Shown: in pieces, positions 1 through 64,000 of the stretch
How positions within the stretch are numbered: the stretch's first letter is position 1
Layout of the letters: the number at the start of each line of letters is the position of its first letter
NCBI RefSeq assembly: GCF_016903815.1
Contig: NZ_CP069973.1
Direction: 5' to 3' (one strand)
Length of the DNA: 64,000 bases
DNA from: Escherichia coli
Lineage (GTDB): Bacteria; Pseudomonadota; Gammaproteobacteria; Enterobacterales; Enterobacteriaceae
The notes under the pieces: model-generated
What the model saw: only the letters and a program-made list of their open reading frames with translations
What the model was told of the DNA's origin: nothing
Database searches by the model: none
Made by a program: the position numbers and the translations under genes

Positions 1-358
1 AATCAGGAAAAATGTCTGAAGGAAAAGCAAAACTTTTGAAACCCTGGTTAGTCGCAATCTCATTTGCAGCAATAGCAACATATCCAATCGGTGCCCGGCT
101 ACTAAAAAGTATAGTGCCTTTGGGCATTAGTTTTGCTGAACAAGAGGAATAGCCTAGTGTAGTTAAATCTCTGGCACCATGTGAGATATATTTCTCTTTA
201 TAACCGCTCAAATCGGCAGGCGTAAGCCAGGCGACTCCCTCACCCGAAGGTGCAAAATTTTCAGCGACTCCCGATTTTGGTGTCCCACCAGAGATGACAT
301 CAGCAATGTCGCCTATTTCAATCTGTTCCCACCCCTCCGGCAATTTCCCAGCACTCAT
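1..358 (-). CDS. hsdS: Type I restriction-modification specificity subunit HsdS, 5' part only (gene continues beyond the window start)
   Basis: Reverse-strand translation from the ATG at 358-356 reads MSAGKLPEGW..., the conserved HsdS N-terminus; start overlaps the hsdM stop (ATGA); no stop before the window edge, so absent from the ORF track. Confidence 0.75.
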   Translation of the reverse strand, partial: MSAGKLPEGWEQIEIGDIADVISGGTPKSGVAENFAPSGEGVAWLTPADLSGYKEKYISHGARDLTTLGYSSCSAKLMPKGTILFSSRAPIGYVAIAANEIATNQGFKSFAFPSDIFPD

Positions 359-1944
359 TCCTTCACCCCACCAAATGCTTCTTCCAGCAACTGGCGCTGC
401 GCATCCGCCTCATCGCTCGCCCCCAGTTCACGCATCAGCGCATCCAGTTCAGACAGCGCCTGTACCAGTTCACCCATCGCTTCTGCCGCTAATACATCCG
501 GCTCCGGCAGGTTGTCGGCATCAATACTGTCTTTATCTTTCAGCCAGGAGATATCCAGCGAATCGGATTTCGCGGTGCGGATCCACTCGCGGCTGAACTT
601 GCGCCAGCGGCTGGTAGCAAGATGCTGGTCGGTGTTTTTGTTCTCTTCGCTGTCGGCAATTTCCGTCTCTTCGGCGTTAAAACTCCATTCACCTTCAGTG
701 CGCGGGCTTAAGCCGTGCGGGTCTTCGCCAAACACGCGCTCAAACGGTTGCAAATGCTCGTCGGTAAACGGCGTGCGTTTACCAAAGCTCGGCATATTGG
801 TCCGCAGGTCGTACACCCACACGTCATCGGTGCAGTTCTTATCCTGATTCGGGTTCGCCACCGTCCCTTTGGTAAAGAACAGCACGTTGGTCTTCACGCC
901 CTGCGCGTAAAAAATACCGGTCGGCAGACGCAGAATAGTGTGCAGATGACACTTATCCATCAGGTCACGACGGATGTCCGTACCTTTGCCGCCTTCAAAC
1001 AGCACGTTATCCGGCACCACCACCGCCGCACGACCGCCGGGGTGCAGCGTTTCGATAATATGCTGCATAAAGCACAACTGTTTGTTGCTGGTCGGGTGAA
1101 CAAAGGTGCGGGTAATGTTGGTGCCTGCGGCGCTGCCAAACGGCGGGTTAGTGGCGACAATATGCGCCTTCGGCAGGTTTTCGCCGTCGCTGCCCAGGGT
1201 GTTGCCCAGACGGATTGCGCCGCCGTGGTCGAGGTTGCCTTCAATATCGTGCAGCAGGCAGTTCATCAGCGCCAGACGACGGGTGCCGGGCACCAGTTCG
1301 AGGCCGATAAACGCGCGGTGGATCTGGAAATCCTGCGTGTCGCCATCAAGGTCGTCCAGATCGTTAGTCTGCGACTTAACGTAGCGGTCGGCTTCAATCA
1401 AAAAGCCCGCCGTACCGGCTGCCGGATCCTGTACCACTTCACGTGGCTGCGGTTTCAGCAGATGAATAATGGTTTTAATCAGCGGACGCGGGGTGAAGTA
1501 CTGGCCCGCGCCAGACTTGGTTTCATTGGCGTTCTTCTGCAGCAGCCCTTCGTACATATCGCCGAAGTCATCGCGCGACTTACCGTGCGCACCGTTGTAC
1601 CAGTCCAGTGAATCCATATTGCTGACCAGTGCGGTTATTTGTTTCGGCTCGGTGATGGTGGTACTAACATTATGAAAAACTGCCTGTACCAGCTTTTTGT
1701 CATCTTCGCCTAAATGCACGAGCATTTTTCGGTAGAACTGCAACTGCTCCTGGCCGATGCGGGATTTCAGGTCATCCCAGCGGTAACCTTCCGGCAGGTA
1801 TTCCGCTTCCTGCCCGGTCTCTTTACACATTTTCAAAAACAGCAGCGAGGCGAGTTCATTGACGTAGTTTTGATAGGAAACGCCGCCATCGCGCAGGTTG
1901 TCGCACAGCTTCCACAGCTTCGCGACCAGATCGTTATTGTTCAT
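355..1944 (-). CDS. hsdM: Type I RM DNA methyltransferase subunit HsdM (529 aa)
   Basis: ORF track 529 aa; N-terminus MNNNDLVAKLWKLCDNLRDGG and NPPFG methyltransferase motif; length as recalled for E. coli HsdM. Confidence 0.93.
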   Translation of the reverse strand: MNNNDLVAKLWKLCDNLRDGGVSYQNYVNELASLLFLKMCKETGQEAEYLPEGYRWDDLKSRIGQEQLQFYRKMLVHLGEDDKKLVQAVFHNVSTTITEPKQITALVSNMDSLDWYNGAHGKSRDDFGDMYEGLLQKNANETKSGAGQYFTPRPLIKTIIHLLKPQPREVVQDPAAGTAGFLIEADRYVKSQTNDLDDLDGDTQDFQIHRAFIGLELVPGTRRLALMNCLLHDIEGNLDHGGAIRLGNTLGSDGENLPKAHIVATNPPFGSAAGTNITRTFVHPTSNKQLCFMQHIIETLHPGGRAAVVVPDNVLFEGGKGTDIRRDLMDKCHLHTILRLPTGIFYAQGVKTNVLFFTKGTVANPNQDKNCTDDVWVYDLRTNMPSFGKRTPFTDEHLQPFERVFGEDPHGLSPRTEGEWSFNAEETEIADSEENKNTDQHLATSRWRKFSREWIRTAKSDSLDISWLKDKDSIDADNLPEPDVLAAEAMGELVQALSELDALMRELGASDEADAQRQLLEEAFGGVKE

Positions 1945-2145
1945 TGTGAGTTCCGTAAATTAAACAACGGCCCGCATTGTTTGGGGCCGCAGAAGAAGAA
2001 ATTGCCGAGGGTAATATACACAAAATCATTCAGGTTGCATCAAGGCGGCAAGTGAGTGAATCCCCGGGAGCGTACAGAAGTACGTGACCGGGGTGAACGA
2101 GCGCAGCCAACGCAGAGGCAGCCTGAAGGATGAAGTGTATACGTG

Positions 2146-5100
2146 TCAGGCCAGCTCGTCCCAGATATAATCGCTGAATTTATCAAGCAGGTTGTCGAGA
2201 TTATCGTCAAAGGTTCTTTGTAGCATCGCCTTACCGCCGCGGCGGTGGAAGTTGCCGGTTTTGAAGACATCGTCGTCGAGCACCACTTTCTCTTTCAGCG
2301 CCTGCGCTAAACGATCGAGCCAGCTTAATTGCTCGCTGCTCCAGTCGTTTTCACCCTTAATGCGCGTCAGCGCGTGATCGACACGTTCCTCAAACGGTTT
2401 CAGCGCATCGCCCACCGCAGCGCGGCGAATATGACCAATCAGCCGGGCGGCGATATCTTCATTGCGCGTCTCTTTCCATGCTTTGCGCAGGGAAGATTCC
2501 TCAAAATGCTGGCGGTCAAACCACTCCTGGAGCTCGACCAGCCCTTTACGGGTGAGATCGCGCGGGCGATTGATCACCGCCTGCAATGCCGGCTGCGCGT
2601 TCGGGGAACGTTGCACCAGCGAGTCAAAGGCTTCGAGGAAATCCTGCGGCGTGTCGTAATCACCGTACAGCGATTTTACACTCACCACTTCATCGTCGAT
2701 ATCGAGGAAGATCGGCGCATCATTCAGGTTGTTGATGTCCGTTTTCAGCTTTTCCAGACGGGCGATAAAGCCAGGCAGTTTGTTAAAGACTTCGGCGCTC
2801 CAGTGCGGCCCTTTTTCCCGCAGGCGCGAGGCGAAGCCGTTAAAGTTCACGCCCGCCGCGTCCTGGCATAGCTCATCCAGACGACGCACCTGTTTATCTA
2901 TCGTTTCGCTGCGGTCACGGTTAAACGTGGCCAGGCCGATGATGCGCTGGAGCTTCGCCACCAATTGTTCATGGCTGTGCTCGGCAAAGCTACGGCCATC
3001 CGCTTCGGTGATTTTATAGGTTTCTGAATCGGTAATTTCATTGACCAGCGTTTGCAGTTCCACCTTCGGACGCACCACCACCGGACGCATGGTGTCGACG
3101 CTCTCCAGCGTGCTGTAGATATCGACACAGTCGAAAATCTTAAAGCTGGTTTTATTCACGTCCGGGCATAAGCGCGTGGCGCGGCCTTTCATCTGCTCGT
3201 ACAGAATACGGCTGCGTACTTTACGCAGGAACACGATATTACAGATCGACGGAATATCGACGCCGGTTGTCAGCAGGTCGACGGTTACCACGATATTGGG
3301 CAGCCGCTCTTTATTGAAGCGGGTGATCATGGTCTGCACTTTGCGCGCGTCTTTATCGGCATCACCGGTGATCTTGATGATCGCGTCGTGCTCCAGTTGC
3401 GGATACTTTTTCTTGAACGCGGTACGCAACTCTTCCACCACCATATCGGCATGGGCATTGGTAACGCAGAAGACCAGCGTTTTTTGCGACCCGGTCGGGT
3501 CAAGGTAGTTGGTGAGCTCGTTACAGACGGCGCGGTTAAACGCCGGGATCACCAGGCCACGGTTAAAGTCGGCGACCTCAAAATCCTGATCGTCTTCCAG
3601 GGTATCGTTGATCACTTCTCCCTGCGGGCTGATGCGCTCTACCTGTTCGCCCTTGGAGAGATAAACCCCCTCCTGGGCGTTGCGGGTGATGATCTGAATC
3701 GGCGGATCCTGGTCGATCAGAAAACCGTCGATAACCGCGGTACGGTAGGTATAACGGTAAACCGGCTCGCCGAAAATCTGCACCGTATGCAGCGCCGGGG
3801 TGGCGGTGAGGGCGATTTTTACCGCATCGAAGTGATCGAGAATGCGACGGTAGGCAGAAACGTAATCCAGCTGGCTGCGGAACTGCAGCTCGCCTTCGGT
3901 CTGCTCTTTATCGAGAATATAGCCGCGATGCGCTTCATCGACGACGATACAGTCGTAACGGGCCACCGGCATCGGTTCATCTGATTGTAGGGTGCGTTTC
4001 ACCAGCGACTGTACGGTGGCAACGTGAATTTTGGTGCTGTCTTCGGGGAATTTATCCGTCAGCCCTTTAATGTCGAAAATGCTGTTGAAGGTGTCGCCGT
4101 TAATACGCGTATCTTCAAACGCCCCCAGTGCCTGCTCGCCAAGAGAACGGCGATCGACAAGGAAGAGAATGCGTTTAAAACGCTGGGACTGGATCAGGCG
4201 GAACATCATGGCAATTGCGGTGCGGGTTTTACCGGTACCGGTCGCCATCGCCAGCAGGATCTCTTGTTGACCCTTGACGATTGCCTTTTCCACCGCGCGG
4301 ACGGCATCTTCCTGGTAATAACGCAGGCCCAGCTCGCTCATGCCCGGGTTATCGGCAAACCACTGATTCTGTTTTTGCGGTTCGCTGCCGAGCATTTCCA
4401 GCAGCTCTTCCGGGCGATGCCACTCGGGTAAGGCTTTCGACATATTGCGGGTATCACGCACGTCGCGATACCAGATGCCACTTTTAGTCTTCATTGCTGC
4501 GCGATATTCGCGCCCGTTGGTGGAGTAGCAGAAGGGGATTTTAAACCGTTGTTGGCCGCTGGTGTCCTGCCAGCTAGTTTCATACTCCGGCACAGCTTCA
4601 TGCACTTCATCCGGTGAGTAATGCTCAAGCAAGGTTTCCCGCAGGAAGCCATTATCGAAGCATTTGCTGTAGCGATACGACTCATTGAGCTTGCCGGGAA
4701 CGTCGATATTTTTACGTTTCGCCTCTACCACCGCGATGGGCTTGAGGCCGACAAACAGCACATAATCCGCAAAGCCCTGATTACCCGTTTCATCTTTCCC
4801 GGTCGGCCATTCGGCAATGGCTTTATTGACGCCGGGTTCCGGGCGTGCGCCTTTGGAGAAGCGCAGGGTTTTGCTATCGGCCTGCCAGCCTGCTTTACGC
4901 AGTTGCGCGTCAATCAGGAAGCGACTCTCTTCTTCGCTAAGGTTGAGTGTGCGCTTGATGGCCTGATCGGTAATTTCTTTGTGGTAAGCCTTACGTTCCT
5001 GTTCGGTCTGTTTGGCCAGCTCCGCGTTCTTCTCGGCGAGCTGTGCTTCCAGCGCCGCAAGGCGAGCCTGGGTTTGCGCTTCTGTTTCCTGCTGTTTGCC

Positions 5101-5658
5101 TTCCAGAATGGCGATATAGCCGTTCAGGGCAACCAGCTTCTGCTGTTGCGCTTCGACTTCTGCCTGAGTCTGCGCTTTTTCTCGCGCCTGCTGTTCAAGC
5201 TGTTGTTTTAGCGTCAGCACTTCCTGGTGATAGAGGTTTTCGCCACGTTCCGGCAACACAAATACCGGCACCGGGAAGTCATAATCTTTGGTGACCAGAC
5301 GGTAGTACCAGACAGCCAGGCGGAACCCGAGTCGCAGGCACATCTGGGCATCGTCGAGATCGTTATGGTATTCGTGCACCGCCTGGTTACCAATGCGGCG
5401 TAATTTGTGGAATACAGAGAGAATGTTGTCATCAACGAAGGCGATTTTGCCGAGTTCGCGCAGGAGATCGTGTTGATTCTCACAAGGGGGGATGTTGAGT
5501 AACAGACCAAGATGTTTCGCTGTAGCTTCGCCAAACATACGCATTTTAATCAGCGTCGTGTTGGGATCATCCGGGTAGTTATTTTCCGCCGCACAGGCGA
5601 TGGCATAAGTGAAGTCGTTGACGCCCTTCAGGAATTCGAAGTTGGATTTATTCATCAT
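2146..5658 (-). CDS. hsdR: Type I RM restriction endonuclease/helicase subunit HsdR (1170 aa)
   Basis: ORF track 1170 aa; Walker A (MATGTGKT) and DEAH-like (VVDEAH) helicase motifs; sits upstream of hsdM-hsdS on the same strand. Confidence 0.93.
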   Translation of the reverse strand: MMNKSNFEFLKGVNDFTYAIACAAENNYPDDPNTTLIKMRMFGEATAKHLGLLLNIPPCENQHDLLRELGKIAFVDDNILSVFHKLRRIGNQAVHEYHNDLDDAQMCLRLGFRLAVWYYRLVTKDYDFPVPVFVLPERGENLYHQEVLTLKQQLEQQAREKAQTQAEVEAQQQKLVALNGYIAILEGKQQETEAQTQARLAALEAQLAEKNAELAKQTEQERKAYHKEITDQAIKRTLNLSEEESRFLIDAQLRKAGWQADSKTLRFSKGARPEPGVNKAIAEWPTGKDETGNQGFADYVLFVGLKPIAVVEAKRKNIDVPGKLNESYRYSKCFDNGFLRETLLEHYSPDEVHEAVPEYETSWQDTSGQQRFKIPFCYSTNGREYRAAMKTKSGIWYRDVRDTRNMSKALPEWHRPEELLEMLGSEPQKQNQWFADNPGMSELGLRYYQEDAVRAVEKAIVKGQQEILLAMATGTGKTRTAIAMMFRLIQSQRFKRILFLVDRRSLGEQALGAFEDTRINGDTFNSIFDIKGLTDKFPEDSTKIHVATVQSLVKRTLQSDEPMPVARYDCIVVDEAHRGYILDKEQTEGELQFRSQLDYVSAYRRILDHFDAVKIALTATPALHTVQIFGEPVYRYTYRTAVIDGFLIDQDPPIQIITRNAQEGVYLSKGEQVERISPQGEVINDTLEDDQDFEVADFNRGLVIPAFNRAVCNELTNYLDPTGSQKTLVFCVTNAHADMVVEELRTAFKKKYPQLEHDAIIKITGDADKDARKVQTMITRFNKERLPNIVVTVDLLTTGVDIPSICNIVFLRKVRSRILYEQMKGRATRLCPDVNKTSFKIFDCVDIYSTLESVDTMRPVVVRPKVELQTLVNEITDSETYKITEADGRSFAEHSHEQLVAKLQRIIGLATFNRDRSETIDKQVRRLDELCQDAAGVNFNGFASRLREKGPHWSAEVFNKLPGFIARLEKLKTDINNLNDAPIFLDIDDEVVSVKSLYGDYDTPQDFLEAFDSLVQRSPNAQPALQAVINRPRDLTRKGLVELQEWFDRQHFEESSLRKAWKETRNEDIAARLIGHIRRAAVGDALKPFEERVDHALTRIKGENDWSSEQLSWLDRLAQALKEKVVLDDDVFKTGNFHRRGGKAMLQRTFDDNLDNLLDKFSDYIWDELA

Positions 5659-5845
5659 TGTTATTAATCCATTGCTGTGTGGGCCTGTCCAAATATTTAA
5701 GGCCCATAACGCCCTATCTTAGCTTTCTGTACCTTTCCGGGCAATGACCGGAGTCACAGCAACTGACTCATTTCTAACGTGTTCGTCTATTTTGGTAGTG
5801 TTATAGTAGCCGAAAAACATCTACCTGATTCTGCAAGGATGTACT

Positions 5846-6760
5846 ATGACGGTTCCTACCTATGACAAATTTATTGAACCTGTTCTGCGTTATCTGGCAA
5901 CAAAACCGGAAGGTGCAGCCGCGCGTGATGTTCATGAGGCTGCCGCGGATGCATTAGGACTGGATGACAGCCAGCGATCGAAAGTCATTACCAGCGGACA
6001 ACTTGTTTATAAAAATCGTGCAGGCTGGGCACATGACCGTTTAAAACGTGCCGGGTTGTCGCAAAGTTTGTCGCGTGGCAAATGGTGCCTGACTCCTGCG
6101 GGTTTTGACTGGGTTGCGTCTCATCCCCAGCCAATGACGGAGCAGGAGATGAACCATCTGGCCTTCAATTTTGTGAATGTCAAACTTAAGTCACGGCCGG
6201 ATGCCGTCGATTTAGATCCGAAAGCCGACTCTCCCGATCATGAAGAACTTGCAAAGAGCAGCCCGGACGATCGGTTAGATCAGGCGCTAAAAGAGCTTCG
6301 TGATGCGGTGGCTGATGAGGTTCTGGAAAACTTATTGCAGGTTTCTCCTTCGCGCTTTGAAGTCATTGTTCTGGATGTTTTGCATCGCCTGGGGTATGGC
6401 GGCCACCGTGATGATTTGCAGCGTGTTGGCGGTACTGGAGATGGTGGCATCGATGGTGTGATATCGCTTGATAAACTTGGCCTGGAGAAAGTTTATGTTC
6501 AGGCAAAACGTTGGCAGAATACTGTAGGCAGGCCAGAATTACAGGCATTTTACGGCGCACTGGCTGGGCAAAAAGCGAAACGTGGGGTGTTTATTACCAC
6601 TTCTGGATTTACTTCTCAGGCGCGTGACTTTGCCCAATCCGTCGAGGGTATGGTGTTGGTTGATGGGGAACGCCTGGTGCACTTAATGATCGAAAACGAA
6701 GTAGGGGTTTCTTCACGTTTGTTGAAGGTGCCGAAACTGGATATGGATTATTTTGAGTGA
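5846..6760 (+). CDS. mrr: Mrr type IV methylation-dependent restriction endonuclease (304 aa)
   Basis: ORF track 304 aa beginning MTVPTYDKFIEPVLRYL; divergent from hsdR as in the E. coli immigration-control region. Confidence 0.88.
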   Translation: MTVPTYDKFIEPVLRYLATKPEGAAARDVHEAAADALGLDDSQRSKVITSGQLVYKNRAGWAHDRLKRAGLSQSLSRGKWCLTPAGFDWVASHPQPMTEQEMNHLAFNFVNVKLKSRPDAVDLDPKADSPDHEELAKSSPDDRLDQALKELRDAVADEVLENLLQVSPSRFEVIVLDVLHRLGYGGHRDDLQRVGGTGDGGIDGVISLDKLGLEKVYVQAKRWQNTVGRPELQAFYGALAGQKAKRGVFITTSGFTSQARDFAQSVEGMVLVDGERLVHLMIENEVGVSSRLLKVPKLDMDYFE

Positions 6761-6765
6761 AATAT

Positions 6766-6796
6766 CAGGCCGGATGCGGCTGCGCCTTATCCGGCC
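6766..6796. repeat. REP (repetitive extragenic palindrome) between convergent mrr and yjiA
   Basis: Sequence aggccggatgcggctgcgccttatccggccc has the gccggatgcg / ccttatccggc REP signature. Confidence 0.6.
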
Positions 6797-6805
6797 CATA
6801 ACCCC

Positions 6806-7762
6806 TTACTTCCTCAACCCCGCAAACGCCGCCCGAATCTCATCCTCCGGCAGCTGAATCCCGATAAACACCATCGTGCTATGCGGTTTTTCATCGCCCC
6901 ACGGCCTGTCCCAGTCGGCGCTGTAGAGGCGCTGGACGCCCTGGAACAGCAGGCGGTTAGGTTCGCCGTCAATCCACAGCATCCCTTTGTAACGCAGCAG
7001 TTTATCTGCCGATTCCAGCAGCAGGTTTTCCATCACGCGGGAAACTTCGCTGATATCTACCGGGTAATCCAGTTCCACCACAATCGACGAAATATCGTTT
7101 TGTTTGTCCGCGATAAAGTGAAAACGTGGCTTGGTGCTGACGACGTTTTCTTCCAGCATAAAACCGTTGGTGTTGAACAACAGGCCCAGGTCGATGTCGC
7201 CGTGGGTGACGGTGTAGACCGGTGCACGGGCGTTGATGCGCGCCAGGCGTTCACGCAGTTTTTCTGCTTCGCCTGCGACGTCGGTTTTAGTCAGCAGAAT
7301 ACGGTCGGCGTAGCCAACCTGGGACTGGGCGATGGTGAACTGGTTCATCTGCTCATCGGCATGTACCGCATCCACCAGCGCAATCACGCCATCCAGCAGG
7401 TAACGCTGGCATAAAATCTCATGGGAGAAAAAGGTCTGAATAATCGGGCCGGGATCGGCCATGCCGGTGCATTCAATGACCAGACGGTCGAACTGAATAT
7501 TGCCCTTGTCGAGATTATCCAGCAGGTCGAGTAGGGCGTCTTCCAGCTCGTTGGAGCGCGAACAGCAGATGCAGCCGTTGGTCAGCGTTTTGATCTGCGT
7601 GGCGCGGTCGCCAATCAGTTGATCATCAACGGAGACTTCGCCGAATTCGTTTTCAATCACGGCAATCTTGTAGCCGTGTTGTTCGTTAAGAATATGGCGC
7701 AGCAGGGTGGTTTTTCCTGCGCCTAAAAAACCGGTGAGTAGGGTAACTGCAATCGGGTTCAT
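6806..7762 (-). CDS. yjiA: CobW/HypB-family P-loop GTPase YjiA (about 318 aa)
   Basis: ORF track 346 aa; the internal Met giving MNPIAVTLLTGFLGAGKTTLL (Walker A) matches the recalled YjiA length; upstream extension is probably not translated. Confidence 0.8.
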   Translation of the reverse strand: MNPIAVTLLTGFLGAGKTTLLRHILNEQHGYKIAVIENEFGEVSVDDQLIGDRATQIKTLTNGCICCSRSNELEDALLDLLDNLDKGNIQFDRLVIECTGMADPGPIIQTFFSHEILCQRYLLDGVIALVDAVHADEQMNQFTIAQSQVGYADRILLTKTDVAGEAEKLRERLARINARAPVYTVTHGDIDLGLLFNTNGFMLEENVVSTKPRFHFIADKQNDISSIVVELDYPVDISEVSRVMENLLLESADKLLRYKGMLWIDGEPNRLLFQGVQRLYSADWDRPWGDEKPHSTMVFIGIQLPEDEIRAAFAGLRK

Positions 7763-7772
7763 GCTCTCTCCA

Positions 7773-7976
7773 TTAACAACAGCGCATACCGCCTTTACCA
7801 TCGCCGCCGTAGCGCGCGTTCTGGCGTTCGCGGAAGAATTCTTCATAGCTCATGTACGGCTTGTCGGGATGGTTGGTCTTCATATGCTCGACGTAGTTGT
7901 CGTAGTCTGGAATGCCAATCAACATCTTCGCCGCCTGGCCGAGATATTTTTTTGCCTGTCCTAAGTTACCAAACAT
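7773..7976 (-). CDS. yjiX: YjiX, DUF466 small protein, partner of the BtsT transporter (67 aa)
   Basis: ORF track 67 aa [31 protein letters not shown]...; immediately downstream of btsT, the same arrangement as cstA-ybdD. Confidence 0.8.
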
Positions 7977-8019
7977 TTTGCCTTCCAGATATGCGTAAAG
8001 CCCGGAAGGTCCGGGCTGG

Positions 8020-8093
<74 letters not shown>

Positions 8094-10244
8094 TTAGTGG
8101 TGCGAAGAGATCTTCACGCCGCCTTCCGGGATTGGAACGTACGGTGTTTCTTTGTCAGTACGTTTGTCGCTGTTACGCACCTTCAGCCAGGTTTTGAAAC
8201 CGTAGAAGATGATGCTGTACACCACAATCAGGAACAGAATACTCAGGCCTGCGTTGGTGTAGTTGTTCACAACGATGTGGTTCATGTTGGCAATCTGCTG
8301 CGCCGTCAGGTCAGTACCGTTAGCAATCTTCTCTTTGTACTGGCTCGCCATGTAGAAGAAGCCTTCCATCTGCGGGTTGGTGCTGAACAGTTTCAGGCCC
8401 AGCGCCCAGGTGGTGCAGATAAGCAGCCATACTGCCGGGATAACGGTAACCCAGATGTATTGGGTGCGCTTCATCTTAATCAGTACAACGGTGCCCAGTA
8501 CCAGCGCCACGGCTGCCAGCATCTGGTTGGAGATACCGAACAGCGGCCACAGGCTCTTAACGCCGCCCAGCGGATCGACCACGCCCTGATACAGCAGGTA
8601 GCCCCACAGACCCACACAGCCCGCAGTACCGATGATACCGGCAACCAGAGAGTCGGTTTTTTTCAGGAACGGGATGAAGTTACCCAGCAGGTCTTGCAGC
8701 ATAAAGCGGCCAGAACGGGTACCCGCATCCAGCGCGGTCAGGATGAACAGGGCTTCGAACAGAATACCGAAGTGATACCAGAAGCCCATGTCAGCCATCG
8801 GCAGCACTTTGTGGAACACGTGAGCGATACCTACCGCCAGCGTTGGCGCACCACCTGCACGGTTCAGGACAGAAGGCTCACCAATGTCTTTCGCGGTTTG
8901 CAGGATCTGCTCTGGCGAAATCACGAAGCCCCAGGAGCTGACGGTCGCTGCCGCGTGTGCGGTAACGTCTTTCAGCTGTGCCATGATGATCGGCGCGTTC
9001 TCGCCACCCATTTCATGCAGGTTAGGCATGGTGATGCCGAGGCCAGCAGGCGGGGTGTTCATCGCGAAGTAAAGACCCGGTTCGATGATGGACGCAGCAA
9101 CCAGCGCCATAATCGCCACGAAGGACTCCATCAGCATTGCGCCGTAGCCGATGAAACGCGCGTCGGTTTCATTAGCCAGCAGTTTCGGCGTCGTACCGGA
9201 AGAGATCAGCGCGTGGAAGCCAGATACCGCACCACAGGCGATGGTGATGAACAGGAACGGGAACAGAGCGCCTTTCCACAGCGGGCCAGTACCGTCAATG
9301 TACTGGGTCATGGCAGGCATTTTCAGTTCCGGGTTCAGCACCACGATACCCAGCGCCAGGCCGACGATAACGCCGATTTTCAGGAAGGTTGCCAGATAGT
9401 CGCGCGGTGCGAGGATCAGCCACACTGGCAGCAGTGCGGAAACAAACGCATAGCCAATCAGCGCGAAAGTAATGGTGGTATCTTTAAAGGTCAGTGCCGG
9501 ACCCCAGTACGGATCGTGAGCAATCACGCCACCGAAGTAGATAGAGGCAACCAGCAGCACGATACCAATGACAGAGACTTCACCCACACGCCCCGGACGA
9601 ATAAAGCGCATGTAGATACCCATAAACAGCGCAATCGGTACGGTTGAGCAAACGGTGAAGACCCCCCACGGACTTTCGGCCAGGGCTTTAACCACAATCA
9701 GTGCCAGAACGGCGAGGATGATGATCATGATTAAGAAACAGCCAAACAGCGCGATAGTCCCCGGTACTGGTCCCATCTCTTCTTTGATCATCTCACCAAG
9801 AGATGCGCCGTTACGGCGAGAGGAGATAAACAGCACCATAAAGTCCTGAACCGCACCGGCCAGCACGACCCCCGCCAGCAGCCACAGCGTGCCAGGCAGG
9901 TAGCCCATCTGCGCGGCGAGAACCGGACCCACCAGCGGACCAGCACCGGCGATAGCGGCGAAGTGGTGACCAAACAACACGTAACGGTTGGTCGGAACGT
10001 AGTTCAGACCGTCGTTGTTAATAACCGCAGGCGTCGCGCGCGTGGGGTCGAGTTTCATCACCTTCTGGGCGATGTACAGACTGTAGTAGCGATACGCCAC
10101 CAGATACACCGACACAGAGGCGACCACGATCCACAGGGCGCTGACGTGCTCCCCCCGACGTAATGCAACTACCGCGAGGCAGAATGCACCGATGATTCCG
10201 AGAATCACCCAGGGTATGTGCTTGAATATCTTTTTAGTATCCAT
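8094..10244 (-). CDS. btsT: CstA-family pyruvate/H+ symporter BtsT (YjiY), about 716 aa
   Basis: ORF track 721 aa; start set to the internal Met (MDTKKIFKHIPWVILG) to match the recalled length; multi-pass membrane protein. Confidence 0.85.
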   Translation of the reverse strand: MDTKKIFKHIPWVILGIIGAFCLAVVALRRGEHVSALWIVVASVSVYLVAYRYYSLYIAQKVMKLDPTRATPAVINNDGLNYVPTNRYVLFGHHFAAIAGAGPLVGPVLAAQMGYLPGTLWLLAGVVLAGAVQDFMVLFISSRRNGASLGEMIKEEMGPVPGTIALFGCFLIMIIILAVLALIVVKALAESPWGVFTVCSTVPIALFMGIYMRFIRPGRVGEVSVIGIVLLVASIYFGGVIAHDPYWGPALTFKDTTITFALIGYAFVSALLPVWLILAPRDYLATFLKIGVIVGLALGIVVLNPELKMPAMTQYIDGTGPLWKGALFPFLFITIACGAVSGFHALISSGTTPKLLANETDARFIGYGAMLMESFVAIMALVAASIIEPGLYFAMNTPPAGLGITMPNLHEMGGENAPIIMAQLKDVTAHAAATVSSWGFVISPEQILQTAKDIGEPSVLNRAGGAPTLAVGIAHVFHKVLPMADMGFWYHFGILFEALFILTALDAGTRSGRFMLQDLLGNFIPFLKKTDSLVAGIIGTAGCVGLWGYLLYQGVVDPLGGVKSLWPLFGISNQMLAAVALVLGTVVLIKMKRTQYIWVTVIPAVWLLICTTWALGLKLFSTNPQMEGFFYMASQYKEKIANGTDLTAQQIANMNHIVVNNYTNAGLSILFLIVVYSIIFYGFKTWLKVRNSDKRTDKETPYVPIPEGGVKISSHH

Positions 10245-10453
10245 AGTAAAACCTGGCATGTATTGATTAATAGTTGGCCGAAGCCGTTCTAGGTTTGCGT
10301 TGCGTTTGAGGAGGTAAATTGACCGCTATCCTGCAGTGATGTTGCCAGAGTTACGCGCGCGTAAAGTAAGGTAAATAACTGAGTGGTTATTTTAGGGACG
10401 TAAGCGGTCAGGAATGGCGGTGAGCGGCAAAGGCGTCGTTTAAGTGACCATAA

Positions 10454-10475
10454 ATATGTGATTTATATCACATAT
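10454..10475. promoter_or_regulatory. Near-consensus CRP binding site in the btsT/tsr divergent intergenic region
   Basis: atatgtgatttatatcacatat contains TGTGA-N6-TCACA and matches the 22-bp CRP consensus AAATGTGATCTAGATCACATTT at most positions. Confidence 0.6.
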
Positions 10476-10620
10476 TTATATTGCGAATAATTTATGTAAA
10501 TAATGGCTTTTTAAATTCAGGGGGTGAATAAAATTACTCGGCGTCATCTCCGCGGGATTTTCATAAAGTTTTTCCTTTCCAGGCCGAAAATCTTGCATCG
10601 GTCCACAGGAAAGAGAAACC

Positions 10621-12285
10621 ATGTTAAAACGTATCAAAATTGTGACCAGCCTACTGCTGGTTTTGGCCGTTTTTGGCCTTTTACAACTGACTTCAGGCGG
10701 TCTGTTCTTTAATGCCTTAAAGAACGACAAAGAAAATTTCACTGTTTTACAAACCATTCGCCAGCAGCAATCCACGCTGAATGGCAGCTGGGTCGCTTTG
10801 TTGCAGACGCGTAACACCCTCAACCGCGCGGGTATCCGCTACATGATGGATCAGAACAATATTGGTAGCGGTTCAACCGTTGCTGAGCTGATGCAGAGTG
10901 CCAGTATTTCGCTGAAACAGGCGGAAAAAAACTGGGCGGATTACGAAGCGTTGCCGCGTGACCCGCGTCAGAGCACCGCCGCAGCGGCAGAGATCAAACG
11001 TAATTACGATATTTATCACAATGCGCTGGCGGAGCTGATACAACTGTTAGGTGCAGGCAAAATCAACGAGTTCTTTGATCAGCCGACCCAGGGATATCAG
11101 GACGGTTTCGAGAAGCAGTATGTGGCTTACATGGAGCAAAACGATCGGCTCTATGATATCGCCGTCAGCGATAACAATGCCTCCTACAGCCAGGCGATGT
11201 GGATTCTGGTAGGCGTGATGATCGTCGTACTGGCGGTCATCCTCGCCGTCTGGTTCGGTATTAAAGCCTCGCTGGTAGCGCCAATGAATCGCCTGATTGA
11301 CAGCATTCGTCATATTGCAGGCGGCGATCTAGTGAAACCGATTGAGGTGGATGGCTCTAATGAGATGGGGCAACTGGCAGAGAGTTTGCGCCATATGCAG
11401 GGAGAGCTGATGCGTACCGTCGGTGATGTGCGCAACGGGGCCAATGCCATCTATAGCGGTGCCAGCGAAATCGCCACCGGCAATAACGATCTCTCTTCGC
11501 GCACCGAGCAACAGGCCGCTTCGCTGGAAGAGACGGCAGCCAGCATGGAGCAACTGACCGCAACGGTGAAACAGAATGCCGAAAATGCGCGCCAGGCCAG
11601 CCATCTGGCGTTAAGTGCTTCCGAAACGGCGCAACGCGGCGGCAAAGTGGTGGATAACGTGGTGCAGACCATGCGCGATATCTCCACCAGTTCGCAGAAA
11701 ATCGCCGATATTATCAGCGTAATTGACGGCATTGCCTTCCAGACCAATATTCTGGCTTTGAACGCGGCGGTTGAGGCTGCGCGTGCGGGTGAGCAAGGAC
11801 GCGGTTTTGCGGTGGTCGCGGGAGAAGTGCGTAATCTGGCCCAGCGTAGCGCTCAGGCTGCTCGTGAAATTAAAAGCCTGATTGAAGACTCGGTGGGGAA
11901 AGTGGATGTTGGCTCTACGCTGGTCGAAAGCGCCGGGGAAACAATGGCGGAGATTGTCAGTGCCGTGACCCGCGTGACGGACATTATGGGCGAAATTGCT
12001 TCTGCTTCTGATGAGCAGAGCCGTGGTATCGATCAGGTTGGCTTAGCGGTTGCTGAGATGGACCGGGTAACTCAACAGAACGCCGCGCTGGTGGAAGAAT
12101 CTGCCGCCGCCGCCGCCGCGCTGGAAGAACAGGCCAGTCGCCTGACCGAAGCAGTGGCAGTGTTCCTGATTCAGCAACAGCAGCAACAGCAGCGTGAAGC
12201 ATCGGCTGTGGTAAAAACCGTGACGCCAGCTACGCCGCGCAAAATGGCCGTGGCAGATAGCGAGGAGAACTGGGAAACGTTTTAA
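10621..12285 (+). CDS. tsr: Methyl-accepting chemotaxis protein I, serine chemoreceptor Tsr (554 aa, poly-Gln tract longer than I recall for K-12)
   Basis: ORF track 554 aa; HAMP and methyl-accepting signalling domains; C-terminal NWETF pentapeptide. Confidence 0.92.
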
Positions 12286-12294
12286 CGTAATGAT

Positions 12295-12324
12295 GCCGGA
12301 TGAGTATTTCATCCGGCGTTTTTA
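12295..12324. terminator. Bidirectional rho-independent terminator between convergent tsr and the TRAP permease gene
   Basis: gccggatgagtatttcatccggc hairpin followed by a T-run (A-run on the other strand). Confidence 0.6.
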
Positions 12325-12327
12325 TTA

Positions 12328-13599
12328 TTAAACCAGGAACAGTGAAATCGCCGGGATATATGTCACCAGCATTAGCATTAACAGTAGAGCCGCCAGTAGG
12401 GGCAGGGATTGTTTAAAGAAATTTCCCACCGAAACTTGCGTGATATTACATACCAGCAGCATCACGGTACCTACCGGTGGCGTGAATGCGCCAATCGACA
12501 GGTTGAAGATCATGATGATGCCAAAATGCACCGGATCGATGCCAAAGTGTTCGACCACCGGTTTTAATAGTGGTACCAGGATCAGCAAAATGGCGTTTCC
12601 TTCCAGAAACATCCCCAGCGTCAGCAGCAATATGTTGATAATCAACAGGAACATGTATTTGTTTTCGGTCAGCGAAGTCACAAAATTCGCCACTGCGACA
12701 CCAGCATGTTCCATTGAGAAAATCCATCCCAATGCGGCGCTGGCCATGATTACCAGCATCACCGATGCGGTTGCGCGTGCCGTTTCGCCCAATGCTTTGA
12801 CGACATGAGAAATCCGCATTTCACGATAGATAAAAAAGCCAATCGCCAGCACGATTAGCACCGCTACTGCACCTGCTTCTGTTGGGGTGAAAATGTTAGC
12901 GCGAATACCACCCACCACAGCAAAAATGAGGAACAGCGCAGGCCAGGCCTGTCCCAGCGAGAACACCATCTCTTTGCCCGTAGGCCAGCTTTCACGCGAG
13001 GGTTTAGCGTTAGTTTTGCGGGCGACAAGGTAGACGGTAAACATCAGTACGACTGCGCATAGCAAACCAGGTACCAGTCCGGCGATAAACATTTTTCCGA
13101 TAGAGACATCGGCAACCAGACCGTAAATAATCAGGGCTATTCCAGGCGGTATGATCGGGGTGACTAACGAGCCACCAGCGGTAATGGCGGCGGCAAACGC
13201 GCGATTGTAGCCTTTACGTTCCATCTCCGGCACCATCATGCGCGACAGCATCGCCGCGTCAGCAAGGTTAGAGGCGCTGACGCCGCCCATCATGGTGCTG
13301 ACGAGAATGTTTGCCACGCCCAGTCCGCCGCGCATTTTCCCCACCAGAACGTTGGCAATGTGCAGGATGCGTTCGGCAATGCCGGTGTAGCTCATTAGTG
13401 TGCCGAGCAAGATAAAAAACGGAATTGCCAGCAATGATGGGCTTTGCGTTGGCGCGATTAGTCTTTGCACGGCAATTTCAATCGGTACGCTGGAGAAGAA
13501 TAAAAAGTAAGCGATGATGCCAATAAACATCGCCAGATAGACCCGAATGTTGAGAAACAAACAGACGATCATTAGCGGAATAATCAATAACCAACTCAT
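12328..13599 (-). CDS. TRAP transporter large permease subunit (DctM family), 423 aa
   Basis: ORF track 423 aa polytopic membrane protein with DctM-like sequence; 4-bp ATGA overlap with the upstream DctQ-like gene. Confidence 0.8.
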   Translation of the reverse strand: MSWLLIIPLMIVCLFLNIRVYLAMFIGIIAYFLFFSSVPIEIAVQRLIAPTQSPSLLAIPFFILLGTLMSYTGIAERILHIANVLVGKMRGGLGVANILVSTMMGGVSASNLADAAMLSRMMVPEMERKGYNRAFAAAITAGGSLVTPIIPPGIALIIYGLVADVSIGKMFIAGLVPGLLCAVVLMFTVYLVARKTNAKPSRESWPTGKEMVFSLGQAWPALFLIFAVVGGIRANIFTPTEAGAVAVLIVLAIGFFIYREMRISHVVKALGETARATASVMLVIMASAALGWIFSMEHAGVAVANFVTSLTENKYMFLLIINILLLTLGMFLEGNAILLILVPLLKPVVEHFGIDPVHFGIIMIFNLSIGAFTPPVGTVMLLVCNITQVSVGNFFKQSLPLLAALLLMLMLVTYIPAISLFLV

Positions 13600-14069
13600 T
13601 GCATTTTGTCTCCGCTATCGGATTGTTTTGTATCGTTTATTAACCAGTAGAGGGTATAAATAGCCGTTGCCAGTGCGCCGACAGGGACCGCCAGATCGAT
13701 CCAGAACCAGGAAACTTTCAGAATTTGTGTCACTTTAAACTGCGCCATTTCGGCTAGTCGGTAGCCCAGCCAGGCCATATAAAGCAGCAGTGCGATGGAG
13801 AGAAGGGCGACCAGTACTGCAATAACACGCCTGAGTTTGCCTGGAAGCATCTCCATCAGGAAGGGAATGGTCAGGTGCGCCCTGTCACGTTCCGCCACCA
13901 CTCCACCTAACATCACCACCCAAATCATCAGCATTCCCGACATTTCTTCTGTCCATTGAAGCGGTTGGCCGATGAAATAACGCATAAATACCGCTCCAAT
14001 TGTCACCACAACCAGAACGAATAGCGCAAAGGCAGCACTAAATTCTGCCACTTTGCCAAAAAGACGCAT
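13596..14069 (-). CDS. TRAP transporter small permease subunit (DctQ family), 157 aa
   Basis: ORF track 157 aa, four predicted TM segments, lies between DctP-like and DctM-like genes. Confidence 0.75.
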   Translation of the reverse strand: MRLFGKVAEFSAAFALFVLVVVTIGAVFMRYFIGQPLQWTEEMSGMLMIWVVMLGGVVAERDRAHLTIPFLMEMLPGKLRRVIAVLVALLSIALLLYMAWLGYRLAEMAQFKVTQILKVSWFWIDLAVPVGALATAIYTLYWLINDTKQSDSGDKMQ

Positions 14070-14132
14070 GAAACCTCCTGTTAGTGCGTGTCCTGCCTAA
14101 GAGAGATGAGGCAGGACGCTGAGCATTAATGC

Positions 14133-15104
14133 TTATTGCAGTTGCTGTTGAATGGTTTCGTACAGACCTGGTGTCCATTCCGGGAATTGAGAGTAAACTT
14201 CGCGTGCTTTCTTCTGGAATGGTCCAGTATCGGGATAGATCACTTCGACGCCGGCTGCCTGCATGGTTTTCAACATTTCGGCATCACGCTCAAGAGTGAG
14301 TTTCTGGCTATAGACACCCGCTTCATAGCCGGTCTGGTGGATCATCTCCAGTTGTTCTGGTGAAAGGGTGCTAAAGAAGGCTTCACCACCTATCCACACT
14401 GAGGTATTTGTCAGGTAGTTAACCATTGTCAGATATCTTGCCTGCTCATACAGTTTTTGCCCTTGCAGCACTGAAATTGGGTTTTCTACGCCGTCAATAA
14501 CGCCCTGGGTTAATGCGGGATAAACTTCGCCTAATGGCATGGGAGTTGGTGTTGCCCCCATCGCCTGAATGGCTTTTATTTGCATGACGTTATTAGGAAC
14601 GCGAATTTTTAAACCTGCGAGATCGTCAACGGTGCGAATGGGTTTTTTCGAAATAATCTGTCGAGTGCCATAGAGATAATTATTCATTACCACATGAATT
14701 CCCTTTTTCTTCAGACTTTCATTTTTTTGTTTAAACCAGTCGCTTTCATATATTTTGAACAGTTTTTGCGGATCGTCAGTCAGATACGGTCCAAACAAAA
14801 TCCCCAAATCGGGTTCATAATCGGCAAGAAAAGCCACATCACTCAAGGTTATGACATTCATGCCCATCATGGCTTGCTCGGTGACATCCTGTTTTGATCC
14901 CAATTGGGAGCTGGGATAGAGCGCAAGTGTTATTTCGCCATTACTTTTTTTATTTAATAGGTCTGCCCAGTAACGCATGACCACATCCAGGGGTTCTCCA
15001 GGGTTATTTTCATAGGCAACTTTTATTGAAATAGGTTTTGCCTGGATTATTGACGGTAAAAAAAGGGTACTGACAGTAATTAGCATCGCTATTATTTTGC
15101 TCAT
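14133..15104 (-). CDS. TRAP transporter periplasmic solute-binding protein (DctP family), 323 aa
   Basis: ORF track 323 aa with N-terminal signal peptide (MSKIIAMLITVSTLFLPSIIQA) and DctP-like body; first gene of the dctPQM-type operon. Confidence 0.8.
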   Translation of the reverse strand: MSKIIAMLITVSTLFLPSIIQAKPISIKVAYENNPGEPLDVVMRYWADLLNKKSNGEITLALYPSSQLGSKQDVTEQAMMGMNVITLSDVAFLADYEPDLGILFGPYLTDDPQKLFKIYESDWFKQKNESLKKKGIHVVMNNYLYGTRQIISKKPIRTVDDLAGLKIRVPNNVMQIKAIQAMGATPTPMPLGEVYPALTQGVIDGVENPISVLQGQKLYEQARYLTMVNYLTNTSVWIGGEAFFSTLSPEQLEMIHQTGYEAGVYSQKLTLERDAEMLKTMQAAGVEVIYPDTGPFQKKAREVYSQFPEWTPGLYETIQQQLQ

Positions 15105-15794
15105 CTTTACTTACTCCATGCTAAGGAAATAAAACTCCAACATTGTTGTCGGGAGTGAAACCTTATGAAAAAGCAGTCATTACTGAAAAGTAGTCAGCGA
15201 ATAGCAGAATGGCTGCAGATGTATCATAAATTCGTGCACCGGGTAATACTTTGCTGCTTTTAATCGGTTTTTAATGCATTTTTTGATTGTATATCTTAAA
15301 GTTATGTAATGCATGACGTTACAAGGAACACCCTCTGATGAGTTTAGTTACCGCTGATAAGATCTCTTATTCTGTTGATGATTTATTAAAAATAAAATCA
15401 TTAATTTGGCTGCGGCCATTTTAAATTGTCAATACAGATAAAAACTAAGTGTTGACGCAGAATGGTGGTATCCATTAAATTTATTTAGTGCTGATTTAAT
15501 ACATTTGCTGAACGTATAATTCATGCTGATATTAAAAGAAAACCGTCATTCACTAAATAACTTGTTCGGCAAGGAAATCAGAGAGTAACGGATGATTCGT
15601 TACAACGGGGAAAGGCAGTAAATATTCACGTGGTGAATTTGTTATCAACTTGAAAACTCATTTTACTGGGTTCCTTCTGATCATGTGAGTGAACGCAGTG
15701 ATTAATGATTAACGTTAAGTGCTAACCAGAGCGCTTTTTATGAAGTTAAATTAATAATATCCATTATTTATGAATGAGGAAGCCTGTTTATTAT

Positions 15795-17447
15795 ATGGAA
15801 ATACTTTTAACAATTTTAATTCTTACGTTGGTAGTATCATTAACCAGCGTGCTTACACGTCTGTCTCCTGTCCAGATACCACTTCCTTTAATCCAGATTG
15901 CCGCTGGCGCAGTACTGGCCCAGCCTATATTTGGTCTGCATGTGGAATTCAATCCTGAACTTTTTCTCTTATTGTTTATACCACCCCTGTTGTTTGCTGA
16001 AAGTTCAAAAATACAACCTAAAGAATTGATCAAGCACAGCCGGGAAATTATCAGCCTGGCACTTGTGTTGGTACTAATCACTATTTTTGGTGTCGGCTAT
16101 GTGATTCATTTACTCTTACCGAATGTGCCGCTCATCGCTGCTTTCGCATTAGCCGCCGTGTTGTCGCCTACCGATGCCGTGGCGTTGCTGGGGATTGTCG
16201 GGAAAGGGCGTATCAGCAAAAACATCCAGGAAGTGCTCGAAGGCGAAGCGTTGATGAATGATGCTTCCGGCCTGGTGGCGTTGAAATTTGCTGTTGCAGT
16301 GACGATGGGAACGATGGAATTCAGCGTTCATGGCGCAACCATTGCGTTTTTTGTCGTTGCGTTGGGCGGTATTGCCGTGGGGATCGCTGTTACCTGGTTA
16401 TATGGTAAAGGGCTGCTGTTGATCAGCCGATATGCTCACGATGAACCTTCCATTCAGATTGTATTGATGCTTCTGTTGCCGTTTATTGTTTATCTGGTTG
16501 CGGAACATTTTGGCTTATCTGGCATTCTTGCCGCTGTCGCCGCGGGGTTAACAACCAGTCGCATTGGTGTAGTCCACCACGCGCCTATTCGCCTGAGAAT
16601 TAAAGCTAAAAGTAGCTGGTCGATGCTTGAATATGTCTTTAACGGCATGGTGTTTCTGATTTTAGGCTTACAACTGCCGGGCATTATTTCGGAATCACTG
16701 ATCCGTGCAGAAAACGATCCACTGGTGGACACCGGATCGCTGCTCCTTGATGTCATTTGGATCTACCTGGCGTTAATGGTTGTGCGCCTGGGCTGGCTTT
16801 GGCTGATGCGTCTGTATAGCCGTAAACGACCCGGCAAACATCCGATGCTGTTTGCTGGATATAAAACGCGTCATATGCTGCTGGCGACCTTTGCGGGGGT
16901 GCGCGGAGCTATCACGCTTGCGGGGGTGCTTTCTATCCCGTTATTGCTGCCGGATGGCACACCTTTTCCCGGGCGTTACTTGCTGGTATTTCTCGCCACA
17001 GGTGTGATCCTCTTTTCGCTGGTTTGCGGCATTATTATTCTGCCGTTATTACTGGGGAAAAATGTGGGGATTTTCAGCGATAACCGACAAAAAGAAGAGG
17101 AAGCTGCCGATCTGTTTATGGCTAAAATGGCCATACTGAGTGTGCAAAAGACCGAGCAACGTTTGCTGCGCGCCAGAACAGAAAACCTCGATAACGAGTT
17201 GATTATGGAAACGGGGGCCAGAGTTATCGGTTATATGCGACATAGTGAAGAGGATATGTCGCCTAATGATAATTCCCTGCATATGCAGCGTGCGAAGCTG
17301 GAAAGAACATTTAATCTGGCGGCGTTAAATGCCAAACGCGCGGCTATTTACCAGATGCGCGCAAGGCAAGAAGTCAGTGATGAAACACTGGCAAAAATAG
17401 TCAGTGAATTAGATGTGCTGGAAACGTTAATCATGGATAGCCGATAA
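15795..17447 (+). CDS. CPA1-family Na+/H+ antiporter (NhaP type), about 550 aa
   Basis: ORF track 557 aa from 15774; I place the start at the second Met (MEILLTILILTL, 15795), which is preceded by aggaag; transmembrane exchanger domain plus cytoplasmic C-terminal tail; an alternative start is at 15774. Confidence 0.75.
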   Translation: MEILLTILILTLVVSLTSVLTRLSPVQIPLPLIQIAAGAVLAQPIFGLHVEFNPELFLLLFIPPLLFAESSKIQPKELIKHSREIISLALVLVLITIFGVGYVIHLLLPNVPLIAAFALAAVLSPTDAVALLGIVGKGRISKNIQEVLEGEALMNDASGLVALKFAVAVTMGTMEFSVHGATIAFFVVALGGIAVGIAVTWLYGKGLLLISRYAHDEPSIQIVLMLLLPFIVYLVAEHFGLSGILAAVAAGLTTSRIGVVHHAPIRLRIKAKSSWSMLEYVFNGMVFLILGLQLPGIISESLIRAENDPLVDTGSLLLDVIWIYLALMVVRLGWLWLMRLYSRKRPGKHPMLFAGYKTRHMLLATFAGVRGAITLAGVLSIPLLLPDGTPFPGRYLLVFLATGVILFSLVCGIIILPLLLGKNVGIFSDNRQKEEEAADLFMAKMAILSVQKTEQRLLRARTENLDNELIMETGARVIGYMRHSEEDMSPNDNSLHMQRAKLERTFNLAALNAKRAAIYQMRARQEVSDETLAKIVSELDVLETLIMDSR

Positions 17448-17617
17448 TTTTATCGCTGCCAGTAATAGGGAATTAAATGATGGCTGAGAGTAATACTTCC
17501 AGCATCGTTTATTCCCTATGTATTTCCTTATGGGCAGAACAATCGCCTGGATTAATACTGCATTAATACAACATAGTGATATAAACCAAGAATCAATGTT
17601 TTTAATCTGTACTTAAT

Positions 17618-18523
17618 TTATCGGTGATGTTGCCTGATGGAACGAATCATTGATTGTTTGGCGGTATCCAGATGGTTTCGCAACGCCGTTATTGCATCTA
17701 AATCGCTACGGCAAATCAGGGCGCTGAGAATGGTCATATGTTCATCAACAGCAATGATATTGCGCTGTTTGAGATCGCTTTCATCCCATTGATAGTGAAA
17801 ATGAAAGATCACCGATATAATTTCAAGTGATTGATTAAAAAAGATGTTGTCAGCAGCGGATAACAGCATGGCATGAAAATCACGGTCTAATTGAGAAAAC
17901 ATTCGAAAGTTGCTGCCAATGCTGTCGCGCAATGTCCTGTGACGTTCGAGCATGGTTTTCGCCTGCAACCAGCGAGGGTCATCATCGGGAAGGTTGAGAA
18001 AGTGTTGCAGGGAATGTGTTTCGAGCATTTCGCGTAGCTCAAACAGCTGCTCGGCGTAGGATTGATCGAACTGCTTCATGCTCCATTGGCCGCGCTTTTC
18101 GCTTTGAATAAGATTATAACGACCGAATTTCAAAAGATATTCTCGTACCACTACCGGACTGACGCTTGCCGCTCGCGCCAGCTGAAGTTCGGAAAAGCTT
18201 TCTCCGGCGCGTAACTGGCGCAGGTTAATCATGGTGAAAAATGCCTGCTCGAAAAGACGGTTTTGCTCTTTCAGCGAGGCCGTGATGCAATCAAATCCAT
18301 CGTTCTGTTCGGGTTTGCGGGCGATAACATAATTTTTCCCCACCAGGGTGAGCACGCCACATGCGCTTAAATGCTGGAGTATGTGGCGTACCGTAGTGCG
18401 ACTGATGTTATACATTTCTGCCAGTCCGCTTTGTGAAGGCAGCGGAGAAGGAATATTGCCCCTCGCCATATCTTCAATCACCTGATTTATGACGCTATGA
18501 CGTAAATTCTGCGAACGACTCAT
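17618..18523 (-). CDS. lgoR: GntR-family transcriptional regulator LgoR (YjjM)
   Basis: ORF track 301 aa with N-terminal winged-HTH (AEMYNISRTTVRHIL); divergent from lgoD as in K-12. Confidence 0.8.
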   Translation of the reverse strand: MSRSQNLRHSVINQVIEDMARGNIPSPLPSQSGLAEMYNISRTTVRHILQHLSACGVLTLVGKNYVIARKPEQNDGFDCITASLKEQNRLFEQAFFTMINLRQLRAGESFSELQLARAASVSPVVVREYLLKFGRYNLIQSEKRGQWSMKQFDQSYAEQLFELREMLETHSLQHFLNLPDDDPRWLQAKTMLERHRTLRDSIGSNFRMFSQLDRDFHAMLLSAADNIFFNQSLEIISVIFHFHYQWDESDLKQRNIIAVDEHMTILSALICRSDLDAITALRNHLDTAKQSMIRSIRQHHR

Positions 18524-18566
18524 TCTTCCCTCCAGTCCGGCATTAAAAGCCGATTTAAAACATTTT

Positions 18567-18584
18567 TATGCGCGATCATCCGCA
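18567..18584. promoter_or_regulatory. Inverted repeat in the lgoR/lgoD divergent promoter, candidate GntR-type operator
   Basis: ATGCG-cgatcatc-CGCAT palindrome; position only, no known consensus applied. Confidence 0.3.
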
Positions 18585-18661
18585 TATTTTATGGGTAAAT
18601 TCAGGCGCTCTTATAAATTCGACGATATCTGAAAGTCATAAAATAAAAGGAGCGGTGAATC

Positions 18662-19684
18662 ATGTCCACAATGAAAGTATTAATTTGTCAGGAAATAAAG
18701 AATTTAGTATGGGAAGTCCGGGAAAGACCGGTGCCAGGCGATAATGAAGCATTAATTAAAATTAAAACTGTCGGGATTTGCGGTACAGATATTCATGCCT
18801 GGGCGGGCAATCAGCCATTTTTTAGTTATCCACGCGTTTTAGGCCATGAAATATGTGGGGAGATTATTGAATCAGGAAAAAACATTCACAATTTTAATAT
18901 CGGACAGCAAGTTGCGGTAATTCCGTATATTTCTTGTCAGCAATGCCCGGCGTGTAAAAGCGGTCGTACCAATTGCTGTGAAAAAATTTCAGTCATTGGC
19001 GTGCATCAGGATGGCGGTTTTAGTGAGTATTTGAGCGTGCCGGTGGCGAACATTTTGCCCGCAGACGGTATTGACCCGCAGGCGGCAGCATTGATTGAAC
19101 CTTTCGCTATTAGCGCTCATGCGGTGCGTCGTGCCGCCATTGCACCCAGCGAGCAGGTGCTGGTGGTCGGGGCGGGGCCAATCGGTCTGGGCGCGGCGGC
19201 AATCGCTAAAGCCGATGGCGCGCAGGTGGTGGTGGCGGATACCAGTCCGGCGCGTCGTGAACATGTGGCAACGCGTCTGGAATTACCTGTTCTGGACCCG
19301 TCAGCCGAAGATTTTGACGCGCAGCTGCGGGCGCAGTTTGGTGGTTCGCTGGCGCAGAAAGTGATTGACGCGACAGGTAATCAACATGCGATGAATAACA
19401 CCGTAAATCTGATTCGTCACGGCGGCACGGTGGTATTTGTCGGCCTGTTTAAAGGTGAGTTGCAGTTCTCCGATCCGGAATTCCATAAAAAAGAAACGAC
19501 GATGATGGGCAGCCGCAACGCCACGCCGGAAGATTTCGCTAAAGTCGGTCGATTGATGGCGGAAGGGAAAATCACTGCCGACATGATGTTAACCCATCGC
19601 TATCCGTTCGCCACGCTGGCAGAAACCTACGAGCGCGATGTGATTAACAATCGTGAGTTGATTAAGGGTGTAATTACTTTCTGA
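18662..19684 (+). CDS. lgoD: Zn-dependent L-galactonate 5-dehydrogenase LgoD (YjjN), 340 aa
   Basis: ORF track 340 aa; MDR/alcohol dehydrogenase fold with GHEICGE zinc motif and GAGPIGLG NAD-binding motif. Confidence 0.88.
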   Translation: MSTMKVLICQEIKNLVWEVRERPVPGDNEALIKIKTVGICGTDIHAWAGNQPFFSYPRVLGHEICGEIIESGKNIHNFNIGQQVAVIPYISCQQCPACKSGRTNCCEKISVIGVHQDGGFSEYLSVPVANILPADGIDPQAAALIEPFAISAHAVRRAAIAPSEQVLVVGAGPIGLGAAAIAKADGAQVVVADTSPARREHVATRLELPVLDPSAEDFDAQLRAQFGGSLAQKVIDATGNQHAMNNTVNLIRHGGTVVFVGLFKGELQFSDPEFHKKETTMMGSRNATPEDFAKVGRLMAEGKITADMMLTHRYPFATLAETYERDVINNRELIKGVITF

Positions 19685-19822
19685 TAAGGCGAGATTATTA
19701 AAGTTGCCATGCAGCGTCCGGGGAAGTGTTGGGCGCTGTTTTTTTCTGTTTCTCAATGATGTTTTGTAGGCCGGAGAAGGTGTGTAGGTCGCACCTTATG
19801 CGACCTACACATCAGTCAGGAA

Positions 19823-22114
19823 TTACCCTTCACGTTCCACAACTTTAATTTCCACCATGCCGATCCCGAGCTTACGCGGCGAGTGTCCGAGGATATTCCC
19901 TTCGTTGGTTGAGACAGGTTCCGGCGGCACAATTACCAGTGTGTCGGCATCGGTTGGGTTATCGAAATGCAGTGTGGTGGTGGTTACTTCATTGCCCAGC
20001 ACAAGAGTTTGTTCTTCATTGCCTACGCGTACCGGAATAGGACGGCTGGCGTTATTGCCGTATGCTTTGGCGGTAATCACCAGGTCAAATTTCTTCGGCA
20101 GCGGATGCTTGTACTCGATTTTTACTTCATCGCCCAGCTGAGCGTTGGACCAGCGGCCCCACGACTCCGGACGGGAAATCCCGCTAAACTGTTTCACCTC
20201 TTCTGGCGCACCGGCGACGTTGAAGATGAAACTGTCGGCTTTGTAGCGAATATCGTTATCAACAATTTTCAGCGTATCGACATTGCTTTTGTAACGCGCC
20301 ATGTCGATGACCGTATCTTTAAATGCCGTTTTGCCCTTCCACATTGTTTTATCAACATGCTGGACAATTTGCTGACCGCCAAGCTGCCCTTGCGAGACAC
20401 ACCAGTCGGTGGAGAGTGCCAGTTCCAGAGCCCAGAGTTGTGCCATCTTGTAGCAACGGTCAACCCAGACGAAATTGTCGCGTGGAGCGAAATCTGCCAG
20501 CTGGAAACGCAGCGGTGCTGAGTATTCGCTTTCCGGCAGCGGTTCCACGCGTTTGTCTGAAACCCGCAACAGCAGCGGCAAACGGAAATGGCTACCTGAG
20601 AAGGCAATCATGTTTTTCTGCTGGTCGATGGTGAACTCTTTCATCTCTTTAGGGAATTTCCACAGGCGGATGATATCCGGCTTCCACGCCAATGTTTTCT
20701 CTTTGATATTGAGGAAGATTTCCGACATCGACTGCCCGGATAAACTGCTACGGCCAAGTCCGAGATAGTTATCGCCACCGAGAATGTCCAGCACCGTCGC
20801 GCCGTTATCCATCGTATTACGCTTCACTGCCAGCGTCTCTTGCTGCGGCTTGTCGCCACGGATGACAAAAAACAGGTTATTGCGATCCTGCTTATTAAGG
20901 TATTTCCACGCCGTATTGTTCATCGCTAAATGGTCAGAAGAGACGACGATGACGGTATCTTTAAACCACGGTGACGCTTTGATTTTGTTGATAAACGTCG
21001 CAATATTCTCCTGGCTGCAACTTACCGCGCTGAATGACTGATTCGGCTTACCGTCAAAATCATATTTTTTGCGGTTACAGGTGCGCGAGATAAAACCATC
21101 CGGGTGATGGGTATCGACTGTCAGGGTAAACAGTGAGAATCGCTGACCTGAGCGGGAAAGCTCTTCAAATTTTTTCCACGCTTCATCGAGAACGGTATCG
21201 TCGTAGAATCCCCAGTCGTTGCGATAGTGCGGGTCGGCCACCACGCTTTTCAGCTCTTCTGAGCCGTATAAGTGGTCGAAGCCGTGCGATTTCAGGAACA
21301 CATCTTTACCGGCAAAACGCAGATTCGCGCCCTGCACGAAATAGTTCTGATAACCCGAGTTTTTCATAATATCGCCCAGACAGATGTTCTGCGGGAAGAA
21401 GCTGGAAACAGAAGCGGAGGCGTTGCCTTCAAATGGGGCAAACAGCGGTATGCCGCACTGAGAAGCCACCATGCCCGCAATCGTGTAATCCGTTCCTGGC
21501 AGCTGCTGCGTGTGGCTGAAATCCAGGCCTTCATTTTTCAACGCGCCCAGTTCAGGCGTGAGATCCGGGAAAGCCTCGTTATCAAAATAGGTCCGCTCGA
21601 GACTTTCGCCGTAGATATAAACCAGGTTGAGTTTCGGGTCAGGGATAGTTTTCGACGGCTCTTTATAATAAGCCGCAAAGTCCGGGTCGCCGTCGCGTGA
21701 CTGGGATTTCACCAGTTCCGTTATCTGACGAAATGCCGGGCTGGCATCCACTGAACCCAGCGCCAGTAAGAGTGCCAGCAGGCTGTAACCAAAATGGTGC
21801 GGATGATGACGACGACGGCGCAGGATCCAGCCCAGCGCACCGAACACCGCCGCCAGCCCCAGCACAATGCCGATACCAGGCAGGATGTATTTGCTGACAC
21901 CAGCACCGGTCAGGCTGTTGGTTAAGGTATAGAGAACCGCGTCGTTAATACCATCGCCAGTAAAATAGTCGCTGGCAAACAGGGTGATATTTAAAACGAC
22001 AAATAGCCCCAGTACCGTTAATGTGGCTGCAAACCACCAGGTGTTACGTCCCGCTTTCCATGCGTAAATCAGCACAGAGGCGAGAAAAAGGGCGAAAGAG
22101 AGTAGTTCTGACAA
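19823..22114 (-). CDS. opgB: Phosphoglycerol transferase I OpgB (MdoB), 763 aa
   Basis: ORF track 763 aa, N-terminal membrane segments plus sulfatase-like domain; length as recalled for K-12. Confidence 0.88.
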
Positions 22115-22367
22115 CGGGCGATCCTCACTAAACCGGGCCGTTTAGCCAACGTTTAAGCTTTTTGAGAAGCACAATGTAATGGCGTCGCCATATTGCTGCA
22201 ATTCTAGTGTCAAAAAAATGCGATGTTGTTAGGAATTAGTTTATAAACAGACTTTTTTGATCGCGGTCACTTCCCGTGTAACAGGGGTAAAACCGTCCAG
22301 GAGCAGGGAAAAGGGCAGGAGAGAGCCGCGTCAGCCGGGTAACAGCTAAAACGCGGCGTTTCGCGGT

Positions 22368-22865
22368 TCAGGAAATGAAGTTCAGCCCCTGCTTTAACAC
22401 CAGATCGCAGGCTTTGGTTTTCACCTTTTCTGCCAGCGGAGTCGTTCCAATATTATCCAGATTGAGTTGCTGACCATCTTTGGTTTTCAGCAAACCCTGA
22501 ATGCCATCCAGATAGTTGGTGTCTTCTTTTTGCTCTTCACTGTTCAGGCCCAGTTTTTCCAGTACCTGATTCTTGATGTTTTCGGCATCGGTTACCGAAG
22601 CCAGCTTTTGCTTCGCGCAGTATTGCAGAATGCCTGCGGCGTTGTTCATGTTATCTGCGCTTAAGGCCTGGTTCCCGTTGCTAAGCAAGTTAGTTAATGA
22701 CGCGAGCGACCAACCGCCTTCCTGTGTCGTGTTGTTTTGGTTGCCAAGTTCGCTGGCGGCGCTGGAGAGCGCATCTTTCCAGGACGCAGCATGCACCCCG
22801 GTGGAAATTAATGCGCTGGCGGCAATGGCACAGCACAGAAGATGTTTAATAGTTTTCATCATCAT
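22368..22865 (-). CDS. yjjA: YjjA, DUF2501 periplasmic protein (about 164 aa)
   Basis: ORF track 165 aa with signal peptide; start may be the second or third Met. Confidence 0.75.
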   Translation of the reverse strand: MMMKTIKHLLCCAIAASALISTGVHAASWKDALSSAASELGNQNNTTQEGGWSLASLTNLLSNGNQALSADNMNNAAGILQYCAKQKLASVTDAENIKNQVLEKLGLNSEEQKEDTNYLDGIQGLLKTKDGQQLNLDNIGTTPLAEKVKTKACDLVLKQGLNFIS

Positions 22866-22910
22866 TACTCAAGGTTGAATTGTGTCGCAGTATACCGCCA
22901 TAAACGGGGA

Positions 22911-23648
22911 TTAATACTCTTTACCTGTTACACGGCTACGGTAGCTATCCCAGTTGAAGATCACCCACAAACTGTTACCCAGGCGCATACGGTCCATCAC
23001 GCGTTCGCCCAGCAACTTGGTCATCTCTTCCATATTACTGTTGGTCAGCATCCCGGTTGGGCGTTTGGAAGAAGAGCGGCGATCGACGATCTGGTTGATG
23101 ATCACTTTTTCGTATTTCGATTCGGTCTGCACGCCGATCTCATCGATCACCAGCAGATCAACGTTACTCAGATCGTTAAGCAGTTGTTCTTCGCTGGTAC
23201 CGCTATTCCTGAAGGTATCTTTCATCGCCGACATAATATCGGCCACGGTGATGATCAATACGGATTTACCGCGTAGCAGCAGCTCGTTGCAGATTGCCGC
23301 CGCCAGATGGTTTTTGCCGGTTCCTGGCTTGCCAGAAAAGATGAAGCTGGCGATGTTGCCGTCAAACTCTTCGACATACTGGCGCGCTTTGCTTAACGCA
23401 TTCATTTGCCCTTCACACTCAACGCGATAGTTCTCAAAGGAGCAGTTCTGATGCAGTGGACGAATACCGGAGCGGTTAAAGGTGCGCTGCATTTTCATCG
23501 CCCGATTTTCACGTTCGAGAGCGGCGGAGCGGATCGCCCCTTGTTCTTTCTGCCAGGCCAGTAATTCTTCACCCGTTTTGAAAGCAGGTTTGATATGGGC
23601 AGGCATCATTTTTTGCAGGCGTTGCATCAGGTCGCCAACGTTTTTCAT
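22911..23648 (-). CDS. dnaC: DNA replication helicase loader DnaC (245 aa)
   Basis: ORF track 245 aa, Walker A GKPGTGKNHLAAAI; operon with dnaT. Confidence 0.93.
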   Translation of the reverse strand: MKNVGDLMQRLQKMMPAHIKPAFKTGEELLAWQKEQGAIRSAALERENRAMKMQRTFNRSGIRPLHQNCSFENYRVECEGQMNALSKARQYVEEFDGNIASFIFSGKPGTGKNHLAAAICNELLLRGKSVLIITVADIMSAMKDTFRNSGTSEEQLLNDLSNVDLLVIDEIGVQTESKYEKVIINQIVDRRSSSKRPTGMLTNSNMEEMTKLLGERVMDRMRLGNSLWVIFNWDSYRSRVTGKEY

Positions 23649-23650
23649 CG

Positions 23651-24190
23651 TTACCCTCTGAATCCTGGTGGAATTTGGCTGTCAGGTTCACTGACCGTAT
23701 TCACATCTCGTTTCGGCAGTCCGCCGTTGCTGGCACGACCGATTTGCAGGCTGCGCGCCAGTTTTTGTTGCCACTGCACATGGTGAAAGACTTTGCCTTC
23801 CGCCTGCCAGTAGGCAATGAATGACGCCAGTTCTTCGGCGGTCACCGACTCTCTTAGTGCCACGCCCCATAGCGCCGCCAGGCGGATAAAGTCGGCATCG
23901 GGTTGCCAGTCTGGGTACATGGCAAATTTCCCCATGGGTACGGCAACGGGAGCGGTTTGCGGTTCCTGATAGAGTTGATCGTCCAGAGCGACATCGCTTC
24001 CCGGACGCGCCAGCTTTTCTTCCAGCGCCAGCAGTTCAGCCAGGCGTGCAGGAGTGATGGCATAAAACGCCGGGGCATTGTTAGCAAATACGGCAACCAC
24101 ACCGCCTTCAGCTTTTGCCAGAACGGTTTGGTGATCGTGTACCAGGGCGTCAATACCAACGACGTCCGGGGTCAAAACTCTGGAAGACAT
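23651..24190 (-). CDS. dnaT: Primosomal protein DnaT (about 179 aa)
   Basis: ORF track 183 aa; start set to the internal Met ([14 protein letters not shown]) to match the recalled length. Confidence 0.88.
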
Positions 24191-24297
24191 ACTGTTTCTC
24201 AAATATGGAACGATGAACGAGAAGGGAGATAACTTTTATAGTAACACACGGAGGAGAGGAGGCTGTCTCTCATCCGCGTGCTTTAAGTGAGGCAATT

Positions 24298-25532
<1,235 letters not shown>

Positions 25533-26151
25533 AACTCGCCCTTTGTCATAGACGTGCTGCGTATTGTTCAGATAATGAGAATCCATTTGTATCATGAAGC
25601 ACGGTTGTTTTGCGGTAGGTTAAGATCAAAATTGCGCTGATTAATCCTGGTTATCGGGAGATGCTCGGTGATAAAAAGCGAATTATCTCTCGCCGTAAAC
25701 AAACTATCGCATGAATATTATCACTATAATGAATTTGTTATTTGGCCTTTACGAGTCAGGATAATAGATAGCTGGGCGCGTTTTTTTATGTTAACAAGTT
25801 AAAACCATCAGATTTTATTGAATAAATATTGATTGTGTGATTCCCGCACTCTGCGGGAAGGGATATCATTTAATTATAAATTAAATGAATGTGATTTCTG
25901 TTTTTCATTAAGTATTCCTAACAACTTAATGTAGATATTTTAAATGTCTCCAGGCTATTTCACCAGGTTATCATTTGATGCTAACCTTCTGACACATGCA
26001 GTGGAGTTGTTGTGCAGCAGGAGTATGCTGATATGAAAGTGAATGCTAAGGATAATTTATTCGCTTAATCTATTAATTTGCTGGAAACATTTAAGGAATG
26101 AATATCCTGAATAAACCATCATGATTTTTAGACAGTGGATGTGGAGGAAAT

Positions 26152-26877
26152 ATGTTGCCAGGATGCTGCAAAAATGGAATTGTTATCAGTAAAATACCTG
26201 TTATGCAAGCAGGGTTAAAAGAGGTCATGAGGACTCACTTCCCTGAATATGAAATAATATCCAGCGCCTCTGCGGAGGACCTTACCTTATTACAATTACG
26301 TCGTTCCGGATTAGTCATTGCTGATTTAGCCGGTGAAAGTGAAGATCCACGTTCTGTTTGTGAACATTATTATTCTTTAATCTCACAATATCGGGAAATT
26401 CACTGGGTTTTCATGGTGTCACGCTCCTGGTATTCCCAGGCAGTAGAATTGCTCATGTGCCCTACGGCGACGTTATTGTCTGATGTTGAACCCATTGAGA
26501 ATCTGGTCAAGACCGTACGTTCCGGCAATACGCACGCAGAGCGTATCAGCGCCATGCTGACCTCTCCGGCAATGACTGAAACTCATGATTTTAGCTATCG
26601 CTCCGTCATTCTCACTCTTTCAGAGCGCAAGGTACTGCGGCTATTAGGTAAAGGATGGGGCATCAACCAGATAGCTTCGTTGCTTAAGAAAAGTAATAAA
26701 ACTATCAGCGCCCAAAAAAACAGTGCGATGCGTCGACTGGCAATTCACAGCAACGCTGAAATGTATGCATGGATAAATAGCGCGCAGGGTGCAAGAGAAC
26801 TTAACTTGCCTTCTGTTTATGGAGATGCCGCAGAATGGAACACAGCCGAATTAAGAAGAGAAATGTCGCACTCATAG
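26152..26877 (+). CDS. yjjQ: LuxR/FixJ-type transcriptional regulator YjjQ (241 aa)
   Basis: ORF track 241 aa with C-terminal LuxR-type HTH; follows a long AT-rich region; overlaps bglJ. Confidence 0.82.
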
Positions 26878-27512
26878 AAAAATGCGTCATGAGCAGTATC
26901 GGTATTGAGAGTTTATTCAGAAAGTTTGCGGGTAACCCTTATAAGCTCCATACCTATACCAGTCAGGAGTCATTTCAGGATGCCATGTCGCGGATCTCAT
27001 TTGCGGCGGTCATTTTTTCTTTTTCTGCCATGAGAAGTGAGCGCAGAGAGGGATTATCTTGCCTGACTGAACTGGCGATTAAGTTTCCGCGTACCCGGCG
27101 TTTAGTTATTGCGGATGATGATATTGAAGCTCGGCTGATTGGTTCATTGTCGCCATCACCGCTGGACGGTGTATTAAGTAAAGCGTCAACGCTGGAGATT
27201 TTTCATCAGGAACTCTTTTTGTCATTAAATGGTGTACGTCAGGCGACCGACCGACTGAACAATCAGTGGTACATTAACCAAAGCCGGACGTTAAGCCCGA
27301 CGGAGAGAGAAATATTGCGCTTTATGTCGCGTGGCTACTCAATGACACAAATTGCCGAGCAGCTTAAACGCAATATCAAAACGATCCGTGCACATAAATT
27401 TAATGTGATGTCGAAACTGGGCGTCAGTTCTGATGCAGGGTTGTTGGAGGCCGCAGATATTCTGTTATGTATGCGGCATTGCGAAGCAAGTAATGTGTTG
27501 CATCCCTATTAA
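26835..27512 (+). CDS. bglJ: LuxR-type regulator BglJ (225 aa)
   Basis: ORF track 225 aa with C-terminal LuxR HTH ([24 protein letters not shown]); co-operonic with yjjQ. Confidence 0.82.
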
Positions 27513-27549
27513 TCCGCATTATGCCGGGTTTACTTCCCCGGCAGTGCTT

Positions 27550-28338
27550 TCATTTCAGCGTACAATCGCCACATTGCTGCACATCCGGTAAGCGATAACG
27601 CTGGCAGCAAGTGCGGCGCACCAGCAGGCCGTCGCGCAGTACCACGGTACGCCAGAGTGGATTATCTTCACCGGTAGAAAGCGTTTTCTCAAAAAAGAGG
27701 GCATGGCGCAGCGATTCAACCGTCGCCTCGCCGAGCAGTTGCTTCATCTCAGTGAGATACCAGTTGATCAAATAACCGGTATTACTCCAGATAAGTTTGC
27801 CGTTGATCTCTCCGGTCGCTTCTAGTGCCTGCACAACCGGAACCAGCGCCTGGCTGATTAACGTTTCCATTCGCTGCTGCGGCGAATGTGGTGTTGCGTT
27901 TTTATCTTCACACACATCGACCCAGAAACAGGCGGCACGGCCGGTTTCGTGAAACTCAGCATGGAAATGTTCCGGCGACACATCTAATGCCTTTTCCTGC
28001 GTCAGTAGCGCCAGCATTAATGGTGGCACCATCAGGCCGATATACCATTGTGCCCATAGCGAGATCAGCGGTTTGTTCTCGCGGATCATCGTTGGTTGGT
28101 TGCGATAGATATGATCGGAATAGACCGCGAGTAGAGAACTTAGCGCATTCGGTGATGACCATTGCGCCAGCGTCATGGCGTTAAGCGGAGCGGGTTCATC
28201 CAGGCGGATAAACTCCAGCAAATGTTCACGATGTTCGGCGATCGTCGCACGTACGGCTTGTGCAAGCCCAGCATCCTGTGGCTGGAGATGCGTTCGCCAG
28301 ATAACATCTTCATAGAGCGGTGCGGAACGATAGGCCAT
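27550..28338 (-). CDS. fhuF: Ferric-siderophore reductase FhuF (262 aa)
   Basis: ORF track 262 aa with C-terminal 2Fe-2S cysteine cluster (CCQRYRLPDVQQCGDC). Confidence 0.88.
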   Translation of the reverse strand: MAYRSAPLYEDVIWRTHLQPQDAGLAQAVRATIAEHREHLLEFIRLDEPAPLNAMTLAQWSSPNALSSLLAVYSDHIYRNQPTMIRENKPLISLWAQWYIGLMVPPLMLALLTQEKALDVSPEHFHAEFHETGRAACFWVDVCEDKNATPHSPQQRMETLISQALVPVVQALEATGEINGKLIWSNTGYLINWYLTEMKQLLGEATVESLRHALFFEKTLSTGEDNPLWRTVVLRDGLLVRRTCCQRYRLPDVQQCGDCTLK

Positions 28339-28354
28339 AATCGGGATAGTAATC

Positions 28355-28465
28355 TAAATGATAATGATTGCTAATCCTAGCGATAGGTTTATCCGATAGC
28401 AAGGGATTTCTCTGGCTTGCAAATGATAAAAATTATCATATGATATTGGTTATCATTATCAATGA
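28355..28465. promoter_or_regulatory. Fur boxes in the fhuF/yjjZ divergent promoter
   Basis: aatgataatgattgctaat and aatgataaaaattatcatatgatattggttatcattatc match the Fur consensus GATAATGATAATCATTATC. Confidence 0.7.
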
Positions 28466-28478
28466 AAGAGATGAAACC

Positions 28479-28715
28479 ATGTTGCAACGTACGCTGGGCA
28501 GTGGCTGGGGAGTGTTGCTGCCAGGATTGCTGATTGCAGGGCTGATGTATGCGGATTTATCACCGGATCAGTGGCGGATTGTCATTCTGATGGGATTAGT
28601 ATTGACGTCGGTGATGCTGTATCACAAACAGTTACGGCATTACGTTTTGCTACCATCGTGCCTGGCGCTTATTGCTGCCATCATGCTGATGATAATGAAT
28701 TTGAATCAGGGATGA
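28479..28715 (+). CDS. yjjZ: YjjZ small membrane protein (78 aa)
   Basis: ORF track 115 aa; start set to the internal Met (MLQRTLGSGWGVLL) to give the recalled 78 aa. Confidence 0.65.
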   Translation: MLQRTLGSGWGVLLPGLLIAGLMYADLSPDQWRIVILMGLVLTSVMLYHKQLRHYVLLPSCLALIAAIMLMIMNLNQG

Positions 28716-28743
28716 AAAATCAAGGAAGAAACAAGAAAGGAAG

Positions 28744-28830
28744 TAAAGATAATTGGTGCGAGGGGGGGGACTTGAACCCCCACGTCCGTAAGGACACTAA
28801 CACCTGAAGCTAGCGCGTCTACCAATTCCG
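28744..28830 (-). tRNA. leuV: tRNA-Leu (anticodon CAG), 87 nt
   Basis: Reverse complement reads GCGAAGGTGGCGGAATTGGTAGACGCGCTAGCTTCAGGTGTTAGTGTCCTTACGGACGTGGGGGTTCAAGTCCCCCCCCTCGCACCA, anticodon loop CTTCAGGTG, long variable arm, encoded CCA. Confidence 0.92.
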
Positions 28831-28874
28831 CCACCTTCGCACAGTCATCTTACTTTTTTTGATATCGCCTCGTT

Positions 28875-28961
28875 TGGTGCGAGGGGGGGGACTTGAACCC
28901 CCACGTCCGTAAGAACACTAACACCTGAAGCTAGCGCGTCTACCAATTCCGCCACCTTCGC
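28875..28961 (-). tRNA. leuP: tRNA-Leu (anticodon CAG), 87 nt, with one base difference in the variable arm
   Basis: Same sequence as the flanking copies except GTGTTC instead of GTGTCC in the variable-arm stem. Confidence 0.9.
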
Positions 28962-28989
28962 CCAGTGCGAGCAATATCAACGTGGTTTT

Positions 28990-29076
28990 TGGTGCGAGGG
29001 GGGGGACTTGAACCCCCACGTCCGTAAGGACACTAACACCTGAAGCTAGCGCGTCTACCAATTCCGCCACCTTCGC
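28990..29076 (-). tRNA. leuQ: tRNA-Leu (anticodon CAG), 87 nt
   Basis: Identical to the first copy; the three genes are separated by about 28-44 bp spacers. Confidence 0.92.
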
Positions 29077-29204
29077 ATACCATCAATTCTTAAAAAGAAT
29101 TGCTACCACGGAGGCGCATTCTAGTGGTTTTCAGCTTTTCGTCAATAGTTAATTATCGCCGGAGGTGTAATTGCTGGAAAAATGTCCATCAGGAAACTAG
29201 CGTG

Positions 29205-29335
<131 letters not shown>

Positions 29336-29343
29336 CGAGATAA

Positions 29344-30375
29344 TTAACCTTTCTTCGCCTGGCGGGTCATAATGGCGCGATACACCTTGAAACGCCCGGT
29401 TTGCGCAATCACTTCATGGAAGCCAAATGTCTCATCCAGCACGTCCGGGTAAGGCAGGAAGGCGTTCGCTACAATTCGCAGCTCGCCGCCGCTATTAAGA
29501 TGACGCACCGCGCCGCGAATCAGCGTTTGCGCCGCATCCAGGCTGGTTTGCATCCCATCGTGGAACGGCGGGTTGGAGATGATCATATCAAAACGACCTT
29601 TCACCTCGGAAAAGACGTTGCTGGCAAAGACTTCACCTTCAACACAGTTGGCCGCAAGTGTTGCGCGGCTGGCTTCTACCGCTGGCGCAGAGACATCGCA
29701 CAAGGTGAGACGAATTTTCGGCGAATGGCGCGCAAAGGCAACTGAAAGCACCCCCGCGCCACAGCCGACATCCAGCACTTTACCTTTCGTGTGCGGGGTT
29801 AACGTCGAGAGTAACAACTGGCTACCGACATCCAGACCGTCGCGGCTAAACACGCCAGGCAGCGTTTTGACCGTCAGGCCATCGACGCTGTATTCGCCCC
29901 AGAATTTATCCGCATCAAATACTGGCTGTTTTTCCAGACGACCAAAATAGAGGCCACAGCGACGAGCGCTGTCGACTTTATTCAACGGCGCATAATCTGC
30001 CAGCATCTGCTCGGCGCTGCGCACGCCGCTGCGGTTCTCGCCAACGACAAAAATATCCGTCCCCACCGGCAGCAGAGAAAGTAAATTCATCAACTGGAAC
30101 TGGGCTTCCGGTTTGTTCTTCGGCCAGTAGTAAATCAGCGTATCGCAATCTGCGACGTCATCCGCCGTGGCGACCAGACTGAAACGGGCGTTATCCCCCA
30201 TCTGGCGGCTTAATACCTGCCAGTGGTGGAATTGCTGGGTATGAGCACGGCTGGCCGCGGTATCTAAACGCGCGGGCAGGTCATCCTGTAAGTCTCCGGC
30301 AAACAGAATACGGCTTTGTTCGAAATCATCACTGTGACGCAGCAAGACTTCACTTGCCGGGGTAAATGCAGACAT
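29344..30375 (-). CDS. rsmC: 16S rRNA (guanine1207-N2)-methyltransferase RsmC (343 aa)
   Basis: ORF track 343 aa with SAM-binding motif [11 protein letters not shown] and NPPFH catalytic motif. Confidence 0.88.
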
Positions 30376-30477
30376 GGAATGCTCCTCAATTGATACTGGC
30401 GGCGATTATAGCCATATGTTGGCGCGGTATCGACGAATTTGCTATATTTGCGCCCCTGACAACAGGAGCGATTCGCT

Positions 30478-30891
30478 ATGACATCCCGACGAGACTGGCA
30501 GTTACAGCAACTGGGCATTACCCAGTGGTCGCTGCGTCGCCCTGGCGCGTTGCAGGGGGAGATTGCCATTGCGATCCCGGCACACGTCCGTCTGGTGATG
30601 GTGGCAAACGATCTTCCCGCCCTGACTGATCCTTTAGTGAGCGATGTTCTGCGCGCATTAACCGTCAGCCCCGATCAAGTGCTGCAACTGACGCCAGAAA
30701 AAATCGCGATGCTGCCGCAAGGCAGTCGCTGCAACAGCTGGCGGTTGGGTACTGACGAACCGCTATCATTGGAAGGCGCTCAGGTGGCATCACCGGCGCT
30801 CACCGAATTACGGGCAAACCCAACGGCACGCGCCGCGTTATGGCAACAAATTTGCACATATGAACACGATTTCTTCCCTCGAAACGGCTGA
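30478..30891 (+). CDS. holD: DNA polymerase III psi subunit HolD (137 aa)
   Basis: ORF track 137 aa MTSRRDWQLQQLGITQW; divergent from rsmC, overlaps rimI. Confidence 0.88.
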   Translation: MTSRRDWQLQQLGITQWSLRRPGALQGEIAIAIPAHVRLVMVANDLPALTDPLVSDVLRALTVSPDQVLQLTPEKIAMLPQGSRCNSWRLGTDEPLSLEGAQVASPALTELRANPTARAALWQQICTYEHDFFPRNG

Positions 30892-31306
30892 TTTACCAGC
30901 GGCTTACCATATTGAACAACGCGCCCACGCCTTTCCGTGGAGTGAAAAAACCTTTGCCAGCAACCAGGGCGAGCGTTATCTCAACTTTCAGTTAACGCAA
31001 AACGGCAAAATGGCGGCGTTTGCGATTACGCAAGTGGTGCTGGATGAAGCTACATTGTTCAATATTGCGGTCGATCCTGACTATCAGCGTCAGGGATTGG
31101 GAAGGGCGCTGCTGGAACATCTGATCGACGAACTGGAAAAACGCGGCGTGGCGACACTATGGCTGGAAGTCCGTGCTTCAAACGCTGCCGCCATTGCCCT
31201 GTACGAAAGTTTAGGCTTTAACGAGGCGACAATTCGCCGCAATTACTACCCCACCACGGACGGTCGCGAAGACGCCATCATCATGGCGTTGCCAATCAGT
31301 ATGTAA
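30860..31306 (+). CDS. rimI: Ribosomal protein S18 alanine N-acetyltransferase RimI (148 aa)
   Basis: ORF track 148 aa with GNAT motif [13 protein letters not shown]. Confidence 0.88.
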
Positions 31307-31320
31307 GACAAGGTGGAATA

Positions 31321-31998
31321 ATGAAGTGGGACTGGATTTTCTTTGATGCCGATGAAACGCTGTTTACCTTTGACTCATTCACCGGCCTGCAGCGGATGTT
31401 TCTTGATTACAGCGTCACCTTTACCGCTGAAGATTTTCAGGACTATCAGGCCGTTAACAAGCCACTGTGGGTGGATTATCAAAACGGCGCGATCACTTCA
31501 TTACAGCTTCAGCACGGGCGGTTTGAGAGCTGGGCCGAACGGCTGAACGTCGAGCCGGGTAAACTCAACGAAGCCTTTATTAATGCGATGGCGGAAATCT
31601 GTACGCCGCTGCCGGGCGCGGTTTCTCTGCTTAACGCCATTCGTGGCAACGCTAAAATTGGCATCATCACCAACGGCTTTAGCGCCTTGCAGCAAGTGCG
31701 TCTGGAACGCACGGGCCTGCGTGATTATTTCGATTTGCTGGTGATTTCCGAAGAAGTTGGCGTTGCCAAACCGAATAAGAAAATTTTCGATTATGCGCTG
31801 GAACAGGCGGGCAATCCTGACCGTTCACGCGTGCTGATGGTTGGCGACACTGCCGAGTCCGATATTCTCGGTGGCATCAACGCCGGGCTTGCGACCTGCT
31901 GGCTGAATGCGCACAATCGCGAGCAACCAGAAGGCATCGCGCCCACCTGGACCGTTTCTTCGTTGCACGAACTGGAGCAGCTCCTGTGTAAACACTGA
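31321..31998 (+). CDS. yjjG: HAD-family pyrimidine 5'-nucleotidase YjjG (225 aa)
   Basis: ORF track 225 aa with HAD motif [10 protein letters not shown]. Confidence 0.88.
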
Positions 31999-32088
31999 TT
32001 GCCTCCCCCCCGTTGATGGGTAAAATAGCCGCAATTTTTCGTTTTCAACAAGCGCGGCGCGATGCCGCTTACTCAAGAAGAAAGAATT

Positions 32089-33678
32089 ATGACGTTGTCT
32101 CCTTATTTGCAAGAGGTGGCGAAGCGCCGCACTTTTGCCATTATTTCTCACCCGGACGCCGGTAAAACAACCATCACCGAGAAGGTGCTGCTGTTCGGAC
32201 AGGCCATTCAGACCGCCGGTACAGTAAAAGGCCGTGGCTCTAACCAGCACGCTAAGTCGGACTGGATGGAGATGGAAAAGCAGCGTGGGATCTCCATTAC
32301 CACGTCTGTGATGCAGTTTCCGTATCACGACTGCCTGGTTAACCTGCTCGACACCCCGGGGCACGAAGACTTCTCGGAAGATACCTATCGTACCCTGACG
32401 GCGGTGGACTGCTGCCTGATGGTTATCGACGCTGCAAAAGGTGTTGAAGATCGTACCCGTAAGCTGATGGAAGTTACCCGTCTGCGCGACACGCCGATCC
32501 TCACCTTTATGAACAAACTTGACCGTGATATCCGCGACCCGATGGAGCTGCTCGATGAAGTTGAGAACGAGCTGAAAATCGGCTGCGCACCGATCACCTG
32601 GCCGATTGGCTGCGGCAAGCTGTTTAAAGGCGTTTACCACCTTTATAAAGATGAAACCTATCTCTATCAGAGCGGTAAAGGCCACACGATTCAGGAAGTC
32701 CGCATTGTTAAAGGGCTGAATAACCCGGATCTCGATGCTGCGGTTGGTGAAGATCTGGCGCAGCAGCTGCGTGACGAACTGGAACTGGTGAAAGGCGCGT
32801 CTAACGAGTTCGACAAAGAATTATTCCTTGCGGGCGAAATCACTCCGGTATTCTTCGGTACTGCGCTAGGTAACTTCGGCGTCGATCATATGTTGGATGG
32901 CTTGGTGGAGTGGGCACCTGCGCCGATGCCGCGTCAGACCGATACCCGTACTGTAGAAGCGAGCGAAGACAAATTTACCGGCTTCGTATTTAAAATTCAG
33001 GCCAACATGGACCCGAAACACCGCGACCGCGTGGCGTTTATGCGCGTGGTATCCGGTAAATATGAAAAAGGCATGAAGCTGCGCCAGGTGCGCACCGCGA
33101 AAGATGTGGTGATCTCCGACGCGCTGACCTTTATGGCGGGCGACCGTTCGCACGTTGAAGAAGCGTATCCGGGCGATATCCTCGGCCTGCACAACCACGG
33201 CACTATTCAGATCGGTGACACCTTTACCCAGGGTGAGATGATGAAGTTCACCGGTATTCCGAACTTCGCGCCGGAACTGTTCCGTCGTATCCGCCTGAAA
33301 GATCCGCTGAAGCAAAAACAGCTGCTCAAAGGGCTGGTACAGCTTTCCGAAGAGGGTGCGGTGCAGGTGTTCCGTCCGATCTCCAACAACGATCTGATCG
33401 TTGGTGCGGTTGGTGTGCTGCAGTTTGATGTGGTGGTAGCGCGTCTGAAGAGCGAATACAACGTTGAAGCAGTGTATGAGTCAGTCAACGTTGCCACTGC
33501 CCGCTGGGTAGAATGTGCGGACGCGAAGAAATTCGAAGAGTTCAAGCGTAAGAACGAAAGCCAACTGGCGCTTGATGGCGGCGATAACCTCGCTTACATC
33601 GCTACCAGCATGGTCAACCTGCGCCTGGCGCAGGAACGTTATCCGGACGTTCAGTTCCACCAGACCCGCGAGCATTAA
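32089..33678 (+). CDS. prfC: Peptide chain release factor 3 (RF3), about 529 aa
   Basis: ORF track 538 aa; start set to the internal Met ([14 protein letters not shown]); GTPase G1 motif SHPDAGKTT. Confidence 0.9.
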
Positions 33679-34070
33679 TTCTTGCCTCCAGGGCGCGGTA
33701 GCCGCTGCGCCCTGTCAATTTCCCTTCCTTATTAGCCGCTTACGGAATGTTCTTAAAACATTCACTTTTGCTTATGTTTTCGCTGATATCCCGAGCGGTT
33801 TCAAAATTGTGATCTATATTTAACAAAGTAATGACATTTCTGACGGCGTTAAATACCGTTCAATGCGTAGATATCAGTATCTAAAGCCGTCGATTGTCAT
33901 TCTACCGATATTAATAACTGATTCAGAGGCTGTAATGGTCGTTATTCATCACCCATCGCTTTTGTGATGGCGACCATTGACTTCTGTAGAGGGTGAAGTC
34001 TCTCCCTATTCAGCAATGCAACCTCGTGTTGCCAGGCTCAAATTACGAGCAAACATACAGGAATAAATCG

Positions 34071-34676
34071 ATGACTATGACAAGACTGAAGATTTCGAAA
34101 ACTCTGCTGGCTGTAATGTTGACCTCTGCCGTCGCGACCGGCTCTGCCTACGCAGAAAACAACGCGCAGACTACCAATGAAAGCGCAGGGCAAAAAGTCG
34201 ATAGCTCTATGAATAAAGTCGGTAATTTCATGGATGACAGCGCCATCACCGCGAAAGTGAAGGCGGCGCTGGTGGATCATGACAACATTAAGAGCACCGA
34301 TATCTCTGTCAAAACCGATCAAAAAGTCGTGACCCTGAGCGGTTTCGTTGAAAGCCAGGCTCAGGCCGAAGAGGCAGTGAAAGTGGCGAAAGGCGTTGAA
34401 GGGGTGACCTCTGTCAGCGACAAACTGCACGTTCGCGACGCTAAAGAAGGCTCGGTGAAGGGCTACGCGGGTGACACCGCCACCACCAGTGAAATCAAAG
34501 CCAAACTGCTGGCGGACGATATCGTCCCTTCCCGTCATGTGAAAGTTGAAACCACCGACGGCGTGGTTCAGCTCTCCGGTACCGTCGATTCCCAGGCACA
34601 GAGCGACCGTGCTGAAAGTATCGCCAAAGCGGTAGATGGTGTGAAAAGCGTTAAAAATGATCTCAAAACTAAGTAA
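34071..34676 (+). CDS. osmY: Osmotically inducible periplasmic protein OsmY, two BON domains (about 201 aa)
   Basis: ORF track 227 aa; start set to the internal Met ([17 protein letters not shown], signal peptide). Confidence 0.88.
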
Positions 34677-34802
34677 TTCGTCGTAATTCGTCCTCCCGAA
34701 CTTTGTCGGGAGGCGCGATGTGCACCACACTAAAAATATCGCATTGTGTGATTTTCACGCTCATATCAAGCGGTGACATTAACTATGGTAAAGGAGACGC
34801 TT

Positions 34803-34964
34803 ATGTTTCGTTGGGGCATCATATTTCTGGTTATCGCGTTAATCGCCGCCGCACTTGGGTTTGGTGGTCTGGCCGGTACCGCTGCAGGCGCAGCTAAAAT
34901 TGTCTTTGTCGTCGGGATTATTCTGTTCCTGGTGAGTTTGTTCATGGGCCGAAAACGACCCTAG
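34803..34964 (+). CDS. ytjA: YtjA, DUF1328 small membrane protein (53 aa)
   Basis: ORF track 63 aa; core [22 protein letters not shown] is a typical DUF1328 sequence. Confidence 0.65.
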
Positions 34965-34994
34965 ATTTCAGACCATTAAGAAAATTTTATCCAA

Positions 34995-35027
34995 AGCCAG
35001 TCCAGCGGACTGGCTTTTGTGGTTTTA
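34995..35027 (+). terminator. Rho-independent terminator after ytjA
   Basis: agccagtccagcggactggct hairpin followed by ttttgtggtttt. Confidence 0.55.
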
Positions 35028-35085
35028 GCGAATAATAAATTGCGTTACTTTGTCATTCTTTCACAACAAAAACAGGAAGGCAGAG

Positions 35086-36159
35086 GTGGGGCAGCGAATA
35101 CCTGTAACGCTTGGTAATATTGCGCCGTTGTCGCTAAGGCCGTTCCAGCCTGGACGAATAGCTCTGGTGTGCGAAGGCGGCGGACAGCGTGGAATTTTCA
35201 CGGCTGGCGTGCTGGATGAGTTTATGCGCGCGCAGTTTAATCCTTTCGATCTTTATCTCGGCACATCTGCCGGGGCGCAGAACCTCTCGGCGTATATCTG
35301 CAATCAGCCCGGTTACGCGCGCAAAGTCATCATGCGCTATACCACAAAACGCGAATTTTTCGATCCATTGCGCTTTGTCCGTGGAGGAAATCTTATCGAT
35401 CTCGACTGGCTGGTGGAGGCCACTGCAAGCCAGATGCCGTTGCAAATGGATACCGCCGCGCGGTTGTTTGACAGCGGCAAATCGTTTTATATGTGCGCCT
35501 GTCGTCAGGATGACTATGCGCCGAATTACTTTTTACCAACCAAACAAAACTGGCTGGATGTGATTCGCGCCTCCAGTGCGATACCTGGCTTTTATCGTAG
35601 CGGAGTGTCGCTGGAAGGCATTAACTACCTGGATGGCGGGATCAGTGATGCGATTCCGGTTAAAGAGGCGGCAAGGCAGGGAGCAAAAACCTTGGTCGTC
35701 ATCCGCACCGTGCCGTCGCAAATGTACTACACGCCGCAGTGGTTCAAACGCATGGAACGCTGGCTGGGTGACAGTAGCCTGCAGCCGCTGGTCAATCTGG
35801 TGCAGCATCATGAAACCAGCTATCGTGACATTCAGCAATTTATTGAGAAACCACCGGGCAAACTGCGGATATTCGAAATTTATCCGCCGAAGCCATTGCA
35901 TAGTATCGCGCTTGGCAGTCGGATTCCGGCGCTGCGTGAAGACTATAAACTTGGGCGTTTATGCGGTCGTTATTTCCTGGCAACGGTTGGCAAGCTATTA
36001 ACTGAAAAAGCGCCGCTAACCCGCCATCTGGTGCCAGTGGTGACGCCGGAATCGATTGTCATTCCGCCTGCGCCAGTCGCCAACGATACGCTGGTTGCCG
36101 AAGTGAGCGACGCTCCGCAGGCGAACGACCCGACATTTAACAATGAGGATCTGGCTTGA
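35086..36159 (+). CDS. yjjU: Patatin-like phospholipase YjjU (about 357 aa, GTG start)
   Basis: ORF track 369 aa; GTG at 35086 is preceded by aggaagg and gives the recalled length; patatin motifs GGGQRG and GTSAG. Confidence 0.78.
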   Translation: MGQRIPVTLGNIAPLSLRPFQPGRIALVCEGGGQRGIFTAGVLDEFMRAQFNPFDLYLGTSAGAQNLSAYICNQPGYARKVIMRYTTKREFFDPLRFVRGGNLIDLDWLVEATASQMPLQMDTAARLFDSGKSFYMCACRQDDYAPNYFLPTKQNWLDVIRASSAIPGFYRSGVSLEGINYLDGGISDAIPVKEAARQGAKTLVVIRTVPSQMYYTPQWFKRMERWLGDSSLQPLVNLVQHHETSYRDIQQFIEKPPGKLRIFEIYPPKPLHSIALGSRIPALREDYKLGRLCGRYFLATVGKLLTEKAPLTRHLVPVVTPESIVIPPAPVANDTLVAEVSDAPQANDPTFNNEDLA

Positions 36160-36935
36160 TTTGCCGTTTTATCGATACCCACTGCCATTTTGATTTCCCG
36201 CCGTTTAGCGGCGATGAAGAGGCCAGCCTGCAACGCGCAGCACAAGCGGGCGTAGGCAAGATCATTGTTCCGGCGACAGAGGCGGAAAATTTTGCCCGCG
36301 TGCAGGCGTTAGCGGAAAAATATCAACCGCTGTATGGCGCGTTAGGGTTGCATCCGGGGATGTTAGAAAAACATAGCGATGCATCGCTGGAGCAGTTACA
36401 GCAGGCGCTGGAAAGGCATCCGGCGAAGGTGGTGGCGGTGGGGGAGATCGGCCTGGATCTCTTTGGCGACGATCCGCAATTTGAGAGGCAGCAGTGGTTA
36501 CTCGACGAACAACTGAAACTGGCGAAACGCTACGATCTGCCGGTGATCCTGCATTCACGGCGCACGCACGACAAACTGGCGATGCATCTTAAACGCCACG
36601 ATTTGCCGCGTACTGGCGTGGTTCACGGTTTTTCCGGCAGCCTGCAACAGGCTGAACGGTTTGTACAGCTGGGCTACAAAATTGGCGTAGGCGGCACTAT
36701 CACCTATCCACGCGCCAGTAAAACCCGCGATGTCATCGCAAAATTACCGCTGGCATCGTTGTTGCTGGAAACCGACGCGCCGGATATGCCGCTCAACGGT
36801 TTTCAGGGGCAGCCTAACCGCCCGGAACAGGCCGCGCGGGTGTTTGCTGTGCTTTGTGAGTTACGCTTGGAACCCGCAGATGAAATTGCCGAAGTGTTGC
36901 TTAATAACACGTATACGTTGTTTAACGTGCTGTAG
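36156..36935 (+). CDS. yjjV: TatD-family metal-dependent hydrolase/DNase YjjV (259 aa)
   Basis: ORF track 259 aa with N-terminal DTHCH metal-binding motif; 4-bp overlap with yjjU. Confidence 0.82.
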   Translation: MICRFIDTHCHFDFPPFSGDEEASLQRAAQAGVGKIIVPATEAENFARVQALAEKYQPLYGALGLHPGMLEKHSDASLEQLQQALERHPAKVVAVGEIGLDLFGDDPQFERQQWLLDEQLKLAKRYDLPVILHSRRTHDKLAMHLKRHDLPRTGVVHGFSGSLQQAERFVQLGYKIGVGGTITYPRASKTRDVIAKLPLASLLLETDAPDMPLNGFQGQPNRPEQAARVFAVLCELRLEPADEIAEVLLNNTYTLFNVL

Positions 36936-37050
36936 GCCGGATAAGGCGTTCACGCCGCATCCGGCAGTTGGCGCACAATGCCTGATGCGACGCTTGACGC
37001 GTCTTATCATGCCTACAAGTCTGTGCCGAACTGTAGGCCACATCCGGCAT
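36936..37050. repeat. REP palindromic units between yjjV and yjjW
   Basis: ggccggataaggcgttcacgccgcatccggca, gcctgatgcgacgcttgacgcgtcttatcatgcctac, gtaggccacatccggca. Confidence 0.6.
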
Positions 37051-37051
37051 G

Positions 37052-37915
37052 TCACAAATACAGCGCCGGAAATATCAACCGGCTCACCCCGCGCACCTTT
37101 AACGCATCAGCCAACGGCTCAACGTCTTCCGGCGTGGCGCTCGCCCAGCTTTGGGCCTCGCCATACACGCCGTGGGCATGAAACGCGTTCAGGCGTACCG
37201 GAACATCGCCAAGTCCCTTGATAAACGCCGCCAGTTCTTCGATGTGTTGCAAATAATCCACCTGGCCAGGGATTACCAGCAAACGCAGTTCCGCCAGCTT
37301 GCCGCGCTCTGCCAGCAAATAGATGCTGCGCTTAATCTGCTGATTATCGCGTCCGGTTAACTGTTGATGACATTCGCTACCCCACGCTTTGAGATCGAGC
37401 ATCGCGCCGTCGCACACCGGGAGCAATTTTTCCCAGCCGGTTTCGCTCAACATACCGTTACTGTCCACCAGACAGGTGAGATGGCACAGTTGCGGATCAT
37501 TTTTGATAGCAGTAAACAGCGCCACCACAAACGGTAGCTGGGTCGTGGCTTCGCCGCCGCTTACCGTTATCCCTTCGATAAACAGCACTGCTTTGCGGAT
37601 ATGGCTAAGCACCTCATCCACGCTCATGGACTGCGCCATTGGCGTGGCATGTTGCGGACACATCTTCAGGCAGGTATCACATTGCTCGCAGACCACAGCG
37701 TTCCACACCACTTTGCCGTCAACAATCTGCAACGCCTGATGCGGACACTGTGGCACGCACTCCCCGCAATCATTGCAACGTCCCATCGTCCACGGATTGT
37801 GACAGTTTTTGCAGCGCAGATTGCAGCCCTGCAAAAACAGAGCCAGACGACTGCCTGGCCCGTCAACGCAGGAGAAGGGGATAATCTTACTGACTAAAGC
37901 GCATCTGCTGTTCAT
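37052..37915 (-). CDS. yjjW: Glycyl-radical enzyme activating protein YjjW (radical SAM), 287 aa
   Basis: ORF track 287 aa with CxxxCxxC radical-SAM cluster ([11 protein letters not shown]) and additional ferredoxin-like cysteine motifs. Confidence 0.82.
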
Positions 37916-39437
37916 GGCTTATCACGCGCGGCTGGCGTTCCAGAATACGAGTGTTACGTGCGGCTTCTTCTCCCAGCCAGGTGGTGTTGGTACGTGAGCC
38001 TTCGGCACGATATTTTTCCAGATCCGACAAACGCACCATATAACCAGTAACGCGAACCAGGTCGTTACCGCTGATATTGGCGGTAAATTCACGCATTCCG
38101 GCTTTAAAGGCACCGAGGCAAAGCTGTACCAGCGCCTGCGGATTACGTTTGATGGTTTCGTCGAGCGTCAGAATGTCGCTGATGCCGGAATAATAATAAG
38201 CATGATGCGGGGCGACGGTTTGCAGATGGGTGATCGGATCTGGCTCATCACCATACGGCAAACGTGCGCCCGGCGTGGTGCCGATATCGGAACTTATCCC
38301 CGACTGTGCGTGTAACATGGCGCGTTTTTGCCAGCCATATTTCACGGGGGTATTGGCGACAAACTCCGCCAGTTGCGCGCTGATGCGATAACCCACTTCA
38401 TTTGCGGCGGCCTCTTTACCGTAGCGCGCGGCAATCCCCTCTTTTTCACACAGCAAGTTAACCGCTTCCGCCAGCCCATACATGCCAAACATTGGCACAA
38501 AACGTTCAGGGTTAATCAGCCCTTCTTTCACCAGGAAGCTATTCTCAAAGAAGTGTGATTGTTGATAGAGGAATTCACACCGCGCATCGATGATGGCGAT
38601 CTGCTGCTGGCAGTAGTGCGGTAGAGTGCGCGTAAAGAAGTCTTCCAGCGATTCGCTGCGCTCGGCAATGGCTTTCAGGTTAAGGCGTACCAGCGTGCTG
38701 CCACCACCCGCCAGCGGCAGTGAGTTGTAACAGCTCACAATCCCGTAGCCCCCTTTTGTGAAAATTTTATCATGCACCGGACCGTTGGCGATGTGCGGTT
38801 TGCTACATTCACAGATGTTCTTCGCCACTTCCAGCAGTAGGTCATCAGGGGTGATTTCAGGATCGTAGATAAAGGTCAGGTTCGGTGAAACCTGCTTCAA
38901 CTCTGCGTCTGCACGTAAGATCGCGCGGGTAATGGGCGAATCAGACGGGCCGATATTGGCGTGCATAAAGGCGTCTGGCAGGGTTCTGTCGAGGTAACGC
39001 CAGAAACGTTTTATTCGAATATCGATCTCGTCTTGTGTTAGAATTCTAACATACGGTTGCAACAACGCATCCAGTTGCCCCAGGTAGACCGGCATCGATG
39101 TGACCGACGGTACGTGGTGGTAAAGAATGGTCAGCAGAGAGAGTGCGTCATCAAGATCTTTCGCGCCTTCCAGCTCCAGCCATTCGGAACCGTTCGCCAG
39201 AAAACGGGCGTAATCGGGTAAGACATAGCGCGGTTTGTACGGCGCATGACCTTCAAACATATCGCAGATTACACCCTCATCCAGCGCGTGGCGGGCTTCG
39301 GCAGGAAGCTGCGGATAAGGCAGATTGTTTTCTGCTTCCAGCGCCAGAAAATGGCGCTTCTGCTCCGGGCTAAGCACCGGGCTGGTGACAATTTGCTGGC
39401 AACGTTGTTGCAGTGCATTTTCATGAGAAGTGGGCAT
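37887..39437 (-). CDS. yjjI: YjjI, glycine-radical-enzyme-like protein (DUF3029), 516 aa
   Basis: ORF track 516 aa; overlaps yjjW; paired with an activase. Confidence 0.8.
39036..39051. promoter_or_regulatory. DeoR operator O1 (deoP1), inside the yjjI coding region
   Basis: Palindrome TGTTAGAATTCTAACA; lies 599 bp upstream of the second operator, the known deo O1-O2 spacing. Confidence 0.7.
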
Positions 39438-39634
39438 CTTCTTTTCCTTTTATGCCGAAGGTGATGCGCCATTGTAAGAAGTTTCGTGAAGTTCACTTTG
39501 ATCCTGATGCGTTTGCCACCACTGACGCATTCATTTGAAAGTGAATTATTTGAACCAGATCGCATTACAGTGATGCAAACTTGTAAGTAGATTTCCTTAA
39601 TTGTGATGTATATCGAAGTGTGTTGCGGAGTAGA

Positions 39635-39650
39635 TGTTAGAATACTAACA
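39635..39650. promoter_or_regulatory. DeoR operator O2 (deoP2), with CRP/CytR-type TGTGA motifs just upstream
   Basis: TGTTAGAATACTAACA about 45 bp upstream of the deoC start; ttgtgatgtatatcgaagtgtgttgcgg precedes it. Confidence 0.7.
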
Positions 39651-39694
39651 AACTCGCAAGGTGAATTTTATTGGCGACAAGCCAGGAGAATGAA

Positions 39695-40474
39695 ATGACT
39701 GATCTGAAAGCAAGCAGCCTGCGTGCACTGAAATTGATGGACCTGACCACCCTGAATGACGACGACACCGACGAGAAAGTGATCGCCCTGTGTCATCAGG
39801 CCAAAACTCCGGTCGGCAATACCGCCGCTATCTGTATCTATCCTCGCTTTATCCCAATTGCTCGCAAAACGCTGAAAGAGCAGGGTACCCCGGAAATCCG
39901 TATCGCTACGGTAACCAACTTCCCACACGGTAACGACGACATCGAAATCGCGCTGGCAGAAACCCGTGCGGCAATCGCCTACGGTGCTGATGAAGTTGAC
40001 GTTGTGTTCCCGTACCGCGCGCTGATGGCGGGTAACGAGCAGGTTGGTTTTGACCTGGTGAAAGCCTGTAAAGAGGCTTGCGCGGCAGCGAATGTACTGC
40101 TGAAAGTGATCATCGAAACCGGCGAACTAAAAGACGAAGCGCTGATCCGCAAAGCGTCTGAAATCTCTATCAAAGCGGGTGCTGACTTCATCAAAACCTC
40201 TACCGGTAAAGTGGCAGTGAACGCGACGCCGGAAAGCGCGCGCATCATGATGGAAGTGATCCGTGATATGGGCGTAGAAAAAACCGTTGGTTTCAAACCG
40301 GCGGGCGGCGTGCGTACTGCGGAAGATGCGCAGAAATATCTCGCCATCGCCGATGAACTGTTCGGCGCTGACTGGGCCGATGCGCGTCACTACCGCTTTG
40401 GCGCTTCCAGCCTGCTGGCAAGCCTGCTGAAGGCTCTGGGCCACGGCGACGGTAAGAGCGCCAGCAGCTACTAA
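39695..40474 (+). CDS. deoC: Deoxyribose-phosphate aldolase DeoC (about 259 aa)
   Basis: ORF track 267 aa; start set to the internal Met ([29 protein letters not shown]). Confidence 0.9.
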
Positions 40475-40551
40475 GGCTTGATTTGCCGGATGACGCAGCG
40501 ATGCTCATCCGGTTCCCCGATTACCTCGTCTCTTTTCCACGGGAGGTTACC

Positions 40552-41874
40552 TTGTTTCTCGCACAAGAAATTATTCGTAAAAAACGTGATGGTCATGCGC
40601 TGAGCGATGAAGAAATTCGTTTCTTTATCAACGGTATTCGCGACAACACTATCTCCGAAGGGCAGATTGCCGCCCTCGCGATGACCATTTTCTTCCACGA
40701 TATGACAATGCCTGAGCGTGTCTCGCTGACCATGGCGATGCGAGATTCAGGAACCGTTCTCGACTGGAAAAGCCTGCATCTGAATGGCCCGATTGTTGAT
40801 AAACACTCGACCGGCGGCGTCGGCGATGTGACTTCGCTGATGTTGGGGCCGATGGTCGCAGCCTGCGGCGGCTATATTCCGATGATCTCCGGTCGCGGCC
40901 TCGGTCATACTGGCGGTACGCTCGACAAACTGGAATCCATCCCTGGCTTCGACATTTTCCCGGATGACAACCGTTTCCGCGAAATTATTAAAGACGTCGG
41001 CGTGGCGATTATCGGTCAGACCAGCTCACTGGCTCCGGCGGATAAACGTTTCTACGCGACCCGTGATATTACCGCAACCGTGGACTCCATCCCGCTGATC
41101 ACTGCCTCGATCCTGGCGAAGAAACTGGCGGAAGGTCTGGATGCGCTGGTGATGGACGTGAAAGTGGGTAGCGGTGCATTTATGCCGACCTACGAACTTT
41201 CTGAAGCCCTTGCCGAAGCGATTGTTGGCGTAGCTAACGGCGCGGGCGTGCGTACCACCGCGCTGCTCACCGATATGAATCAGGTACTGGCCTCCAGTGC
41301 AGGTAACGCGGTTGAAGTTCGTGAAGCGGTGCAGTTCCTGACGGGTGAGTATCGTAACCCGCGTCTGTTTGATGTCACGATGGCGCTGTGCGTAGAGATG
41401 CTTATCTCCGGCAAACTGGCGAAAGATGACGCCGAAGCGCGCGCGAAATTGCAGGCGGTGCTGGACAACGGTAAAGCGGCAGAAGTCTTTGGTCGTATGG
41501 TAGCGGCACAAAAAGGCCCAACCGACTTCGTTGAGAACTACGCGAAGTATCTGCCGACAGCGATGCTGACGAAAGCAGTCTATGCTGATACCGAAGGTTT
41601 TGTCAGTGAAATGGATACCCGTGCGCTGGGGATGGCAGTGGTTGCAATGGGCGGCGGACGCCGTCAGGCATCTGACACCATCGATTACAGCGTCGGCTTT
41701 ACTGATATGGCGCGTTTGGGCGACCAGGTAGACGGTCAGCGTCCACTGGCGGTTATCCACGCGAAAGACGAAAACAGCTGGCAGGAAGCGGCGAAAGCGG
41801 TGAAAGCGGCAATTAAACTTGCCGATAAAGCACCGGAAAGCACACCAACTGTCTATCGTCGTATCAGTGAATAA
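40552..41874 (+). CDS. deoA: Thymidine phosphorylase DeoA (about 440 aa, TTG start)
   Basis: ORF track open from 40483; the recalled DeoA N-terminus (M)[20 protein letters not shown] begins at TTG 40552, preceded by gggagg. Confidence 0.85.
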
Positions 41875-41904
41875 CGGTATACTGATCTGATCATTTAAAT
41901 TTGA

Positions 41905-43149
<1,245 letters not shown>

Positions 43150-43205
43150 TGGATTTGGGCGGAGCGTTGACTCCGCCTTTGTTATGTCACAAAAAGGATA
43201 AAACA

Positions 43206-43925
43206 ATGGCTACCCCACACATTAATGCAGAAATGGGCGATTTCGCTGACGTAGTTTTGATGCCAGGCGACCCGCTGCGTGCGAAGTATATTGCTGAAAC
43301 TTTCCTTGAAGATGCCCGTGAAGTGAATAACGTTCGCGGTATGCTGGGCTTCACCGGTACTTACAAAGGCCGCAAAATTTCCGTAATGGGTCACGGTATG
43401 GGTATCCCGTCCTGCTCCATCTACACCAAAGAACTGATCACCGATTTCGGCGTGAAGAAAATTATCCGCGTAGGCTCCTGTGGCGCTGTTCTGCCACACG
43501 TAAAACTGCGCGACGTCGTTATCGGTATGGGTGCCTGCACCGATTCCAAAGTTAACCGCATCCGTTTTAAAGACCATGACTTTGCCGCTATCGCTGACTT
43601 TGACATGGTGCGTAACGCAGTAGATGCAGCTAAAGCACTGGGCATTGATGCTCGCGTTGGTAACCTGTTCTCCGCTGACCTGTTCTACTCTCCGGACGGC
43701 GAAATGTTCGACGTGATGGAAAAATACGGCATCCTCGGCGTGGAAATGGAAGCGGCTGGTATCTACGGCGTCGCTGCAGAATTTGGCGCGAAAGCCCTGA
43801 CCATCTGCACCGTGTCTGACCACATCCGTACTCACGAGCAGACCACTGCCGCTGAGCGTCAGACCACCTTCAACGACATGATCAAAATCGCACTGGAATC
43901 CGTTCTGCTGGGCGATAAAGAGTAA
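43206..43925 (+). CDS. deoD: Purine nucleoside phosphorylase DeoD (about 239 aa)
   Basis: ORF track 258 aa; start set to the internal Met ([31 protein letters not shown]). Confidence 0.9.
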
Positions 43926-43957
43926 TTGTGTTTTGCTGAAAGGCGATTGCCTTGTGA

Positions 43958-43987
43958 AGCCGGAGCGGGAGACTGCTCCGGCTTTTT
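43958..43987 (+). terminator. Rho-independent terminator of the deo operon
   Basis: agccggagcgggagactgctccggct hairpin followed by ttttt. Confidence 0.7.
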
Positions 43988-44085
43988 AGTATCTATTCAT
44001 CAATAGCAACTGATTTATAGATTTACTATTATTTTTCATATGGATAGAAAATAAAATCCATTCAAGTATCTATTCACGAATCTAT

Positions 44086-44349
44086 TCATTTATGTTCAGC
44101 CGTCATCCAGGAAGGGCATATCAGCAACTCTGGTGGACAACCATAAATTTCTGCCATTTTGCTTTTGATGTTTGAGCTAAGCCGTTCCGTCTTTTCGATC
44201 TGTTTTAGAGAATTAATCGAGATACCTAACATTTTACTTACTTCAGCAAGCGATAATTTATGCCTGATACGCACGGCGGCTAGCCAGGAAATACGCTGGC
44301 TGAACATTAAATTGATAATCTCCCGTTCCTGGTTTTCCAGATCGATCAT
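44086..44349 (-). CDS. Small Xre-type helix-turn-helix protein (87 aa) at the position K-12 uses for yjjJ
   Basis: ORF track 87 aa with HTH segment LSLAEVSKMLGISINSLKQIE; ATG preceded by agggaagga; 31 bp downstream of lplA on the same strand; no kinase domain follows. Confidence 0.55.
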   Translation of the reverse strand: MIDLENQEREIINLMFSQRISWLAAVRIRHKLSLAEVSKMLGISINSLKQIEKTERLSSNIKSKMAEIYGCPPELLICPSWMTAEHK

Positions 44350-44380
44350 ATTTCCTTCCCTGGATATTTTAATCAGCGAG

Positions 44381-53944: not shown

Positions 53945-54115
53945 AACGTTAAGCGGGAACCATGAGTTCCCGCTTGATTTGAGATGTCAGTCCGCATCTG
54001 AGCTAATACGCTTAAAGAGAATTCTGCCTTTTCGGGGACTCATCATTTAACTAATACCGGATGCGATGCTGGCTGAACTGCACCCCAAATGTTGGACATA
54101 ATCTGACATCTGAAG

Positions 54116-54646
54116 GTGCAGTTTATGAAACATTCATTTGAAGTAAAAATTGCCGCTGTAAATCATTACCTGGCCGGTCATGCAGGCATCATTTCTACGG
54201 CAAAACTCTTTCAACTTTCTCACACCAGCCTCTCACACTGGATTAATCTTTTTCTTCTTCACGGTCCTCAGGCACTGGATTGCAGACACAAGCGTAGCTA
54301 TTCTCCTGAAGATAAACTTTGCGTGGTTCTTTATGCTCTCGGGCATTCTGAGTCTCTACCCCGGGTAGCTGCCCGGTTTAACATTCCCAGCCACAACACG
54401 GTTAAAAACTGGATAAAAGGCTACCGCAAATCTGGTAATGAGGCCTTTATCAGGCGCAGGAAGGAGAAAAGCATGACCCGTTCTGATGATACCCATGAAA
54501 ACGAGGCAAACATGACGCCGGAAGAGATGAAGAATGAGCTGCGTTATCTTCGCGCAGAAAATGCATATCTGAAAGCCATGCAGGAGCATCTCCTGGAAAA
54601 AAAGCGCCAGGAGCTGGAGAAAAAACGAAAGTCATCCGGAGCCTGA
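54116..54646 (+). CDS. IS3-family transposase OrfA (HTH/leucine-zipper part), 176 aa
   Basis: ORF track 176 aa MQFMKHSFEVKIAAVNHYLAGH...; ends just after an A-rich slippery run near 54621. Confidence 0.8.
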   Translation: MQFMKHSFEVKIAAVNHYLAGHAGIISTAKLFQLSHTSLSHWINLFLLHGPQALDCRHKRSYSPEDKLCVVLYALGHSESLPRVAARFNIPSHNTVKNWIKGYRKSGNEAFIRRRKEKSMTRSDDTHENEANMTPEEMKNELRYLRAENAYLKAMQEHLLEKKRQELEKKRKSSGA

Positions 54647-54750
54647 GGTGCGGACACTGCCAGTCTGACCTGTTAAAGGCTGCAGGGCTGGCCAGAAGCA
54701 CGCTGTACTACCAGCTGTCACTGCAGAAGGCTAAGGACAAGTATGCTGAT

Positions 54751-55506
<756 letters not shown>

Positions 55507-55533
55507 GGCGCGCCGCATCCGGCATTTTACGCA

Positions 55534-57201
55534 TTACTTCGCAATACGCTTGTACTTGATACGCTTCGGCTCCAGCGCGTCTGCGCCCAGCGTGCGTTTC
55601 TTGTACTCTTCGTACTCGGTAAAGTTACCTTCGAAGAACTCAACTTTACCTTCATCCTGGTAATCCAGGATGTGCGTGGCGATACGGTCGAGGAACCAAC
55701 GGTCGTGCGAGATAACCATCGCACAGCCCGGGAACTCCAGCAGGGCGTTTTCCAGCGCGCGCAGGGTTTCGATATCCAGGTCGTTGGTTGGTTCGTCGAG
55801 CAGCAGCATGTTGCCGCCAACTTGCAGCAGCTTCGCCAGATGCAGACGACCGCGCTCACCGCCGGAGAGTTCACCAACGCGTTTACCCTGATCAACCCCT
55901 TTAAAGTTAAAGCGGCCAACGTAGGCGCGGCTTGGCATCTCGGTGTTGCCGATTTTCATGATATCCAGCCCGCCGGAAACTTCTTCCCAAACGGTTTTGC
56001 TGTTATCCATTGAATCACGGAACTGATCAACCGATGCCAGTTTCACCGTTTCACCCAAAGTGATGGTGCCGCTGTCCGGCTGTTCCTGACCGGAGATCAT
56101 ACGGAACAGGGTCGATTTACCCGCACCGTTCGGACCGATGATCCCGACGATCGCCCCTTTCGGGATCGAGAAACTCAGATCATCAATCAGCAGACGATCG
56201 CCATAGGATTTACGCAGATTGCTGACTTCCAGCACTTTGTCGCCCAGACGCGGTCCAGGTGGAATAAACAGTTCGTTGGTTTCGTTACGTTTCTGATATT
56301 CGGTGCTGTTCAGCTCTTCAAAGCGTGCCAGACGTGCTTTACCTTTCGACTGACGGCCTTTAGTCCCCTGACGTACCCACTCCAGCTCTTTCTCGATCGA
56401 CTTACGACGCGCCGCTTCTTGTGAAGCTTCCTGCGCCAGGCGCTGATCTTTCTGCTCCAGCCAAGAGGAGTAGTTACCTTCCCACGGAATACCTTCACCG
56501 CGGTCCAGTTCGAGGATCCAGCCCGCCACGTTATCGAGGAAGTAACGGTCGTGGGTAATCGCCACAACGGTGCCTTCGAAGTCGTGCAGGAAGCGTTCCA
56601 GCCAGGCCACGGATTCGGCATCCAGGTGGTTGGTCGGTTCGTCGAGCAGCAGCATGTCTGGTTTTTCCAGCAGCAGGCGGCACAACGCTACGCGACGACG
56701 CTCACCACCGGAGAGGTTAGCGATTTTCGCGTCCCAGTCCGGCAGACGCAGCGCATCCGCCGCACGCTCCAGCTGAACGTTCAGGTTGTGACCGTCGTGA
56801 GCCTGAATGATCTCTTCCAGACGGCCTTGTTCAGCGGCCAGCTTGTCAAAATCGGCATCCGGATCGGCGTACAGCGCATACACTTCATCCAGGCGTTTCA
56901 GGGCGTTAACCACTTCAGAAACCGCTTCTTCAATGGACTCACGCACGGTGTGTTCCGGGTTCAGCTGCGGTTCCTGCGGCAGATAACCAATCTTGATATC
57001 CGGTTGCGGACGCGCTTCGCCTTCGATGTCTTTATCAATGCCCGCCATAATGCGCAGCAGGGTGGACTTACCCGCGCCGTTCAGACCCAGGACACCAATT
57101 TTTGCCCCAGGGAAGAAACTCAGAGAGATGTTTTTCAAAATATGACGTTTCGGCGGAACAACTTTGCCGACACGATGCATGGTATAAACGAATTGAGCCA
57201 C
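55534..57201 (-). CDS. ettA: Energy-dependent translational throttle EttA (YjjK), ABC-F ATPase, 555 aa
   Basis: ORF track 555 aa with two ABC cassettes (GLNGAGKST, GPNGAGKST). Confidence 0.9.
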   Translation of the reverse strand: MAQFVYTMHRVGKVVPPKRHILKNISLSFFPGAKIGVLGLNGAGKSTLLRIMAGIDKDIEGEARPQPDIKIGYLPQEPQLNPEHTVRESIEEAVSEVVNALKRLDEVYALYADPDADFDKLAAEQGRLEEIIQAHDGHNLNVQLERAADALRLPDWDAKIANLSGGERRRVALCRLLLEKPDMLLLDEPTNHLDAESVAWLERFLHDFEGTVVAITHDRYFLDNVAGWILELDRGEGIPWEGNYSSWLEQKDQRLAQEASQEAARRKSIEKELEWVRQGTKGRQSKGKARLARFEELNSTEYQKRNETNELFIPPGPRLGDKVLEVSNLRKSYGDRLLIDDLSFSIPKGAIVGIIGPNGAGKSTLFRMISGQEQPDSGTITLGETVKLASVDQFRDSMDNSKTVWEEVSGGLDIMKIGNTEMPSRAYVGRFNFKGVDQGKRVGELSGGERGRLHLAKLLQVGGNMLLLDEPTNDLDIETLRALENALLEFPGCAMVISHDRWFLDRIATHILDYQDEGKVEFFEGNFTEYEEYKKRTLGADALEPKRIKYKRIAK

Positions 57202-57411
57202 GTTGGACTTCGCCTCTATGTTTATCGTGATGATGAGTTTTCAAAGGCGAAGTGTAGCCTTTTTCCCCGCCTAATCCCAGCCGGTCGATCACCCTCGCAG
57301 TAAAAGTAAAAAAGTGTCCGTAACGTGGCGTAAACGGCAATGACTGGTTAGCATAAATCTATTACGCGGCATGACGCTGCATTGATGTATTTACACTTAG
57401 AGGATGCGCTT

Positions 57412-59349
57412 GTGGAAAAAGCCAAACAAGTTACCTGGCGGCTGTTGGCTGCCGGTGTCTGTCTGCTGACGGTCAGCAGCGTGGCGCGAGCCGACTCACT
57501 GGATGAGCAGCGTAGCCGCTACGCCCAAATCAAGCAGGCCTGGGATAATCGACAAATGGATGTGGTCGAACAAATGATGCCTGGACTGAAGGATTATCCG
57601 CTTTATCCCTACCTGGAATACCGTCAGATCACCGATGACCTGATGAATCAACCGGTGGTGACGGTCACTAACTTTGTTCGCGCTAACCCCACGCTTCCTC
57701 CCGCTCGCACGCTGCAATCTCGTTTCGTCAATGAACTGGCGCGGCGTGAAGACTGGCGTGGCTTGTTAGCCTTTAGCCCGGAAAAGCCCGGAACTACCGA
57801 AGCGCAATGTAATTACTACTATGCGAAATGGAACACCGGGCAGAGTGAAGAAGCCTGGCAAGGGGCGAAAGAGCTGTGGCTAACCGGCAAGAGCCAGCCT
57901 AACGCCTGTGACAAGTTATTTAGCGTCTGGCGTGCGTCAGGTAAACAAGATCCGCTGGCGTATTTAGAGCGTATCCGTCTGGCGATGAAAGCGGGTAACA
58001 CTGGCCTGGTAACAGTGCTGGCAGGGCAGATGCCTGCCGATTACCAGACTATCGCTTCGGCAATCATTTCACTGGCGAACAACCCTAATACGGTACTGAC
58101 CTTCGCGCGTACAACCGGAGCGACCGATTTTACCCGTCAAATGGCGGCGGTGGCGTTTGCCAGTGTGGCGCGGCAGGATGCTGAAAATGCACGGCTGATG
58201 ATCCCGTCGCTTGCCCAGGCGCAGCAGCTTAATGAAGATCAGATTCAGGAGCTGCGCGATATCGTCGCCTGGCGTTTGATGGGCAATGATGTCACCGATG
58301 AGCAGGCGAAATGGCGCGATGACGCCATTATGCGTTCGCAATCTACTTCGCTTATTGAACGGCGCGTGCGAATGGCGCTTGGCACCGGCGATCGTCGCGG
58401 CCTGAATACCTGGCTGGCGCGTTTGCCGATGGAGGCGAAAGAGAAAGATGAATGGCGTTACTGGCAGGCGGATTTACTGCTGGAACGCGGACGTGAAGCT
58501 GAAGCAAAAGAGATTTTGCATCAACTCATGCAACAGCGTGGTTTCTACCCGATGGTTGCAGCACAACGCATCGGCGAAGAGTATGAGCTGAAGATTGATA
58601 AAGCGCCGCAGAATGTTGACAGCGCCCTGATTCAGGGGCCGGAGATGGCGCGCGTGCGCGAGTTGATGTACTGGAATCTCGATAACACCGCGCGTAGCGA
58701 GTGGGCCAATCTGGTGAAGAGCAAGTCTAAAACAGAGCAAGCTCAACTGGCGCGGTATGCTTTCAACAACCAATGGTGGGATCTTAGCGTTCAGGCAACG
58801 ATCGCCGGGAAGCTGTGGGATCATCTGGAAGAACGATTCCCGCTGGCCTACAACGATCTTTTCAAACGTTACACCAGTGGGAAGGAGATCCCGCAAAGCT
58901 ATGCGATGGCGATTGCCCGTCAGGAGAGTGCCTGGAATCCGAAAGTGAAATCGCCGGTAGGGGCCAGCGGCCTGATGCAGATTATGCCGGGCACGGCGAC
59001 CCATACGGTGAAGATGTTCTCTATTCCTGGTTATAGCAGCCCAGGACAATTGCTGGATCCGGAAACGAACATCAACATTGGCACCAGTTACCTGCAATAT
59101 GTTTATCAGCAGTTTGGTAATAACCGTATTTTCTCCTCAGCAGCTTATAACGCCGGACCAGGGCGGGTGCGAACCTGGCTTGGCAACAGCGCCGGGCGTA
59201 TCGACGCAGTGGCATTTGTCGAGAGTATTCCGTTCTCCGAGACGCGCGGTTATGTGAAGAACGTGCTGGCTTATGACGCTTACTACCGCTATTTCATGGG
59301 GGATAAACCGACATTGATGAGCGCCACGGAATGGGGACGTCGTTACTGA
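57412..59349 (+). CDS. slt: Soluble lytic murein transglycosylase Slt70 (about 645 aa, GTG start)
   Basis: ORF track 655 aa; GTG at 57412 gives (M)EKAKQVTWRLLAAGVCLLTVSSVARA signal peptide; C-terminal lysozyme-like domain. Confidence 0.88.
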   Translation: MEKAKQVTWRLLAAGVCLLTVSSVARADSLDEQRSRYAQIKQAWDNRQMDVVEQMMPGLKDYPLYPYLEYRQITDDLMNQPVVTVTNFVRANPTLPPARTLQSRFVNELARREDWRGLLAFSPEKPGTTEAQCNYYYAKWNTGQSEEAWQGAKELWLTGKSQPNACDKLFSVWRASGKQDPLAYLERIRLAMKAGNTGLVTVLAGQMPADYQTIASAIISLANNPNTVLTFARTTGATDFTRQMAAVAFASVARQDAENARLMIPSLAQAQQLNEDQIQELRDIVAWRLMGNDVTDEQAKWRDDAIMRSQSTSLIERRVRMALGTGDRRGLNTWLARLPMEAKEKDEWRYWQADLLLERGREAEAKEILHQLMQQRGFYPMVAAQRIGEEYELKIDKAPQNVDSALIQGPEMARVRELMYWNLDNTARSEWANLVKSKSKTEQAQLARYAFNNQWWDLSVQATIAGKLWDHLEERFPLAYNDLFKRYTSGKEIPQSYAMAIARQESAWNPKVKSPVGASGLMQIMPGTATHTVKMFSIPGYSSPGQLLDPETNINIGTSYLQYVYQQFGNNRIFSSAAYNAGPGRVRTWLGNSAGRIDAVAFVESIPFSETRGYVKNVLAYDAYYRYFMGDKPTLMSATEWGRRY

Positions 59350-59373
59350 TCCGCACGTTTATGATATGCTATC

Positions 59374-59394
59374 GTACTCTTTAGCGAGTACAAC
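59374..59394. promoter_or_regulatory. TrpR operator in the trpR promoter (autoregulation)
   Basis: cgtactctttagcgagtacaa, inverted GTAC...GTAC arms matching the TrpR operator pattern. Confidence 0.65.
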
Positions 59395-59423
59395 CGGGGG
59401 AGGCATTTTGCTTCCCCCGCTAA

Positions 59424-60286
<863 letters not shown>

Positions 60287-60325
60287 TCAGAAAATTAACG
60301 TTACAGCAGTATACGGAAAAAAAGC

Positions 60326-60973
60326 ATGTTACAGGTATACCTAGTCCGCCACGGTGAAACGCAGTGGAACGCCGAGCGACGTATTCAGGGCCAGTCTGAC
60401 AGCCCGCTGACCGCCAAAGGTGAGCAACAGGCGATGCAGGTGGCAACCCGTGCCAAAGAGCTTGGCATTACGCATATCATCAGTAGCGATTTAGGACGCA
60501 CCCGGCGTACGGCGGAAATCATCGCCCAGGCCTGCGGCTGTGACATCATCTTTGATTCTCGCCTGCGTGAATTAAACATGGGTGTGCTGGAAAAAAGACA
60601 TATCGATTCTCTGACCGAAGAAGAAGAGAACTGGCGTCGGCAGCTGGTCAATGGCACCGTTGACGGGCGTATTCCTGAAGGCGAGTCAATGCAGGAGCTC
60701 AGCGATCGCGTCAATGCGGCACTGGAATCTTGCCGGGACTTACCGCAGGGAAGCCGACCGCTGCTGGTGAGCCACGGTATTGCACTGGGATGCCTGGTGA
60801 GTACGATTCTCGGATTACCAGCATGGGCAGAGCGTCGCTTACGTCTGCGTAACTGTTCTATTTCGCGCGTGGATTATCAGGAAAGCCTGTGGCTGGCGTC
60901 TGGTTGGGGCGTTGAAACCGCAGGGGACATCTCGCATCTGGACGCCCCTGCATTAGATGAGCTGCAGCGTTAA
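60326..60973 (+). CDS. gpmB: Histidine-phosphatase-family protein GpmB (YtjC), 215 aa
   Basis: ORF track 215 aa with RHGETQWN catalytic motif. Confidence 0.88.
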   Translation: MLQVYLVRHGETQWNAERRIQGQSDSPLTAKGEQQAMQVATRAKELGITHIISSDLGRTRRTAEIIAQACGCDIIFDSRLRELNMGVLEKRHIDSLTEEEENWRRQLVNGTVDGRIPEGESMQELSDRVNAALESCRDLPQGSRPLLVSHGIALGCLVSTILGLPAWAERRLRLRNCSISRVDYQESLWLASGWGVETAGDISHLDAPALDELQR

Positions 60974-61839
60974 CGACGGATCGGAATCAGCAGTTCACAG
61001 CGCAGATTAATTGGGCGATCTCCCGCTTTGGCATCTTCTGCCGGGTAGTATCGCTCAATATCCTGACCTTTACGGCGCGTCAGGTTGAGCATTGGCATAC
61101 ACGTTCCGTATACCGTCAGGATAAACTCCTGCACGCCGGTTCCCAGACCTTCATAGGTAAACATCACATATTCGCCGCCCTGCAGCATCACCGGATGCCC
61201 CGTCAGTACATAGCCATCTGCCTGATCCTGGGCTAACGCGGTGGTATAGAATACTTCTTGTTCGTCGTCTTTATCCTGACTCGGACGCGTTTCATTCAGG
61301 CCGTAGAGCACCGGCGGAATGGTCGGCGCGTTGCCGAGAAAATCGTGCCAGAACTGATAACGCATTTCATGGCGGAAATCAGAGATTTGCTCCAGCGAAC
61401 AGGAGTAGCTCTGGGTAACACCAATCAGCGGCGTATCTTCCAGGGTGACAAATTTGTGCTCTGGCATAGTGAATTCACCCAGACGTAGCGGCGGGCGAAT
61501 ACCAAAGGCGCTCCATTCAGGAGAACGGCGGTAAAGTGCAGGAGTCTGGGCAAACTGCTTCTTGAATGCGCGGGTAAATGTCTGTTGAGAGTCGAAGCGG
61601 TATTGCAGCGCGATGTCCAGAATCGGACGCGCAGTCAGGCGTAGTGCGACCGCCGATTTCGACAAACGACGAGCACGAATATACGCGCCAATAGCATGGC
61701 CAGTGACATCTTTAAACATTCTCTGTAAGTGCCACTTGGAATAACCTGCTTTCGCCGCTACATTGTCGAGCGACAGGGGCTGATCCAGATGACCTTCCAG
61801 CCAGATTAAAAGGTCGCGAATAATGCCGGCCTGATCCAT
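60970..61839 (-). CDS. rob: AraC/XylS-family right origin-binding protein Rob (289 aa)
   Basis: ORF track 289 aa MDQAGIIRDLLIWLEGHLDQPLSLDNVAAKAGYSKWHLQRMF. Confidence 0.9.
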   Translation of the reverse strand: MDQAGIIRDLLIWLEGHLDQPLSLDNVAAKAGYSKWHLQRMFKDVTGHAIGAYIRARRLSKSAVALRLTARPILDIALQYRFDSQQTFTRAFKKQFAQTPALYRRSPEWSAFGIRPPLRLGEFTMPEHKFVTLEDTPLIGVTQSYSCSLEQISDFRHEMRYQFWHDFLGNAPTIPPVLYGLNETRPSQDKDDEQEVFYTTALAQDQADGYVLTGHPVMLQGGEYVMFTYEGLGTGVQEFILTVYGTCMPMLNLTRRKGQDIERYYPAEDAKAGDRPINLRCELLIPIRR

Positions 61840-62049
61840 AAAATATCCTCATCCTTTCAACAACGAGCACCTGACATCAGGTAATTGGATAATAGCATTT
61901 TTTGCTGTTTTAGCATTCAGTGTTTTTTTCTTAGTAGAGTATGTTTTAGGACTTGACGGAAATAAAAGTATTGAGATTTTGTTCTTAATCAATATGTTAT
62001 TTACCGTGACGAACTAATTGCTCGTGTAATAGATAAAAATGGTAACAAT

Positions 62050-62523
62050 ATGAAATACAAGCATTTGATCCTGTCTTTAAGCCTGATAATGCTGGGGCCA
62101 TTGGCTCATGCAGAAGAGATTGGTTCGGTCGACACCGTATTTAAAATGATCGGCCCGGATCACAAAATTGTTGTGGAAGCCTTTGACGATCCCGATGTGA
62201 AAAATGTCACCTGTTATGTGAGCCGGGCGAAAACCGGTGGTATTAAAGGGGGATTGGGCCTGGCAGAAGATACCTCCGATGCGGCCATTTCTTGTCAGCA
62301 AGTCGGGCCGATTGAACTGTCGGATCGTATTAAAAACGGCAAAGCTCAGGGCGAGGTAGTATTCAAAAAACGCACGTCCCTGGTCTTTAAGTCGTTACAG
62401 GTCGTGCGCTTTTATGATGCCAAACGCAACGCGCTCGCTTATCTGGCTTACTCCGACAAAGTTGTAGAAGGTTCGCCGAAAAACGCGATTAGCGCGGTTC
62501 CTGTCATGCCGTGGCGGCAATAA
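62050..62523 (+). CDS. creA: CreA periplasmic protein (157 aa)
   Basis: ORF track 157 aa with signal peptide; first gene of creABC. Confidence 0.85.
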
Positions 62524-62535
62524 CAGAGGCGATTT

Positions 62536-63225
62536 ATGCAACGGGAAACGGTCTGGTTAGTGGAAGATGAGCAAGGGATAGCCGACACGCTGGTCTACAT
62601 GTTGCAGCAGGAAGGTTTTGCCGTCGAGGTCTTTGAGCGAGGCTTGCCGGTGCTGGATAAAGCTCGCCAGCAGGTACCCGACGTCATGATTCTCGATGTT
62701 GGTCTGCCGGATATTAGCGGCTTTGAATTGTGCCGCCAGTTACTGGCGCTCCATCCGGCGTTACCTGTACTGTTCCTGACGGCCCGAAGTGAAGAGGTCG
62801 ATCGCCTGCTTGGGCTGGAAATTGGCGCTGACGACTATGTGGCTAAACCGTTTTCACCCCGCGAAGTGTGCGCCAGGGTGCGCACCTTACTGCGTCGGGT
62901 GAAGAAGTTCTCGACGCCGTCTCCCGTCATCCGTATTGGACATTTTGAATTGAATGAACCCGCGGCGCAGATCAGCTGGTTTGACACGCCATTAACGCTG
63001 ACGCGGTATGAGTTTTTATTGCTGAAGACGTTACTCAAGTCGCCAGGCCGCGTCTGGTCCCGCCAGCAACTGATGGATAGCGTGTGGGAAGATGCGCAGG
63101 ACACATACGATCGCACCGTCGATACCCACATTAAAACGTTGCGTGCCAAGCTGCGCGCCATCAACCCCGATCTTTCACCGATTAATACTCATCGCGGCAT
63201 GGGATATAGCCTGAGGGGCCTGTAA
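62536..63225 (+). CDS. creB: Two-component response regulator CreB (229 aa)
   Basis: ORF track 229 aa, receiver domain plus OmpR-type winged helix. Confidence 0.9.
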   Translation: MQRETVWLVEDEQGIADTLVYMLQQEGFAVEVFERGLPVLDKARQQVPDVMILDVGLPDISGFELCRQLLALHPALPVLFLTARSEEVDRLLGLEIGADDYVAKPFSPREVCARVRTLLRRVKKFSTPSPVIRIGHFELNEPAAQISWFDTPLTLTRYEFLLLKTLLKSPGRVWSRQQLMDSVWEDAQDTYDRTVDTHIKTLRAKLRAINPDLSPINTHRGMGYSLRGL

Positions 63226-64000
63226 TGCGTATCGGCATGCGGTTGCTGCTGGGCTATTTTTTACTGGTGGCGGTGGCAGCCTGGTTCGTACTGGCCATTT
63301 TTGTCAAAGAAGTTAAACCGGGCGTGCGAAGAGCAACGGAGGGGACGTTGATCGACACCGCAACGTTGCTGGCAGAGCTGGCGCGTCCCGATTTGCTCTC
63401 TGGGGACCCAACGCATGGGCAACTGGCGCAGGCGTTTAATCAGCTACAGCATCGCCCGTTTCGCGCCAATATCGGTGGCATTAACAAAGTGCGCAATGAA
63501 TATCATGTCTATATGACCGATGCGCAGGGCAAAGTATTGTTCGATTCGGCAAATAAAGCCGTTGGACAGGATTATTCGCGCTGGAATGACGTCTGGCTAA
63601 CGTTGCGTGGTCAGTATGGTGCGCGCAGCACGTTGCAAAATCCTGCCGATCCCGAAAGTTCTGTGATGTATGTTGCCGCGCCGATTATGGACGGCTCGCG
63701 GCTTATTGGCGTTTTGAGCGTAGGCAAACCGAACGCGGCGATGGCTCCGGTCATTAAGCGCAGCGAGCGGCGAATTTTATGGGCCAGCGCCATTTTGTTG
63801 GGGATTGCACTGGTGATTGGCGCAGGCATGGTTTGGTGGATCAACCGCTCCATTGCCCGGCTCACTCGCTATGCTGATTCCGTCACTGACAATAAGCCCG
63901 TTCCTCTTCCTGAACTCGGCAGTAGCGAACTGCGTAAGCTTGCGCAGGCGCTGGAAAGTATGCGCGTGAAGCTGGAGGGGAAAAACTATATTGAGCAATA
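63225..64000 (+). CDS. creC: Sensor histidine kinase CreC, 5' part only (gene continues beyond the window end)
   Basis: ATG at 63225 overlaps the creB stop; translation MRIGMRLLLGYFLLVAVAAWFVLAIF... is open to the window edge, so absent from the ORF track. Confidence 0.8.
   Translation, partial: MRIGMRLLLGYFLLVAVAAWFVLAIFVKEVKPGVRRATEGTLIDTATLLAELARPDLLSGDPTHGQLAQAFNQLQHRPFRANIGGINKVRNEYHVYMTDAQGKVLFDSANKAVGQDYSRWNDVWLTLRGQYGARSTLQNPADPESSVMYVAAPIMDGSRLIGVLSVGKPNAAMAPVIKRSERRILWASAILLGIALVIGAGMVWWINRSIARLTRYADSVTDNKPVPLPELGSSELRKLAQALESMRVKLEGKNYIEQ

Follow-up and report, generated by a model that had tools for sequence, protein, structure and literature searches.

The hsdS allele at the edge of the stretch of Escherichia coli DNA analysed here (the window, 64,000 nucleotides in all) is a real feature and a common allele that has already been characterised by experiment, and it holds nothing new. 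Window 1-358, read on the reverse strand, can be assigned to the start of a type IA hsdS, the chromosomal specificity subunit gene, and very probably represents the EcoUTI89I allele, an isoschizomer of Eco646I with the target CCA(N7)CTTC. The 358 nt match hsdS of E. coli UTI89 at every position (100%), and the 119-residue peptide that they encode is an exact prefix of the 455-codon UTI89 HsdS (WP_001272440.1). The preliminary description of this DNA had proposed an allelic variant of the S subunit that differs in DNA specificity, and that much stands, as the N-terminal target-recognition domain (TRD1) is unrelated to that of EcoKI and the target in UTI89 is CCA(N7)CTTC. The novelty that it implied does not survive the complete match to UTI89; identity to another fully characterised allele, which the same description had named as the outcome that would speak against its proposal, is what was found.

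The hsdS fragment and its locus

The reverse complement of window 1-358 starts ATG AGT GCT GGG AAA TTG CCG GAG GGG TGG GAA CAG ATT GAA and is translated through 119 codons without a stop, reading MSAGKLPEGWEQIEIGDIADVISGGTPKSG... (the 119-residue translation has also been given as MSAGKLPEGWEQIEIGDIADVISGGTPKSGVAENFAPSGEGVAWLTPADLSGYKEKYISHGARDL...). The open reading frame runs past the window edge and is therefore absent from the program-made list of reading frames; the remainder of the gene, 3' of codon 119, lies outside the window. The fragment comprises the conserved 10-residue N-terminus and most of TRD1. It had been described as the 5' third of hsdS, which is correct as to the gene and slightly high as to the share, 119 of 455 codons being about a quarter. 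The start codon, at 358-356, shares bases with the TGA that ends hsdM, in the form ATGA. The genes of the locus within the window are as follows.

1 to 358, reverse strand: hsdS, 5' part, codons 1-119 of 455 (from the translation and the DNA identity to UTI89 hsdS)
355 to 1944, reverse strand: hsdM, type IA methyltransferase subunit (from the open reading frame, its translation and identity to EcoKI HsdM)
2146 to 5658, reverse strand: hsdR, type IA restriction/translocase subunit (from the open reading frame, its translation and identity to UTI89 and EcoKI HsdR)
5846 to 6760, forward strand: mrr, adjoining restriction gene (from the open reading frame, with mrr annotated at the matching position in UTI89 and strain 7/2)

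The earlier view that hsdM and hsdR are K-12-like was confirmed, with 525 of 529 HsdM residues (99.2%) and 1159 of 1170 HsdR residues (99.1%) identical to those of MG1655. In comparison with UTI89, HsdR shows no differences and HsdM a single substitution, T358I, which is shared by strain 7/2, whose HsdM is the same as that of the window. This substitution rules out UTI89 itself as the source of the DNA. With mrr adjoining hsdR, and serB some 46 kb farther on in the window, the hsdR-hsdM-hsdS / mrr locus is the chromosomal immigration control region, marked by mrr. The host is a phylogroup-B2-like E. coli.

The differences between this immigration control region and that of K-12 go beyond hsdS. 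Where K-12 has mcrBC, downstream of hsdS and symE, a restriction gene of the GmrSD family is present in both UTI89 and strain 7/2, and UTI89 additionally has a DUF262 pseudogene (7597-10078 of the UTI89 locus, compared with 413-2838 of the K-12 locus; just outside the window). Elsewhere in the window, a copy of the IS3-family IS1397 transposase lies at about 54125-55473, flanked by the gene of a LysR-family regulator and by ettA; this copy is known from the annotation of the identical genome alone (strain 7/2 record, 5084472-5085820). Ahead of it are genes without K-12 names, encoding an aldo/keto reductase, an SDR oxidoreductase and an SRPBCC protein.

Distribution and integrity of the allele

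Of 5426 complete E. coli genomes searched by megablast with these 358 bases, 242 have the TRD1 sequence, chromosomal in every case and at an identity of at least 99% in 234. UTI89, APEC O1, IHE3034, NU14 and UM146 are among the carriers. The 242 carriers can be divided according to what accompanies TRD1.

Full UTI89 allele at an identity of at least 99%: 223 of 242
65COLEC-type, same TRD1 with another C-terminal domain (TRD2): 11 of 242
NCTC9112-type, same TRD1 with a third TRD2: 7 of 242, six of these split by an insertion into two places
Partial: 1 of 242

Thus in about 8% of the carriers TRD1 has a different TRD2 partner or the gene is interrupted. Within the window, identity to the characterised EcoUTI89I/Eco646I HsdS holds for residues 1-119, and TRD2 lies beyond the edge. 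The hsdS portion outside the window is nevertheless almost certainly that of the standard UTI89 allele, because all 64,000 nt of the window match strain 7/2 (NZ_CP023820.1, 5030348-5094347) with zero mismatches and the HsdS of that strain is WP_001272440.1, with its 455 codons intact. Strain 7/2 was isolated from human faeces in Sweden; the first 20 kb of the window are also 100% identical in numerous further isolates of human and animal origin and from the AR bank.

Two other readings place the decisive sequence beyond the edge of the window. The first is that the gene is a recombinant, with the same TRD1 joined to another C-terminal TRD, as in 65COLEC and NCTC9112, and with a specificity of CCA(Nx) followed by some other half-site. 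Such alleles do exist, as the 65COLEC-type (11 genomes) and NCTC9112-type (7 genomes) genes share TRD1 at 98.5-100% and have unrelated TRD2s, and the position of TRD2 outside the window leaves room for one here. However, the whole window is identical to 7/2, a carrier of the standard allele, and the standard allele is that of the great majority of TRD1 carriers. Furthermore, the HsdM and HsdR protein accessions differ in both 65COLEC and NCTC9112, and what follows hsdS differs as well, with mcrB there in the case of 65COLEC and a DEAD/DEAH helicase gene in that of NCTC9112, as opposed to the GmrSD gene of UTI89 and 7/2. We therefore regard the recombinant structure as highly improbable; that the unseen part would carry a different C-terminal TRD and encode an uncharacterised specificity of the CCA(Nx) type is, likewise, to be given very little weight.

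The second is that an IS insertion or a truncation beyond the window edge has inactivated hsdS, leaving the system without specificity in the source strain. Interruptions of this kind have precedents: strain N31 has IS1 within this UTI89-type allele, TRD1 is partial or split in MS20654, and six NCTC9112-type alleles are split into two places. Against this, strain 7/2, identical over the window, has an intact hsdS, and the part within the window is free of stops and frameshifts. An inactive gene is likewise highly improbable. Least probable of all is a type IA specificity that is new and uncharacterised, as might be supposed from a TRD1 just ~18-20% identical to that of EcoKI; the complete match to the UTI89 allele, which has been characterised by experiment and has the specificity of Eco646I, refutes it.

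Specificity and proposed working of the system

The UTI89 allele goes by the name S.EcoUTI89I (REBASE S.EcoUTORF5051P). What follows combines two kinds of evidence: for UTI89, the literature shows the motif, restriction by the system and the setting of specificity by S alone, and the sequence identity and domain layout were computed here. UTI89 has only one type I system, hsdSMR, which was named EcoUTI89I by Mehershahi and Chen (PMC8287963). By SMRT sequencing, m6A was found at 97.7-99.3% of 5'-CCA(N7)CTTC-3' sites, deletion of hsdSMR abolished the methylation of this motif only, and motif-bearing plasmids were restricted in a manner dependent on methylation (PMC8287963). When hsdS, and nothing else, was exchanged between UTI89 and MG1655, the specificity switched in both directions, and the subunits are interchangeable between the EcoKI and EcoUTI89I systems (PMC8287963). 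REBASE places the UTI89 system with 104 E. coli systems for which Eco646I is the prototype (PMC8287963). The recognition sequence of Eco646I is CCANNNNNNNCTTC, according to Ryu and Rowsell (PMC2490747; motif also in PMC3874165), and in the clinical E. coli that they typed the most frequent type I specificities were Eco646I and Eco377I (PMC2490747). Methylation and restriction at CCA(N7)CTTC have likewise been shown for clinical strains of the Eco646I type (PMC2490747). The checks that had been proposed for this fragment (recovery of the full gene, comparison with REBASE and a motif from SMRT data) are in effect already published for the UTI89 allele (PMC8287963). A literature search for the literal motif strings gave as its only match a methylome table of Bacteroides dorei, which is unrelated to the UTI89 allele.

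Relative to EcoKI, the fragment behaves as had been described, with the start MSAGKLPEGW followed by divergence: residues 1-10 are identical at 10 of 10 positions, and residues 11-119 at 20% in a global alignment. The EcoKI sequence that had been given for this comparison (VIAPVSTV...) was correct, the HsdS of the MG1655 record starting MSAGKLPEGWVIAPVSTV.... The comparison by region was made on the complete allele as it stands in UTI89 and 7/2, of which the window covers the leader and TRD1 to residue 119.

Residues 1-10, leader: 100% identity to EcoKI
Residues 11-157, TRD1: 18% identity
Residues 158-205, central region: 92% identity
Residues 206-363, TRD2: 26% identity
Residues 364-455, C-terminal region: 97% identity

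The identity to EcoKI is strictly modular. Over its full length, UTI89 HsdS is 45.5% identical to EcoKI HsdS; this value and our HsdM and HsdR values agree with the published figures for UTI89 and MG1655, of 45.4% for HsdS and 99% for HsdM/HsdR (PMC8287963). The full-length protein contains two Pfam Methylase_S domains (PF01420), at 7-187 (E 7.9e-24) and 217-394, and the arrangement matches the classical type IA HsdS layout as reviewed by Loenen et al. (PMC3874165). The similarity of HsdM and HsdR, the layout of HsdS and the chromosomal position all agree with type IA, and the system is a member of this (EcoKI) family.

In this family, the M2S1 complex acts as the methyltransferase on both half-sites, and R2M2S1 translocates, and cleaves when sites are unmethylated (PMC3874165). 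The HsdS encoded here would likewise consist of two TRDs, separated and trailed by helical regions conserved in type IA. The methyltransferase, composed of a single HsdS with two HsdM, would place m6A on both strands of 5'-CCA(N7)CTTC-3', and the addition of two HsdR would give an ATP-driven translocating endonuclease that cuts DNA with unmethylated sites. As HsdM and HsdR share ~99% of their residues with the EcoKI subunits, the two TRDs alone would account for the shift from AAC(N6)GTGC to CCA(N7)CTTC. The N-terminal TRD in the window most likely reads the 5' CCA half-site, because in the type IA hybrids StySQ and StySJ, natural and engineered, it is the N-terminal TRD that carries the 5' trinucleotide half-site (PMC3874165). 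By inference, the C-terminal TRD would read CTTC (GAAG on the complementary strand). The central conserved region of HsdS equals that of EcoKI in length, so that the spacer of N7 as opposed to N6 would have to be set by the TRDs themselves.

The window contains 14 CCA(N7)CTTC sites, compared with an expected 7.2 +/- 2.4, and so there is no avoidance of the motif within these 64 kb. Two overlapping sites, at 368-384 on the forward strand, fall in the last hsdM codons, ten bases upstream of the hsdS start. They were considered as an autoregulatory feature and rejected, as the same sites occupy the same place in K-12 hsdM; their presence in K-12, which has an enzyme of another specificity, means that they are conserved coding sequence for the HsdM C-terminus.

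Relatives of TRD1 and comparison with known systems

TRD1 by itself has ~1000 relatives at E <= 1e-10 across many bacterial phyla in a database search, with no informative names among them, and it is an ordinary member of the widely exchanged pool of Methylase_S TRDs. Three types of allele in E. coli genomes are natural TRD-shuffled type IA alleles.

65COLEC (NZ_CP070914.1), 2501-3913 of the retrieved locus: hsdS with the TRD1 of the window and an unrelated TRD2
NCTC9112 (NZ_LR134079.1), 2501-3892 of the retrieved locus: hsdS with the TRD1 of the window and an unrelated TRD2
SJC33 (NZ_CP080255.1), 2075-3388 of the retrieved locus: hsdS with the UTI89 TRD2 and a different TRD1

The SJC33-type HsdS is without the MSAGKLPEGW leader. 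The motifs of these shuffled alleles would directly assign half-sites, and could give spacer rules, in type IA.

A sensitive blastn search of E. coli genomes for a TRD like that of EcoprrI (CCA N7 RTGC, type IC), which could have backed a CCA half-site for TRD1, found no such locus. The single diverged relative of TRD1 obtained by sensitive blastn of these genomes is a type IB S subunit, WP_000110087.1, whose N-terminal TRD is 48% identical to TRD1 (E 4e-47). This protein belongs to another family (type IB, the EcoAI family) and has an EcoAI/FtnUII-type HsdR. When TRDs from separate families recognise one and the same half-site, their identity is at this level of 48%, and WP_000110087.1 may thus read the same half-site as TRD1, or a similar one, in another family. 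Its gene is present in E. coli GB089 (2491-4242 of the retrieved locus) and in 141 other genomes; in strain AR_0128 it is truncated by IS1, beside a resistance-gene insertion.

For the experimenter, the allele indicates that CCA(N7)CTTC should be avoided or pre-methylated for efficient transformation of this lineage, and it illustrates in textbook fashion how TRD replacement changes type I specificity on a constant M/R background. The published work on EcoUTI89I found its methylation to have no effect on gene expression, growth phenotypes or virulence (PMC8287963), and beyond correct annotation the allele matters little.

Among known systems, a structural template for the fold of TRD1 exists in the solved S subunit S.MjaXI of Methanocaldococcus jannaschii (PDB 1YF2). 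TRD1 can be aligned in full with each of the two TRDs of this protein (full-sequence E 7.7e-47), and its best match is the C-terminal TRD (98 bits, i-Evalue 4.6e-27). S.MjaXI is archaeal and its recognition sequence was unknown as of a 2013 review, and for this reason it is silent on the half-site of TRD1. With EcoKI, the system of the window has in common the locus, the gene order, the ATGA overlap of hsdM and hsdS, HsdM and HsdR at ~99% identity, and the leader, central and C-terminal regions of HsdS. It is unlike EcoKI in both TRDs, which are unrelated (18% and 26%), and in the target, AAC(N6)GTGC for EcoKI and CCA(N7)CTTC for EcoUTI89I. From EcoUTI89I, finally, it has no hsdS difference detectable in the window: the hsdS DNA is 100% the same there, HsdR is the same and HsdM is one residue off (T358I).

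Follow-up and report, generated by a model that had tools for sequence, protein, structure and literature searches.

A near-consensus CRP site in the btsT-tsr spacer of Escherichia coli is very probably an upstream co-activator site of btsT and not of tsr

For several promoters activation by CRP together with a second, pathway-specific activator is known. CRP is centred at -103.5 at uhpT (with UhpA), at -92.5 at rhaBAD (with RhaS) and at -93.5 at araBAD (with AraC). The btsT promoter resembles these three: its pathway-specific activator BtsR is placed next to the -35 region, CRP lies farther upstream and both proteins are required. The fixed spacing of CRP and activator sites, described below for btsT, is likewise comparable to such co-dependent promoters. 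In contrast to them, CRP is centred at -132.5 at btsT, the partner is of the LytTR type and three repeats spaced by 20-21 bp are present; contact would be made through the alpha-CTD, through BtsR or by bending.

A second comparison is given by cstA, which codes for the paralogous pyruvate transporter of the CstA family. This gene is also activated by CRP and controlled by CsrA, and deletion of crp abolished the reporters of both cstA and btsT (PMC7730263). The CRP site of cstA is unusually remote as well, with about 80 nt between it and the start (PMC7730263). The two genes differ in that a BtsR site is missing at cstA and Fis acts there as an additional repressor (PMC7730263), whereas btsT is strictly dependent on BtsS/BtsR. 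On the side of tsr, aer can be compared. According to the abstract of Hollands et al. 2010 (PMC2859248), aer is, like tsr, a gene of the chemoreceptor family with a sigma-28 promoter and a CRP site upstream. There CRP is placed at -49.5 of aer, whereas the CRP site nearest to tsr is about 132 bp away on the upstream side, and many strains and genera lack it.

The closest described system is the yjiY/btsT site of K-12 itself. Its sequence TGTGATTCATATCACA was entered for the yjiY<>tsr spacer in Table S3 of the cAMP-CRP genomic SELEX-chip study (Shimada 2011), which reports in vitro binding to the K-12 allele. In the cross-species CRP predictions of PhyloScan (2007) yjiY was among the top ten, with ranks from 4th to 7th. 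As stated in PMC5431176 and PMC10653868, both citing Kraxenberger 2012, YehT/BtsR-mediated transcription of yjiY also requires cAMP-CRP and is catabolite-repressed. The activity of PbtsT-lux was "completely abolished" by deletion of crp (PMC7730263). The first-pass annotation had given carbon-starvation control of btsT as known, and these three sources bear this out. BtsR and CRP are given as known regulators of yjiY in the Reg-Seq supplement (PMC7567609), which draws on RegulonDB. In main text and supplements of the CRP ChIP-exo study yjiY, btsT and tsr were not mentioned. Since the site and the regulation of btsT are catalogued in the SELEX table, by PhyloScan, in the papers of the Jung laboratory and in the Reg-Seq/RegulonDB entries, neither the site nor its assignment to btsT is new. 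As literature and databases already cover this site and the dependence of btsT on CRP, the significance of the locus beyond annotation is small.

The window, the whole stretch of 64,000 nt analysed here, is E. coli DNA, and several clinical isolates are 100% identical to it. The annotation of identical E. coli genomes gives btsT (yjiY; 8094..10244, minus strand), coding for a pyruvate/H+ symporter of 716 aa, and tsr (10621..12285, plus strand), coding for the serine chemoreceptor of 554 aa. Both genes are divergent and separated by a spacer of 376 bp, for which a scan against Rfam gave no match. Within this spacer the 22-mer ATATGTGATTTATATCACATAT (also written atatgtgatttatatcacatat) was read directly from the window at 10454..10475. 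It was assigned as a CRP binding site, with no strand, by its sequence, the top match of a position weight matrix (PWM), the SELEX entry of K-12 and its conservation. The core TGTGATTTATATCACA (10457-10472, centre 10464.5) has no mismatch to the inverted repeat TGTGA-N6-TCACA and lies inside a 22-bp near-palindrome. Eighteen of 22 positions are identical to the consensus AAATGTGATCTAGATCACATTT, and the dyad symmetry around the site reaches 28 of 30 bases. The centre is 220.5 nt upstream of the ATG of btsT, a gene dependent on crp/cAMP.

The PWM was built from 149 independent SELEX 16-mers (Shimada 2011, Table S3 part 1), and the btsT-tsr site is not among them. With a score of 18.98 (maximum 20.04) the site was the best of the window. 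Among 200 shuffled windows there was no match scoring as high; the shuffle maximum was 13.5 +/- 1.3. Perfect TGTGA-N6-TCACA cores occur twice in the 64-kb window, versus 0.07 expected from dinucleotide-preserving shuffles. Position, perfect core and first rank thus confirm what had been noticed at first reading, a near-consensus CRP site among the best of the window, and its place between two divergent genes was described correctly as well. Compared to K-12, the site has the same locus and position, and the flanking BtsR repeats, the leader and the tsr promoter are alike. The differences are allelic only: one base in the non-contacted 6-bp spacer of the site (TTTATA here, TTCATA in K-12) and a few positions between the first two BtsR repeats, r1 and r2.

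Further good CRP matches were observed elsewhere in the window. The second perfect core, TGTGACGTGGATCACA at 52976-52991, has the second best PWM score (17.5). It is located in a divergent spacer of 132 bp between an aldo/keto reductase gene and a gene for a LysR-family regulator, with an adjoining copy of IS1397 (strain 7/2, 100% identical). At 39549-39617 two good matches, TTTGAACCAGATCGCA and TGTGATGTATATCGAA, lie 53 bp apart. The first of them is the 16-mer given for the yjjI<>deoCABD spacer in Shimada Table S3; presumably, both are the known deo CRP sites.

The layout on the btsT side was obtained from alignments and from a profile of conservation with the CRP centre as reference point. 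In the direction of btsT the CRP half-sites are followed by a spacer of 28 nt, three repeats (r1, r2 and r3) and a conserved block ending with TGGCAACAT. The spacer is unconstrained in sequence, its length is fixed. All three repeats are on the minus strand and are direct repeats resembling BtsR (YehT) half-sites. Repeat r1 (GCCGCTCA on the btsT strand, 10421..10428) was assigned by alignment and by its spacing across loci, r2 (ACCGCTTA, 10401..10408) is a near-invariant block in 55 unique sequences, and r3 (ACCACTCA, 10380..10387) was located by alignments and profile 13 nt downstream of r2. Measured from the CRP centre, their starts are at 37, 57 and 77-78 nt, with a period of 20-21 bp. The motif of YehT is reportedly ACC[G/A]CT[C/T]A, in repeats with N13 spacing. 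Repeat r2 fits this motif, and r2 with r3 probably represents the published YehT site. The number of BtsR-like repeats is three and not two, with r1 conserved to the same degree as the published pair, and in some genera a further repeat was observed 20 bp upstream of r1.

The extended -10-like element TGGCAACAT (10339..10347, minus strand) belongs to a conserved "tctggcaa.at" block and is the putative promoter element of btsT. Its key positions are conserved, and CAACAT is preceded by TGG. The transcription start of btsT was placed at 10332 (minus strand), which corresponds to K-12 position 4591367 and was transferred by alignment. In Reg-Seq file 11 this position is the only experimentally validated start of yjiY, credited to Kraxenberger 2012 and thus a secondary citation, with the remark "CRP outside of area" for the window from -115 to +45. 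Position 10332 is an A, 7 nt downstream of the final T of CAACAT. Counted from this reported start, the CRP centre is at -132.5, r1 at -96/-89, r2 at -76/-69 and r3 at -55/-48, and the leader has 88 nt. In the supplements of the Cappable-seq study, searched by coordinate prefixes, the btsT start was not found.

Two other assignments were rejected. Reg-Seq file 1 gives 4591397 as start of yjiY, a discrepancy of 30 nt to file 11. This start would bring CRP inside the -115 window, against the remark of the supplement itself, and was treated as an error. The hexamer TAAAAT (10389-10394) as -10 element would place CRP at the class I position -82.5. It was discarded because it lies inside the 13-nt spacer of r2 and r3 and because the start 4591367 fits TGGCAACAT. 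In class I promoters CRP acts alone from -61.5, -72.5, -82.5 or -92.5; at btsT the centre is at -132.5, the BtsR repeats intervene and BtsS/BtsR are required. The layout, with sites of a second activator that intervene before the core promoter and keep a constant spacing to CRP, is instead the one expected of a co-dependent (class III-like) promoter. CRP would act here from -132.5, beyond the classical class I and class III positions.

For comparison across Enterobacterales 80 btsT loci were fetched, one genome per species, of which 76 had enough upstream DNA and were analysed. In these 76 loci a strong CRP site precedes the btsT ATG by 187-225 nt; a few of them have it about 125 nt farther upstream. 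In these CRP-bearing loci tsr was adjacent in 22 cases, displaced by 1-1.8 kb in 13 and missing within 3 kb in 41. Hence, btsT has kept the site in 54 loci without tsr as direct neighbour. Where 1-1.8 kb separate the genes (13 loci), it is located on the btsT side, and for 10 of these loci no strong CRP site was detected upstream of tsr. Moderate CRP-like matches upstream of tsr in the other three, Citrobacter loci (PWM 12-13), were not counted; they overlap the start of an inserted ORF of 180 aa.

The distances to both promoters were examined in the same loci. Between CRP centre and r1 37 nt were measured in 45 loci, 36 nt in six and 38 nt in one, together 52 of the 63 loci with the repeat pattern; with the other values the pattern search had picked another repeat pair or none. 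Between CRP centre and the sigma-28 -10 element of tsr the 12 values ranged from 98 to 132 bp and no preference for a helical phase was visible. In the information profile of the 55 unique sequences the CRP half-sites, r1, r2, r3 and the -10 block are conserved. On the tsr side of the CRP site the information content of the same sequences is zero over 50 nt. This comparison shows strong purifying selection, together with btsT and irrespective of tsr, on the CRP site and on its exact distance to the BtsR repeats.

An insertion in the leader was observed in E. albertii. An ERIC-like repeat of about 124 nt (…GTGAATCCCCGGGAGCTTACA…) has been inserted into the 5' leader of btsT, shortly before the start codon (locus L004, about 2870-2990). 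Because of this insert the distance from CRP to ATG is about 340 nt in E. albertii, and the spacing of CRP, BtsR repeats and promoter is untouched. Loci L003 and L013, also with about 340 nt, are presumed to carry a similar insert.

Within E. coli the btsT-tsr spacer is a hotspot of insertion; four arrangements were seen, the direct junction included (L082, L083, L084). The direct junction of the present haplotype was found in 2744 of 5426 complete E. coli genomes. In the remaining genomes the homology ends at 10427/10428, inside r1 (megablast, query position 428 in the island-bearing genomes). Three insertion types were examined, namely a hypothetical ORF of 543 nt (O157:H7), the hpa cluster of 11 kb and a D-amino-acid/RpiR island of 5.9 kb. 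Upstream of r1 each type has DNA of unrelated sequence. All three nevertheless contain a near-consensus CRP site of their own, TGTGATGATGATCACA or TGTGATCTCAATCACA, with PWM scores of 18.5-18.6 and exactly 220.5 nt from the btsT ATG. In the upstream region of tsr of these three types no CRP site was detected (best PWM 3.2-5.9), and tsr keeps only its sigma-28 promoter TAAAGTTT-N11-GCCGA(A/C)AA.

We consider it very probable that the palindrome is the cAMP-CRP operator of btsT (yjiY), a far-upstream co-activator site (-132.5) of the BtsR-dependent promoter, and that it is not an operator of tsr. Of the first-pass interpretation, the near-consensus CRP site and the control of btsT by cAMP-CRP are retained, but the sharing with tsr is not. 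The proposed btsT promoter would consist of CRP at -132.5, the 28-bp spacer, the BtsR repeats from -96 to -48, a weak -35 region, TGGCAACAT, the start at 10332 and the 88-nt leader. CRP would be an upstream co-activator of class III-like type, co-dependent with the LytTR response regulator BtsR. The offset of CRP and r1, fixed at 36-38 bp across genera and across non-homologous haplotypes, indicates a stereospecific arrangement. Co-dependent activation by CRP and BtsR may proceed by cooperative binding and/or by an RNA polymerase contact assisted by bending. CRP could help BtsR to bind stably or in the right position at the neighbouring repeats, or it could bend the DNA, so that the alpha-CTD of RNA polymerase or upstream DNA reaches the promoter. 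The carbon status would thereby gate the pyruvate-induced response of btsT.

For tsr, a sigma-28 (FliA) promoter TAAAGTTT-N11-GCCGAAAA was located at 10564..10590 on the plus strand. It is the only match of the window to TAAAGTTT-N11-GCCGATAA when up to two mismatches are allowed, and has one mismatch. A SELEX peak of the RpoF holoenzyme within the yjiY<>tsr spacer was reported (PMC5493296), and none of the E. coli haplotypes examined has lost the promoter. The start of tsr is probably near 10597. The end of the sigma-28 -10 element is reached 125.5 bp downstream of the CRP centre, which places the centre at about -132.5 from this putative start. tsr would be transcribed from its own sigma-28 promoter, and its catabolite sensitivity would be indirect, by activation of flhDC by CRP. 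In general, motility genes are regarded as catabolite-sensitive through the action of CRP on flhDC, where a CRP site is on record.

The suggestion that btsT and tsr promoters share the site is not supported, since the site follows btsT also without an adjacent tsr, its distance to the BtsR repeats is constant and that to the sigma-28 promoter variable, and the tsr side is unconserved. At shared divergent sites of the type of El-Robh and Busby, the site is kept with both genes and in register with both starts, and this was not found here. The comparative data show a site that is neither required by tsr nor positioned for it. The adjacency of CRP site and tsr in the present strain is best explained by gene order, not by shared regulation, as far as sequence comparison can tell.

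It is improbable that one CRP dimer at 10454-10475 modulates both btsT (sigma-70) and tsr (sigma-28) in the adjacent haplotype. Shimada 2011 listed 11 divergent pairs with a single CRP site, but yjiY-tsr is absent from these pairs. The CRP site is about 132.5 bp from both putative starts in this haplotype, but across genera 98 to 132 bp separate it from the tsr promoter, without phase preference. A direct activation of a sigma-28 promoter by CRP is given for aer in the abstract of PMC2859248, but with CRP at -49.5 compared to about -132 at tsr; at tsr no CRP site was found at the distance of about -49.5 from the sigma-28 start. Furthermore, a CRP site near tsr is lacking in the three insertion types and in most of the Enterobacterales sampled, and the sequence from the CRP site to the tsr promoter is unconserved. 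A report of a tsr reporter with mutated CRP site was not found in the literature searched.

A slightly weaker chance is given to an additional modulation of tsr by CRP in the strains with adjacent genes, by DNA bending, by supercoiling or insulation or by competition for RNA polymerase. In that case cAMP would adjust the level of the serine receptor over and above the FlhDC cascade. Such tuning would be strain-specific and created by gene order, and would not occur in strains with the hpa cluster, the O157 ORF or the D-amino-acid island.

It is distinctly less probable that CRP binds the site and btsT is independent of it, with an indirect dependence on CRP by btsSR expression or cAMP physiology and the site as a non-regulatory or "chromosome-shaping" target. 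A CRP SELEX site is also present upstream of yehU/btsS (Shimada 2011), therefore a part of the phenotype of the crp deletion could be indirect. The regulatory output of many strong CRP sites is unmeasured, and no site-directed mutant of the btsT CRP site was found in the literature searched. Against this reading, both half-sites and, within 1 bp, the distance to the BtsR repeats are conserved across genera and in three non-homologous E. coli haplotypes, while the surroundings vary. This conservation of half-sites and spacing would be hard to explain without a position-dependent function at the btsT promoter. An unannotated CRP-dependent sigma-70 promoter towards tsr in the AT-rich stretch 10475-10511, serving as FliA-independent tsr promoter or for a small transcript, is hardly credible: the consensus scan gave TTTATA-18-AATAAT at 10475-10504 on the plus strand, but two such matches compare to 1.4 expected by chance, AATAAT as -10 element would place CRP near -46.5, which deviates from the class II position -41.5 by half a helical turn, and the stretch is unconserved outside this haplotype and has no Rfam match.

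The assignment to btsT, as a far-upstream co-activator site, gives a clarifying negative result: that a strong regulator site lies between divergent genes is no sufficient reason to assign it to both. Variants of gene order, here four spacer haplotypes of E. coli and 76 loci of Enterobacterales, assign the site without experiment. A modest new point is the exact spacing of CRP and BtsR repeats across non-homologous upstream segments, which predicts a stereospecific co-activation by CRP and BtsR (LytTR).

In the btsT leader a conserved small hairpin with a UUCG tetraloop was observed at 10276-10285 (minus strand, GGCTTCGGCC). It may be linked to the reported control of btsT by CsrA or at the level of translation. 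In the hairpin of Salmonella, AGCTTCGGCT, both sides are changed and the pairing is preserved.

Follow-up and report, generated by a model that had tools for sequence, protein, structure and literature searches.

Does the run of seven glutamines at the base of the Tsr tether in this E. coli genome represent a lengthening of the receptor, how did it arise, and does its length bear on chemotactic adaptation? The window (the whole stretch of DNA analysed, 64,000 nucleotides) carries the modal allele of an ordinary in-frame repeat polymorphism. Our account as a whole, to which we assign a probability of roughly 0.85, is that a two-copy allele of a 9-bp repeat sits at the junction of helix and tether, that the K-12 form would be a derived loss, and that the length differences are probably near-neutral. 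Tsr and its tether are textbook material, and the 7-Gln allele is already known from RefSeq and, with Arg516, from PDB 3ZX6. The direct significance of the locus is small, the window holding the commonest form of a well-studied receptor. No paper on a tsr VNTR or a Gln-repeat length polymorphism was found in the literature searched; the matches for a tsr repeat were false, 'TSR' standing there for a sequencing reagent or for the Salmonella TSR1–3 regions.

The tsr gene and its glutamine tract

The tract lies in the 3′ part of tsr, with the following features in and just past the gene.

10621..12285, + strand: tsr, serine chemoreceptor (MCP-I), 554 codons plus stop (open reading frame, identity, NF011615, Pfam)
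12166..12168, + strand: CTG codon, Leu516; Arg (CGG/CGT) in almost all other E. coli and in most orthologs
12169..12267, + strand: C-terminal tether, Ile517 plus a 32-residue non-conserved linker, Q518–E549 (ortholog alignment, AlphaFold, literature)
12172..12180, + strand: repeat unit copy 1, CAGCAACAG, Gln518–520
12181..12189, + strand: repeat unit copy 2, CAGCAACAG, Gln521–523; missing from K-12-type alleles (alignment, codon display)
12190..12192, + strand: trailing CAG, Gln524, partial start of a further unit, common to all alleles
12268..12282, + strand: codons of the NWETF pentapeptide, the CheR/CheB docking site (sequence, translation)
12292..12320, + strand: terminator-like hairpin followed by a T run, just past the tsr stop (consensus scan, a pattern match only)

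The gene is a tsr ortholog by a full-length match to NF011615, the equivalog model for Tsr in NCBIfam (1220.8 bits, cut-off 947, positions 1–554 of 554 covered), by its domain order (TarH PF02203 at 1–176, HAMP PF00672 at 217–263 and MCPsignal PF00015 at 327–484 in Pfam) and by its chromosomal position beside btsT, the upstream neighbour, to which the open reading frame at 8094–10259 on the − strand corresponds. The model for Tar gives the same protein 750.9 bits, under its own cut-off of 900. Over 1,665 bases the gene is 100% identical to its counterpart in E. coli strain 7/2, which was isolated from human faeces, and a protein identical to the window Tsr is already present in RefSeq as WP_000919580.1. 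The hairpin past the stop has a 13-pair stem with 6 GC pairs.

Read directly, 12172–12192 on the + strand is (CAGCAACAG)x2+CAG, that is, seven Gln codons of which the second and the fifth are CAA and the others CAG; they are codons 518–524 of tsr, in frame with the 554-amino-acid open reading frame. Tandem Repeats Finder reports 12172–12193 as a period-9 array of 2.4 copies with 100% matches and the unit CAGCAACAG, so that two perfect unit copies stand head to tail. No other perfect period-9 array reaching 21 nt is present in the 64-kb window, for which 200 shuffles put the expected number at 0.01. The tract also encodes the longest homopolymeric amino-acid run, and the sole 7-residue run, in any frame, apart from its own image on the reverse strand; the reverse-strand open reading frames over the tract (poly-Leu and poly-Cys images) are without support as genes.

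The tract adjoins Ile517, the last conserved residue, and the NWETF pentapeptide follows 25 residues further on, at the extreme C-terminus, where this xZxxZ motif is invariant in 28 orthologs. Two claims of the preliminary description of this DNA, that the seven glutamines are made of two copies of a 9-bp unit and that they lie between the signalling domain and NWETF, thus hold, the first by sequence, frame and Tandem Repeats Finder, the second with the refinement that the tract is the very base of the tether. Its figure of four glutamines for K-12 Tsr was also right: the K-12-like locus encodes a 551-amino-acid Tsr and reads ATT-CAGCAACAG-CAG-CGT at the tract site, K-12 DHB4 matches the 4-Gln query, PDB 6S1K (551 amino acids) has RIQQQQRE, and the K-12 tether is printed with four glutamines in Table 1 of PMC10561060.

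The window and K-12 Tsr (PDB 6S1K, tether IQQQQRETS...NWETF) share gene, domains, pentapeptide and an upstream btsT, and in tsr other E. coli strains match the window at ~97–100% identity. The two proteins differ by one extra 9-bp unit (7 against 4 Gln, 554 against 551 amino acids), by Leu instead of Arg at 516 and by the linker substitutions T523A (K-12 numbering) and A538T. A closer structural counterpart is the tail of PDB 3ZX6, an Af1503 HAMP–Tsr chimera, which has seven glutamines as in the window and aligns with it residue for residue and gap-free, but carries Arg516, Thr after Arg-Glu and Gly for Glu before the pentapeptide (GENWETF), in a chimeric construct. Because of its seven-Gln tail, the 7-Gln allele has already been used in structural work; given that tail and GENWETF, the tsr source of the construct was not a K-12-type allele. 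Published Tsr structures (3ZX6 and 6S1K) therefore mix two natural alleles.

Leu516 is a separate rarity of this strain. Of the genomes searched, no more than 151 carry the exact 63-base haplotype that combines it with seven Gln and Arg-Glu-Ala; the nearest relative, UTI89, has Arg at position 516. A Leu directly before the Gln run might, speculatively, favour helix formation.

Allele lengths and their recurrence

We searched 5,426 complete E. coli genomes, of which 5,342 carry the region, with three synthetic megablast queries that share common consensus flanks and carry 2, 1 or 4 repeat units. A 9-bp gap costs a match enough identity to place it one band further down, which tells the alleles apart, and the allele counts from the three flank queries reconcile exactly. 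The counts below refer to RefSeq complete genomes, a biased sample with many laboratory and clinical clones, and do not amount to a survey of the population.

4 Gln, 1 unit, 29-residue linker: 1,211 of 5,342 genomes (22.7%)
7 Gln, 2 units, 32-residue linker: 4,056 of 5,342 genomes (75.9%)
10 Gln, 3 units, 35-residue linker: 72 of 5,342 genomes (1.3%)
13 Gln, 4 units, 38-residue linker: 3 of 5,342 genomes (0.06%)

The tract is thus polymorphic across E. coli, and a species uniformly fixed at seven glutamines, the outcome that the preliminary description had named as fatal to its claim, is not what the tabulation gives. The 13-Gln strains are RM14723, A13 and Z1323HEC0355. Spans differ by multiples of 9 in all ~270 matches listed, and the sequences fetched for every allele class are exact multiples of the unit; alleles off by 3 or 6 bases (6 or 8 Gln) could hide in the identity bands, and none is among the matches listed. 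The four-unit query ranked no 16-Gln allele above the 10-Gln alleles in the E. coli genomes, and an exact-pattern scan of metagenome contigs returned no tract of at least five units (16 Gln or more). The longest tract in the 5,342 genomes, at 13 Gln, is well short of the polyglutamine lengths of pathogenic type (>~35 Gln).

Have these lengths arisen once each or repeatedly? With the repeat columns taken out of the alignment, a gene tree of tsr from 20 strains shows the alleles interspersed: different alleles sit on near-identical tsr haplotypes, and one allele sits on different haplotypes. The window (7 Gln) and UTI89 (4 Gln) are separated by 2 SNPs in 1,656 bases. MP1 (10 Gln) is 3 SNPs away from the 13-Gln strains RM14723 and Z1323HEC0355 and 10 away from A13. 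Within the last 400 bases, H10407 (7 Gln) and an O104:H21 strain (10 Gln) have 0 SNPs between them, and K-12 (4 Gln) and HS (10 Gln) have 2. The nearest neighbour of ET450 and D72, both with 4 Gln, is an ST131 strain with 7. Parsimony on bootstrapped tsr trees gives 8–11 copy-number changes among the 20 strains, a number that intragenic recombination in tsr could inflate as a count of independent slippage events. Since the alleles are scattered and the window stands only 2 SNPs from UTI89, slippage has probably recurred, and the suggestion of repeat slippage in the preliminary description is upheld: the changes come in whole 9-bp units and repeatedly, as replication slippage predicts.

In the mechanism that we envisage, slipped-strand mispairing between perfect units during replication would create the copy-number variation, and the CAA interruption would confine slippage to the 9-bp register, other registers producing mismatches. 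The tract resembles bacterial in-frame VNTRs generated by slipped-strand mispairing in its perfect units, its whole-unit copy-number polymorphism and its homoplasy on the gene tree. It differs from them in having only 1–4 copies and in never breaking the reading frame.

The surroundings of tsr vary among strains as well. Downstream, a TRAP transporter operon is found in the window, UTI89, CFT073, LF82 and O145, and lgoT–lgoR in K-12, O157:H7, H10407, ST131 and HS. Upstream, btsT lies directly beside tsr in the window and K-12, and hpaR of the hpa cluster takes this place in ET450, E89, D72, O145 and HS. The repeat allele tracks neither the upstream nor the downstream gene arrangement (window 12328–14069; loci L001, L002 and L082–L099).

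Polarity of the K-12 length

The preliminary description had presented the seven-Gln run as an expansion, and here the comparison goes against it: 7 Gln is the modal length (75.9%), and its codon count equals that of every outgroup Tsr examined. The outgroups comprise the Enterobacteriaceae loci among the matches listed and protein-database fragments with DNA, from another Escherichia species, Salmonella, Citrobacter, Enterobacter, Leclercia and Kluyvera; the genome matches listed included no record named E. albertii, E. fergusonii or Salmonella. All of these outgroups have 8 codons from Ile517 to the following Glu or Asp, as does the 7-Gln allele, whereas K-12 has five. Escherichia-like tracts read QQEQQRQR (L100), QQEQKRQR (L101) and QQAQQRQH (L033, 94% amino-acid identity), Salmonella tracts QQEQQRAR and QQQQQRAR, and those of Leclercia, Enterobacter and Citrobacter QQ[DE]QQK.. 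or QHDQQR...

Linker lengths point the same way. Between Ile517 and NWETF the window has 32 residues, as do 9 of the 14 orthologs at ≥82% identity, and across 24 orthologs linkers span 31–42 residues, 32 being the modal length, with no conserved columns. The NCBIfam Tsr profile, at 554 positions, also has the length of the 7-Gln protein. The 29-residue linker of K-12 is the shortest, set against 27 other Tsr sequences. As 7 Gln is modal and the outgroup codon count matches it, the K-12 4-Gln allele reads as a derived minority contraction; on these sequence comparisons, we infer that the 7-Gln length is ancestral and that the K-12 form has lost one unit. The parsimony root state is left out of this argument, since the root is biased once the outgroup is coded as two units.

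Where E. coli stands apart is in how perfect the repeat is. Outgroup DNA reads CAG CAA GAG CAA CAG CGT CAG, and ~5 substitutions would be needed to turn it into two identical units. With so many changes required, the E. coli ancestor may have undergone a deletion followed by re-duplication, or a homogenisation of units. The length is equal to that of the outgroups, which falls short of strict proof that the 7-Gln allele never came from a shorter state, and such a detour may have occurred.

One record among these comparisons deserves a remark of its own. L033 (NZ_JAATUR010000013.1, labelled E. coli SCPM-O-B-8794) differs in tsr from all E. coli tsr by ~178 of 1,656 bases (~11%). It is the representative of a separate GTDB species, and the record is probably a mislabelled non-coli Escherichia.

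Tether structure and adaptation

In K-12 Tsr, residue 517 is the last conserved residue and is followed by a 34-residue non-conserved C-terminus (PMC4692393), R516 being the tethering site and I517 the first tether residue in the treatment of PMC10561060. The pentapeptide at the far end, in K-12 Tsr and Tar, binds CheR and phospho-CheB as their docking site and boosts methylation and demethylation (PMC7390727, PMC8609364). Direct EPR evidence for linker disorder is cited for Tar only. Among PDB constructs or models, 1QU7 stops at residue 520 and 8C5V (cryo-EM-derived) at 516.

The Gln run might extend the C-terminal helix instead of forming flexible chain, so that added units would shift the anchor by ~0.15 nm per residue and not by the ~0.36 nm per residue of contour, which we consider unlikely. 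Poly-Gln is prone to form helix beside coiled coils or after a Leu, and the window has Leu516 before the tract. An AlphaFold monomer (28 orthologs, mean pLDDT 72) ends the long helix at 513 and, after a break at 514–518, places a short helix at 519–528 over the tract. However, this helix is of low confidence, with a mean pLDDT of 69 over residues 511–520 and 49 over 521–530. Confidence is lost from about residue 520, with pLDDT below 50 from 528 and falling from 69 to 33 across the tether, and the model is a monomer of what is a dimeric four-helix bundle. The published treatments end the ordered or conserved part at 516/517 (PMC10561060, PMC4692393), and the 8C5V chain stops at residue 516.

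With the tract as the base of a disordered tether, the reading that we prefer, each unit would add ~1.1 nm of contour. The measured counterpart is an engineered Tar series with tethers of 22, 29, 34 and 46 residues, in which the peak of tethered CheR shifts by 0.128 ± 0.048 nm per residue (PMC10561060); earlier Tar linker truncations are those of Li & Hazelbauer 2006, as cited in that paper. In Tar, as would hold for the Tsr alleles, a disordered linker from receptor body to NWETF sets the CheR distribution by its length. The Tar variants were made in the laboratory by deleting or inserting residues close to the pentapeptide, as opposed to the Tsr alleles, which are natural and vary at the helix-proximal end. 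Entering Tsr site distances in equation 7 of PMC10561060 with Tar-derived parameters, we compute that each added unit would move x0, the position of peak CheR density, by about +0.38 nm; the density of CheR at sites 1–3 of Tsr would fall to ~0.74-fold, a drop of ~25%. On this extrapolation, the distribution of tethered CheR would shift only slightly per unit.

Could slippage nonetheless serve as an adaptive tuning knob, akin to a contingency locus, varying tether length, CheR/CheB reach and adaptation kinetics, with alleles favoured by niche? The preliminary description leaned this way, and the idea is possible but unsupported; we regard it as quite improbable. Unit-wise changes do recur on several haplotypes, engineered Tar tethers measurably shift the positional distribution of CheR (PMC10561060), and a change of about a quarter in CheR density per unit is what the extrapolation yields. 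Yet a contingency locus or phase-variable gene is made less likely by the low copy number and by the share of 76% that one allele holds: 1–4 copies are far below typical hypermutable contingency repeats, and the long alleles are rare, at 1.4% together. No host or pathotype association is visible among the carriers in the matches listed, where 10 Gln occurs in the commensals HS and MP1, the AIEC strain LF82, a probiotic strain and dog and mouse isolates. Ortholog linkers of 31–42 residues without sequence conservation suggest tolerance, and mixed receptor arrays buffer tether effects (PMC10561060, Discussion). The alleles are therefore probably near-neutral or of small effect on adaptation, because ortholog linkers vary freely, one allele dominates and rare-allele carriers have no obvious shared habitat.

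A broader version of the same idea, that E. coli maintains a natural series of Tsr tethers, 29, 32, 35 or 38 residues long, by which the reach of CheR/CheB and the speed of adaptation are set, with K-12 as the short outlier, likewise earns little credence from us. If true, adaptation models parametrised on K-12 Tsr would miss most wild E. coli, and the published argument that the Tsr tether is shorter than that of Tar to fit methylation-site geometry would also be affected.

Short repeats can in principle be miscalled, but no sign was found that the length difference from K-12 comes from an error of sequencing or assembly in low-complexity DNA, and this explanation can be dismissed for the 7-Gln allele: 4,056 independently assembled complete genomes have the very same length, the alleles are all set apart by whole 9-bp units with the frame kept, and the seven-Gln tail recurs in the PDB construct 3ZX6.

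If, as we hold, the window carries the common near-neutral length and K-12 the contracted one, two published uses of Tsr are touched. Work on chemotaxis should bear in mind that the K-12 Tsr reference stands for only ~23% of the E. coli sequenced. The Tsr tether of 30 amino acids, shorter than the 34 of Tar, has been explained by a shorter mean distance to the methylation sites (PMC10561060). By the counting of that paper, however, the tether has 33 residues in three quarters of E. coli genomes, against 34 in Tar, and with the modal Tsr tether so close to that of Tar the rationale is weakened and holds only for the K-12 allele. The natural 4, 7, 10 and 13 Gln series is in turn a ready-made set of minimally invasive variants for the tethered-particle model of adaptation.

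Two further repeats were noted in the window. Within tsr, a (GCC)n run at 12103–12120 (Tandem Repeats Finder period 3, 5.7 copies) encodes six Ala between the methylation sites E493 and E502. The metagenome-derived Tsr fragments P0001, P0002 and P0007 have only 5 or 4 Ala in this run. Such shortening would shift the helix register and could reflect slippage, pseudogenes or assembly errors. Outside the gene, three tandem tRNA-Leu(CAG) genes at 28754–29076 on the − strand form a repeat of 121-bp period (Tandem Repeats Finder score 501), as expected of a leuV–leuP–leuQ type cluster.

Follow-up and report, generated by a model that had tools for sequence, protein, structure and literature searches.

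How does E. coli take up L-galactonate when its lgo (L-galactonate) locus lacks lgoT, and why are the two forms of this locus never found together? In lgoT-type strains such as JJ2434, lgoT is the only gene between tsr and lgoR. We analyzed a 64,000-nucleotide stretch of E. coli DNA (the window) in which this interval holds the genes for a TRAP transporter (dctPQM) and for a CPA1 antiporter instead. The gene swap itself is already known. The RefSeq annotation of E. coli strain 7/2, which is 100% identical to the window, lists the same genes at the locus, and the mutual exclusion of lgoT and the TRAP/antiporter genes, with many independent switches, was published in 2023 (PMC10769857). That report does not give the one-site explanation that we offer here. 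Our contribution is a probable substrate, along with an explanation of why the two forms never co-occur. We give a probability of roughly two in three to our main reading, which is that the window holds a minority allele of the lgo locus that carries a TRAP route for L-galactonate under the control of LgoR.

A minority form of the lgo locus

A preliminary description of the window, made from the letters alone, had proposed that a complete dctP-dctQ-dctM TRAP system and a divergent CPA1 antiporter gene occupy the place of lgoT between tsr and lgoR. We found all four open reading frames where it had put them, with matches to the expected families, and a comparison with lgoT-type strains among 5,426 complete E. 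coli genomes bore out the replacement. In this set, 860-863 genomes have the TRAP/antiporter form (about 1 in 6) and 4,520 have lgoT.

The swapped segment is larger than had been reported, as it includes the divergent lgoR and the first third of lgoD. The cassette spans about 6.7 kb (12286 to ~19000), comprising dctPQM, the antiporter gene, lgoR, and the 5' third of lgoD, and it replaces the segment of most strains that runs from lgoT through lgoR into the 5' part of lgoD. The left breakpoint lies just past the tsr stop codon: homology to the lgoT haplotype stops at 12285, and 3' of this codon the haplotypes are unlike one another. A hairpin terminator with a 13-bp stem (12292..12320, from a terminator scan) lies between the convergent genes tsr and dctM. 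Homology to the lgoT haplotype picks up again at 17597. From there to about 19000, sliding DNA identity is 70-90%, as compared to 97-99% in the flanks, which places the right recombination boundary near 19000, inside lgoD.

The preliminary description had also stated that lgoR and lgoD are retained. This is only partly right, because both genes are present as divergent alleles. lgoR (17618..18523, minus strand) encodes a GntR/FCD regulator of 301 amino acids, with 87% identity to its lgoT-type counterpart. lgoD (18662..19684, plus strand), which encodes L-galactonate 5-dehydrogenase, belongs to the divergent haplotype for its first ~340 bases; its product is 93% identical to the lgoT-type protein overall, but only ~75% identical over the first 80 residues. 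Similarly, both blocks had been described as AT-richer than their neighbors, yet the AT-richness is uneven. It holds for dctP (GC content of 0.436) and for the intergenic spacer (0.336), but not for dctM (0.506) or the antiporter gene (0.479), given a window average of 0.519.

The exclusivity probably arises because lgoT and the TRAP genes are alternatives at a single chromosomal site, where homologous recombination within the core genes on either side would swap one for the other.

The TRAP transporter

The large permease gene, dctM (12328..13599, minus strand), encodes 423 amino acids and matches TIGR00786 with 399.6 bits (the NCBIfam cut-off is 268). DctM is also similar to PpSiaM (7QHA_B; E = 1.4e-79). 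By comparison with PpSiaM and HiSiaQM, it keeps the positions of the Na1 and Na2 sites and both twin-proline motifs (G105, S108, T147, I150, and P151-P152; G329, G370, T373, P374-P375, and V376), although the Na+-site positions are not diagnostic because they are mostly backbone ligands and are kept in most TRAP systems. Na+ coupling of this transporter is nevertheless likely, given these residues.

The small permease gene, dctQ (13596..14069, minus strand; 157 amino acids), comes from the list of open reading frames. Its stop codon overlaps the start of dctM, and the RefSeq annotation, too, names a TRAP small permease here. DctQ has a weak match to the YiaM profile of NCBIfam (E = 8.9e-9), and nearly all of 65 related loci have an ortholog flanked by dctP and dctM (63 of them at the thresholds that we applied).

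The periplasmic solute-binding protein, DctP, has 323 amino acids and an N-terminal signal peptide. Its gene (14133..15104, minus strand) matches TIGR00787 with 179.5 bits (the cut-off is 175). Judging from its sequence, DctP is a member of the Oant_3902 (4OVT) family: it is 70% identical to 4OVT (E = 6e-147) and 42% identical to 4O8M (E = 9e-81). We take the ligands of 4OVT and 4O8M to be L-fuconate and L-galactonate, that of 4OVT presumably being L-fuconate. In an AF2 model of DctP (pLDDT of 89), the best match in the PDB is again 4OVT, with a TM score of 0.87-0.93. Among 34 relatives, R148, R168, and N208 show little or no variation.

Regulation

The TRAP operon sits exactly at the position of lgoT, 3' of the same conserved regulatory block. 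From an alignment and sequence comparison, the block upstream of dctP (15225..15280, minus strand) is homologous to the blocks that precede lgoT in lgoT-type E. coli and dctP in Citrobacter. Within it, at 15255-15277, is an operator-like 23-nt motif, GCATTAAAAACCGATTAAAAGCA, which pairs with 18540-18562 to form the best inverted repeat of the 6.5-kb region. The second site, GCATTAAAAGCCGATTTAAAACA on the plus strand, lies in the divergent promoter region between lgoR and lgoD (18524..18661), in an aligned 31-nt block that is invariant over four haplotypes or species. Even if two mismatches are allowed, the 16-nt core of the motif has just these two occurrences in the 64 kb, one in each promoter region, as compared to 0.3 expected. 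A promoter scan returned sites that were no more numerous than in shuffled sequence. The match between the dctP and lgoT blocks, along with the motif that dctP has in common with the lgoD promoter region, points to control of dctP by LgoR via the candidate 23-nt motif. LgoR would likely govern expression of both dctP and lgoD through this putative operator.

The likely substrate

The preliminary description proposed the TRAP system as a candidate alternative route for L-galactonate. The comparative evidence favors this: the system is at the lgoT position, it has the regulatory block and the motif, its binding protein falls in the 4OVT family, and the neighbors of related TRAP genes fit. Within 10 kb of the related TRAP genes, we found a Zn-dehydrogenase gene in 57 of 65 loci, a UxaA-like gene in 42, and a UxaB-like gene in 34. 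For example, in loci of the Brucella/Ochrobactrum type, the orthologous TRAP genes are part of a cluster of uxaB-like, exuR-like, uxaA-like, Zn-dehydrogenase, and dctPQM genes. These LgoD-, UxaA-, and UxaB-like neighbors make up the L-galactonate pathway. Also, TRAP binding proteins with dual specificity for L-fuconate and L-galactonate are on record (PMC5507952, citing Vetting 2015; PMC12076931).

So the likely path is that DctP would capture L-galactonate in the periplasm, and probably its 6-deoxy analog L-fuconate as well; DctQM would import the sugar acid, driven by Na+; and LgoD would oxidize L-galactonate to D-tagaturonate, which would enter the UxaB/UxaA/KDG route.

Alternatively, the TRAP system might import another acid (L-threonate, D-erythronate, only L-fuconate, or another hexonate), with L-galactonate uptake altered or lost and lgoD and lgoR kept for other reasons. 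The closest non-syntenic relative, from Edaphovirga (83% identity of the binding protein), is followed by otnK-otnC-ygbI-otnI, which are genes for threonate/erythronate catabolism, rather than by lgo genes. (A relative in Affinibrenneria has no catabolic genes among its neighbors.) Furthermore, both lgoR and the stretch of lgoD that encodes the N-terminus are divergent alleles, so specificity could have shifted, and PGAP gives this lgoR allele no name and calls LgoD only a "zinc-binding alcohol dehydrogenase family protein." On the other hand, the TRAP form has its position, regulatory block, and motif in common with the lgoT form; LgoD-, UxaA-, and UxaB-like genes are associated with related TRAP genes across the family; and LgoD as a whole is 93% identical to the characterized type. 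We consider a different acid to be quite unlikely, and we prefer L-galactonate as the substrate.

The antiporter gene

The antiporter gene (15795..17447, plus strand) encodes 550 amino acids and matches TIGR00831, a CPA1 Na+/H+ antiporter family, with 526.8 bits (the cut-off is 279.6); its TD and ND motifs align with SOS1 and NHE structures. The gene is a yjcE paralog inserted between lgoR and dctP. Its nearest relatives, at 76-77% identity, are from Limnobaculum, Edaphovirga, and one unassigned contig.

Relative to the gene order in Citrobacter, the AT-rich spacer upstream of the antiporter gene (15281..15794; GC content of ~0.33) is part of an insertion of ~2.3 kb. In alignments, neither Citrobacter nor lgoT-type E. 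coli has a sequence that corresponds to this spacer, and haplotype GN02350 matches it only in patches. The spacer has no match in Rfam and no convincing small open reading frame. On the other side, the spacer between the antiporter gene and lgoR (17448..17617) ends in 21 bases (17597-17617) that are left over from the block located after lgoR in lgoT-type strains (GTACAGATTAAAAACA here, matching GTACGGATTAAAAACA in the K-type). These bases mark the right edge of the insertion, and the antiporter gene looks like a separate insertion.

Any role for the antiporter we infer from comparisons of this kind. The preliminary description had suggested a functional pair. The CPA1 exchanger would use the proton gradient to expel the Na+ that is brought in with the sugar acid, so that the cassette would carry its own sodium circuit. 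TRAP transport on the SiaPQM model is driven by Na+, and the Na+ sites are kept in DctM. The antiporter and TRAP genes are never apart in E. coli (860 and 862 of the 5,426 genomes, respectively; a simulated junction without the antiporter gene was found in 0 genomes), but their spacing of ~700 bp would by itself lead us to expect perfect linkage. This clade of antiporters (at least 75% identity) occurs in only four known contexts. In one of the others, that of Limnobaculum and "Klebsiella sp. I138," the antiporter gene and a dctP gene again diverge, with a gap of ~700 bp, and the TRAP system there is of the unrelated TakP type (26-28% identity of the binding proteins). A third context has a gene of the DASS family, which is a family of Na+-coupled anion symporters, nearby. 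By a rough estimate, which assumes that ~4,500 genes include a few TRAP operons, two TRAP adjacencies in four contexts are unlikely to arise by chance. By analogy, the adjacency of the same clade to an unrelated TRAP operon makes Na+ recycling plausible, and the antiporter may export the Na+ that the TRAP system brings in.

Against such a pairing, we found no CPA1 gene within 10 kb of the TRAP genes at any of the 65 related loci, and the syntenic locus of C. amalonaticus lacks one too. The antiporter gene is an oppositely oriented insertion with its own AT-rich upstream region, and no shared regulatory motif turned up near its start. E. coli already has NhaA, NhaB, ChaA, and YjcE. In Edaphovirga, the antiporter gene lies ~100 kb from the TRAP operon, beside plasmid-type genes (Rep3/ParA/ParG). 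We are rather doubtful that the two form a functional pair. We would give about even odds to the antiporter being a hitchhiking YjcE paralog that serves general cation or pH homeostasis and is unconnected with sugar-acid uptake. This would fit the insertion-like structure with AT-rich flanks, the plasmid-type neighbors in Edaphovirga, and the fact that neither Citrobacter nor any of the related TRAP loci has the gene. It does not fit so well with the second adjacency, to an unrelated TRAP operon, or with the fact that 860 genomes have kept the gene intact, in three haplotypes whose DNA differs by up to 17%.

Comparison with known systems

SiaPQM from H. influenzae and P. profundum has the same architecture as the system described here, and its Na1 and Na2 sites and twin prolines are kept in DctM and its Arg/Arg/Asn residues in DctP. 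However, its binding protein is only 26-29% identical to DctP, and it transports another class of substrate. As in PpSiaQM, Q and M are separate polypeptides here. YiaMNO, the other E. coli TRAP system, transports 2,3-diketo-L-gulonate in K-12. It, too, handles a sugar acid, but it is a distant relative: DctM scores 239 bits where the equivalog cut-off for YiaN is 800, and DctQ scores 36 where the cut-off for YiaM is 260. YjcE, from E. coli and other Enterobacterales, has the CPA1 family, the length, and the TD and ND motifs in common with the antiporter, which is ~59% identical to it (in a yjcD-linked ortholog from Brenneria). Whereas YjcE is encoded at the yjcD-yjcE locus, the antiporter is an accessory paralog elsewhere.

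Citrobacter amalonaticus (L003, L004, and L050) has the syntenic order opgB-lgoD-lgoR-dctPQM-tsr-btsT. Its proteins are 90% (DctP), 94% (DctM), and 88% (LgoR) identical to those of the E. coli form, and the upstream block is kept. Unlike in E. coli, there is no antiporter gene, dctP directly follows lgoR at a distance of 184 bp, and an additional small gene separates dctM from tsr.

The Oant_3902 system of Ochrobactrum (Brucella) anthropi has a binding protein with the same fold as DctP and 70% identity over its full length. The structure of this protein, 4OVT, reportedly came from the 2015 screen by Vetting and colleagues. The order of dctPQM is the same, and both systems are linked to an LgoD-type Zn-dehydrogenase. 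The alphaproteobacterial operon lies in a cluster with uxaB, exuR-like, uxaA-like, and dehydrogenase genes, while the E. coli operon is at the lgoR-lgoD locus, with the Uxa enzymes encoded elsewhere and the antiporter gene inserted.

Finally, LgoT (YjjL), the MFS L-galactonate:H+ symporter of K-12, is encoded at the same chromosomal position, with the same upstream block and with lgoR and lgoD as neighbors. The predicted substrate is identical, but the protein families are unrelated: LgoT is a single-component H+ symporter, while the TRAP system is tripartite, depends on a binding protein, and is probably coupled to Na+. lgoT has been described as co-transcribed with lgoR, as lgoRT (PMC5934670), whereas here dctP is separated from lgoR by the oppositely oriented antiporter gene.

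Alternative cassettes between tsr and lgoR

The lgoT gene and the TRAP/antiporter genes are alternative cassettes, or alleles, at a single site. The preliminary description held that lgoT has been replaced between tsr and lgoR, and this is what we found: in JJ2434, an lgoT-type strain, this interval contains lgoT alone. Homology to the lgoT strain ends right after the tsr stop codon (12285) and restarts at 17597. From there to about 19000, identity to the lgoT strain is 70-90%, versus 97-99% in tsr, btsT, the remainder of lgoD, and opgB. Because this divergent stretch adjoins the gap in homology at 12285-17597, we estimate that the exchanged unit is about 6.7 kb. The swap involves more than a transporter: a divergent allele of the regulator and the lgoR-lgoD promoter region were exchanged as well. 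LgoR is 87% identical, at the protein level, to the lgoT-type allele, and LgoD is about 75% identical over its first 80 residues.

We counted the genes in 5,426 complete genomes of E. coli: 862 had the TRAP genes, 860 the antiporter, 4,520 lgoT, and about 45 neither. The cassette is carried by, among others, EPEC E2348/69 and O2:K1:H7 and O18 strains. When we used a simulated junction as the query, none of the 5,426 genomes had the TRAP genes without the antiporter. Three of the lgoT matches were plasmid-borne; lgoT is cut by IS1 in strain KA0011, and a 135-bp remnant is left in strain a7. A third haplotype was found in three genomes, as represented by GN02350 (NZ_CP095518.1, 1268038-1287690), and its gene order is unchanged. 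Its TRAP proteins are 96-98% identical to those of the window, but the antiporter DNA is only about 82-83% identical and the spacer DNA about 82%, so the cassette is mosaic and old. On the tsr side, the neighbors of the cassette (1-10259; hsdR, mrr, yjiA, yjiX, and btsT) form a variable restriction region, or "immigration control" region. There, JJ2434 has other restriction genes and a BrnT/BrnA pair.

Gene content of the cassette

The ORF list and profile searches bear out the four genes and families originally proposed: dctM (12328-13599), dctQ (13596-14069), and dctP (14133-15104), all on the minus strand, and a CPA1 antiporter gene (15795-17447) on the plus strand. Bases 10600-18600 are 100% identical to E. 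coli strain 7/2 (NZ_CP023820), for which RefSeq gives the order btsT, tsr, TRAP large permease, TRAP small permease, "C4-dicarboxylate TRAP substrate-binding protein", Na+/H+ antiporter, GntR-family regulator, lgoD, and opgB.

DctP scores above the cut-off for TIGR00787 (179.5 bits versus 175.05), matches NF037995 (177.7 bits), and is similar to 83 TRAP binding proteins in the PDB (E<1e-10). By inspection, its N-terminus (MSKIIAMLITVSTLFLPSIIQA/KP) looks like a Sec signal. Among 34 relatives, R148 and R168 never vary and N208 hardly does. With an offset of about 21-22, these residues correspond to R127, R147, and N187 of SiaP, in which R147 is the conserved arginine that binds the substrate's carboxylate. 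DctM belongs to the 12-helix large permease class (TIGR00786, 399.6 bits versus a cut-off of 268.45) and aligns over its full length with PpSiaM (7QHA_B). DctQ is a 157-amino-acid ORF that overlaps the start of dctM and has a weak match to YiaM. RefSeq annotates it as the TRAP small permease, and at the thresholds used, orthologues of 37-80% identity lie in the same position between dctP and dctM in 63 of 65 related TRAP loci, which we collected by scanning 100,044 species genomes.

Likely substrate of the TRAP system

We think that the TRAP system probably takes up L-galactonate or a similar compound, and we would put the chance of this at roughly two in three. First, the closest solved structures to DctP are 4OVT (Oant_3902 from Ochrobactrum anthropi; E 6e-147, 70% identity) and 4O8M (from Actinobacillus succinogenes; 42% identity). 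We assume that the ligands in these entries are L-fuconate and L-galactonate. A single-sequence AlphaFold model of DctP was unusable (pLDDT 34), so we used a model built from a 34-sequence alignment (pLDDT 89), which matches 4OVT with a TM score of 0.87-0.93. PMC12076931 includes L-galactonate and L-fuconate among the TRAP ligands from the screen of Vetting 2015, and PMC5507952, citing Vetting 2015, attributes dual specificity for L-galactonate and L-fuconate to one TRAP system.

Second, lgoD and lgoR adjoin the TRAP/antiporter genes in the window, and similar genes recur elsewhere. Within 10 kb of the 65 related loci, we found a Zn-dehydrogenase in 57, a UxaA-like dehydratase in 42, and a UxaB-like reductase in 34. 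In loci of the Brucella/Ochrobactrum type, the order is uxaB-like, exuR-like, uxaA-like, Zn-dehydrogenase, and dctPQM. The Zn-dehydrogenase, UxaB-like, and UxaA-like genes match the steps from L-galactonate to tagaturonate to altronate to KDG, a pathway that was reportedly described by Kuivanen and Richard in 2014. Third, Citrobacter amalonaticus has a fully syntenic locus (opgB-lgoD-lgoR-dctPQM-tsr-btsT), with a DctP that is 90% identical and a DctM that is 94% identical to those of the window. Unlike E. coli, C. amalonaticus has an extra small ORF between dctM and tsr (L003:12880-13395 in our set of comparison loci), which by eye resembles a GNAT acetyltransferase.

The linkage to L-galactonate genes has exceptions, in Edaphovirga and in Affinibrenneria. 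The closest non-syntenic TRAP system is from Edaphovirga cremea (L057:13073-16651), and its binding protein is 83% identical, but it is followed by otnK, otnC, ygbI, and otnI, which points to a role with four-carbon sugar acids (threonate or erythronate). Specificity within this branch of TRAP systems may therefore vary. The earlier proposal of an L-galactonate route is partly supported: it gains from the match to 4OVT, from the lgoD and UxaA/UxaB-like neighbors, and from the synteny in Citrobacter, with the otn genes of Edaphovirga as a caveat.

A second, paralogous TRAP operon, whose binding protein is 72-73% identical, lies elsewhere in E. coli SCPM-O-B-8794 (L006:4995-13354), E. albertii (L007), and E. 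whittamii (L009), and weak matches occur in 106 E. coli genomes. Its neighbors encode a GntR/FCD regulator, an RraA-family protein, a Zn-dehydrogenase, an SDR, and a dehydratase similar to the C-terminal part of UxaA. It is probably the "GR 21" region of APEC BEN2908 (PMC12928451).

A shared regulatory sequence

The regions upstream of dctP in the window, dctP in Citrobacter, and lgoT in K-type strains have in common a roughly 45-bp block, GATTAAAA.CA.CAAA....TA.C..G.GCACG..TT.A. The transporter genes were therefore swapped downstream of one regulatory sequence. The best inverted repeat of the 6.5-kb region is a 23-nt motif at 15255-15277 (upstream of dctP) and 18540-18562 (upstream of lgoD), and the two sites are oriented alike with respect to the gene that follows each. 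Even when two mismatches are permitted, the 16-nt core of the motif has no further copy in the 64-kb window (0.3 expected). The motif also lies within phylogenetically invariant blocks; the block in the lgoR-lgoD spacer is 31 nt long and is invariant across four haplotypes or species. From these patterns, we infer that the motif is a candidate operator for LgoR. We found no experimentally defined binding site for LgoR in the literature that we searched.

In K-12, lgoT is described as a member of an lgoRT operon (PMC5934670). In the cassette, dctPQM should rely on its own promoter, because the oppositely oriented antiporter gene parts lgoR from dctP. A scan for sigma-70 promoters gave 12 sites versus 11.4 expected, which is uninformative. 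A box of the UxuR/ExuR type (consensus AATTGGTATACCAATT) had no match in the window with up to three mismatches.

The antiporter

The antiporter is a CPA1 Na+/H+ exchanger by family (TIGR00831, 526.8 bits versus a cut-off of 279.6; Pfam PF00999 is on record for identical proteins), and exchange activity is predicted. Its TD motif (LSPTDAVAL) and ND motif (EGEALMNDASGLV) align with LSATDPVAV and EGESLMNDGTAIV of SOS1. These two motifs are those of electroneutral CPA1 exchangers; some NhaP-type antiporters exchange K+. The protein is a paralogue of YjcE and is 59% identical to a yjcD-linked orthologue from Brenneria.

Compared to Citrobacter, the stretch from roughly 15281 to 17596 (about 2.3 kb) is an insertion, which holds the antiporter gene and separates lgoR from the regulatory block of dctP. 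Copies of TTTTAATC(G/T)GT border the insertion, and its flanks are AT-rich (GC 0.33). An Rfam scan of 12200-18700 gave no matches (E<=1), so there is no known Na+ or Li+ riboswitch upstream of the antiporter. The 690-bp spacer holds no convincing small ORF, and neither lgoT nor a TakP-type dctP has left a trace there. Comparing the flanks to the loci of Limnobaculum, Edaphovirga, and Brenneria, we found DNA homology only within the coding sequence.

The preliminary description suggested that the antiporter recycles the Na+ that enters with the substrate. Na+-coupled transport by DctQM is consistent with the residues of DctM: the Na1, Na2, and twin-proline positions (G105, S108, T147, I150, and P151-P152; G329, G370, T373, P374-P375, and V376) align with S103, S106, G145, V148, and P150 and with G325, G366, T369, and M372 of PpSiaM, and the sites and twin prolines match both PpSiaM and HiSiaQM. 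These residues are kept in most TRAP systems, so they are supportive rather than diagnostic. As for the partnership itself, the antiporter of Limnobaculum and "Klebsiella sp. I138" also adjoins a TRAP operon, and this repeated adjacency is suggestive of a functional link. On the other hand, a CPA1 gene was found at 0 of the 65 related TRAP loci. We consider the partnership to be rather unlikely. We found no literature on a module of a TRAP system and a Na+/H+ antiporter.

When we searched 5.8 billion protein clusters, only four lineages matched the antiporter at above 60% identity. In E. coli, the gene is at the lgo locus, divergent from dctP. In Limnobaculum and "Klebsiella sp. I138", it is transcribed divergently from dctP in an unrelated TRAP operon of the TakP type, with about 700 bp between the two genes. 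On contig L078, it lies between a fragment of a ManD/RspA-like dehydratase (by inspection) and DeoC-like and DASS-family genes. In Edaphovirga, it adjoins Rep3/ParA/ParG and MatE genes: in E. cremea (L068:5862-9356, on a 222-kb contig), a 76%-identical antiporter is directly downstream of the plasmid-type genes ParA, ParG, and Rep3. There are hints that the clade travels on plasmid-derived DNA.

A broader idea is that this small, accessory clade of YjcE paralogues has been repeatedly recruited beside Na+-coupled importers of carboxylates (TRAP systems from two unrelated subfamilies and perhaps also a DASS symporter), so that the antiporter would be a dedicated partner for returning Na+ and the lgo cassette would be a self-contained "sodium circuit" module. 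This seems a little less likely still than the partnership. If it were true, then E. coli would maintain a polymorphism in how it takes up one gut nutrient: by a low-affinity route driven by protons (lgoT) or by a high-affinity route driven by sodium. Either way, the adjacency could be used to test cheaply whether Na+-coupled importers acquire Na+/H+ exchangers of their own.

We also noticed two in-frame hybrids of yjcE and the antiporter gene on public contigs, at L076:10001-11653 (GCA_015160575.1, JADDTD010000016.1) and L073:1133-2782 (ENA ERZ827177, NODE_3979). Their crossovers fall at different points (near nt 840 and near nt 490). One context is yjcD-hybrid-lgoR-lgoD-opgB and the other is dctP-hybrid-LysR-lrgAB-actP-yjcH-acs. 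The hybrids are either large chromosomal rearrangements between paralogues (60-75% DNA identity) or chimeric assemblies.

Relation to published gene avoidance

Beavan et al. (PNAS 2023, PMC10769857) reported that lgoT and mdtM predict the absence of siaP, siaT, nhaK, and dctM, and that lgoT never co-occurs with these four genes. They counted dozens of gains and losses that arose independently. As possible causes, they considered redundancy, toxicity, or environment, and they mentioned neither L-galactonate nor the common locus. We argue that lgoT and the TRAP/antiporter genes avoid each other because the two sets are alleles of a single site. The two cassettes most likely serve one substrate. 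On the K-12 map, mdtM is presumably near the lgo locus, beyond the hsd/mrr region and outside the window. The tie between mdtM and lgoT in Beavan et al. is probably explained by linkage. Further "avoidance" nodes in that study (symE, hsdM, and mrr) stem from the hsdR-mrr neighborhood.

Analyses of co-occurrence in pangenomes should consider that avoidance can reflect allelism. Our results also predict that lineages differ in uptake: about 16% of E. coli would import L-galactonate by a binding-protein-dependent and probably Na+-driven route, and this difference may affect competition for nutrients in the gut. The routine annotation of these genes, the TRAP family, and CPA1 antiporters were already known. 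What we add is the assignment of a probable substrate, the extent of the cassette, a candidate regulatory motif, and comparative evidence on the antiporter.

Follow-up and report, generated by a model that had tools for sequence, protein, structure and literature searches.

Background

In Escherichia coli K-12 the lgoR-lgoT and lgoD genes form divergent operons, with lgoT reported to be co-transcribed with lgoR (PMC5934670). Exposure to L-galactonate induces lgoR, lgoT and lgoD in this strain and the regulator is YjjM (bioRxiv 10.64898/2026.05.20.726482). In three Citrobacter loci that we compared, the order is lgoD <-> lgoR -> dctPQM with a spacer of 184 bp between lgoR and dctP, and neither an antiporter gene nor a ~500-bp AT-rich flank is present. 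TRAP transporters, of which dctPQM encodes one, are Na+-coupled. Control regions upstream of a Na+/H+ antiporter gene have been described in the nhaA-nhaR region, and some genes for Na+/H+ antiporters are preceded by ion-sensing riboswitches.

Here we describe the long intergenic region that separates a TRAP operon from a divergent antiporter gene within a stretch of 64,000 nucleotides of E. coli DNA, referred to throughout as the window. A literature search found nothing on this TRAP-antiporter locus, including mapped transcription starts or factor binding; the TRAP locus of a BEN2908 paper was considered and proved to be a different locus, lying between ygiQ and ftsP.

Results

Locus and intergenic region

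The window belongs to the E. coli chromosome, where it covers the tsr-lgoR-lgoD-opgB locus, and it is 100% identical to strains 7/2 and IHE3034. Along the locus one finds tsr, dctMQP (on the minus strand), the gap, the antiporter gene, an lgoR-like GntR gene, lgoD and opgB, in this order, and K-12 carries lgoT where the TRAP genes and the antiporter stand here. This arrangement of TRAP genes and antiporter was found in 862 of 5426 complete E. coli genomes (~16%), with ExPEC strains CFT073 and IHE3034 and STEC O26 among the carriers of the locus, and the region is single-copy (a median of one place per genome among the complete E. coli genomes). Divergent clade-level Escherichia alleles share the arrangement, indicating that it is old within Escherichia. 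The features that delimit the gap are as follows.

14133-15104, minus strand: dctP-like TRAP substrate-binding protein gene, the first gene of dctPQM (12328-15104)
15105-15794, unstranded: the intergenic gap, 690 bp with 33.6% GC, flanked by dctP on the minus strand and the Na+/H+ antiporter gene on the plus strand
15795-17447, plus strand: Na+/H+ antiporter gene, CPA1 family (PF00999), 58% amino acid identity to K-12 YjcE

The dctP start at 15104 on the minus strand has a GGAG Shine-Dalgarno sequence and a signal-peptide-like N-terminus, and the antiporter start at 15795 is that of RefSeq. The first-pass annotation had given the gap as about 670 bp because the length comes to 669 bp when counted from an in-frame ATG at 15774, an ATG that is non-conserved. 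The clade to which the antiporter belongs is YjcE-like and is unrelated to YjjE.

The same annotation had singled out the region as unusually long, AT-rich and lacking a convincing ORF, and all three descriptions are borne out. The GC content is 33.6% against 51.9% for the window as a whole, the gap is the most AT-rich 690-bp stretch that the window contains, and only 12 of 6331 sliding windows of 690 bp are equally AT-rich, every one of them overlapping the gap region. An AT-rich tract spanning ~14500 to 16000 surrounds it, and the AT-rich run that had been quoted as an example lies at 15475-15538. Among the intergenic regions of the annotated first 50 kb the gap ranks first in length, followed by yjjP-yjjQ (619 bp, 35.1% GC). 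The only ORF of at least 60 aa to touch the gap (15770-15958) is out of frame and overlaps the antiporter start, the largest small ORFs are of 44 and 32 aa and are disrupted in the divergent N50 and E4742 alleles, and the longest stop-free run within the gap extends to 55 codons. A Pfam search of the small ORFs gave no match, and across the 859 complete E. coli genomes carrying the region the gap is without annotated features. The gap is without coding or Rfam signal, and we consider it likely to be a real but ordinary composite divergent regulatory region and not a gene.

Mosaic origin of the gap

Alignment to related loci resolves the gap into a mosaic, in which the old lgoR-dctP spacer (15105-~15293) adjoins the 5' flank of an antiporter cassette (~15294-15794), because the cassette sits between lgoR and dctP.

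15105-15293, minus strand: older part of the gap, whose homolog in Citrobacter amalonaticus is the lgoR-dctP spacer (184 bp) together with the last ~10 nt of lgoR
15294-15794, plus strand: cassette 5' flank, ~32% GC, without a homolog in the Citrobacter or K-12 loci
17448-17596, plus strand: cassette 3' flank, part of the ~15294-17596 cassette
17597-17617, minus strand: second copy of a 21-nt repeat (TGTTTTTAATCTGTACTTAAT on the plus strand), directly after the lgoR stop codon

Over its entire length the Citrobacter spacer can be aligned with window positions 15293-15108, and the C. amalonaticus locus from which it comes encodes a DctP and a DctM that are 90% and 94% identical to those of the window and shares with it, within the spacer, both the sequence motif described below and a hairpin with a T-run. 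The older part also retains 70-100% identity to the very divergent N50 and E4742 alleles and probably comprises the 5' UTR of dctP together with an operator. With K-12 the likeness is more local: window 15226-15279 is 82% homologous to the DNA directly 3' of lgoR, and this K-12 sequence matches the window at 17680-17597 as well as at 15276-15226. In K-12 the spacer is 214 bp long and lgoT lies in the same orientation as lgoR, whereas in the window the TRAP genes are split from lgoR by the cassette and a divergent region of 690 bp has taken the place of the spacer.

The cassette (~15294-17596) is 2.3 kb in length and consists of the antiporter gene with ~500 bp of AT-rich upstream and ~150 bp of downstream DNA. 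It is bracketed by an imperfect direct repeat of 21 nt, the copies of which (15255-15275 and 17597-17617) are 81% identical and resemble different relatives (K-12 and Citrobacter). The repeat is long and imperfect and coincides with the motif that is also found in the lgoR-lgoD region; there are hints in these sequences of recombination rather than target-site duplication behind the two copies. The older arrangement would have been lgoR followed after ~180-210 bp by one or more transporter genes on the same strand, with the 2.3-kb antiporter cassette being placed between lgoR and dctP. In an alternative order of events a pre-assembled block would have been imported, as opposed to a cassette being inserted into an lgoR-dctP locus. 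An insertion-made mosaic, which the first-pass annotation had missed, would be the main reason for the length of the gap.

Conserved islands, predicted promoters and a candidate operator

Comparison with very divergent alleles from Escherichia shows neutral evolution over most of the gap, with the exception of a few conserved islands. The fourfold-site identity of the flanking genes to the N50 allele is only 0.39-0.71, and in comparisons with the divergent Escherichia alleles the middle of the gap is indel-rich and 25-50% identical while the conserved islands are 65-100% identical. Short conserved non-coding islands over a neutral background, a mark of divergent promoter/operator regions, are present, and the sites that they and the adjoining sequence contain are listed here.

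15137-15152, minus strand: terminator- or attenuator-like weak hairpin with TTTTATTT after it, ~30 nt 5' of the dctP start codon
15258-15275, minus strand: locus-specific motif ATTAAAAACCGATTAAAA, a candidate operator, 95-100% conserved against ~40-55% for the neutral background
15286-15291, minus strand: -10-like hexamer TACAAT, directed towards dctP, where old spacer and cassette join, kept in all three Escherichia lineages, predicted start ~15279
15452-15481, plus strand: sigma-70 promoter-like TTGACG-18-TAAATT facing the antiporter, predicted start ~15488, leader of ~305 nt
15624-15638, unstranded: dyad ATTCA-N5-TGAAT, its arms conserved and its spacer variable among the aligned Escherichia alleles
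15685-15794, plus strand: conserved antiporter-proximal block of 110 bp, containing GATTAATGATTAAC, a candidate helix, a GAGGAA Shine-Dalgarno sequence (15776-15781) and an upstream ATG (15770)
18542-18560, plus strand: the motif again (ATTAAAAGCCGATTTAAAA, its third copy), within the divergent promoter region of lgoR and lgoD

Promoter and terminator prediction, which had been put forward as a check on the region, gave a candidate promoter facing each flank when the orthologous alleles were included, and no plus-strand terminator in the gap. The number of promoter-like sites in the gap (7 against 4.2 +/- 2.1 in shuffled sequence) is not above expectation. On the antiporter side, separate scans of the window, N50 and E4742 alleles each called TTGACG-17/18-TAAATT at an orthologous position, and the site lies inside a conserved island. 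On the dctP side, the promoter scan of N50 called CAGACA-18-TACAAT at the orthologous place, while in the window allele TACAAT is preceded by a poor -35 and hence received no call. An alternative dctP -10, TATGAT (15228-15223), was dropped as it is not conserved in N50 or E4742. For the hairpin close to dctP the energy is -8 kcal/mol (z -2.6) with the window allele but weaker, at -3 to -6 kcal/mol, with the others, N50, E4742 and Citrobacter all having a hairpin at the matching position. A search for CRP sites returned best matches with 3 mismatches in 10 core positions, none of them convincing.

The motif within the older part of the gap recurs nearby. The pattern ATTAA-N5/6-ATT(T)AAAA has 4 matches in the 64 kb, all of them in the lgo locus, against 0.04 expected; these are at 15275 (minus strand), 17617 (minus strand) and 18542 (plus strand), with a weaker fourth at 18751. 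The motif stands at orthologous places in K-12, Citrobacter and N50, and K-12 shares with the window lgoR, lgoD and the presence of the pattern both after lgoR and in the lgoR-lgoD region. We take ATTAAAAACCGATTAAAA as a candidate operator at which LgoR, the GntR-type regulator encoded in the locus, would act. The operators usual for GntR/FadR-type proteins are palindromic and the motif is unlike these, so it may be bound by a protein other than LgoR.

The dyad at 15624-15638 is suggestive of a transcription-factor site. Its spacing fits T-N11-A, which is the outline of LysR-type sites such as those of NhaR. The resemblance to the nhaA-nhaR region does not go much further, however, in that the antiporter here is of the CPA1 family (YjcE-like) and not NhaA, no LysR-type regulator gene is adjacent and, in contrast to the ion-sensing riboswitches, there is no Rfam match.

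Possible silencing by H-NS

One reading to which we give about even chances is that the gap is chiefly a platform for H-NS/StpA, with foreign AT-rich DNA being coated and both divergent units remaining silent unless counter-silenced. It is compatible with a composite regulatory region and concerns which layer of control is dominant. The 33.6% GC over 690 bp in the midst of an AT-rich tract and the accessory, mosaic nature of the locus both speak for such a platform, as does the density of A/T tracts of at least 4 bases, at 21.7 per kb in the gap and 9.8 per kb across the window. Within the window just one other gap, that of yjjP-yjjQ/bglJ (25533-26151), is comparable; it is likewise long, AT-rich and divergent, is unrelated in sequence, and is a known H-NS/LeuO target, silenced by H-NS and regulated by LeuO. 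On the other hand, the high-affinity H-NS motif TCGATAAATT is not enriched in the gap, with 1 match (as many as 2 mismatches being allowed) where shuffled sequence gives 1.7 +/- 1.3, a density equal to the window average; many AT-rich promoters would be predicted to bind H-NS from their composition alone; and the conserved islands point to specific factors too. H-NS binding of the gap is plausible from base composition only. The earlier suggestion that length and composition are typical of xenogeneic DNA held up for composition and origin, the DNA being accessory and the antiporter-proximal ~500 bp having come with a cassette absent from the Citrobacter and K-12 loci, and both this origin and the base composition fit the profile of DNA bound by nucleoid proteins such as H-NS.

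A possible regulatory RNA in the gap

The first-pass annotation had offered as a second option that the region encodes a small RNA or leader, and this option drew no support from Rfam, folding or the covariation control. We regard it as unlikely that the ~300 nt upstream of the antiporter form a cis-regulatory leader RNA (for example one responsive to ions or pH) or an independent small RNA. What recommends the idea is a conserved promoter-like site ~305 nt upstream of the antiporter start codon, the conserved islands inside the putative leader and a candidate A/U-rich helix of 11 bp (15701-15713 with 15745-15755) that is 97% paired across 4 lineages, in which two pairs are changed on both sides and the G-U pairs fit the plus strand only. 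The covariation of this helix, an RNAalifold proposal, was however equalled by 73 of 500 shuffles in an alignment of only four lineages, one lineage (L078) breaks 2 of the 11 pairs, and the consensus structure, at -10.2 kcal/mol for 135 columns, is weak. The putative antiporter leader has a folding z-score of -0.40 relative to shuffled sequences (-0.49 for the dctP leader), much of it is unconstrained and indel-rich, no plus-strand terminator was found, and the DNA 5' of antiporter homologs from other genera has no alignable sequence in common with the E. coli gap.

An Rfam/covariance search, which had been named as a means of checking for such an RNA, was run with permissive filters on 3 kb and on 751 bp and returned no bacterial family; the only matches were to eukaryotic miRNA and snoRNA families at 16-19 bits against gathering thresholds of 45-100 (E-values 2 to 8), chance matches far below threshold. 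A metagenome scan for further divergent alleles yielded no new lineage and just a copy of the N50 allele. On the minus strand an sRNA-like promoter with a hairpin (15603-15585) was rejected, as the sequence is only 30-47% identical to that of the other lineages, in which the scan called no comparable site.

A regulatory RNA is still conceivable in a leader of ~300 nt that has conserved islands. More specifically, it is a long shot that the distal promoter (15452-15481) and the A/U-rich leader constitute an undescribed regulatory RNA in which the helix and the 15685-15794 block would tune antiporter translation to Na+, pH or a trans factor. If true, such a leader RNA would couple Na+ export to the Na+-dependent uptake of sugar acids by the TRAP transporter encoded in the divergent operon.

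Search for gene or element remnants and small proteins

That the gap descends from a gene or mobile element that has decayed, leaving a pseudogene or an IS/MITE scar, appears quite improbable. Direct repeats do bracket the cassette, and the equivalents in Klebsiella sp. I138 and Limnobaculum have long gaps holding a ManD-like gene remnant. In tblastx comparisons of three alleles against all fetched loci, though, only the Citrobacter spacer and other Escherichia alleles were matched, and neither a Pfam match nor a stop-free run longer than 55 codons favours a pseudogene. With regard to a mobile element the region is single-copy with no plasmid homolog found, the cassette ends are without terminal inverted repeats and no transposase gene is annotated. 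A 21-nt similarity to the lgoR 3' end at 15592-15612, which would be an inverted lgoR remnant, was discarded as not significant against shuffled sequence.

A small protein missed by annotation, such as the product of the 32-aa ORF at 15165-15263 or of the 28-aa ORF at 15338-15424, is scarcely credible, since the former, while preceded by GGGAG as a plausible Shine-Dalgarno sequence, stops after 9 codons in N50 and 13 codons in E4742 through indels with the DNA itself staying conserved, and the other small ORFs sit in unconserved, indel-rich sequence and have no Pfam match.

Related loci in other genera

In Klebsiella sp. I138 and a Limnobaculum MAG an antiporter with 77% identity is likewise divergent from DctPQM over a gap of 703-751 bp, with a GntR/FCD gene nearby. 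The TRAP transporters of these loci belong to a different family (DctP of 353 aa, DctM of 493 aa) and their gaps cannot be aligned with that of E. coli. These gaps are also mosaics, in which the ManD-like remnant is accompanied by a 70-bp block that is common to locus L082 and absent in E. coli.

Discussion

Taken as a composite divergent regulatory region, the gap would work as follows. The insertion would have separated dctPQM from the lgoR promoter, and transcription of dctPQM is now probably driven from a promoter at the junction, with TACAAT at 15291-15286 as its -10 and with ATTAAAAACCGATTAAAA lying just downstream of this -10 as a candidate operator. The antiporter gene is probably transcribed from TTGACG-18-TAAATT by way of a ~300-nt leader that contains conserved islands resembling protein-binding sites. 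The ~160 bp between both promoters and much of the leader would be unconstrained AT-rich filler, which H-NS may coat. Given that TRAP transporters are Na+-coupled, it is plausible that the neighbouring antiporter could expel the Na+ that the TRAP transporter brings in by co-transport.

These results leave current understanding unchallenged and their value lies mainly in annotation, in that an odd gap of 690 bp may be explained as the seam of a gene-cassette insertion. They also indicate, for an accessory sugar-acid locus carried by ~1/6 of complete E. coli genomes, the positions of likely promoters and of a candidate operator. The recurring link of a clade of YjcE-like antiporters with Na+-dependent TRAP/sugar-acid loci leads to the testable idea that Na+ may be recycled locally.

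Locus structure and distribution

The window derives from the E. coli chromosome, with 100% identity to strains 7/2 and IHE3034, and carries in order btsT, tsr, dctM-dctQ-dctP (the TRAP operon, minus strand), the gap at 15105-15794, a CPA1 Na+/H+ antiporter gene (plus strand), lgoR, lgoD and opgB, with the GntR/FCD regulator gene orthologous to lgoR on the minus strand and lgoD on the plus strand. In K-12, by contrast, the place of the TRAP genes and the antiporter is taken by the MFS transporter gene lgoT. The K-12 lgoR-lgoT and lgoD units are reported to be divergent operons (PMC5934670), and L-galactonate induces lgoR, lgoT and lgoD, the pathway regulator being YjjM (LgoR) (bioRxiv 10.64898/2026.05.20.726482). 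The TRAP-plus-antiporter allele is found in 862 of 5426 complete E. coli genomes, invariably chromosomal and at one copy per genome, and none of these carriers has an annotated feature inside the gap. The allelic replacement lies between tsr and lgoR (window 12328-17617 versus K-12 locus L002 5362-6723) and the K-12 gene replaced encodes the MFS L-galactonate transporter; nucleotide identity to K-12 is only 79% in lgoR and about 98% in tsr and opgB. Elsewhere in the window, just after nadR, the RefSeq annotation has a NadS-family pseudogene (49858-49994), partial and frameshifted.

Size and composition of the gap

The first-pass annotation had described an unusually long, AT-rich divergent intergenic region lacking a convincing ORF, and the sequence matches this exactly at 690 bp, AT-rich and without a credible ORF. 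The length follows from the two flanking starts:

15104, minus strand: dctP start, with a GGAG Shine-Dalgarno and a signal-peptide-like N-terminus
15795, plus strand: antiporter start, from the RefSeq annotation of identical genomes

The antiporter start is common to homologs of other genera, all opening ATGGA[A/T]AT; counting from the in-frame ATG at 15774, which is not conserved, would give 669 bp. The GC content of the gap is 33.6% versus 51.9% for the window, and equally AT-rich 690-bp windows are rare (12 of 6331 sliding windows), every one of them overlapping the gap. Within the annotated 50 kb it is the longest intergenic region, followed by yjjP-yjjQ (619 bp, 35.1% GC). The latter (25533-26151), second in both length and AT-richness, is a useful internal comparator and corresponds to the yjjQ-bglJ promoter region, which is under H-NS/LeuO control. 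ORFs in the gap reach at most 44 aa and stop-free stretches at most 55 codons. The GAGGAA Shine-Dalgarno of the antiporter lies unusually far, 13 nt, from its ATG (15770-15797). The upstream ATG at 15770 is conserved; in N50 and E4742, two very divergent Escherichia alleles of the tsr-opgB locus, it starts a mini-ORF of 6 codons that stops just before the antiporter start, while in the window allele it continues out of frame for 62 codons.

Mosaic origin of the gap

Using the DctP protein as a query against one genome per species, the closest relatives were those of Citrobacter amalonaticus (DctP 90%, DctM 94% identical), where the order differs, lgoD being divergent from lgoR-dctP-dctQ-dctM with a 184 bp lgoR-dctP spacer and no antiporter. 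This spacer, with the final ~10 nt of lgoR, can be aligned over its full length to window 15293-15108, and the K-12 sequence directly 3' of lgoR matches the window twice, at 17680-17597 (right after lgoR) and at 15276-15226. An independent repeat finder returned a 21 nt direct repeat (15255-15275 and 17597-17617, 81% identical, 2342 bp apart). Taken together these show that ~15294-17596 is a 2.3-kb cassette placed between lgoR and dctP, made up of a 5' flank of about 500 bp, the antiporter gene and a 3' flank of about 150 bp, so that the gap is the old lgoR-dctP spacer plus the 5' flank of the cassette. Neither terminal inverted repeats nor a transposase gene was found in the cassette. As the repeat copy beside lgoR is K-12-like and the one beside dctP Citrobacter-like, recombination between different alleles is no less likely than a true target-site duplication.

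Within Escherichia this arrangement is old. The N50 and Escherichia sp. E4742 alleles share the architecture, their gaps measuring 730-733 bp, and in tsr and opgB N50 has only 87% identity to the window. The entire tsr-opgB block of N50, which is labelled E. coli (L003 1516-12204), stands at only about 87% identity, with dctP fourfold sites 39% identical, and in btsT the identity climbs from 95% to 100% across the compared part; the block, which lies within a few kb of the hsdRMS/mrr region, looks like an import from a cryptic clade of Escherichia.

Relatives and neighbours of the antiporter

The antiporter is 58% identical to K-12 YjcE. In Klebsiella sp. I138 and a Limnobaculum MAG, homologs with 77% identity likewise face away from a TRAP operon, of another family than the E. 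coli one, with 703-751 bp between; a GntR/FCD regulator gene is nearby in both loci (gaps L070 7298-8000 and L080 5033-5783). In the metagenome locus L082 the divergent neighbour, 510 bp off, is a ManD-like dehydratase gene, apparently intact as far as the contig end (1-1161), and in Edaphovirga the neighbours are plasmid-type Rep3/ParA genes 644 bp off. In the Klebsiella and Limnobaculum gaps a remnant of the ManD-like gene's 5' end is present, together with a 70-bp block of ~80% identity shared with L082 (…CCATACAAGAATGTTTGT…), which indicates that long gaps beside the antiporter repeatedly arise by rearrangement. None of the Klebsiella, Limnobaculum, L082 and Edaphovirga gaps could be aligned to the E. 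coli gap. TRAP transporters are Na+-coupled, and against this background the finding of the antiporter close to TRAP and sugar-acid loci time after time suggests that it may have a role in local Na+ recycling.

Two reciprocal-looking hybrids of yjcE and the antiporter were also seen. An E. coli draft assembly (L072 8001-9653) has ghxP-[yjcE nt 1-~850 :: antiporter 3' part]-lgoR-lgoD-opgB and a metagenome locus (L081 1133-2782) has dctP-gap-[antiporter nt 1-~500 :: yjcE 3' part]-LysR-lrgAB-actP-yjcH, its gap 98% identical to the window. In public sets there are several near-identical proteins (about 81% identity). Since the L072 junction occurs in 0 of 5426 complete genomes, the hybrids could reflect chimeric assembly, or else rare rearrangement between paralogs that lie about 310 kb from each other.

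Coding and RNA potential

The first-pass interpretation was of xenogeneic DNA bound by nucleoid proteins or of a small RNA or leader; this is partly supported, in that the DNA is accessory and AT-rich and H-NS binding is plausible, while neither Rfam nor folding pointed to an sRNA or a structured leader. At permissive thresholds Rfam returned only chance eukaryotic miRNA/snoRNA matches, and folding was no better than shuffles for the 323-nt putative antiporter leader (z -0.40) and the 211-nt dctP leader (z -0.49). In the antiporter-proximal block RNAalifold proposed a weak structure (-10.2 kcal/mol), the best helix pairing 15701-15713 with 15745-15755 (97% of cells paired across four lineages, two double changes); 73 of 500 column shuffles did equally well and lineage L078 breaks two of the pairs. 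Metagenomes scanned for additional divergent alleles yielded only a copy of the N50 allele.

The single sRNA-like arrangement, a minus-strand hairpin (15603-15585) with upstream promoter-like sites, falls in sequence that is not conserved. A 32-aa ORF with a Shine-Dalgarno (15165-15263) ends after 9-13 codons in N50/E4742 while the DNA is still conserved. A lgoR-like 21-mer was not significant. The small ORFs had no Pfam match, tblastx found no gene remnants in the gap and no plasmid homologs of it were found.

Conserved islands and candidate regulatory sites

At fourfold-degenerate sites of the flanking genes, identity to the window is no more than 39-71% for N50 and 46-79% for E4742, and this strong divergence gives the comparison real footprinting power. 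The bulk of the gap is 25-50% identical to these alleles with many indels and is thus unconstrained, leaving five islands.

Conserved islands and candidate sites in the gap
15105-15313: island (i), faces dctP, peak 95-100% identity at 15244-15283
15450-15509: island (ii), promoter-like TTGACG-17/18-TAAATT, called independently in all three lineages
15619-15638: island (iii), dyad ATTCA-N5-TGAAT, arms conserved, spacer variable
15687-15726: island (iv), and 15735-15794: island (v), together covering GATTAATGATTAAC and the Shine-Dalgarno region
15275-15258, minus strand: motif ATTAAAAACCGATTAAAA, within island (i)
15291-15286, minus strand: TACAAT, conserved, at the junction just upstream of the motif
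15152-15137, minus strand: weak hairpin and T-run about 30 nt before the dctP start

There are four matches to the pattern ATTAA-N5/6-ATT(T)AAAA in the 64-kb window (0.04 expected from locally shuffled sequence), every one in the lgo locus: one upstream of dctP, one directly 3' of lgoR, one between lgoR and lgoD in their promoter region, and a weaker one inside lgoD. The pattern recurs at orthologous places in K-12, Citrobacter and N50 and is a candidate operator, with LgoR the obvious candidate binder. An independent promoter scan of the N50 allele called the TACAAT as part of a promoter, CAGACA-18-TACAAT. The dctP-proximal hairpin is thermodynamically marginal; N50, E4742 and Citrobacter have one at the same position. 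The gap yielded no convincing CRP site. In the lgoR-lgoD promoter region the window allele has a palindrome, TATGCGCGATCATCCGCATA (18567-18586), where K-12 and Citrobacter carry the CRP-site-like ATGCGTGTGTTTTCACAAA, so regulatory input may differ.

Proposed regulation

Insertion of the cassette would have cut dctPQM from the lgoR promoter, and the junction promoter probably drives the operon now, with transcription starting near 15279. This would put the candidate operator at about +4 to +22 and leave a leader of about 175 nt beyond it. For the antiporter, transcription probably begins near 15488 and passes through a long leader with protein-binding-like islands. The two predicted -10 elements would stand back to back, about 185 bp apart, within unconstrained AT-rich DNA. 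The A/T tract density of the gap is twice that of the whole window, and its base composition makes H-NS coating plausible; no enrichment of the high-affinity H-NS motif was seen in it. The gap is best explained as an ordinary composite divergent regulatory region, unannotated so far.

Follow-up and report, generated by a model that had tools for sequence, protein, structure and literature searches.

The bgl operon is silenced by H-NS and is activated by IS insertion, by LeuO and by BglJ-RcsB. Its upstream silencer resembles the region described here in being AT-rich, silenced by H-NS, relieved of silencing by LeuO and targeted by IS insertions that change expression (PMC9678765; PMC2646131; PMC5493358). 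The present spacer differs from the bgl silencer in two respects: it is divergent and silences two outward-facing promoters, and the IS insertions found in it were scored for yjjP, on which they had only a 2-fold effect. A second likeness is to the leuO and cas (Pcas) promoters, which are AT-rich, repressed by H-NS and bound by LeuO, and whose 7-N5-7 LeuO core has a candidate counterpart in the spacer at 26087-26105. This counterpart differs from the leuO and cas cores in carrying two mismatches and in being conserved in Escherichia only, while the deeply conserved TTAG-N5-CTAA element of the spacer is a different sequence altogether.

The closest described system is the yjjP-yjjQ/bglJ region of K-12 itself. 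The abstract of Stratmann 2008 reportedly places H-NS centrally in the spacer, in a position distal to either promoter, and describes LeuO sites as central and as distal to the promoters of yjjQ, one of these sites overlapping that of yjjP. Later papers, with reference to Stratmann 2008, attribute the repression of yjjQ-bglJ to H-NS and its activation to LeuO, and report that H-NS repression dominates at this operon under laboratory conditions (PMC5025477; PMC3950696). By genomic SELEX the exact spacer was found to be bound by both RpoD holoenzyme and H-NS, and the best-match promoters were given as ATGAAA-17-TTTAAT for yjjP and CTGATA-17-GATAAT for yjjQ-bglJ (PMC3946193). ChIP-seq of MarA in ETEC H10407 produced a strong peak in yjjP<>yjjQ, with the marbox gcatcaaatgataac (PMC5684230).

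The DNA analysed here is a stretch of 64,000 nucleotides of Escherichia coli (the window), and the locus within it occupies its usual chromosomal setting. Many complete E. coli chromosomes show 100% identity to bases 24500-27700, and this segment finds a match in 5,424 of 5,426 complete genomes; an uninterrupted copy of the region is missing in about 25 of these 5,424. RefSeq annotation of the identical chromosomes lists opgB, yjjA, dnaC, dnaT, yjjB and yjjP on the minus strand and, past the spacer, yjjQ and bglJ on the plus strand, followed by fhuF, yjjZ and three tRNA-Leu genes. The gene order in K-12 MG1655 is identical, and the LuxR-type operon that the sequence-only reading placed downstream had been correctly named yjjQ-bglJ. 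Identical flanking genes and a near-equal spacer length (619 bp here, 618 bp at 4602859-4603476 in K-12) confirm that the position is orthologous to the K-12 region. The spacer is about 97-99% identical to that of K-12 MG1655, with 100% identity over 25861-26122; this strain shows about 20 substitutions and a 1-bp indel relative to K-12, concentrated in 25660-25860. The regulation described above was shown in K-12 throughout, and the present lineage differs from K-12 mainly in the central 200 bp. One of the changes in this strain creates a perfect hairpin at 25841-25859, with a free energy of -12 to -14 kcal/mol and a z-score of -2.0 to -2.9. A repeat search of the region returned only short two-copy matches. 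The features of the locus are collected in Table 1.

Table 1. Position and character of the features in and around the yjjP/yjjQ spacer (coordinates of the window).
Feature	Position	Strand	Description
yjjP CDS	24762..25532	-	256 aa; ThrE-family exporter, putative succinate exporter subunit; transcribed away from the spacer
Complete non-coding divergent yjjP/yjjQ intergenic region	25533..26151		619 bp, 35.1% G+C; H-NS-silenced, LeuO-responsive regulatory region (RefSeq annotation, composition, literature)
yjjP-proximal conserved block	25583..25647	-	85-100% identity in Escherichia (20-bp bins), 41-64% across other genera
Hypervariable, most AT-rich centre	~25650..25900		Unalignable even between Escherichia species; holds nearly all differences from K-12
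Perfect hairpin with 8-bp stem	25841..25859		TTCCCGCA-CTC-TGCGGGAA; strain-specific, imperfect in K-12; no T-run after it
Predicted sigma-70 promoter, toward yjjP	25880..25908	-	ATGAAA-17-TTTAAT; hexamers in PMC3946193, placed by reading the sequence
Two tandem imperfect palindromes TTAG-N5-CTAA, 22 bp apart	25909..25943		Site 1 25909-25921 TAAGTATTCCTAA; site 2 25931-25943 GTAGATATTTTAA
30-codon ATG ORF	25944..26036	+	Largely open in seven Escherichia lineages; probably not a gene
MarA marbox	25967..25981	-	GCATCAAATGATAAC; ChIP-seq-reported in ETEC H10407 (PMC5684230); exact sequence match here
Predicted sigma-70 promoter, yjjQ-bglJ	26028..26056	+	CTGATA-17-GATAAT; implied start near 26063; consensus scan and hexamers in PMC3946193
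Candidate LeuO core site	26087..26105		ACATTTAAGGAATGAATAT; 2 mismatches in 14 positions to ATATTCA-N5-TGAATAT; conserved in Escherichia only
yjjQ Shine-Dalgarno sequence	26143..26148	+	GGAGGA; GGAG core invariant in 23 aligned genera and lineages
yjjQ CDS	26152..26877	+	241 aa; LuxR/FixJ-type regulator; first gene of the yjjQ-bglJ operon; 44.9% G+C
bglJ CDS	26835..27512	+	225 aa; 43-nt overlap with the end of yjjQ; 45.3% G+C

A non-coding stretch of about 550 bp had been noted before yjjQ-bglJ, beginning at 25596. The AT-rich gap is real, but its left edge was misplaced. The longest ORF that can be read for yjjP (277 aa) begins at the 25595/25596 boundary, and the yjjP start in RefSeq and in K-12 is at 25532 (256 aa). 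We rejected the 277-aa form, the 21-codon extension of which contains in-frame stops or has no ATG in sister Escherichia lineages, and in these lineages the yjjP sequence is conserved from MQTEQQRA onward. With the extension broken in sister lineages, the real non-coding gap is therefore 25533-26151, a total of 619 bp. The abstract of Stratmann, Madhusudan and Schnetz, in J Bacteriol 190:926 of 2008, reportedly gives a '555-bp intergenic region', a length that would agree with the 556-bp interval starting at 25596. The description of the stretch as upstream of yjjQ-bglJ is likewise correct in that it precedes yjjQ, but incomplete, as the spacer is divergent and serves yjjP(-yjjB) as well. For annotation, the spacer is to be given as 619 bp with yjjP starting from 25532, and labelled as the shared regulatory region of yjjP-yjjB and yjjQ-bglJ, carrying a MarA site.

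Base composition was assessed for the interval 25596-26151. These 556 bp have a G+C content of 34.5% as against 51.9% for the whole window, and equally low or lower values occur in only 0.9% of all windows of 556 bp, with the minimum of 25-29% G+C reached at 25800-25950. TpA steps are present at 0.087 per bp, compared to a window mean of 0.042 (top 1.3%), and 15 hexamers resemble a -10 element where the mean is 2.8 (top 0.5%); the density of A-tracts is unexceptional (top 18%). Given the excess of TpA steps and -10-like hexamers that accompanies it, the strong AT-richness first noticed from the letters is therefore a real property of the stretch and not a chance fluctuation. Low G+C, dense TpA steps and numerous -10-like hexamers constitute the composition that H-NS prefers and that is typical of H-NS targets. 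The 10-bp high-affinity H-NS motif TCGATAAATT is not enriched in the spacer, where it has only two matches, each with two mismatches (25812-25821 and 26069-26078). The interpretation of the stretch as silenced by H-NS is supported both by its H-NS-like composition and by the literature, namely PMC5025477, PMC3950696 and the SELEX data of PMC3946193.

Both best-match promoters of the SELEX study can be located in the spacer; promoter and terminator scans of the sequence gave counts that were not above those of shuffles. The marbox 15-mer has a single exact match in the window (25967-25981, minus strand), where none is expected by chance, and the block that surrounds it is 96% conserved in Escherichia. 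The marbox reported by ChIP-seq is thus present exactly in the spacer as a predicted site of the MarA/SoxS/Rob type. For LeuO, we took the 7-N5-7 arrangement set out in PMC6698644 and rebuilt its core sequence, ATATTCA-N5-TGAATAT, from the K-12 regulatory regions of cas and leuO. A match to this reconstructed consensus as good as that of the candidate site upstream of yjjQ arises in 1.6% of shuffles of the region.

Our reading of the stretch, to which we assign a probability of about 0.9, is that it is the regulatory spacer shared by yjjP and yjjQ-bglJ, bound by H-NS, relieved by LeuO and bound by MarA, and that it acts as protein-bound DNA with no encoded small RNA or peptide. In the mechanism that we propose, the very AT-rich and TpA-dense DNA would be bound by the nucleoid protein H-NS, and H-NS at the centre of the spacer would keep both flanking promoters almost silent under laboratory conditions. 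Binding of LeuO, a LysR-type protein, to the spacer would relieve the silencing of yjjQ-bglJ, MarA would bind the marbox about 180 bp upstream of yjjQ, and the function of the spacer would be exerted through these bound proteins and not through an encoded small RNA or peptide. The region is real, ordinary and already described, and its identification amounts to the recognition of a published regulatory region; it provides a textbook-style example of xenogeneic silencing, with H-NS acting on an AT-rich divergent promoter region and LeuO relieving it. What is new to this report is the hypervariable centre, with IS elements landing in it or close by, the conserved tandem TTAG-N5-CTAA element and the candidate LeuO core site.

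Comparison of 80 loci encoding YjjQ relatives, taken from species-representative genomes, reveals how this architecture is maintained. In Escherichia, most Citrobacter, Salmonella diarizonae, Enterobacter, Lelliottia, Leclercia, Trabulsiella, Phytobacter and others, yjjP and yjjQ remain divergent on either side of an AT-rich spacer that measures 390-710 bp and has a G+C content of about 32-44%, where the loci have 47-55%. An insert of about 2 kb separates yjjP from yjjQ in Klebsiella, Raoultella, Kluyvera and some Citrobacter; we take the proteins of the K. pneumoniae insert to be a PobA-like flavin monooxygenase and an AraC-type regulator. An apparent spacer of 50 bp in one E. albertii strain resulted from a deletion within yjjP; the spacer of this strain is intact. 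Four conservation zones can be distinguished, these being the yjjP-proximal block, the centre, the yjjQ-proximal 250 bp, which are well conserved within Escherichia, and the yjjQ ribosome-binding site. Bins adjacent to the yjjP-proximal block fall to 21-29% identity across other genera, and this block probably holds the core promoter and 5' leader of yjjP. At the centre the AT-richness is kept and the sequence is not, a pattern that fits recognition of composition and shape and not a coded product. We infer that the hypervariable centre is the main zone of H-NS nucleation.

Composition-driven silencing alone leaves one deeply conserved part of the spacer unexplained, the tandem element at 25909-25943. 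Besides the ribosome-binding site, the segment 25906-25946 that contains it is the sole block conserved across genera upstream of yjjQ; many genera of Enterobacteriaceae carry the element at about 200-280 bp upstream of yjjQ, between flanks that cannot be aligned. We searched for the motif in the 400 nt upstream of yjjQ at 78 loci, with 300 shuffles for comparison. The loci are related, such that the counts overstate independence, and with this proviso TTAG-N5-CTAA occurs exactly in 18/78 loci where 0.99 are expected (maximum of 5 in the 300 shuffles), and with at most one mismatch in 55/78 loci where 20.5 +/- 3.8 are expected. The hits are clustered, 68 of 77 lying at -280 to -161 from the yjjQ ATG.

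This enrichment and clustering amid otherwise unalignable sequence raise the possibility, which we regard as doubtful, that, over and above generic silencing by H-NS, the key control is exerted by a specific operator; the tandem pair would then be the target of a dedicated regulator, dimeric or tetrameric, that sets yjjQ-bglJ expression across the Enterobacteriaceae. Candidates for this role are proteins of the LysR type, such as LeuO, or of the MarR type, such as SlyA, and partners of RcsB. The spacing of the two copies corresponds to about two helical turns and their T-N11-A geometry is typical of LysR-type sites. In addition, TATTCCTA in site 1 (25913-25920) equals the RcsB half-site worded as wwTTCykA (PMC3950696), which is also the right half of the RcsAB box. 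Phylogenetic non-independence of the loci weighs against this reading, and so does the failure of the candidates to fit. The element does not match the reconstructed LeuO core TTCA-N5-TGAA. A SlyA/RovA operator was rejected, the MarR-type consensus TTAGCAAGCTAA (TTA-N6-TAA, 12 bp) having a spacer one base shorter than the TTA-N7-TAA found here, and yjjQ is not among the SlyA-induced transcripts (PMC5797941). The RcsAB box, likewise rejected, fits in its right half, but the left half is 2 bp too close. Autoregulation by YjjQ through the palindrome was also rejected: the motif, with at most one mismatch allowed, is missing from the K-12 upstream regions of flhD, gfcA, ompC, yfiR, ybhL and ymiA, the six promoters that Wiebe et al. 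2015 reportedly named as repressed by YjjQ. Finally, the tandem element may be no more than one of the LeuO footprints, or the core promoter, mapped in 2008.

A narrower form of this proposal, in which the tandem pair, kept from Escherichia to Klebsiella, Enterobacter and Raoultella, would be the operator of a regulator new to the yjjQ-bglJ operon, appears unlikely. Such a regulator could be an RcsB-containing heteromer, implying BglJ-RcsB feedback, an option suggested by the perfect RcsB half-site in site 1; it could also be a counter-silencer of the LysR or MarR type. If it existed, this regulator would supply the missing physiological signal that switches on the 'cryptic' yjjQ-bglJ-LeuO circuit, and the tandem palindrome upstream of yjjQ may in any case be of help to work on the BglJ-RcsB/LeuO/YjjQ network.

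With respect to coding content, the ORF list bears out the earlier observation that only short ORFs are present in the region, and the small RNAs or leader peptides that it had left open find no support in Rfam, terminator, folding or ORF selection analyses. It is very improbable that yjjQ-bglJ or yjjP is controlled by an unannotated product of the spacer, be it a small RNA, a small peptide or a leader peptide. The spacer is long enough to suggest one, with 5' leaders that could reach 100-250 nt, and promoter-like hexamers are abundant in it. Against this, an Rfam scan of 24000-28500 on both strands gave zero matches at E<=1, and there is no credible terminator, the single terminator-like site at 25694-25677 being at the level of shuffles with a folding z-score of -0.16. 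The putative yjjQ and yjjP leaders are no more stable than their shuffles (z -0.35 and +0.84, respectively), no conserved block with structure, of the kind that would mark a small regulatory RNA, was found in the spacer, and the RefSeq annotation of K-12 places no feature within it.

Among the six ORFs of at least 30 codons that lie in or overlap the spacer, five are interrupted by stops in other Escherichia species. The exception, the 30-codon ATG ORF at 25944-26036, speaks for a peptide in that it stays largely open in seven Escherichia lineages; however, it has a pN/pS of 0.5-1.1 and a pN of 0.18-0.21, where the opening 20 codons of yjjQ have a pN of 0, no Shine-Dalgarno sequence precedes it, and it is missing outside Escherichia in the cross-genus alignment. 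These values are indicative of an almost neutrally evolving sequence that is probably not a gene, nor a leader peptide or small protein; its persistence is explained by its conserved 5' half, which coincides with the marbox block. Our conclusion is that neither an RNA gene nor a peptide gene finds support in the spacer.

The reading of the spacer as protein-bound regulatory DNA can also be set beside the IS insertions that it receives. In mouse gut-colonisation experiments, IS insertions in the spacer were recovered repeatedly and were adaptive (PMC4674774; PMC5094792), and with one insertion the expression of yjjP in aerobic culture rose about 2-fold (PMC5094792). The supplement of PMC5094792 lists the insertions from gut evolution at -111 (IS1), -185 (IS2) and -256 (IS5) relative to the start of yjjP; in the window these correspond to approximately 25643, just left of the hypervariable centre, 25717 and 25788. 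At such distances, from -111 to -256, the insertions may work by disconnecting the promoter of yjjP from a centre bound by H-NS. That the AT-rich spacer is a neutral remnant of the horizontal acquisition of yjjQ-bglJ, with no regulatory role of its own, is hardly credible: the two genes are indeed AT-rich themselves beside yjjP (51.9% G+C) and fhuF (53.5%), and the spacer centre evolves fast, but such a remnant is contradicted by the published reporter-fusion data behind H-NS repression and LeuO activation, by sub-blocks conserved across genera, by the MarA ChIP-seq site, by the recurrence of adaptive IS insertions that affect expression and by the retention of an AT-rich spacer across the Enterobacteriaceae.

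Insertions of the same kind are present in natural isolates. The complete genome of isolate TUM13064 carries an IS1 with a target duplication at 25697-25704, and natural and experimental insertions thus coincide in the yjjP-proximal part of the spacer, which may be of use for work on the adaptation of E. coli to the gut. Elsewhere among the complete genomes, yjjQ is interrupted by an IS1 in one strain, and in another a deletion associated with IS1 has removed the spacer together with yjjQ and the 5' part of bglJ.

Divergence between the window and K-12 is unevenly distributed across the yjjP-yjjQ spacer, the 200 bp at its centre (25660-25860) holding approximately 20 differences and the following 260 bp (25861-26122) none. 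This sharp contrast suggests that the core presumed to be bound by H-NS is either under relaxed constraint or subject to accelerated change or recombination. A perfect G+C-rich hairpin, TTCCCGCA-CTC-TGCGGGAA, is located mid-way in this AT-rich centre, and its K-12 counterpart is imperfect; there is no T-run 3' of the stem and the hairpin has no obvious function.

Upstream of yjjQ, at a distance of 160-280 bp, a pair of TTAG-N5-CTAA-like palindromes spaced 22 bp apart is kept in many genera of the Enterobacteriaceae, while the spacer flanking the pair is not alignable across genera. The exact motif is present in 18 of the 78 loci, against an expectation of around one. In Klebsiella, Raoultella, Kluyvera and some Citrobacter, yjjP and yjjQ are separated by an insert of approximately 2 kb; the conserved element upstream of yjjQ is still present in these loci, downstream of the insert. 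By reading of its products, the K. pneumoniae insert would encode a putative monooxygenase of the PobA type together with a putative AraC-type regulator.

Features of the yjjP-yjjQ spacer, related loci and a second divergent region
Feature	Sequence	Coordinates	Remark
IS1, IS2 and IS5 insertions selected in the mouse gut	window	25643-25788	
IS1 of isolate TUM13064	window	25697-25704	NZ_CP135653.1
G+C-rich hairpin	window	25841-25859	~-12 kcal/mol
Palindrome pair	window	25909-25943	
yjjP-yjjQ insert	K. pneumoniae locus (L070)	1153-3235	further loci with ~2.6-kb spacing
yjjP remnant	E. albertii NBRC 107761 locus (L007)	2683-2870	
Second divergent region	window	15105-15794	minimum 31% G+C
LeuO-like palindrome	window	15622-15640	1 mismatch

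The insertions selected during experimental evolution in the mouse gut lie in a zone of approximately 150 bp in the spacer (PMC5094792), and the IS1 of the natural isolate TUM13064 falls within this same zone. A clinical isolate (NZ_CP180393.1) carries IS1 within the yjjQ coding sequence, and in a cat isolate (NZ_CP180597.1) an IS1-associated deletion removes the entire spacer along with yjjQ and the 5' portion of bglJ; thus, loss of the operon happens in nature. In E. albertii NBRC 107761 it is yjjP that is affected, being detectable only as residues 204-256 and approximately 12 N-terminal codons, which points to a pseudogene with an internal deletion of around 570 bp; yjjQ and the intergenic region are both intact.

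A second divergent intergenic region of the window, bordered on one side by a gene for a TRAP-transporter substrate-binding protein and on the other by one for a Na+/H+ antiporter, is AT-richer than the yjjP-yjjQ spacer and may be a further H-NS/LeuO target. It contains ATATTCACGTGGTGAATTT, which of all sites in the window comes closest to the LeuO core palindrome reconstructed from the K-12 cas and leuO regulatory regions.

Follow-up and report, generated by a model that had tools for sequence, protein, structure and literature searches.

The single-base variant of the middle tRNA-Leu(CAG) gene in the Escherichia coli leuQ-leuP-leuV array: the known leuP gene and a probably ancient, near-neutral U48

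Three tandem tRNA-Leu(CAG) genes lie in the 64,000-nucleotide stretch of Escherichia coli DNA analyzed here (hereafter, the window; contig NZ_CP069973.1 of assembly GCF_016903815.1), and the middle gene departs from its two neighbors at one base. The locus raises the question of whether this base is a genuine feature of the gene, what it changes in the tRNA, and how a lone variant has come to stand between two copies of the other form.

The array and the variable-arm base of leuP

We located the tRNA genes of the window with ARAGORN and Rfam. ARAGORN revealed exactly three in the 64 kb, all tRNA-Leu(cag) on the minus strand, each with the anticodon cag at position 35 in a 7-nt loop; in the Rfam search, each copy matched RF00005 over the full model (1-71) at 48.5 bits, where the gathering score is 29. 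In the direction of transcription, the order is leuQ (28990..29076, minus strand), the promoter-proximal gene, leuP (28875..28961, minus strand), the middle gene, and leuV (28754..28840, minus strand), the distal gene. ARAGORN thereby returned the middle gene at precisely the interval that the initial annotation had assigned to it. The 28-nt leuQ-leuP spacer (28962..28989, minus strand) provided a unique anchor for the population counts given below, and the leuP-leuV spacer (28841..28874, minus strand) is 34 nt long. The array sits between rsmC (29344..30375, minus strand; identified by open reading frame, annotation and tblastn), which lies upstream on the same strand and served as the synteny anchor across genera, and the convergent downstream gene yjjZ (DUF1435; 28479..28715, plus strand; annotation and tblastn), which served as the second anchor.

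Upstream of leuQ, a consensus scan placed the best site of the region at 29118..29145 (minus strand), where -35 TTGACG and -10 TAGAAT are separated by a 16-nt spacer (10 of 12 consensus matches, a pattern match only) and the -10 element is followed by the G+C-rich stretch GCGCCTCC. Judged by its position upstream of leuQ, the site at 29145-29118 is the putative promoter of the operon. Between this site and the end of rsmC, at about 29190-29340, we also observed REP-like imperfect palindromes (gccagatgcgacgctggcgcgtcttatctggcctac and taggtcggataaggcgttcacgccgcatccgaca); the leuQ-to-rsmC distance ranges from 190 to 291 nt depending on the strain, which suggests that the number of REP units is variable.

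Alignment of the three 87-nt genes in the tRNA sense showed that column 48 reads C, T, C, with all other columns invariant, so that the one-base difference previously reported between otherwise identical tandem genes is real. Nucleotide 48 is given here in linear numbering and is not Sprinzl position 48; the site is "V13" in the Sprinzl coordinates of a recent preprint (10.64898/2025.12.27.696718). On the top strand, the variant is an A at 28914, versus G at 28793 and 29029, and the strings ccgtaagaacactaa and ccgtaaggacactaa quoted in the initial annotation are both present in the window sequence.

The tRNA layout, taken from the Rfam alignment and direct reading of the sequence, comprises an acceptor stem (nucleotides 1-7 with 77-83, including an A5-C79 mismatch), a D stem (10-12 with 24-26), an anticodon stem (28-32 with 40-44), a variable-arm hairpin (G46-C57, U47-A56, C48-G55 and C49-G54, with loop UUAC), a T stem (60-64 with 72-76), and a 3' end formed by the discriminator A84 followed by CCA. 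The leuP base, read as U48 from the minus strand, converts C48-G55 to a U48-G55 wobble within the four base pairs of the variable-arm stem (46-49 with 54-57), as had been proposed from the initial reading of the sequence. This helix was 100% paired across a set of 21 distinct tRNA-Leu(CAG) sequences from Enterobacterales: pair 48:55 was CG in 13 and UG in 8, pair 49:54 was CG in 16 and UG in 5, and pair 47:56 showed one compensatory change from UA to CG. These counts support pairing of the variable-arm stem.

With ViennaRNA parameters, the cloverleaf was calculated at -30.0 kcal/mol for the C form and -27.1 kcal/mol for the U form, a cost of about 2.9 kcal/mol for U, and the variable-arm hairpin alone at -5.2 (C) versus -2.3 kcal/mol (U). 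The unconstrained minimum-free-energy fold recovered the cloverleaf for neither form and z-scores were weak, which is usual for an unmodified tRNA sequence. The E. coli leucine identity elements are the discriminator A73, the A15-U48 Levitt pair and G18G19 (PMC9976931). Their counterparts, discriminator A84, A15, G18G19 and U59 (Sprinzl 48), are present and identical in the three copies, and the variant nucleotide 48 (linear) is none of the listed positions. According to the same review, variable-arm sequence and folding have no effect on leucylation in E. coli, and armless variants are still active (PMC9976931).

The array is the E. coli leuQ-leuP-leuV operon, with leuP as its middle gene. 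The annotation of NC_000913.3 has the same arrangement (leuV b4368, leuP b4369, leuQ b4370), and leuQ, leuP and leuV of the window are identical copy for copy to K-12 b4370, b4369 and b4368. K-12 MG1655 leuP shares 87/87 nt with the window gene, U48 included, and the middle position, the spacers and the neighbors rsmC and yjjZ are the same; although the 2-kb stretch around the MG1655 array is no exact substring of the window, the gene and the array themselves show no difference.

The variant is therefore not new, but already known as part of the catalogued, published and ordinary leuP gene of E. coli. GtRNAdb holds a separate entry for leuP (tRNA-Leu-CAG-2-1); leuQ, leuV and the distant leuT (tRNA-Leu1, GtRNAdb Leu-CAG-1) share the anticodon, the length and all other nucleotides with leuP, but carry C48 and a fully Watson-Crick variable-arm stem. 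The difference in one variable-region nucleotide has been described (PMC12472396), a tRNA-seq preprint gives (leuP) and (leuQ leuT leuV) as distinct sequences (10.1101/2020.02.21.958157), and nanopore analysis of native tRNA from E. coli MRE600 found two ionic-current populations matching both forms (10.64898/2025.12.27.696718). As a practical consequence, tRNA-seq references without Leu-CAG-2 will mis-assign reads.

The operon itself has been studied by Mohanty and Kushner (PMC2190699), who found that QPV is made as one precursor from which RNase P, not RNase E, cuts out the individual tRNAs, with Rho-dependent termination after leuV in K-12. In the window, leuQ is followed by AAAACCACG (CCA-AAAACC) and leuP by CCA-AACGAG, in agreement with the text of that paper on the leuQ (AAAACC) and leuP (AACGAG) trailing sequences; its Table 1 swaps the two relative to its own text, and the window has the version of the text. 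The legend of its Figure 5 calls the four Leu1 genes identical, overlooking the leuP base.

Population state and instability of the array in E. coli

We determined the base at each gene position in 5426 complete E. coli genomes (RefSeq), carrying out the comparison with other leuQPV operons that the initial annotation had suggested. The counts used 96-nt queries anchored in the unique flank of each copy, for which one mismatch brings identity below 99%, and an E-value cut-off of 1e-35 or lower, which shuts out partial matches to other tRNA-Leu copies; a 100-nt BLAST query was set aside, as one mismatch still gives 99.0% and identity bands do not separate the alleles. The 461-nt array region found a match in 5425 genomes, many of them 100% identical, K-12 derivatives among them.

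The leuP copy, anchored in the leuP-leuQ spacer, was kept in 4976 of the 5426 genomes. Using the U-form query, which spans the gene interior, the variant and the unique spacer, we observed a perfect U at this position in 4530 genomes; a perfect C was found in 130, and 316 had a further mismatch. Two sampled genomes of these 316, ST130 and CH458, have U48 together with one spacer SNP, a common one; since both carry U48, about 97% of intact arrays probably do. At the leuQ position (promoter flank), U was present in 60/5422 genomes, and at the leuV position (downstream flank) in 58/4542. The distant leuT carried U in 5/5375 genomes and C48 in the other 5370. The initial annotation had allowed that the base might occur in all strains including K-12 and be annotated already: K-12 has it, and it is annotated as leuP, but some strains carry C or do not have the copy.

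Individual arrays show the base both spread and erased. Strain S30 has U,U,C, Nissle 1917 and ATCC 25922 have C,U,U, and C,C,C is the state of seven O55:H7 assemblies and of ETEC H10407. Arrays of the C,C,C type are genuine traits of lineages, and given those of O55:H7 and H10407, the U48 variant is dispensable. Loss (130 genomes) and spread (118, or 60 + 58) of U48 are similar in number, and thus give no sign of directional bias.

Copy number varies as well. About 450 of the 5426 genomes are without the leuP-leuQ junction, and the number of BLAST places per genome ranged from 1 to 11. In O157:H7, the array has contracted to one or two copies with hybrid flanks: strain 3384 has a single gene, flanked at its 5' end as leuQ is and at its 3' end as leuV is, and TR01 has two genes. 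E. coli 2015C-4136CT1 also has two. In lineages such as O157:H7, U48 is thus lost together with array contraction, and the lineages O55:H7, O157:H7 and H10407 have no U48 gene at all. Taken together, the array behaves as expected of tandem repeats, with low-frequency two-way gene conversion, mostly neighbor to neighbor, plus unequal crossing-over.

Two further observations concern gene copies outside the array. In O157-type strains with a contracted leuQPV (NZ_CP018247.1, strain 7784, and O157:H7 PV15-279), leuT is tandemly duplicated within argX-hisR-leuT-proM, and across the sample 5670 leuT-flank places were found in 5375 genomes; the leuT duplication may compensate for lost tRNA-Leu(CAG) gene copies. 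A few E. coli plasmids also match tRNA-Leu(CAG) genes of this family at 8-9 places (e.g., the 294-kb NZ_CP170379.1).

On the top strand, each gene contains eight consecutive G (28762-28769, 28883-28890 and 28998-29005), corresponding to 8 C at tRNA nucleotides 72-79. This run was seen at lengths of 7, 9, 10 and 12 in several assemblies (Klebsiella michiganensis DSM 25444, Citrobacter koseri NCTC10786, C. amalonaticus AUH, E. coli 2015C-4136CT1 and MG1655 CP025268.1), in which errors and real mutations are indistinguishable without reads. In lines defective in mismatch repair, this same C run was reported as the main hotspot for indels in tRNA genes (PMC8510543). We considered whether leuPQV substitutions in mutation-accumulation lines might represent conversions at the variant site, and rejected this, as they are mostly transitions beside the 8-G:C run and unrelated (PMC8510543 supplement).

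In one MG1655 re-assembly, NZ_CP025268.1, leuP has C and the run in leuV is 9 C long; neither is found in the reference MG1655, NCM3722, BW25113, TG1 or J53. A laboratory gene conversion is a possible source of this C, but the 9-C run in leuV of the same assembly makes an assembly or polishing error more likely, and we did not accept it as a real conversion. Three identical copies, or odd C-run lengths, in an assembly should accordingly be read with caution, as they may be polishing artifacts.

Comparison across Enterobacterales

We searched one genome per species with the U-form pattern; at least 120 stretches were recovered, all necessarily from U48-containing genomes, as only such genomes could be returned. 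Analysis with ARAGORN and of the flanks revealed the exact C-U-C order at a minimum of 27 loci in at least 11 genera, always adjoining rsmC. Among the matches listed, these genera were Escherichia, Salmonella (arizonae), Citrobacter, Klebsiella, Raoultella, Kosakonia, Enterobacter, Phytobacter, Pseudocitrobacter, Pseudenterobacter and Intestinirhabdus. RsmC beside the C-U-C arrays was 82-92% identical in amino acids to the window RsmC (tblastn), and the loci usually adjoin holD-rimI and yjjZ-fhuF as well. The C-U-C arrays of other Enterobacteriaceae, including the Klebsiella oxytoca group, thus have the same genes, order, single difference and syntenic locus as the window. U48 is also the state of leuT, in the argX-hisR-leuT-proM cluster, across many of the same genera (more than 30 loci), in contrast to the C48 of E. 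coli leuT.

Other arrangements were also recovered. Kosakonia arachidis has U,U,C, Pluralibacter and Trabulsiella have C,C,U, and the Lelliottia/Huaxiibacter group has U49, U49, U48; Klebsiella pneumoniae-like genomes combine an all-C array with a U48 leuT. In Morganellaceae (Xenorhabdus, Photorhabdus, Proteus and Morganella), a two-gene array with one U48 and one C48 gene lies beside rsmC, whose product is 54-58% identical to the window RsmC, and all copies carry A5G and C79T.

The acceptor stem varies by family. The A5-C79 mismatch is present in all Enterobacteriaceae copies (in leuP, window positions 28957 and 28883), the corresponding pair is G5-U79 in all Morganellaceae copies, and C5 occurs in two copies of the Lelliottia group. 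The change at position 5/79 is common to all copies of a genome, the distant leuT included, a sign of concerted evolution.

In a second sample, metagenome contigs were searched with a pattern accepting either base at the site; many short-read assemblies were collapsed or broken at the array. The completely assembled non-E. coli arrays were mostly C-U-C (about a dozen). Six others had a different, 86-nt tRNA-Leu(CAG) form in second position, sometimes in third position too, and one array had four genes, all C. The 86-nt form has the variable arm GUCC-UUA-GGAU, with a 3-nt loop, and the T loop TTCGAGT; RsmC on the contigs carrying it (Enterobacteriaceae) was 86-92% identical to that of E. coli, and one such contig had five genes with the two forms alternating. 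As in leuQPV, what sets the second gene of these rsmC-adjoining arrays apart from the first is confined to the variable arm or its vicinity. The change itself is other than that of leuP, involving the stem GUCC/GGAU, the 3-nt loop and an A-to-G in the T loop.

Ancient inheritance weighed against other explanations

We consider it very probable that leuP U48 is an ancient, near-neutral variant that is vertically inherited and occasionally erased or spread by conversion. This reading is favored by the existence of U48-free lineages, by two-way conversion at similar frequency, and by the variable-arm changes tolerated in relatives. The three genes would be transcribed as one precursor from the putative promoter upstream of leuQ and then separated by RNase P, with leuP yielding a normal CUG-reading leucine tRNA: a minor U48 form of tRNA-Leu(CAG), next to the presumed major C48 form encoded by leuQ, leuV and leuT. 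The ancestor shared by many Enterobacteriaceae genera would already have had U48 at this locus, and the base would have persisted through vertical inheritance, while gene conversion within the array would occasionally erase it or copy it to a neighbor and unequal crossing-over would alter the copy number. Because E. coli LeuRS does not use the variable arm, U48 is likely to be effectively neutral in function. The "probably neutral" of the initial annotation fits this evidence, as the variable arm is no LeuRS identity element and natural lineages without U48 exist.

Variable-arm differences between tRNA gene copies are also familiar from E. coli tRNA-Tyr1 (tyrT, tyrV) and tRNA-Tyr2 (tyrU), class II copies whose only differences are a couple of nucleotides in the variable arm, with no known functional consequence. 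Unlike leuP, that case concerns another amino acid, and the differing copies stand at separate loci.

Common descent of all U48 genes is the less secure part of this history. U48 may instead have arisen several times by recurrent C-to-T change at a tolerant site, particularly in Morganellaceae versus Enterobacteriaceae, which we regard as an unlikely but serious alternative. The A5G and C79T in all Morganellaceae copies imply that these copies were homogenized once the families had split, and any older difference at nucleotide 48 should have disappeared in the process; in the Lelliottia/Huaxiibacter group, the neighboring C49 has undergone a change of the same kind. Against this, the identical position of the variant in the syntenic Enterobacteriaceae arrays is most simply explained by shared ancestry, and leuT carries U48 in both families. 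Whether there was a single origin or several concerns history only and leaves the identity of leuP unaffected.

A more consequential explanation, which we consider improbable, is that (weak) selection maintains both tRNA-Leu(CAG) forms, with a distinct role for the U48 form; proposed roles are stability or turnover, modification, fragment production, and precursor folding with RNase P processing. At the orthologous locus beside rsmC, at least 11 genera have conserved the C-U-C order despite demonstrable conversion, and in Morganellaceae all copies carry A5G/C79T while one U48 and one C48 are retained; a kept position of the U copy and a U/C split that outlasts homogenized acceptor stems could mean selection for two forms. 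Furthermore, leuT also has U48 in many genera, even where a K. pneumoniae-like array is all C, and in other Enterobacteriaceae it is once more the second array gene that varies (in the 86-nt form). However, the cross-species genome scan returned only U48-containing genomes, and successful E. coli lineages (O55:H7, O157:H7, H10407) live without any U48 gene. Loss and spread within E. coli are about equal, as unbiased conversion predicts, and the deviation of about 5% within E. coli is, by a crude estimate, roughly compatible with the deviations between genera. The dispensability of the variable arm for leucylation (PMC9976931) also speaks against selection, and the variable-arm changes C49U, A52U and U51A of other lineages suggest relaxed constraint there.

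Sequencing or assembly error, or a mutation private to the strain, has practically no chance of explaining the difference and was rejected: errors do occur in this repeat (CP025268.1 and wrong long-read C-run lengths), but nothing points to one in the window, and the same base stands in the MG1655 reference, in at least 4530 independent complete genomes and in other genera, and is reported in native tRNA (10.64898/2025.12.27.696718).

The finding would gain in importance only if selection lay behind the deep conservation. Enterobacterales would then have kept two variable-arm forms throughout the history of the family, despite two-way conversion, and the variable arm of a very abundant tRNA would have a role beyond aminoacylation. 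For the ancient, near-neutral variant that we favor, U48 is the majority state at leuP in E. coli, sometimes erased or spread by conversion, and its position in the C-U-C array is common to many enterobacterial genera.
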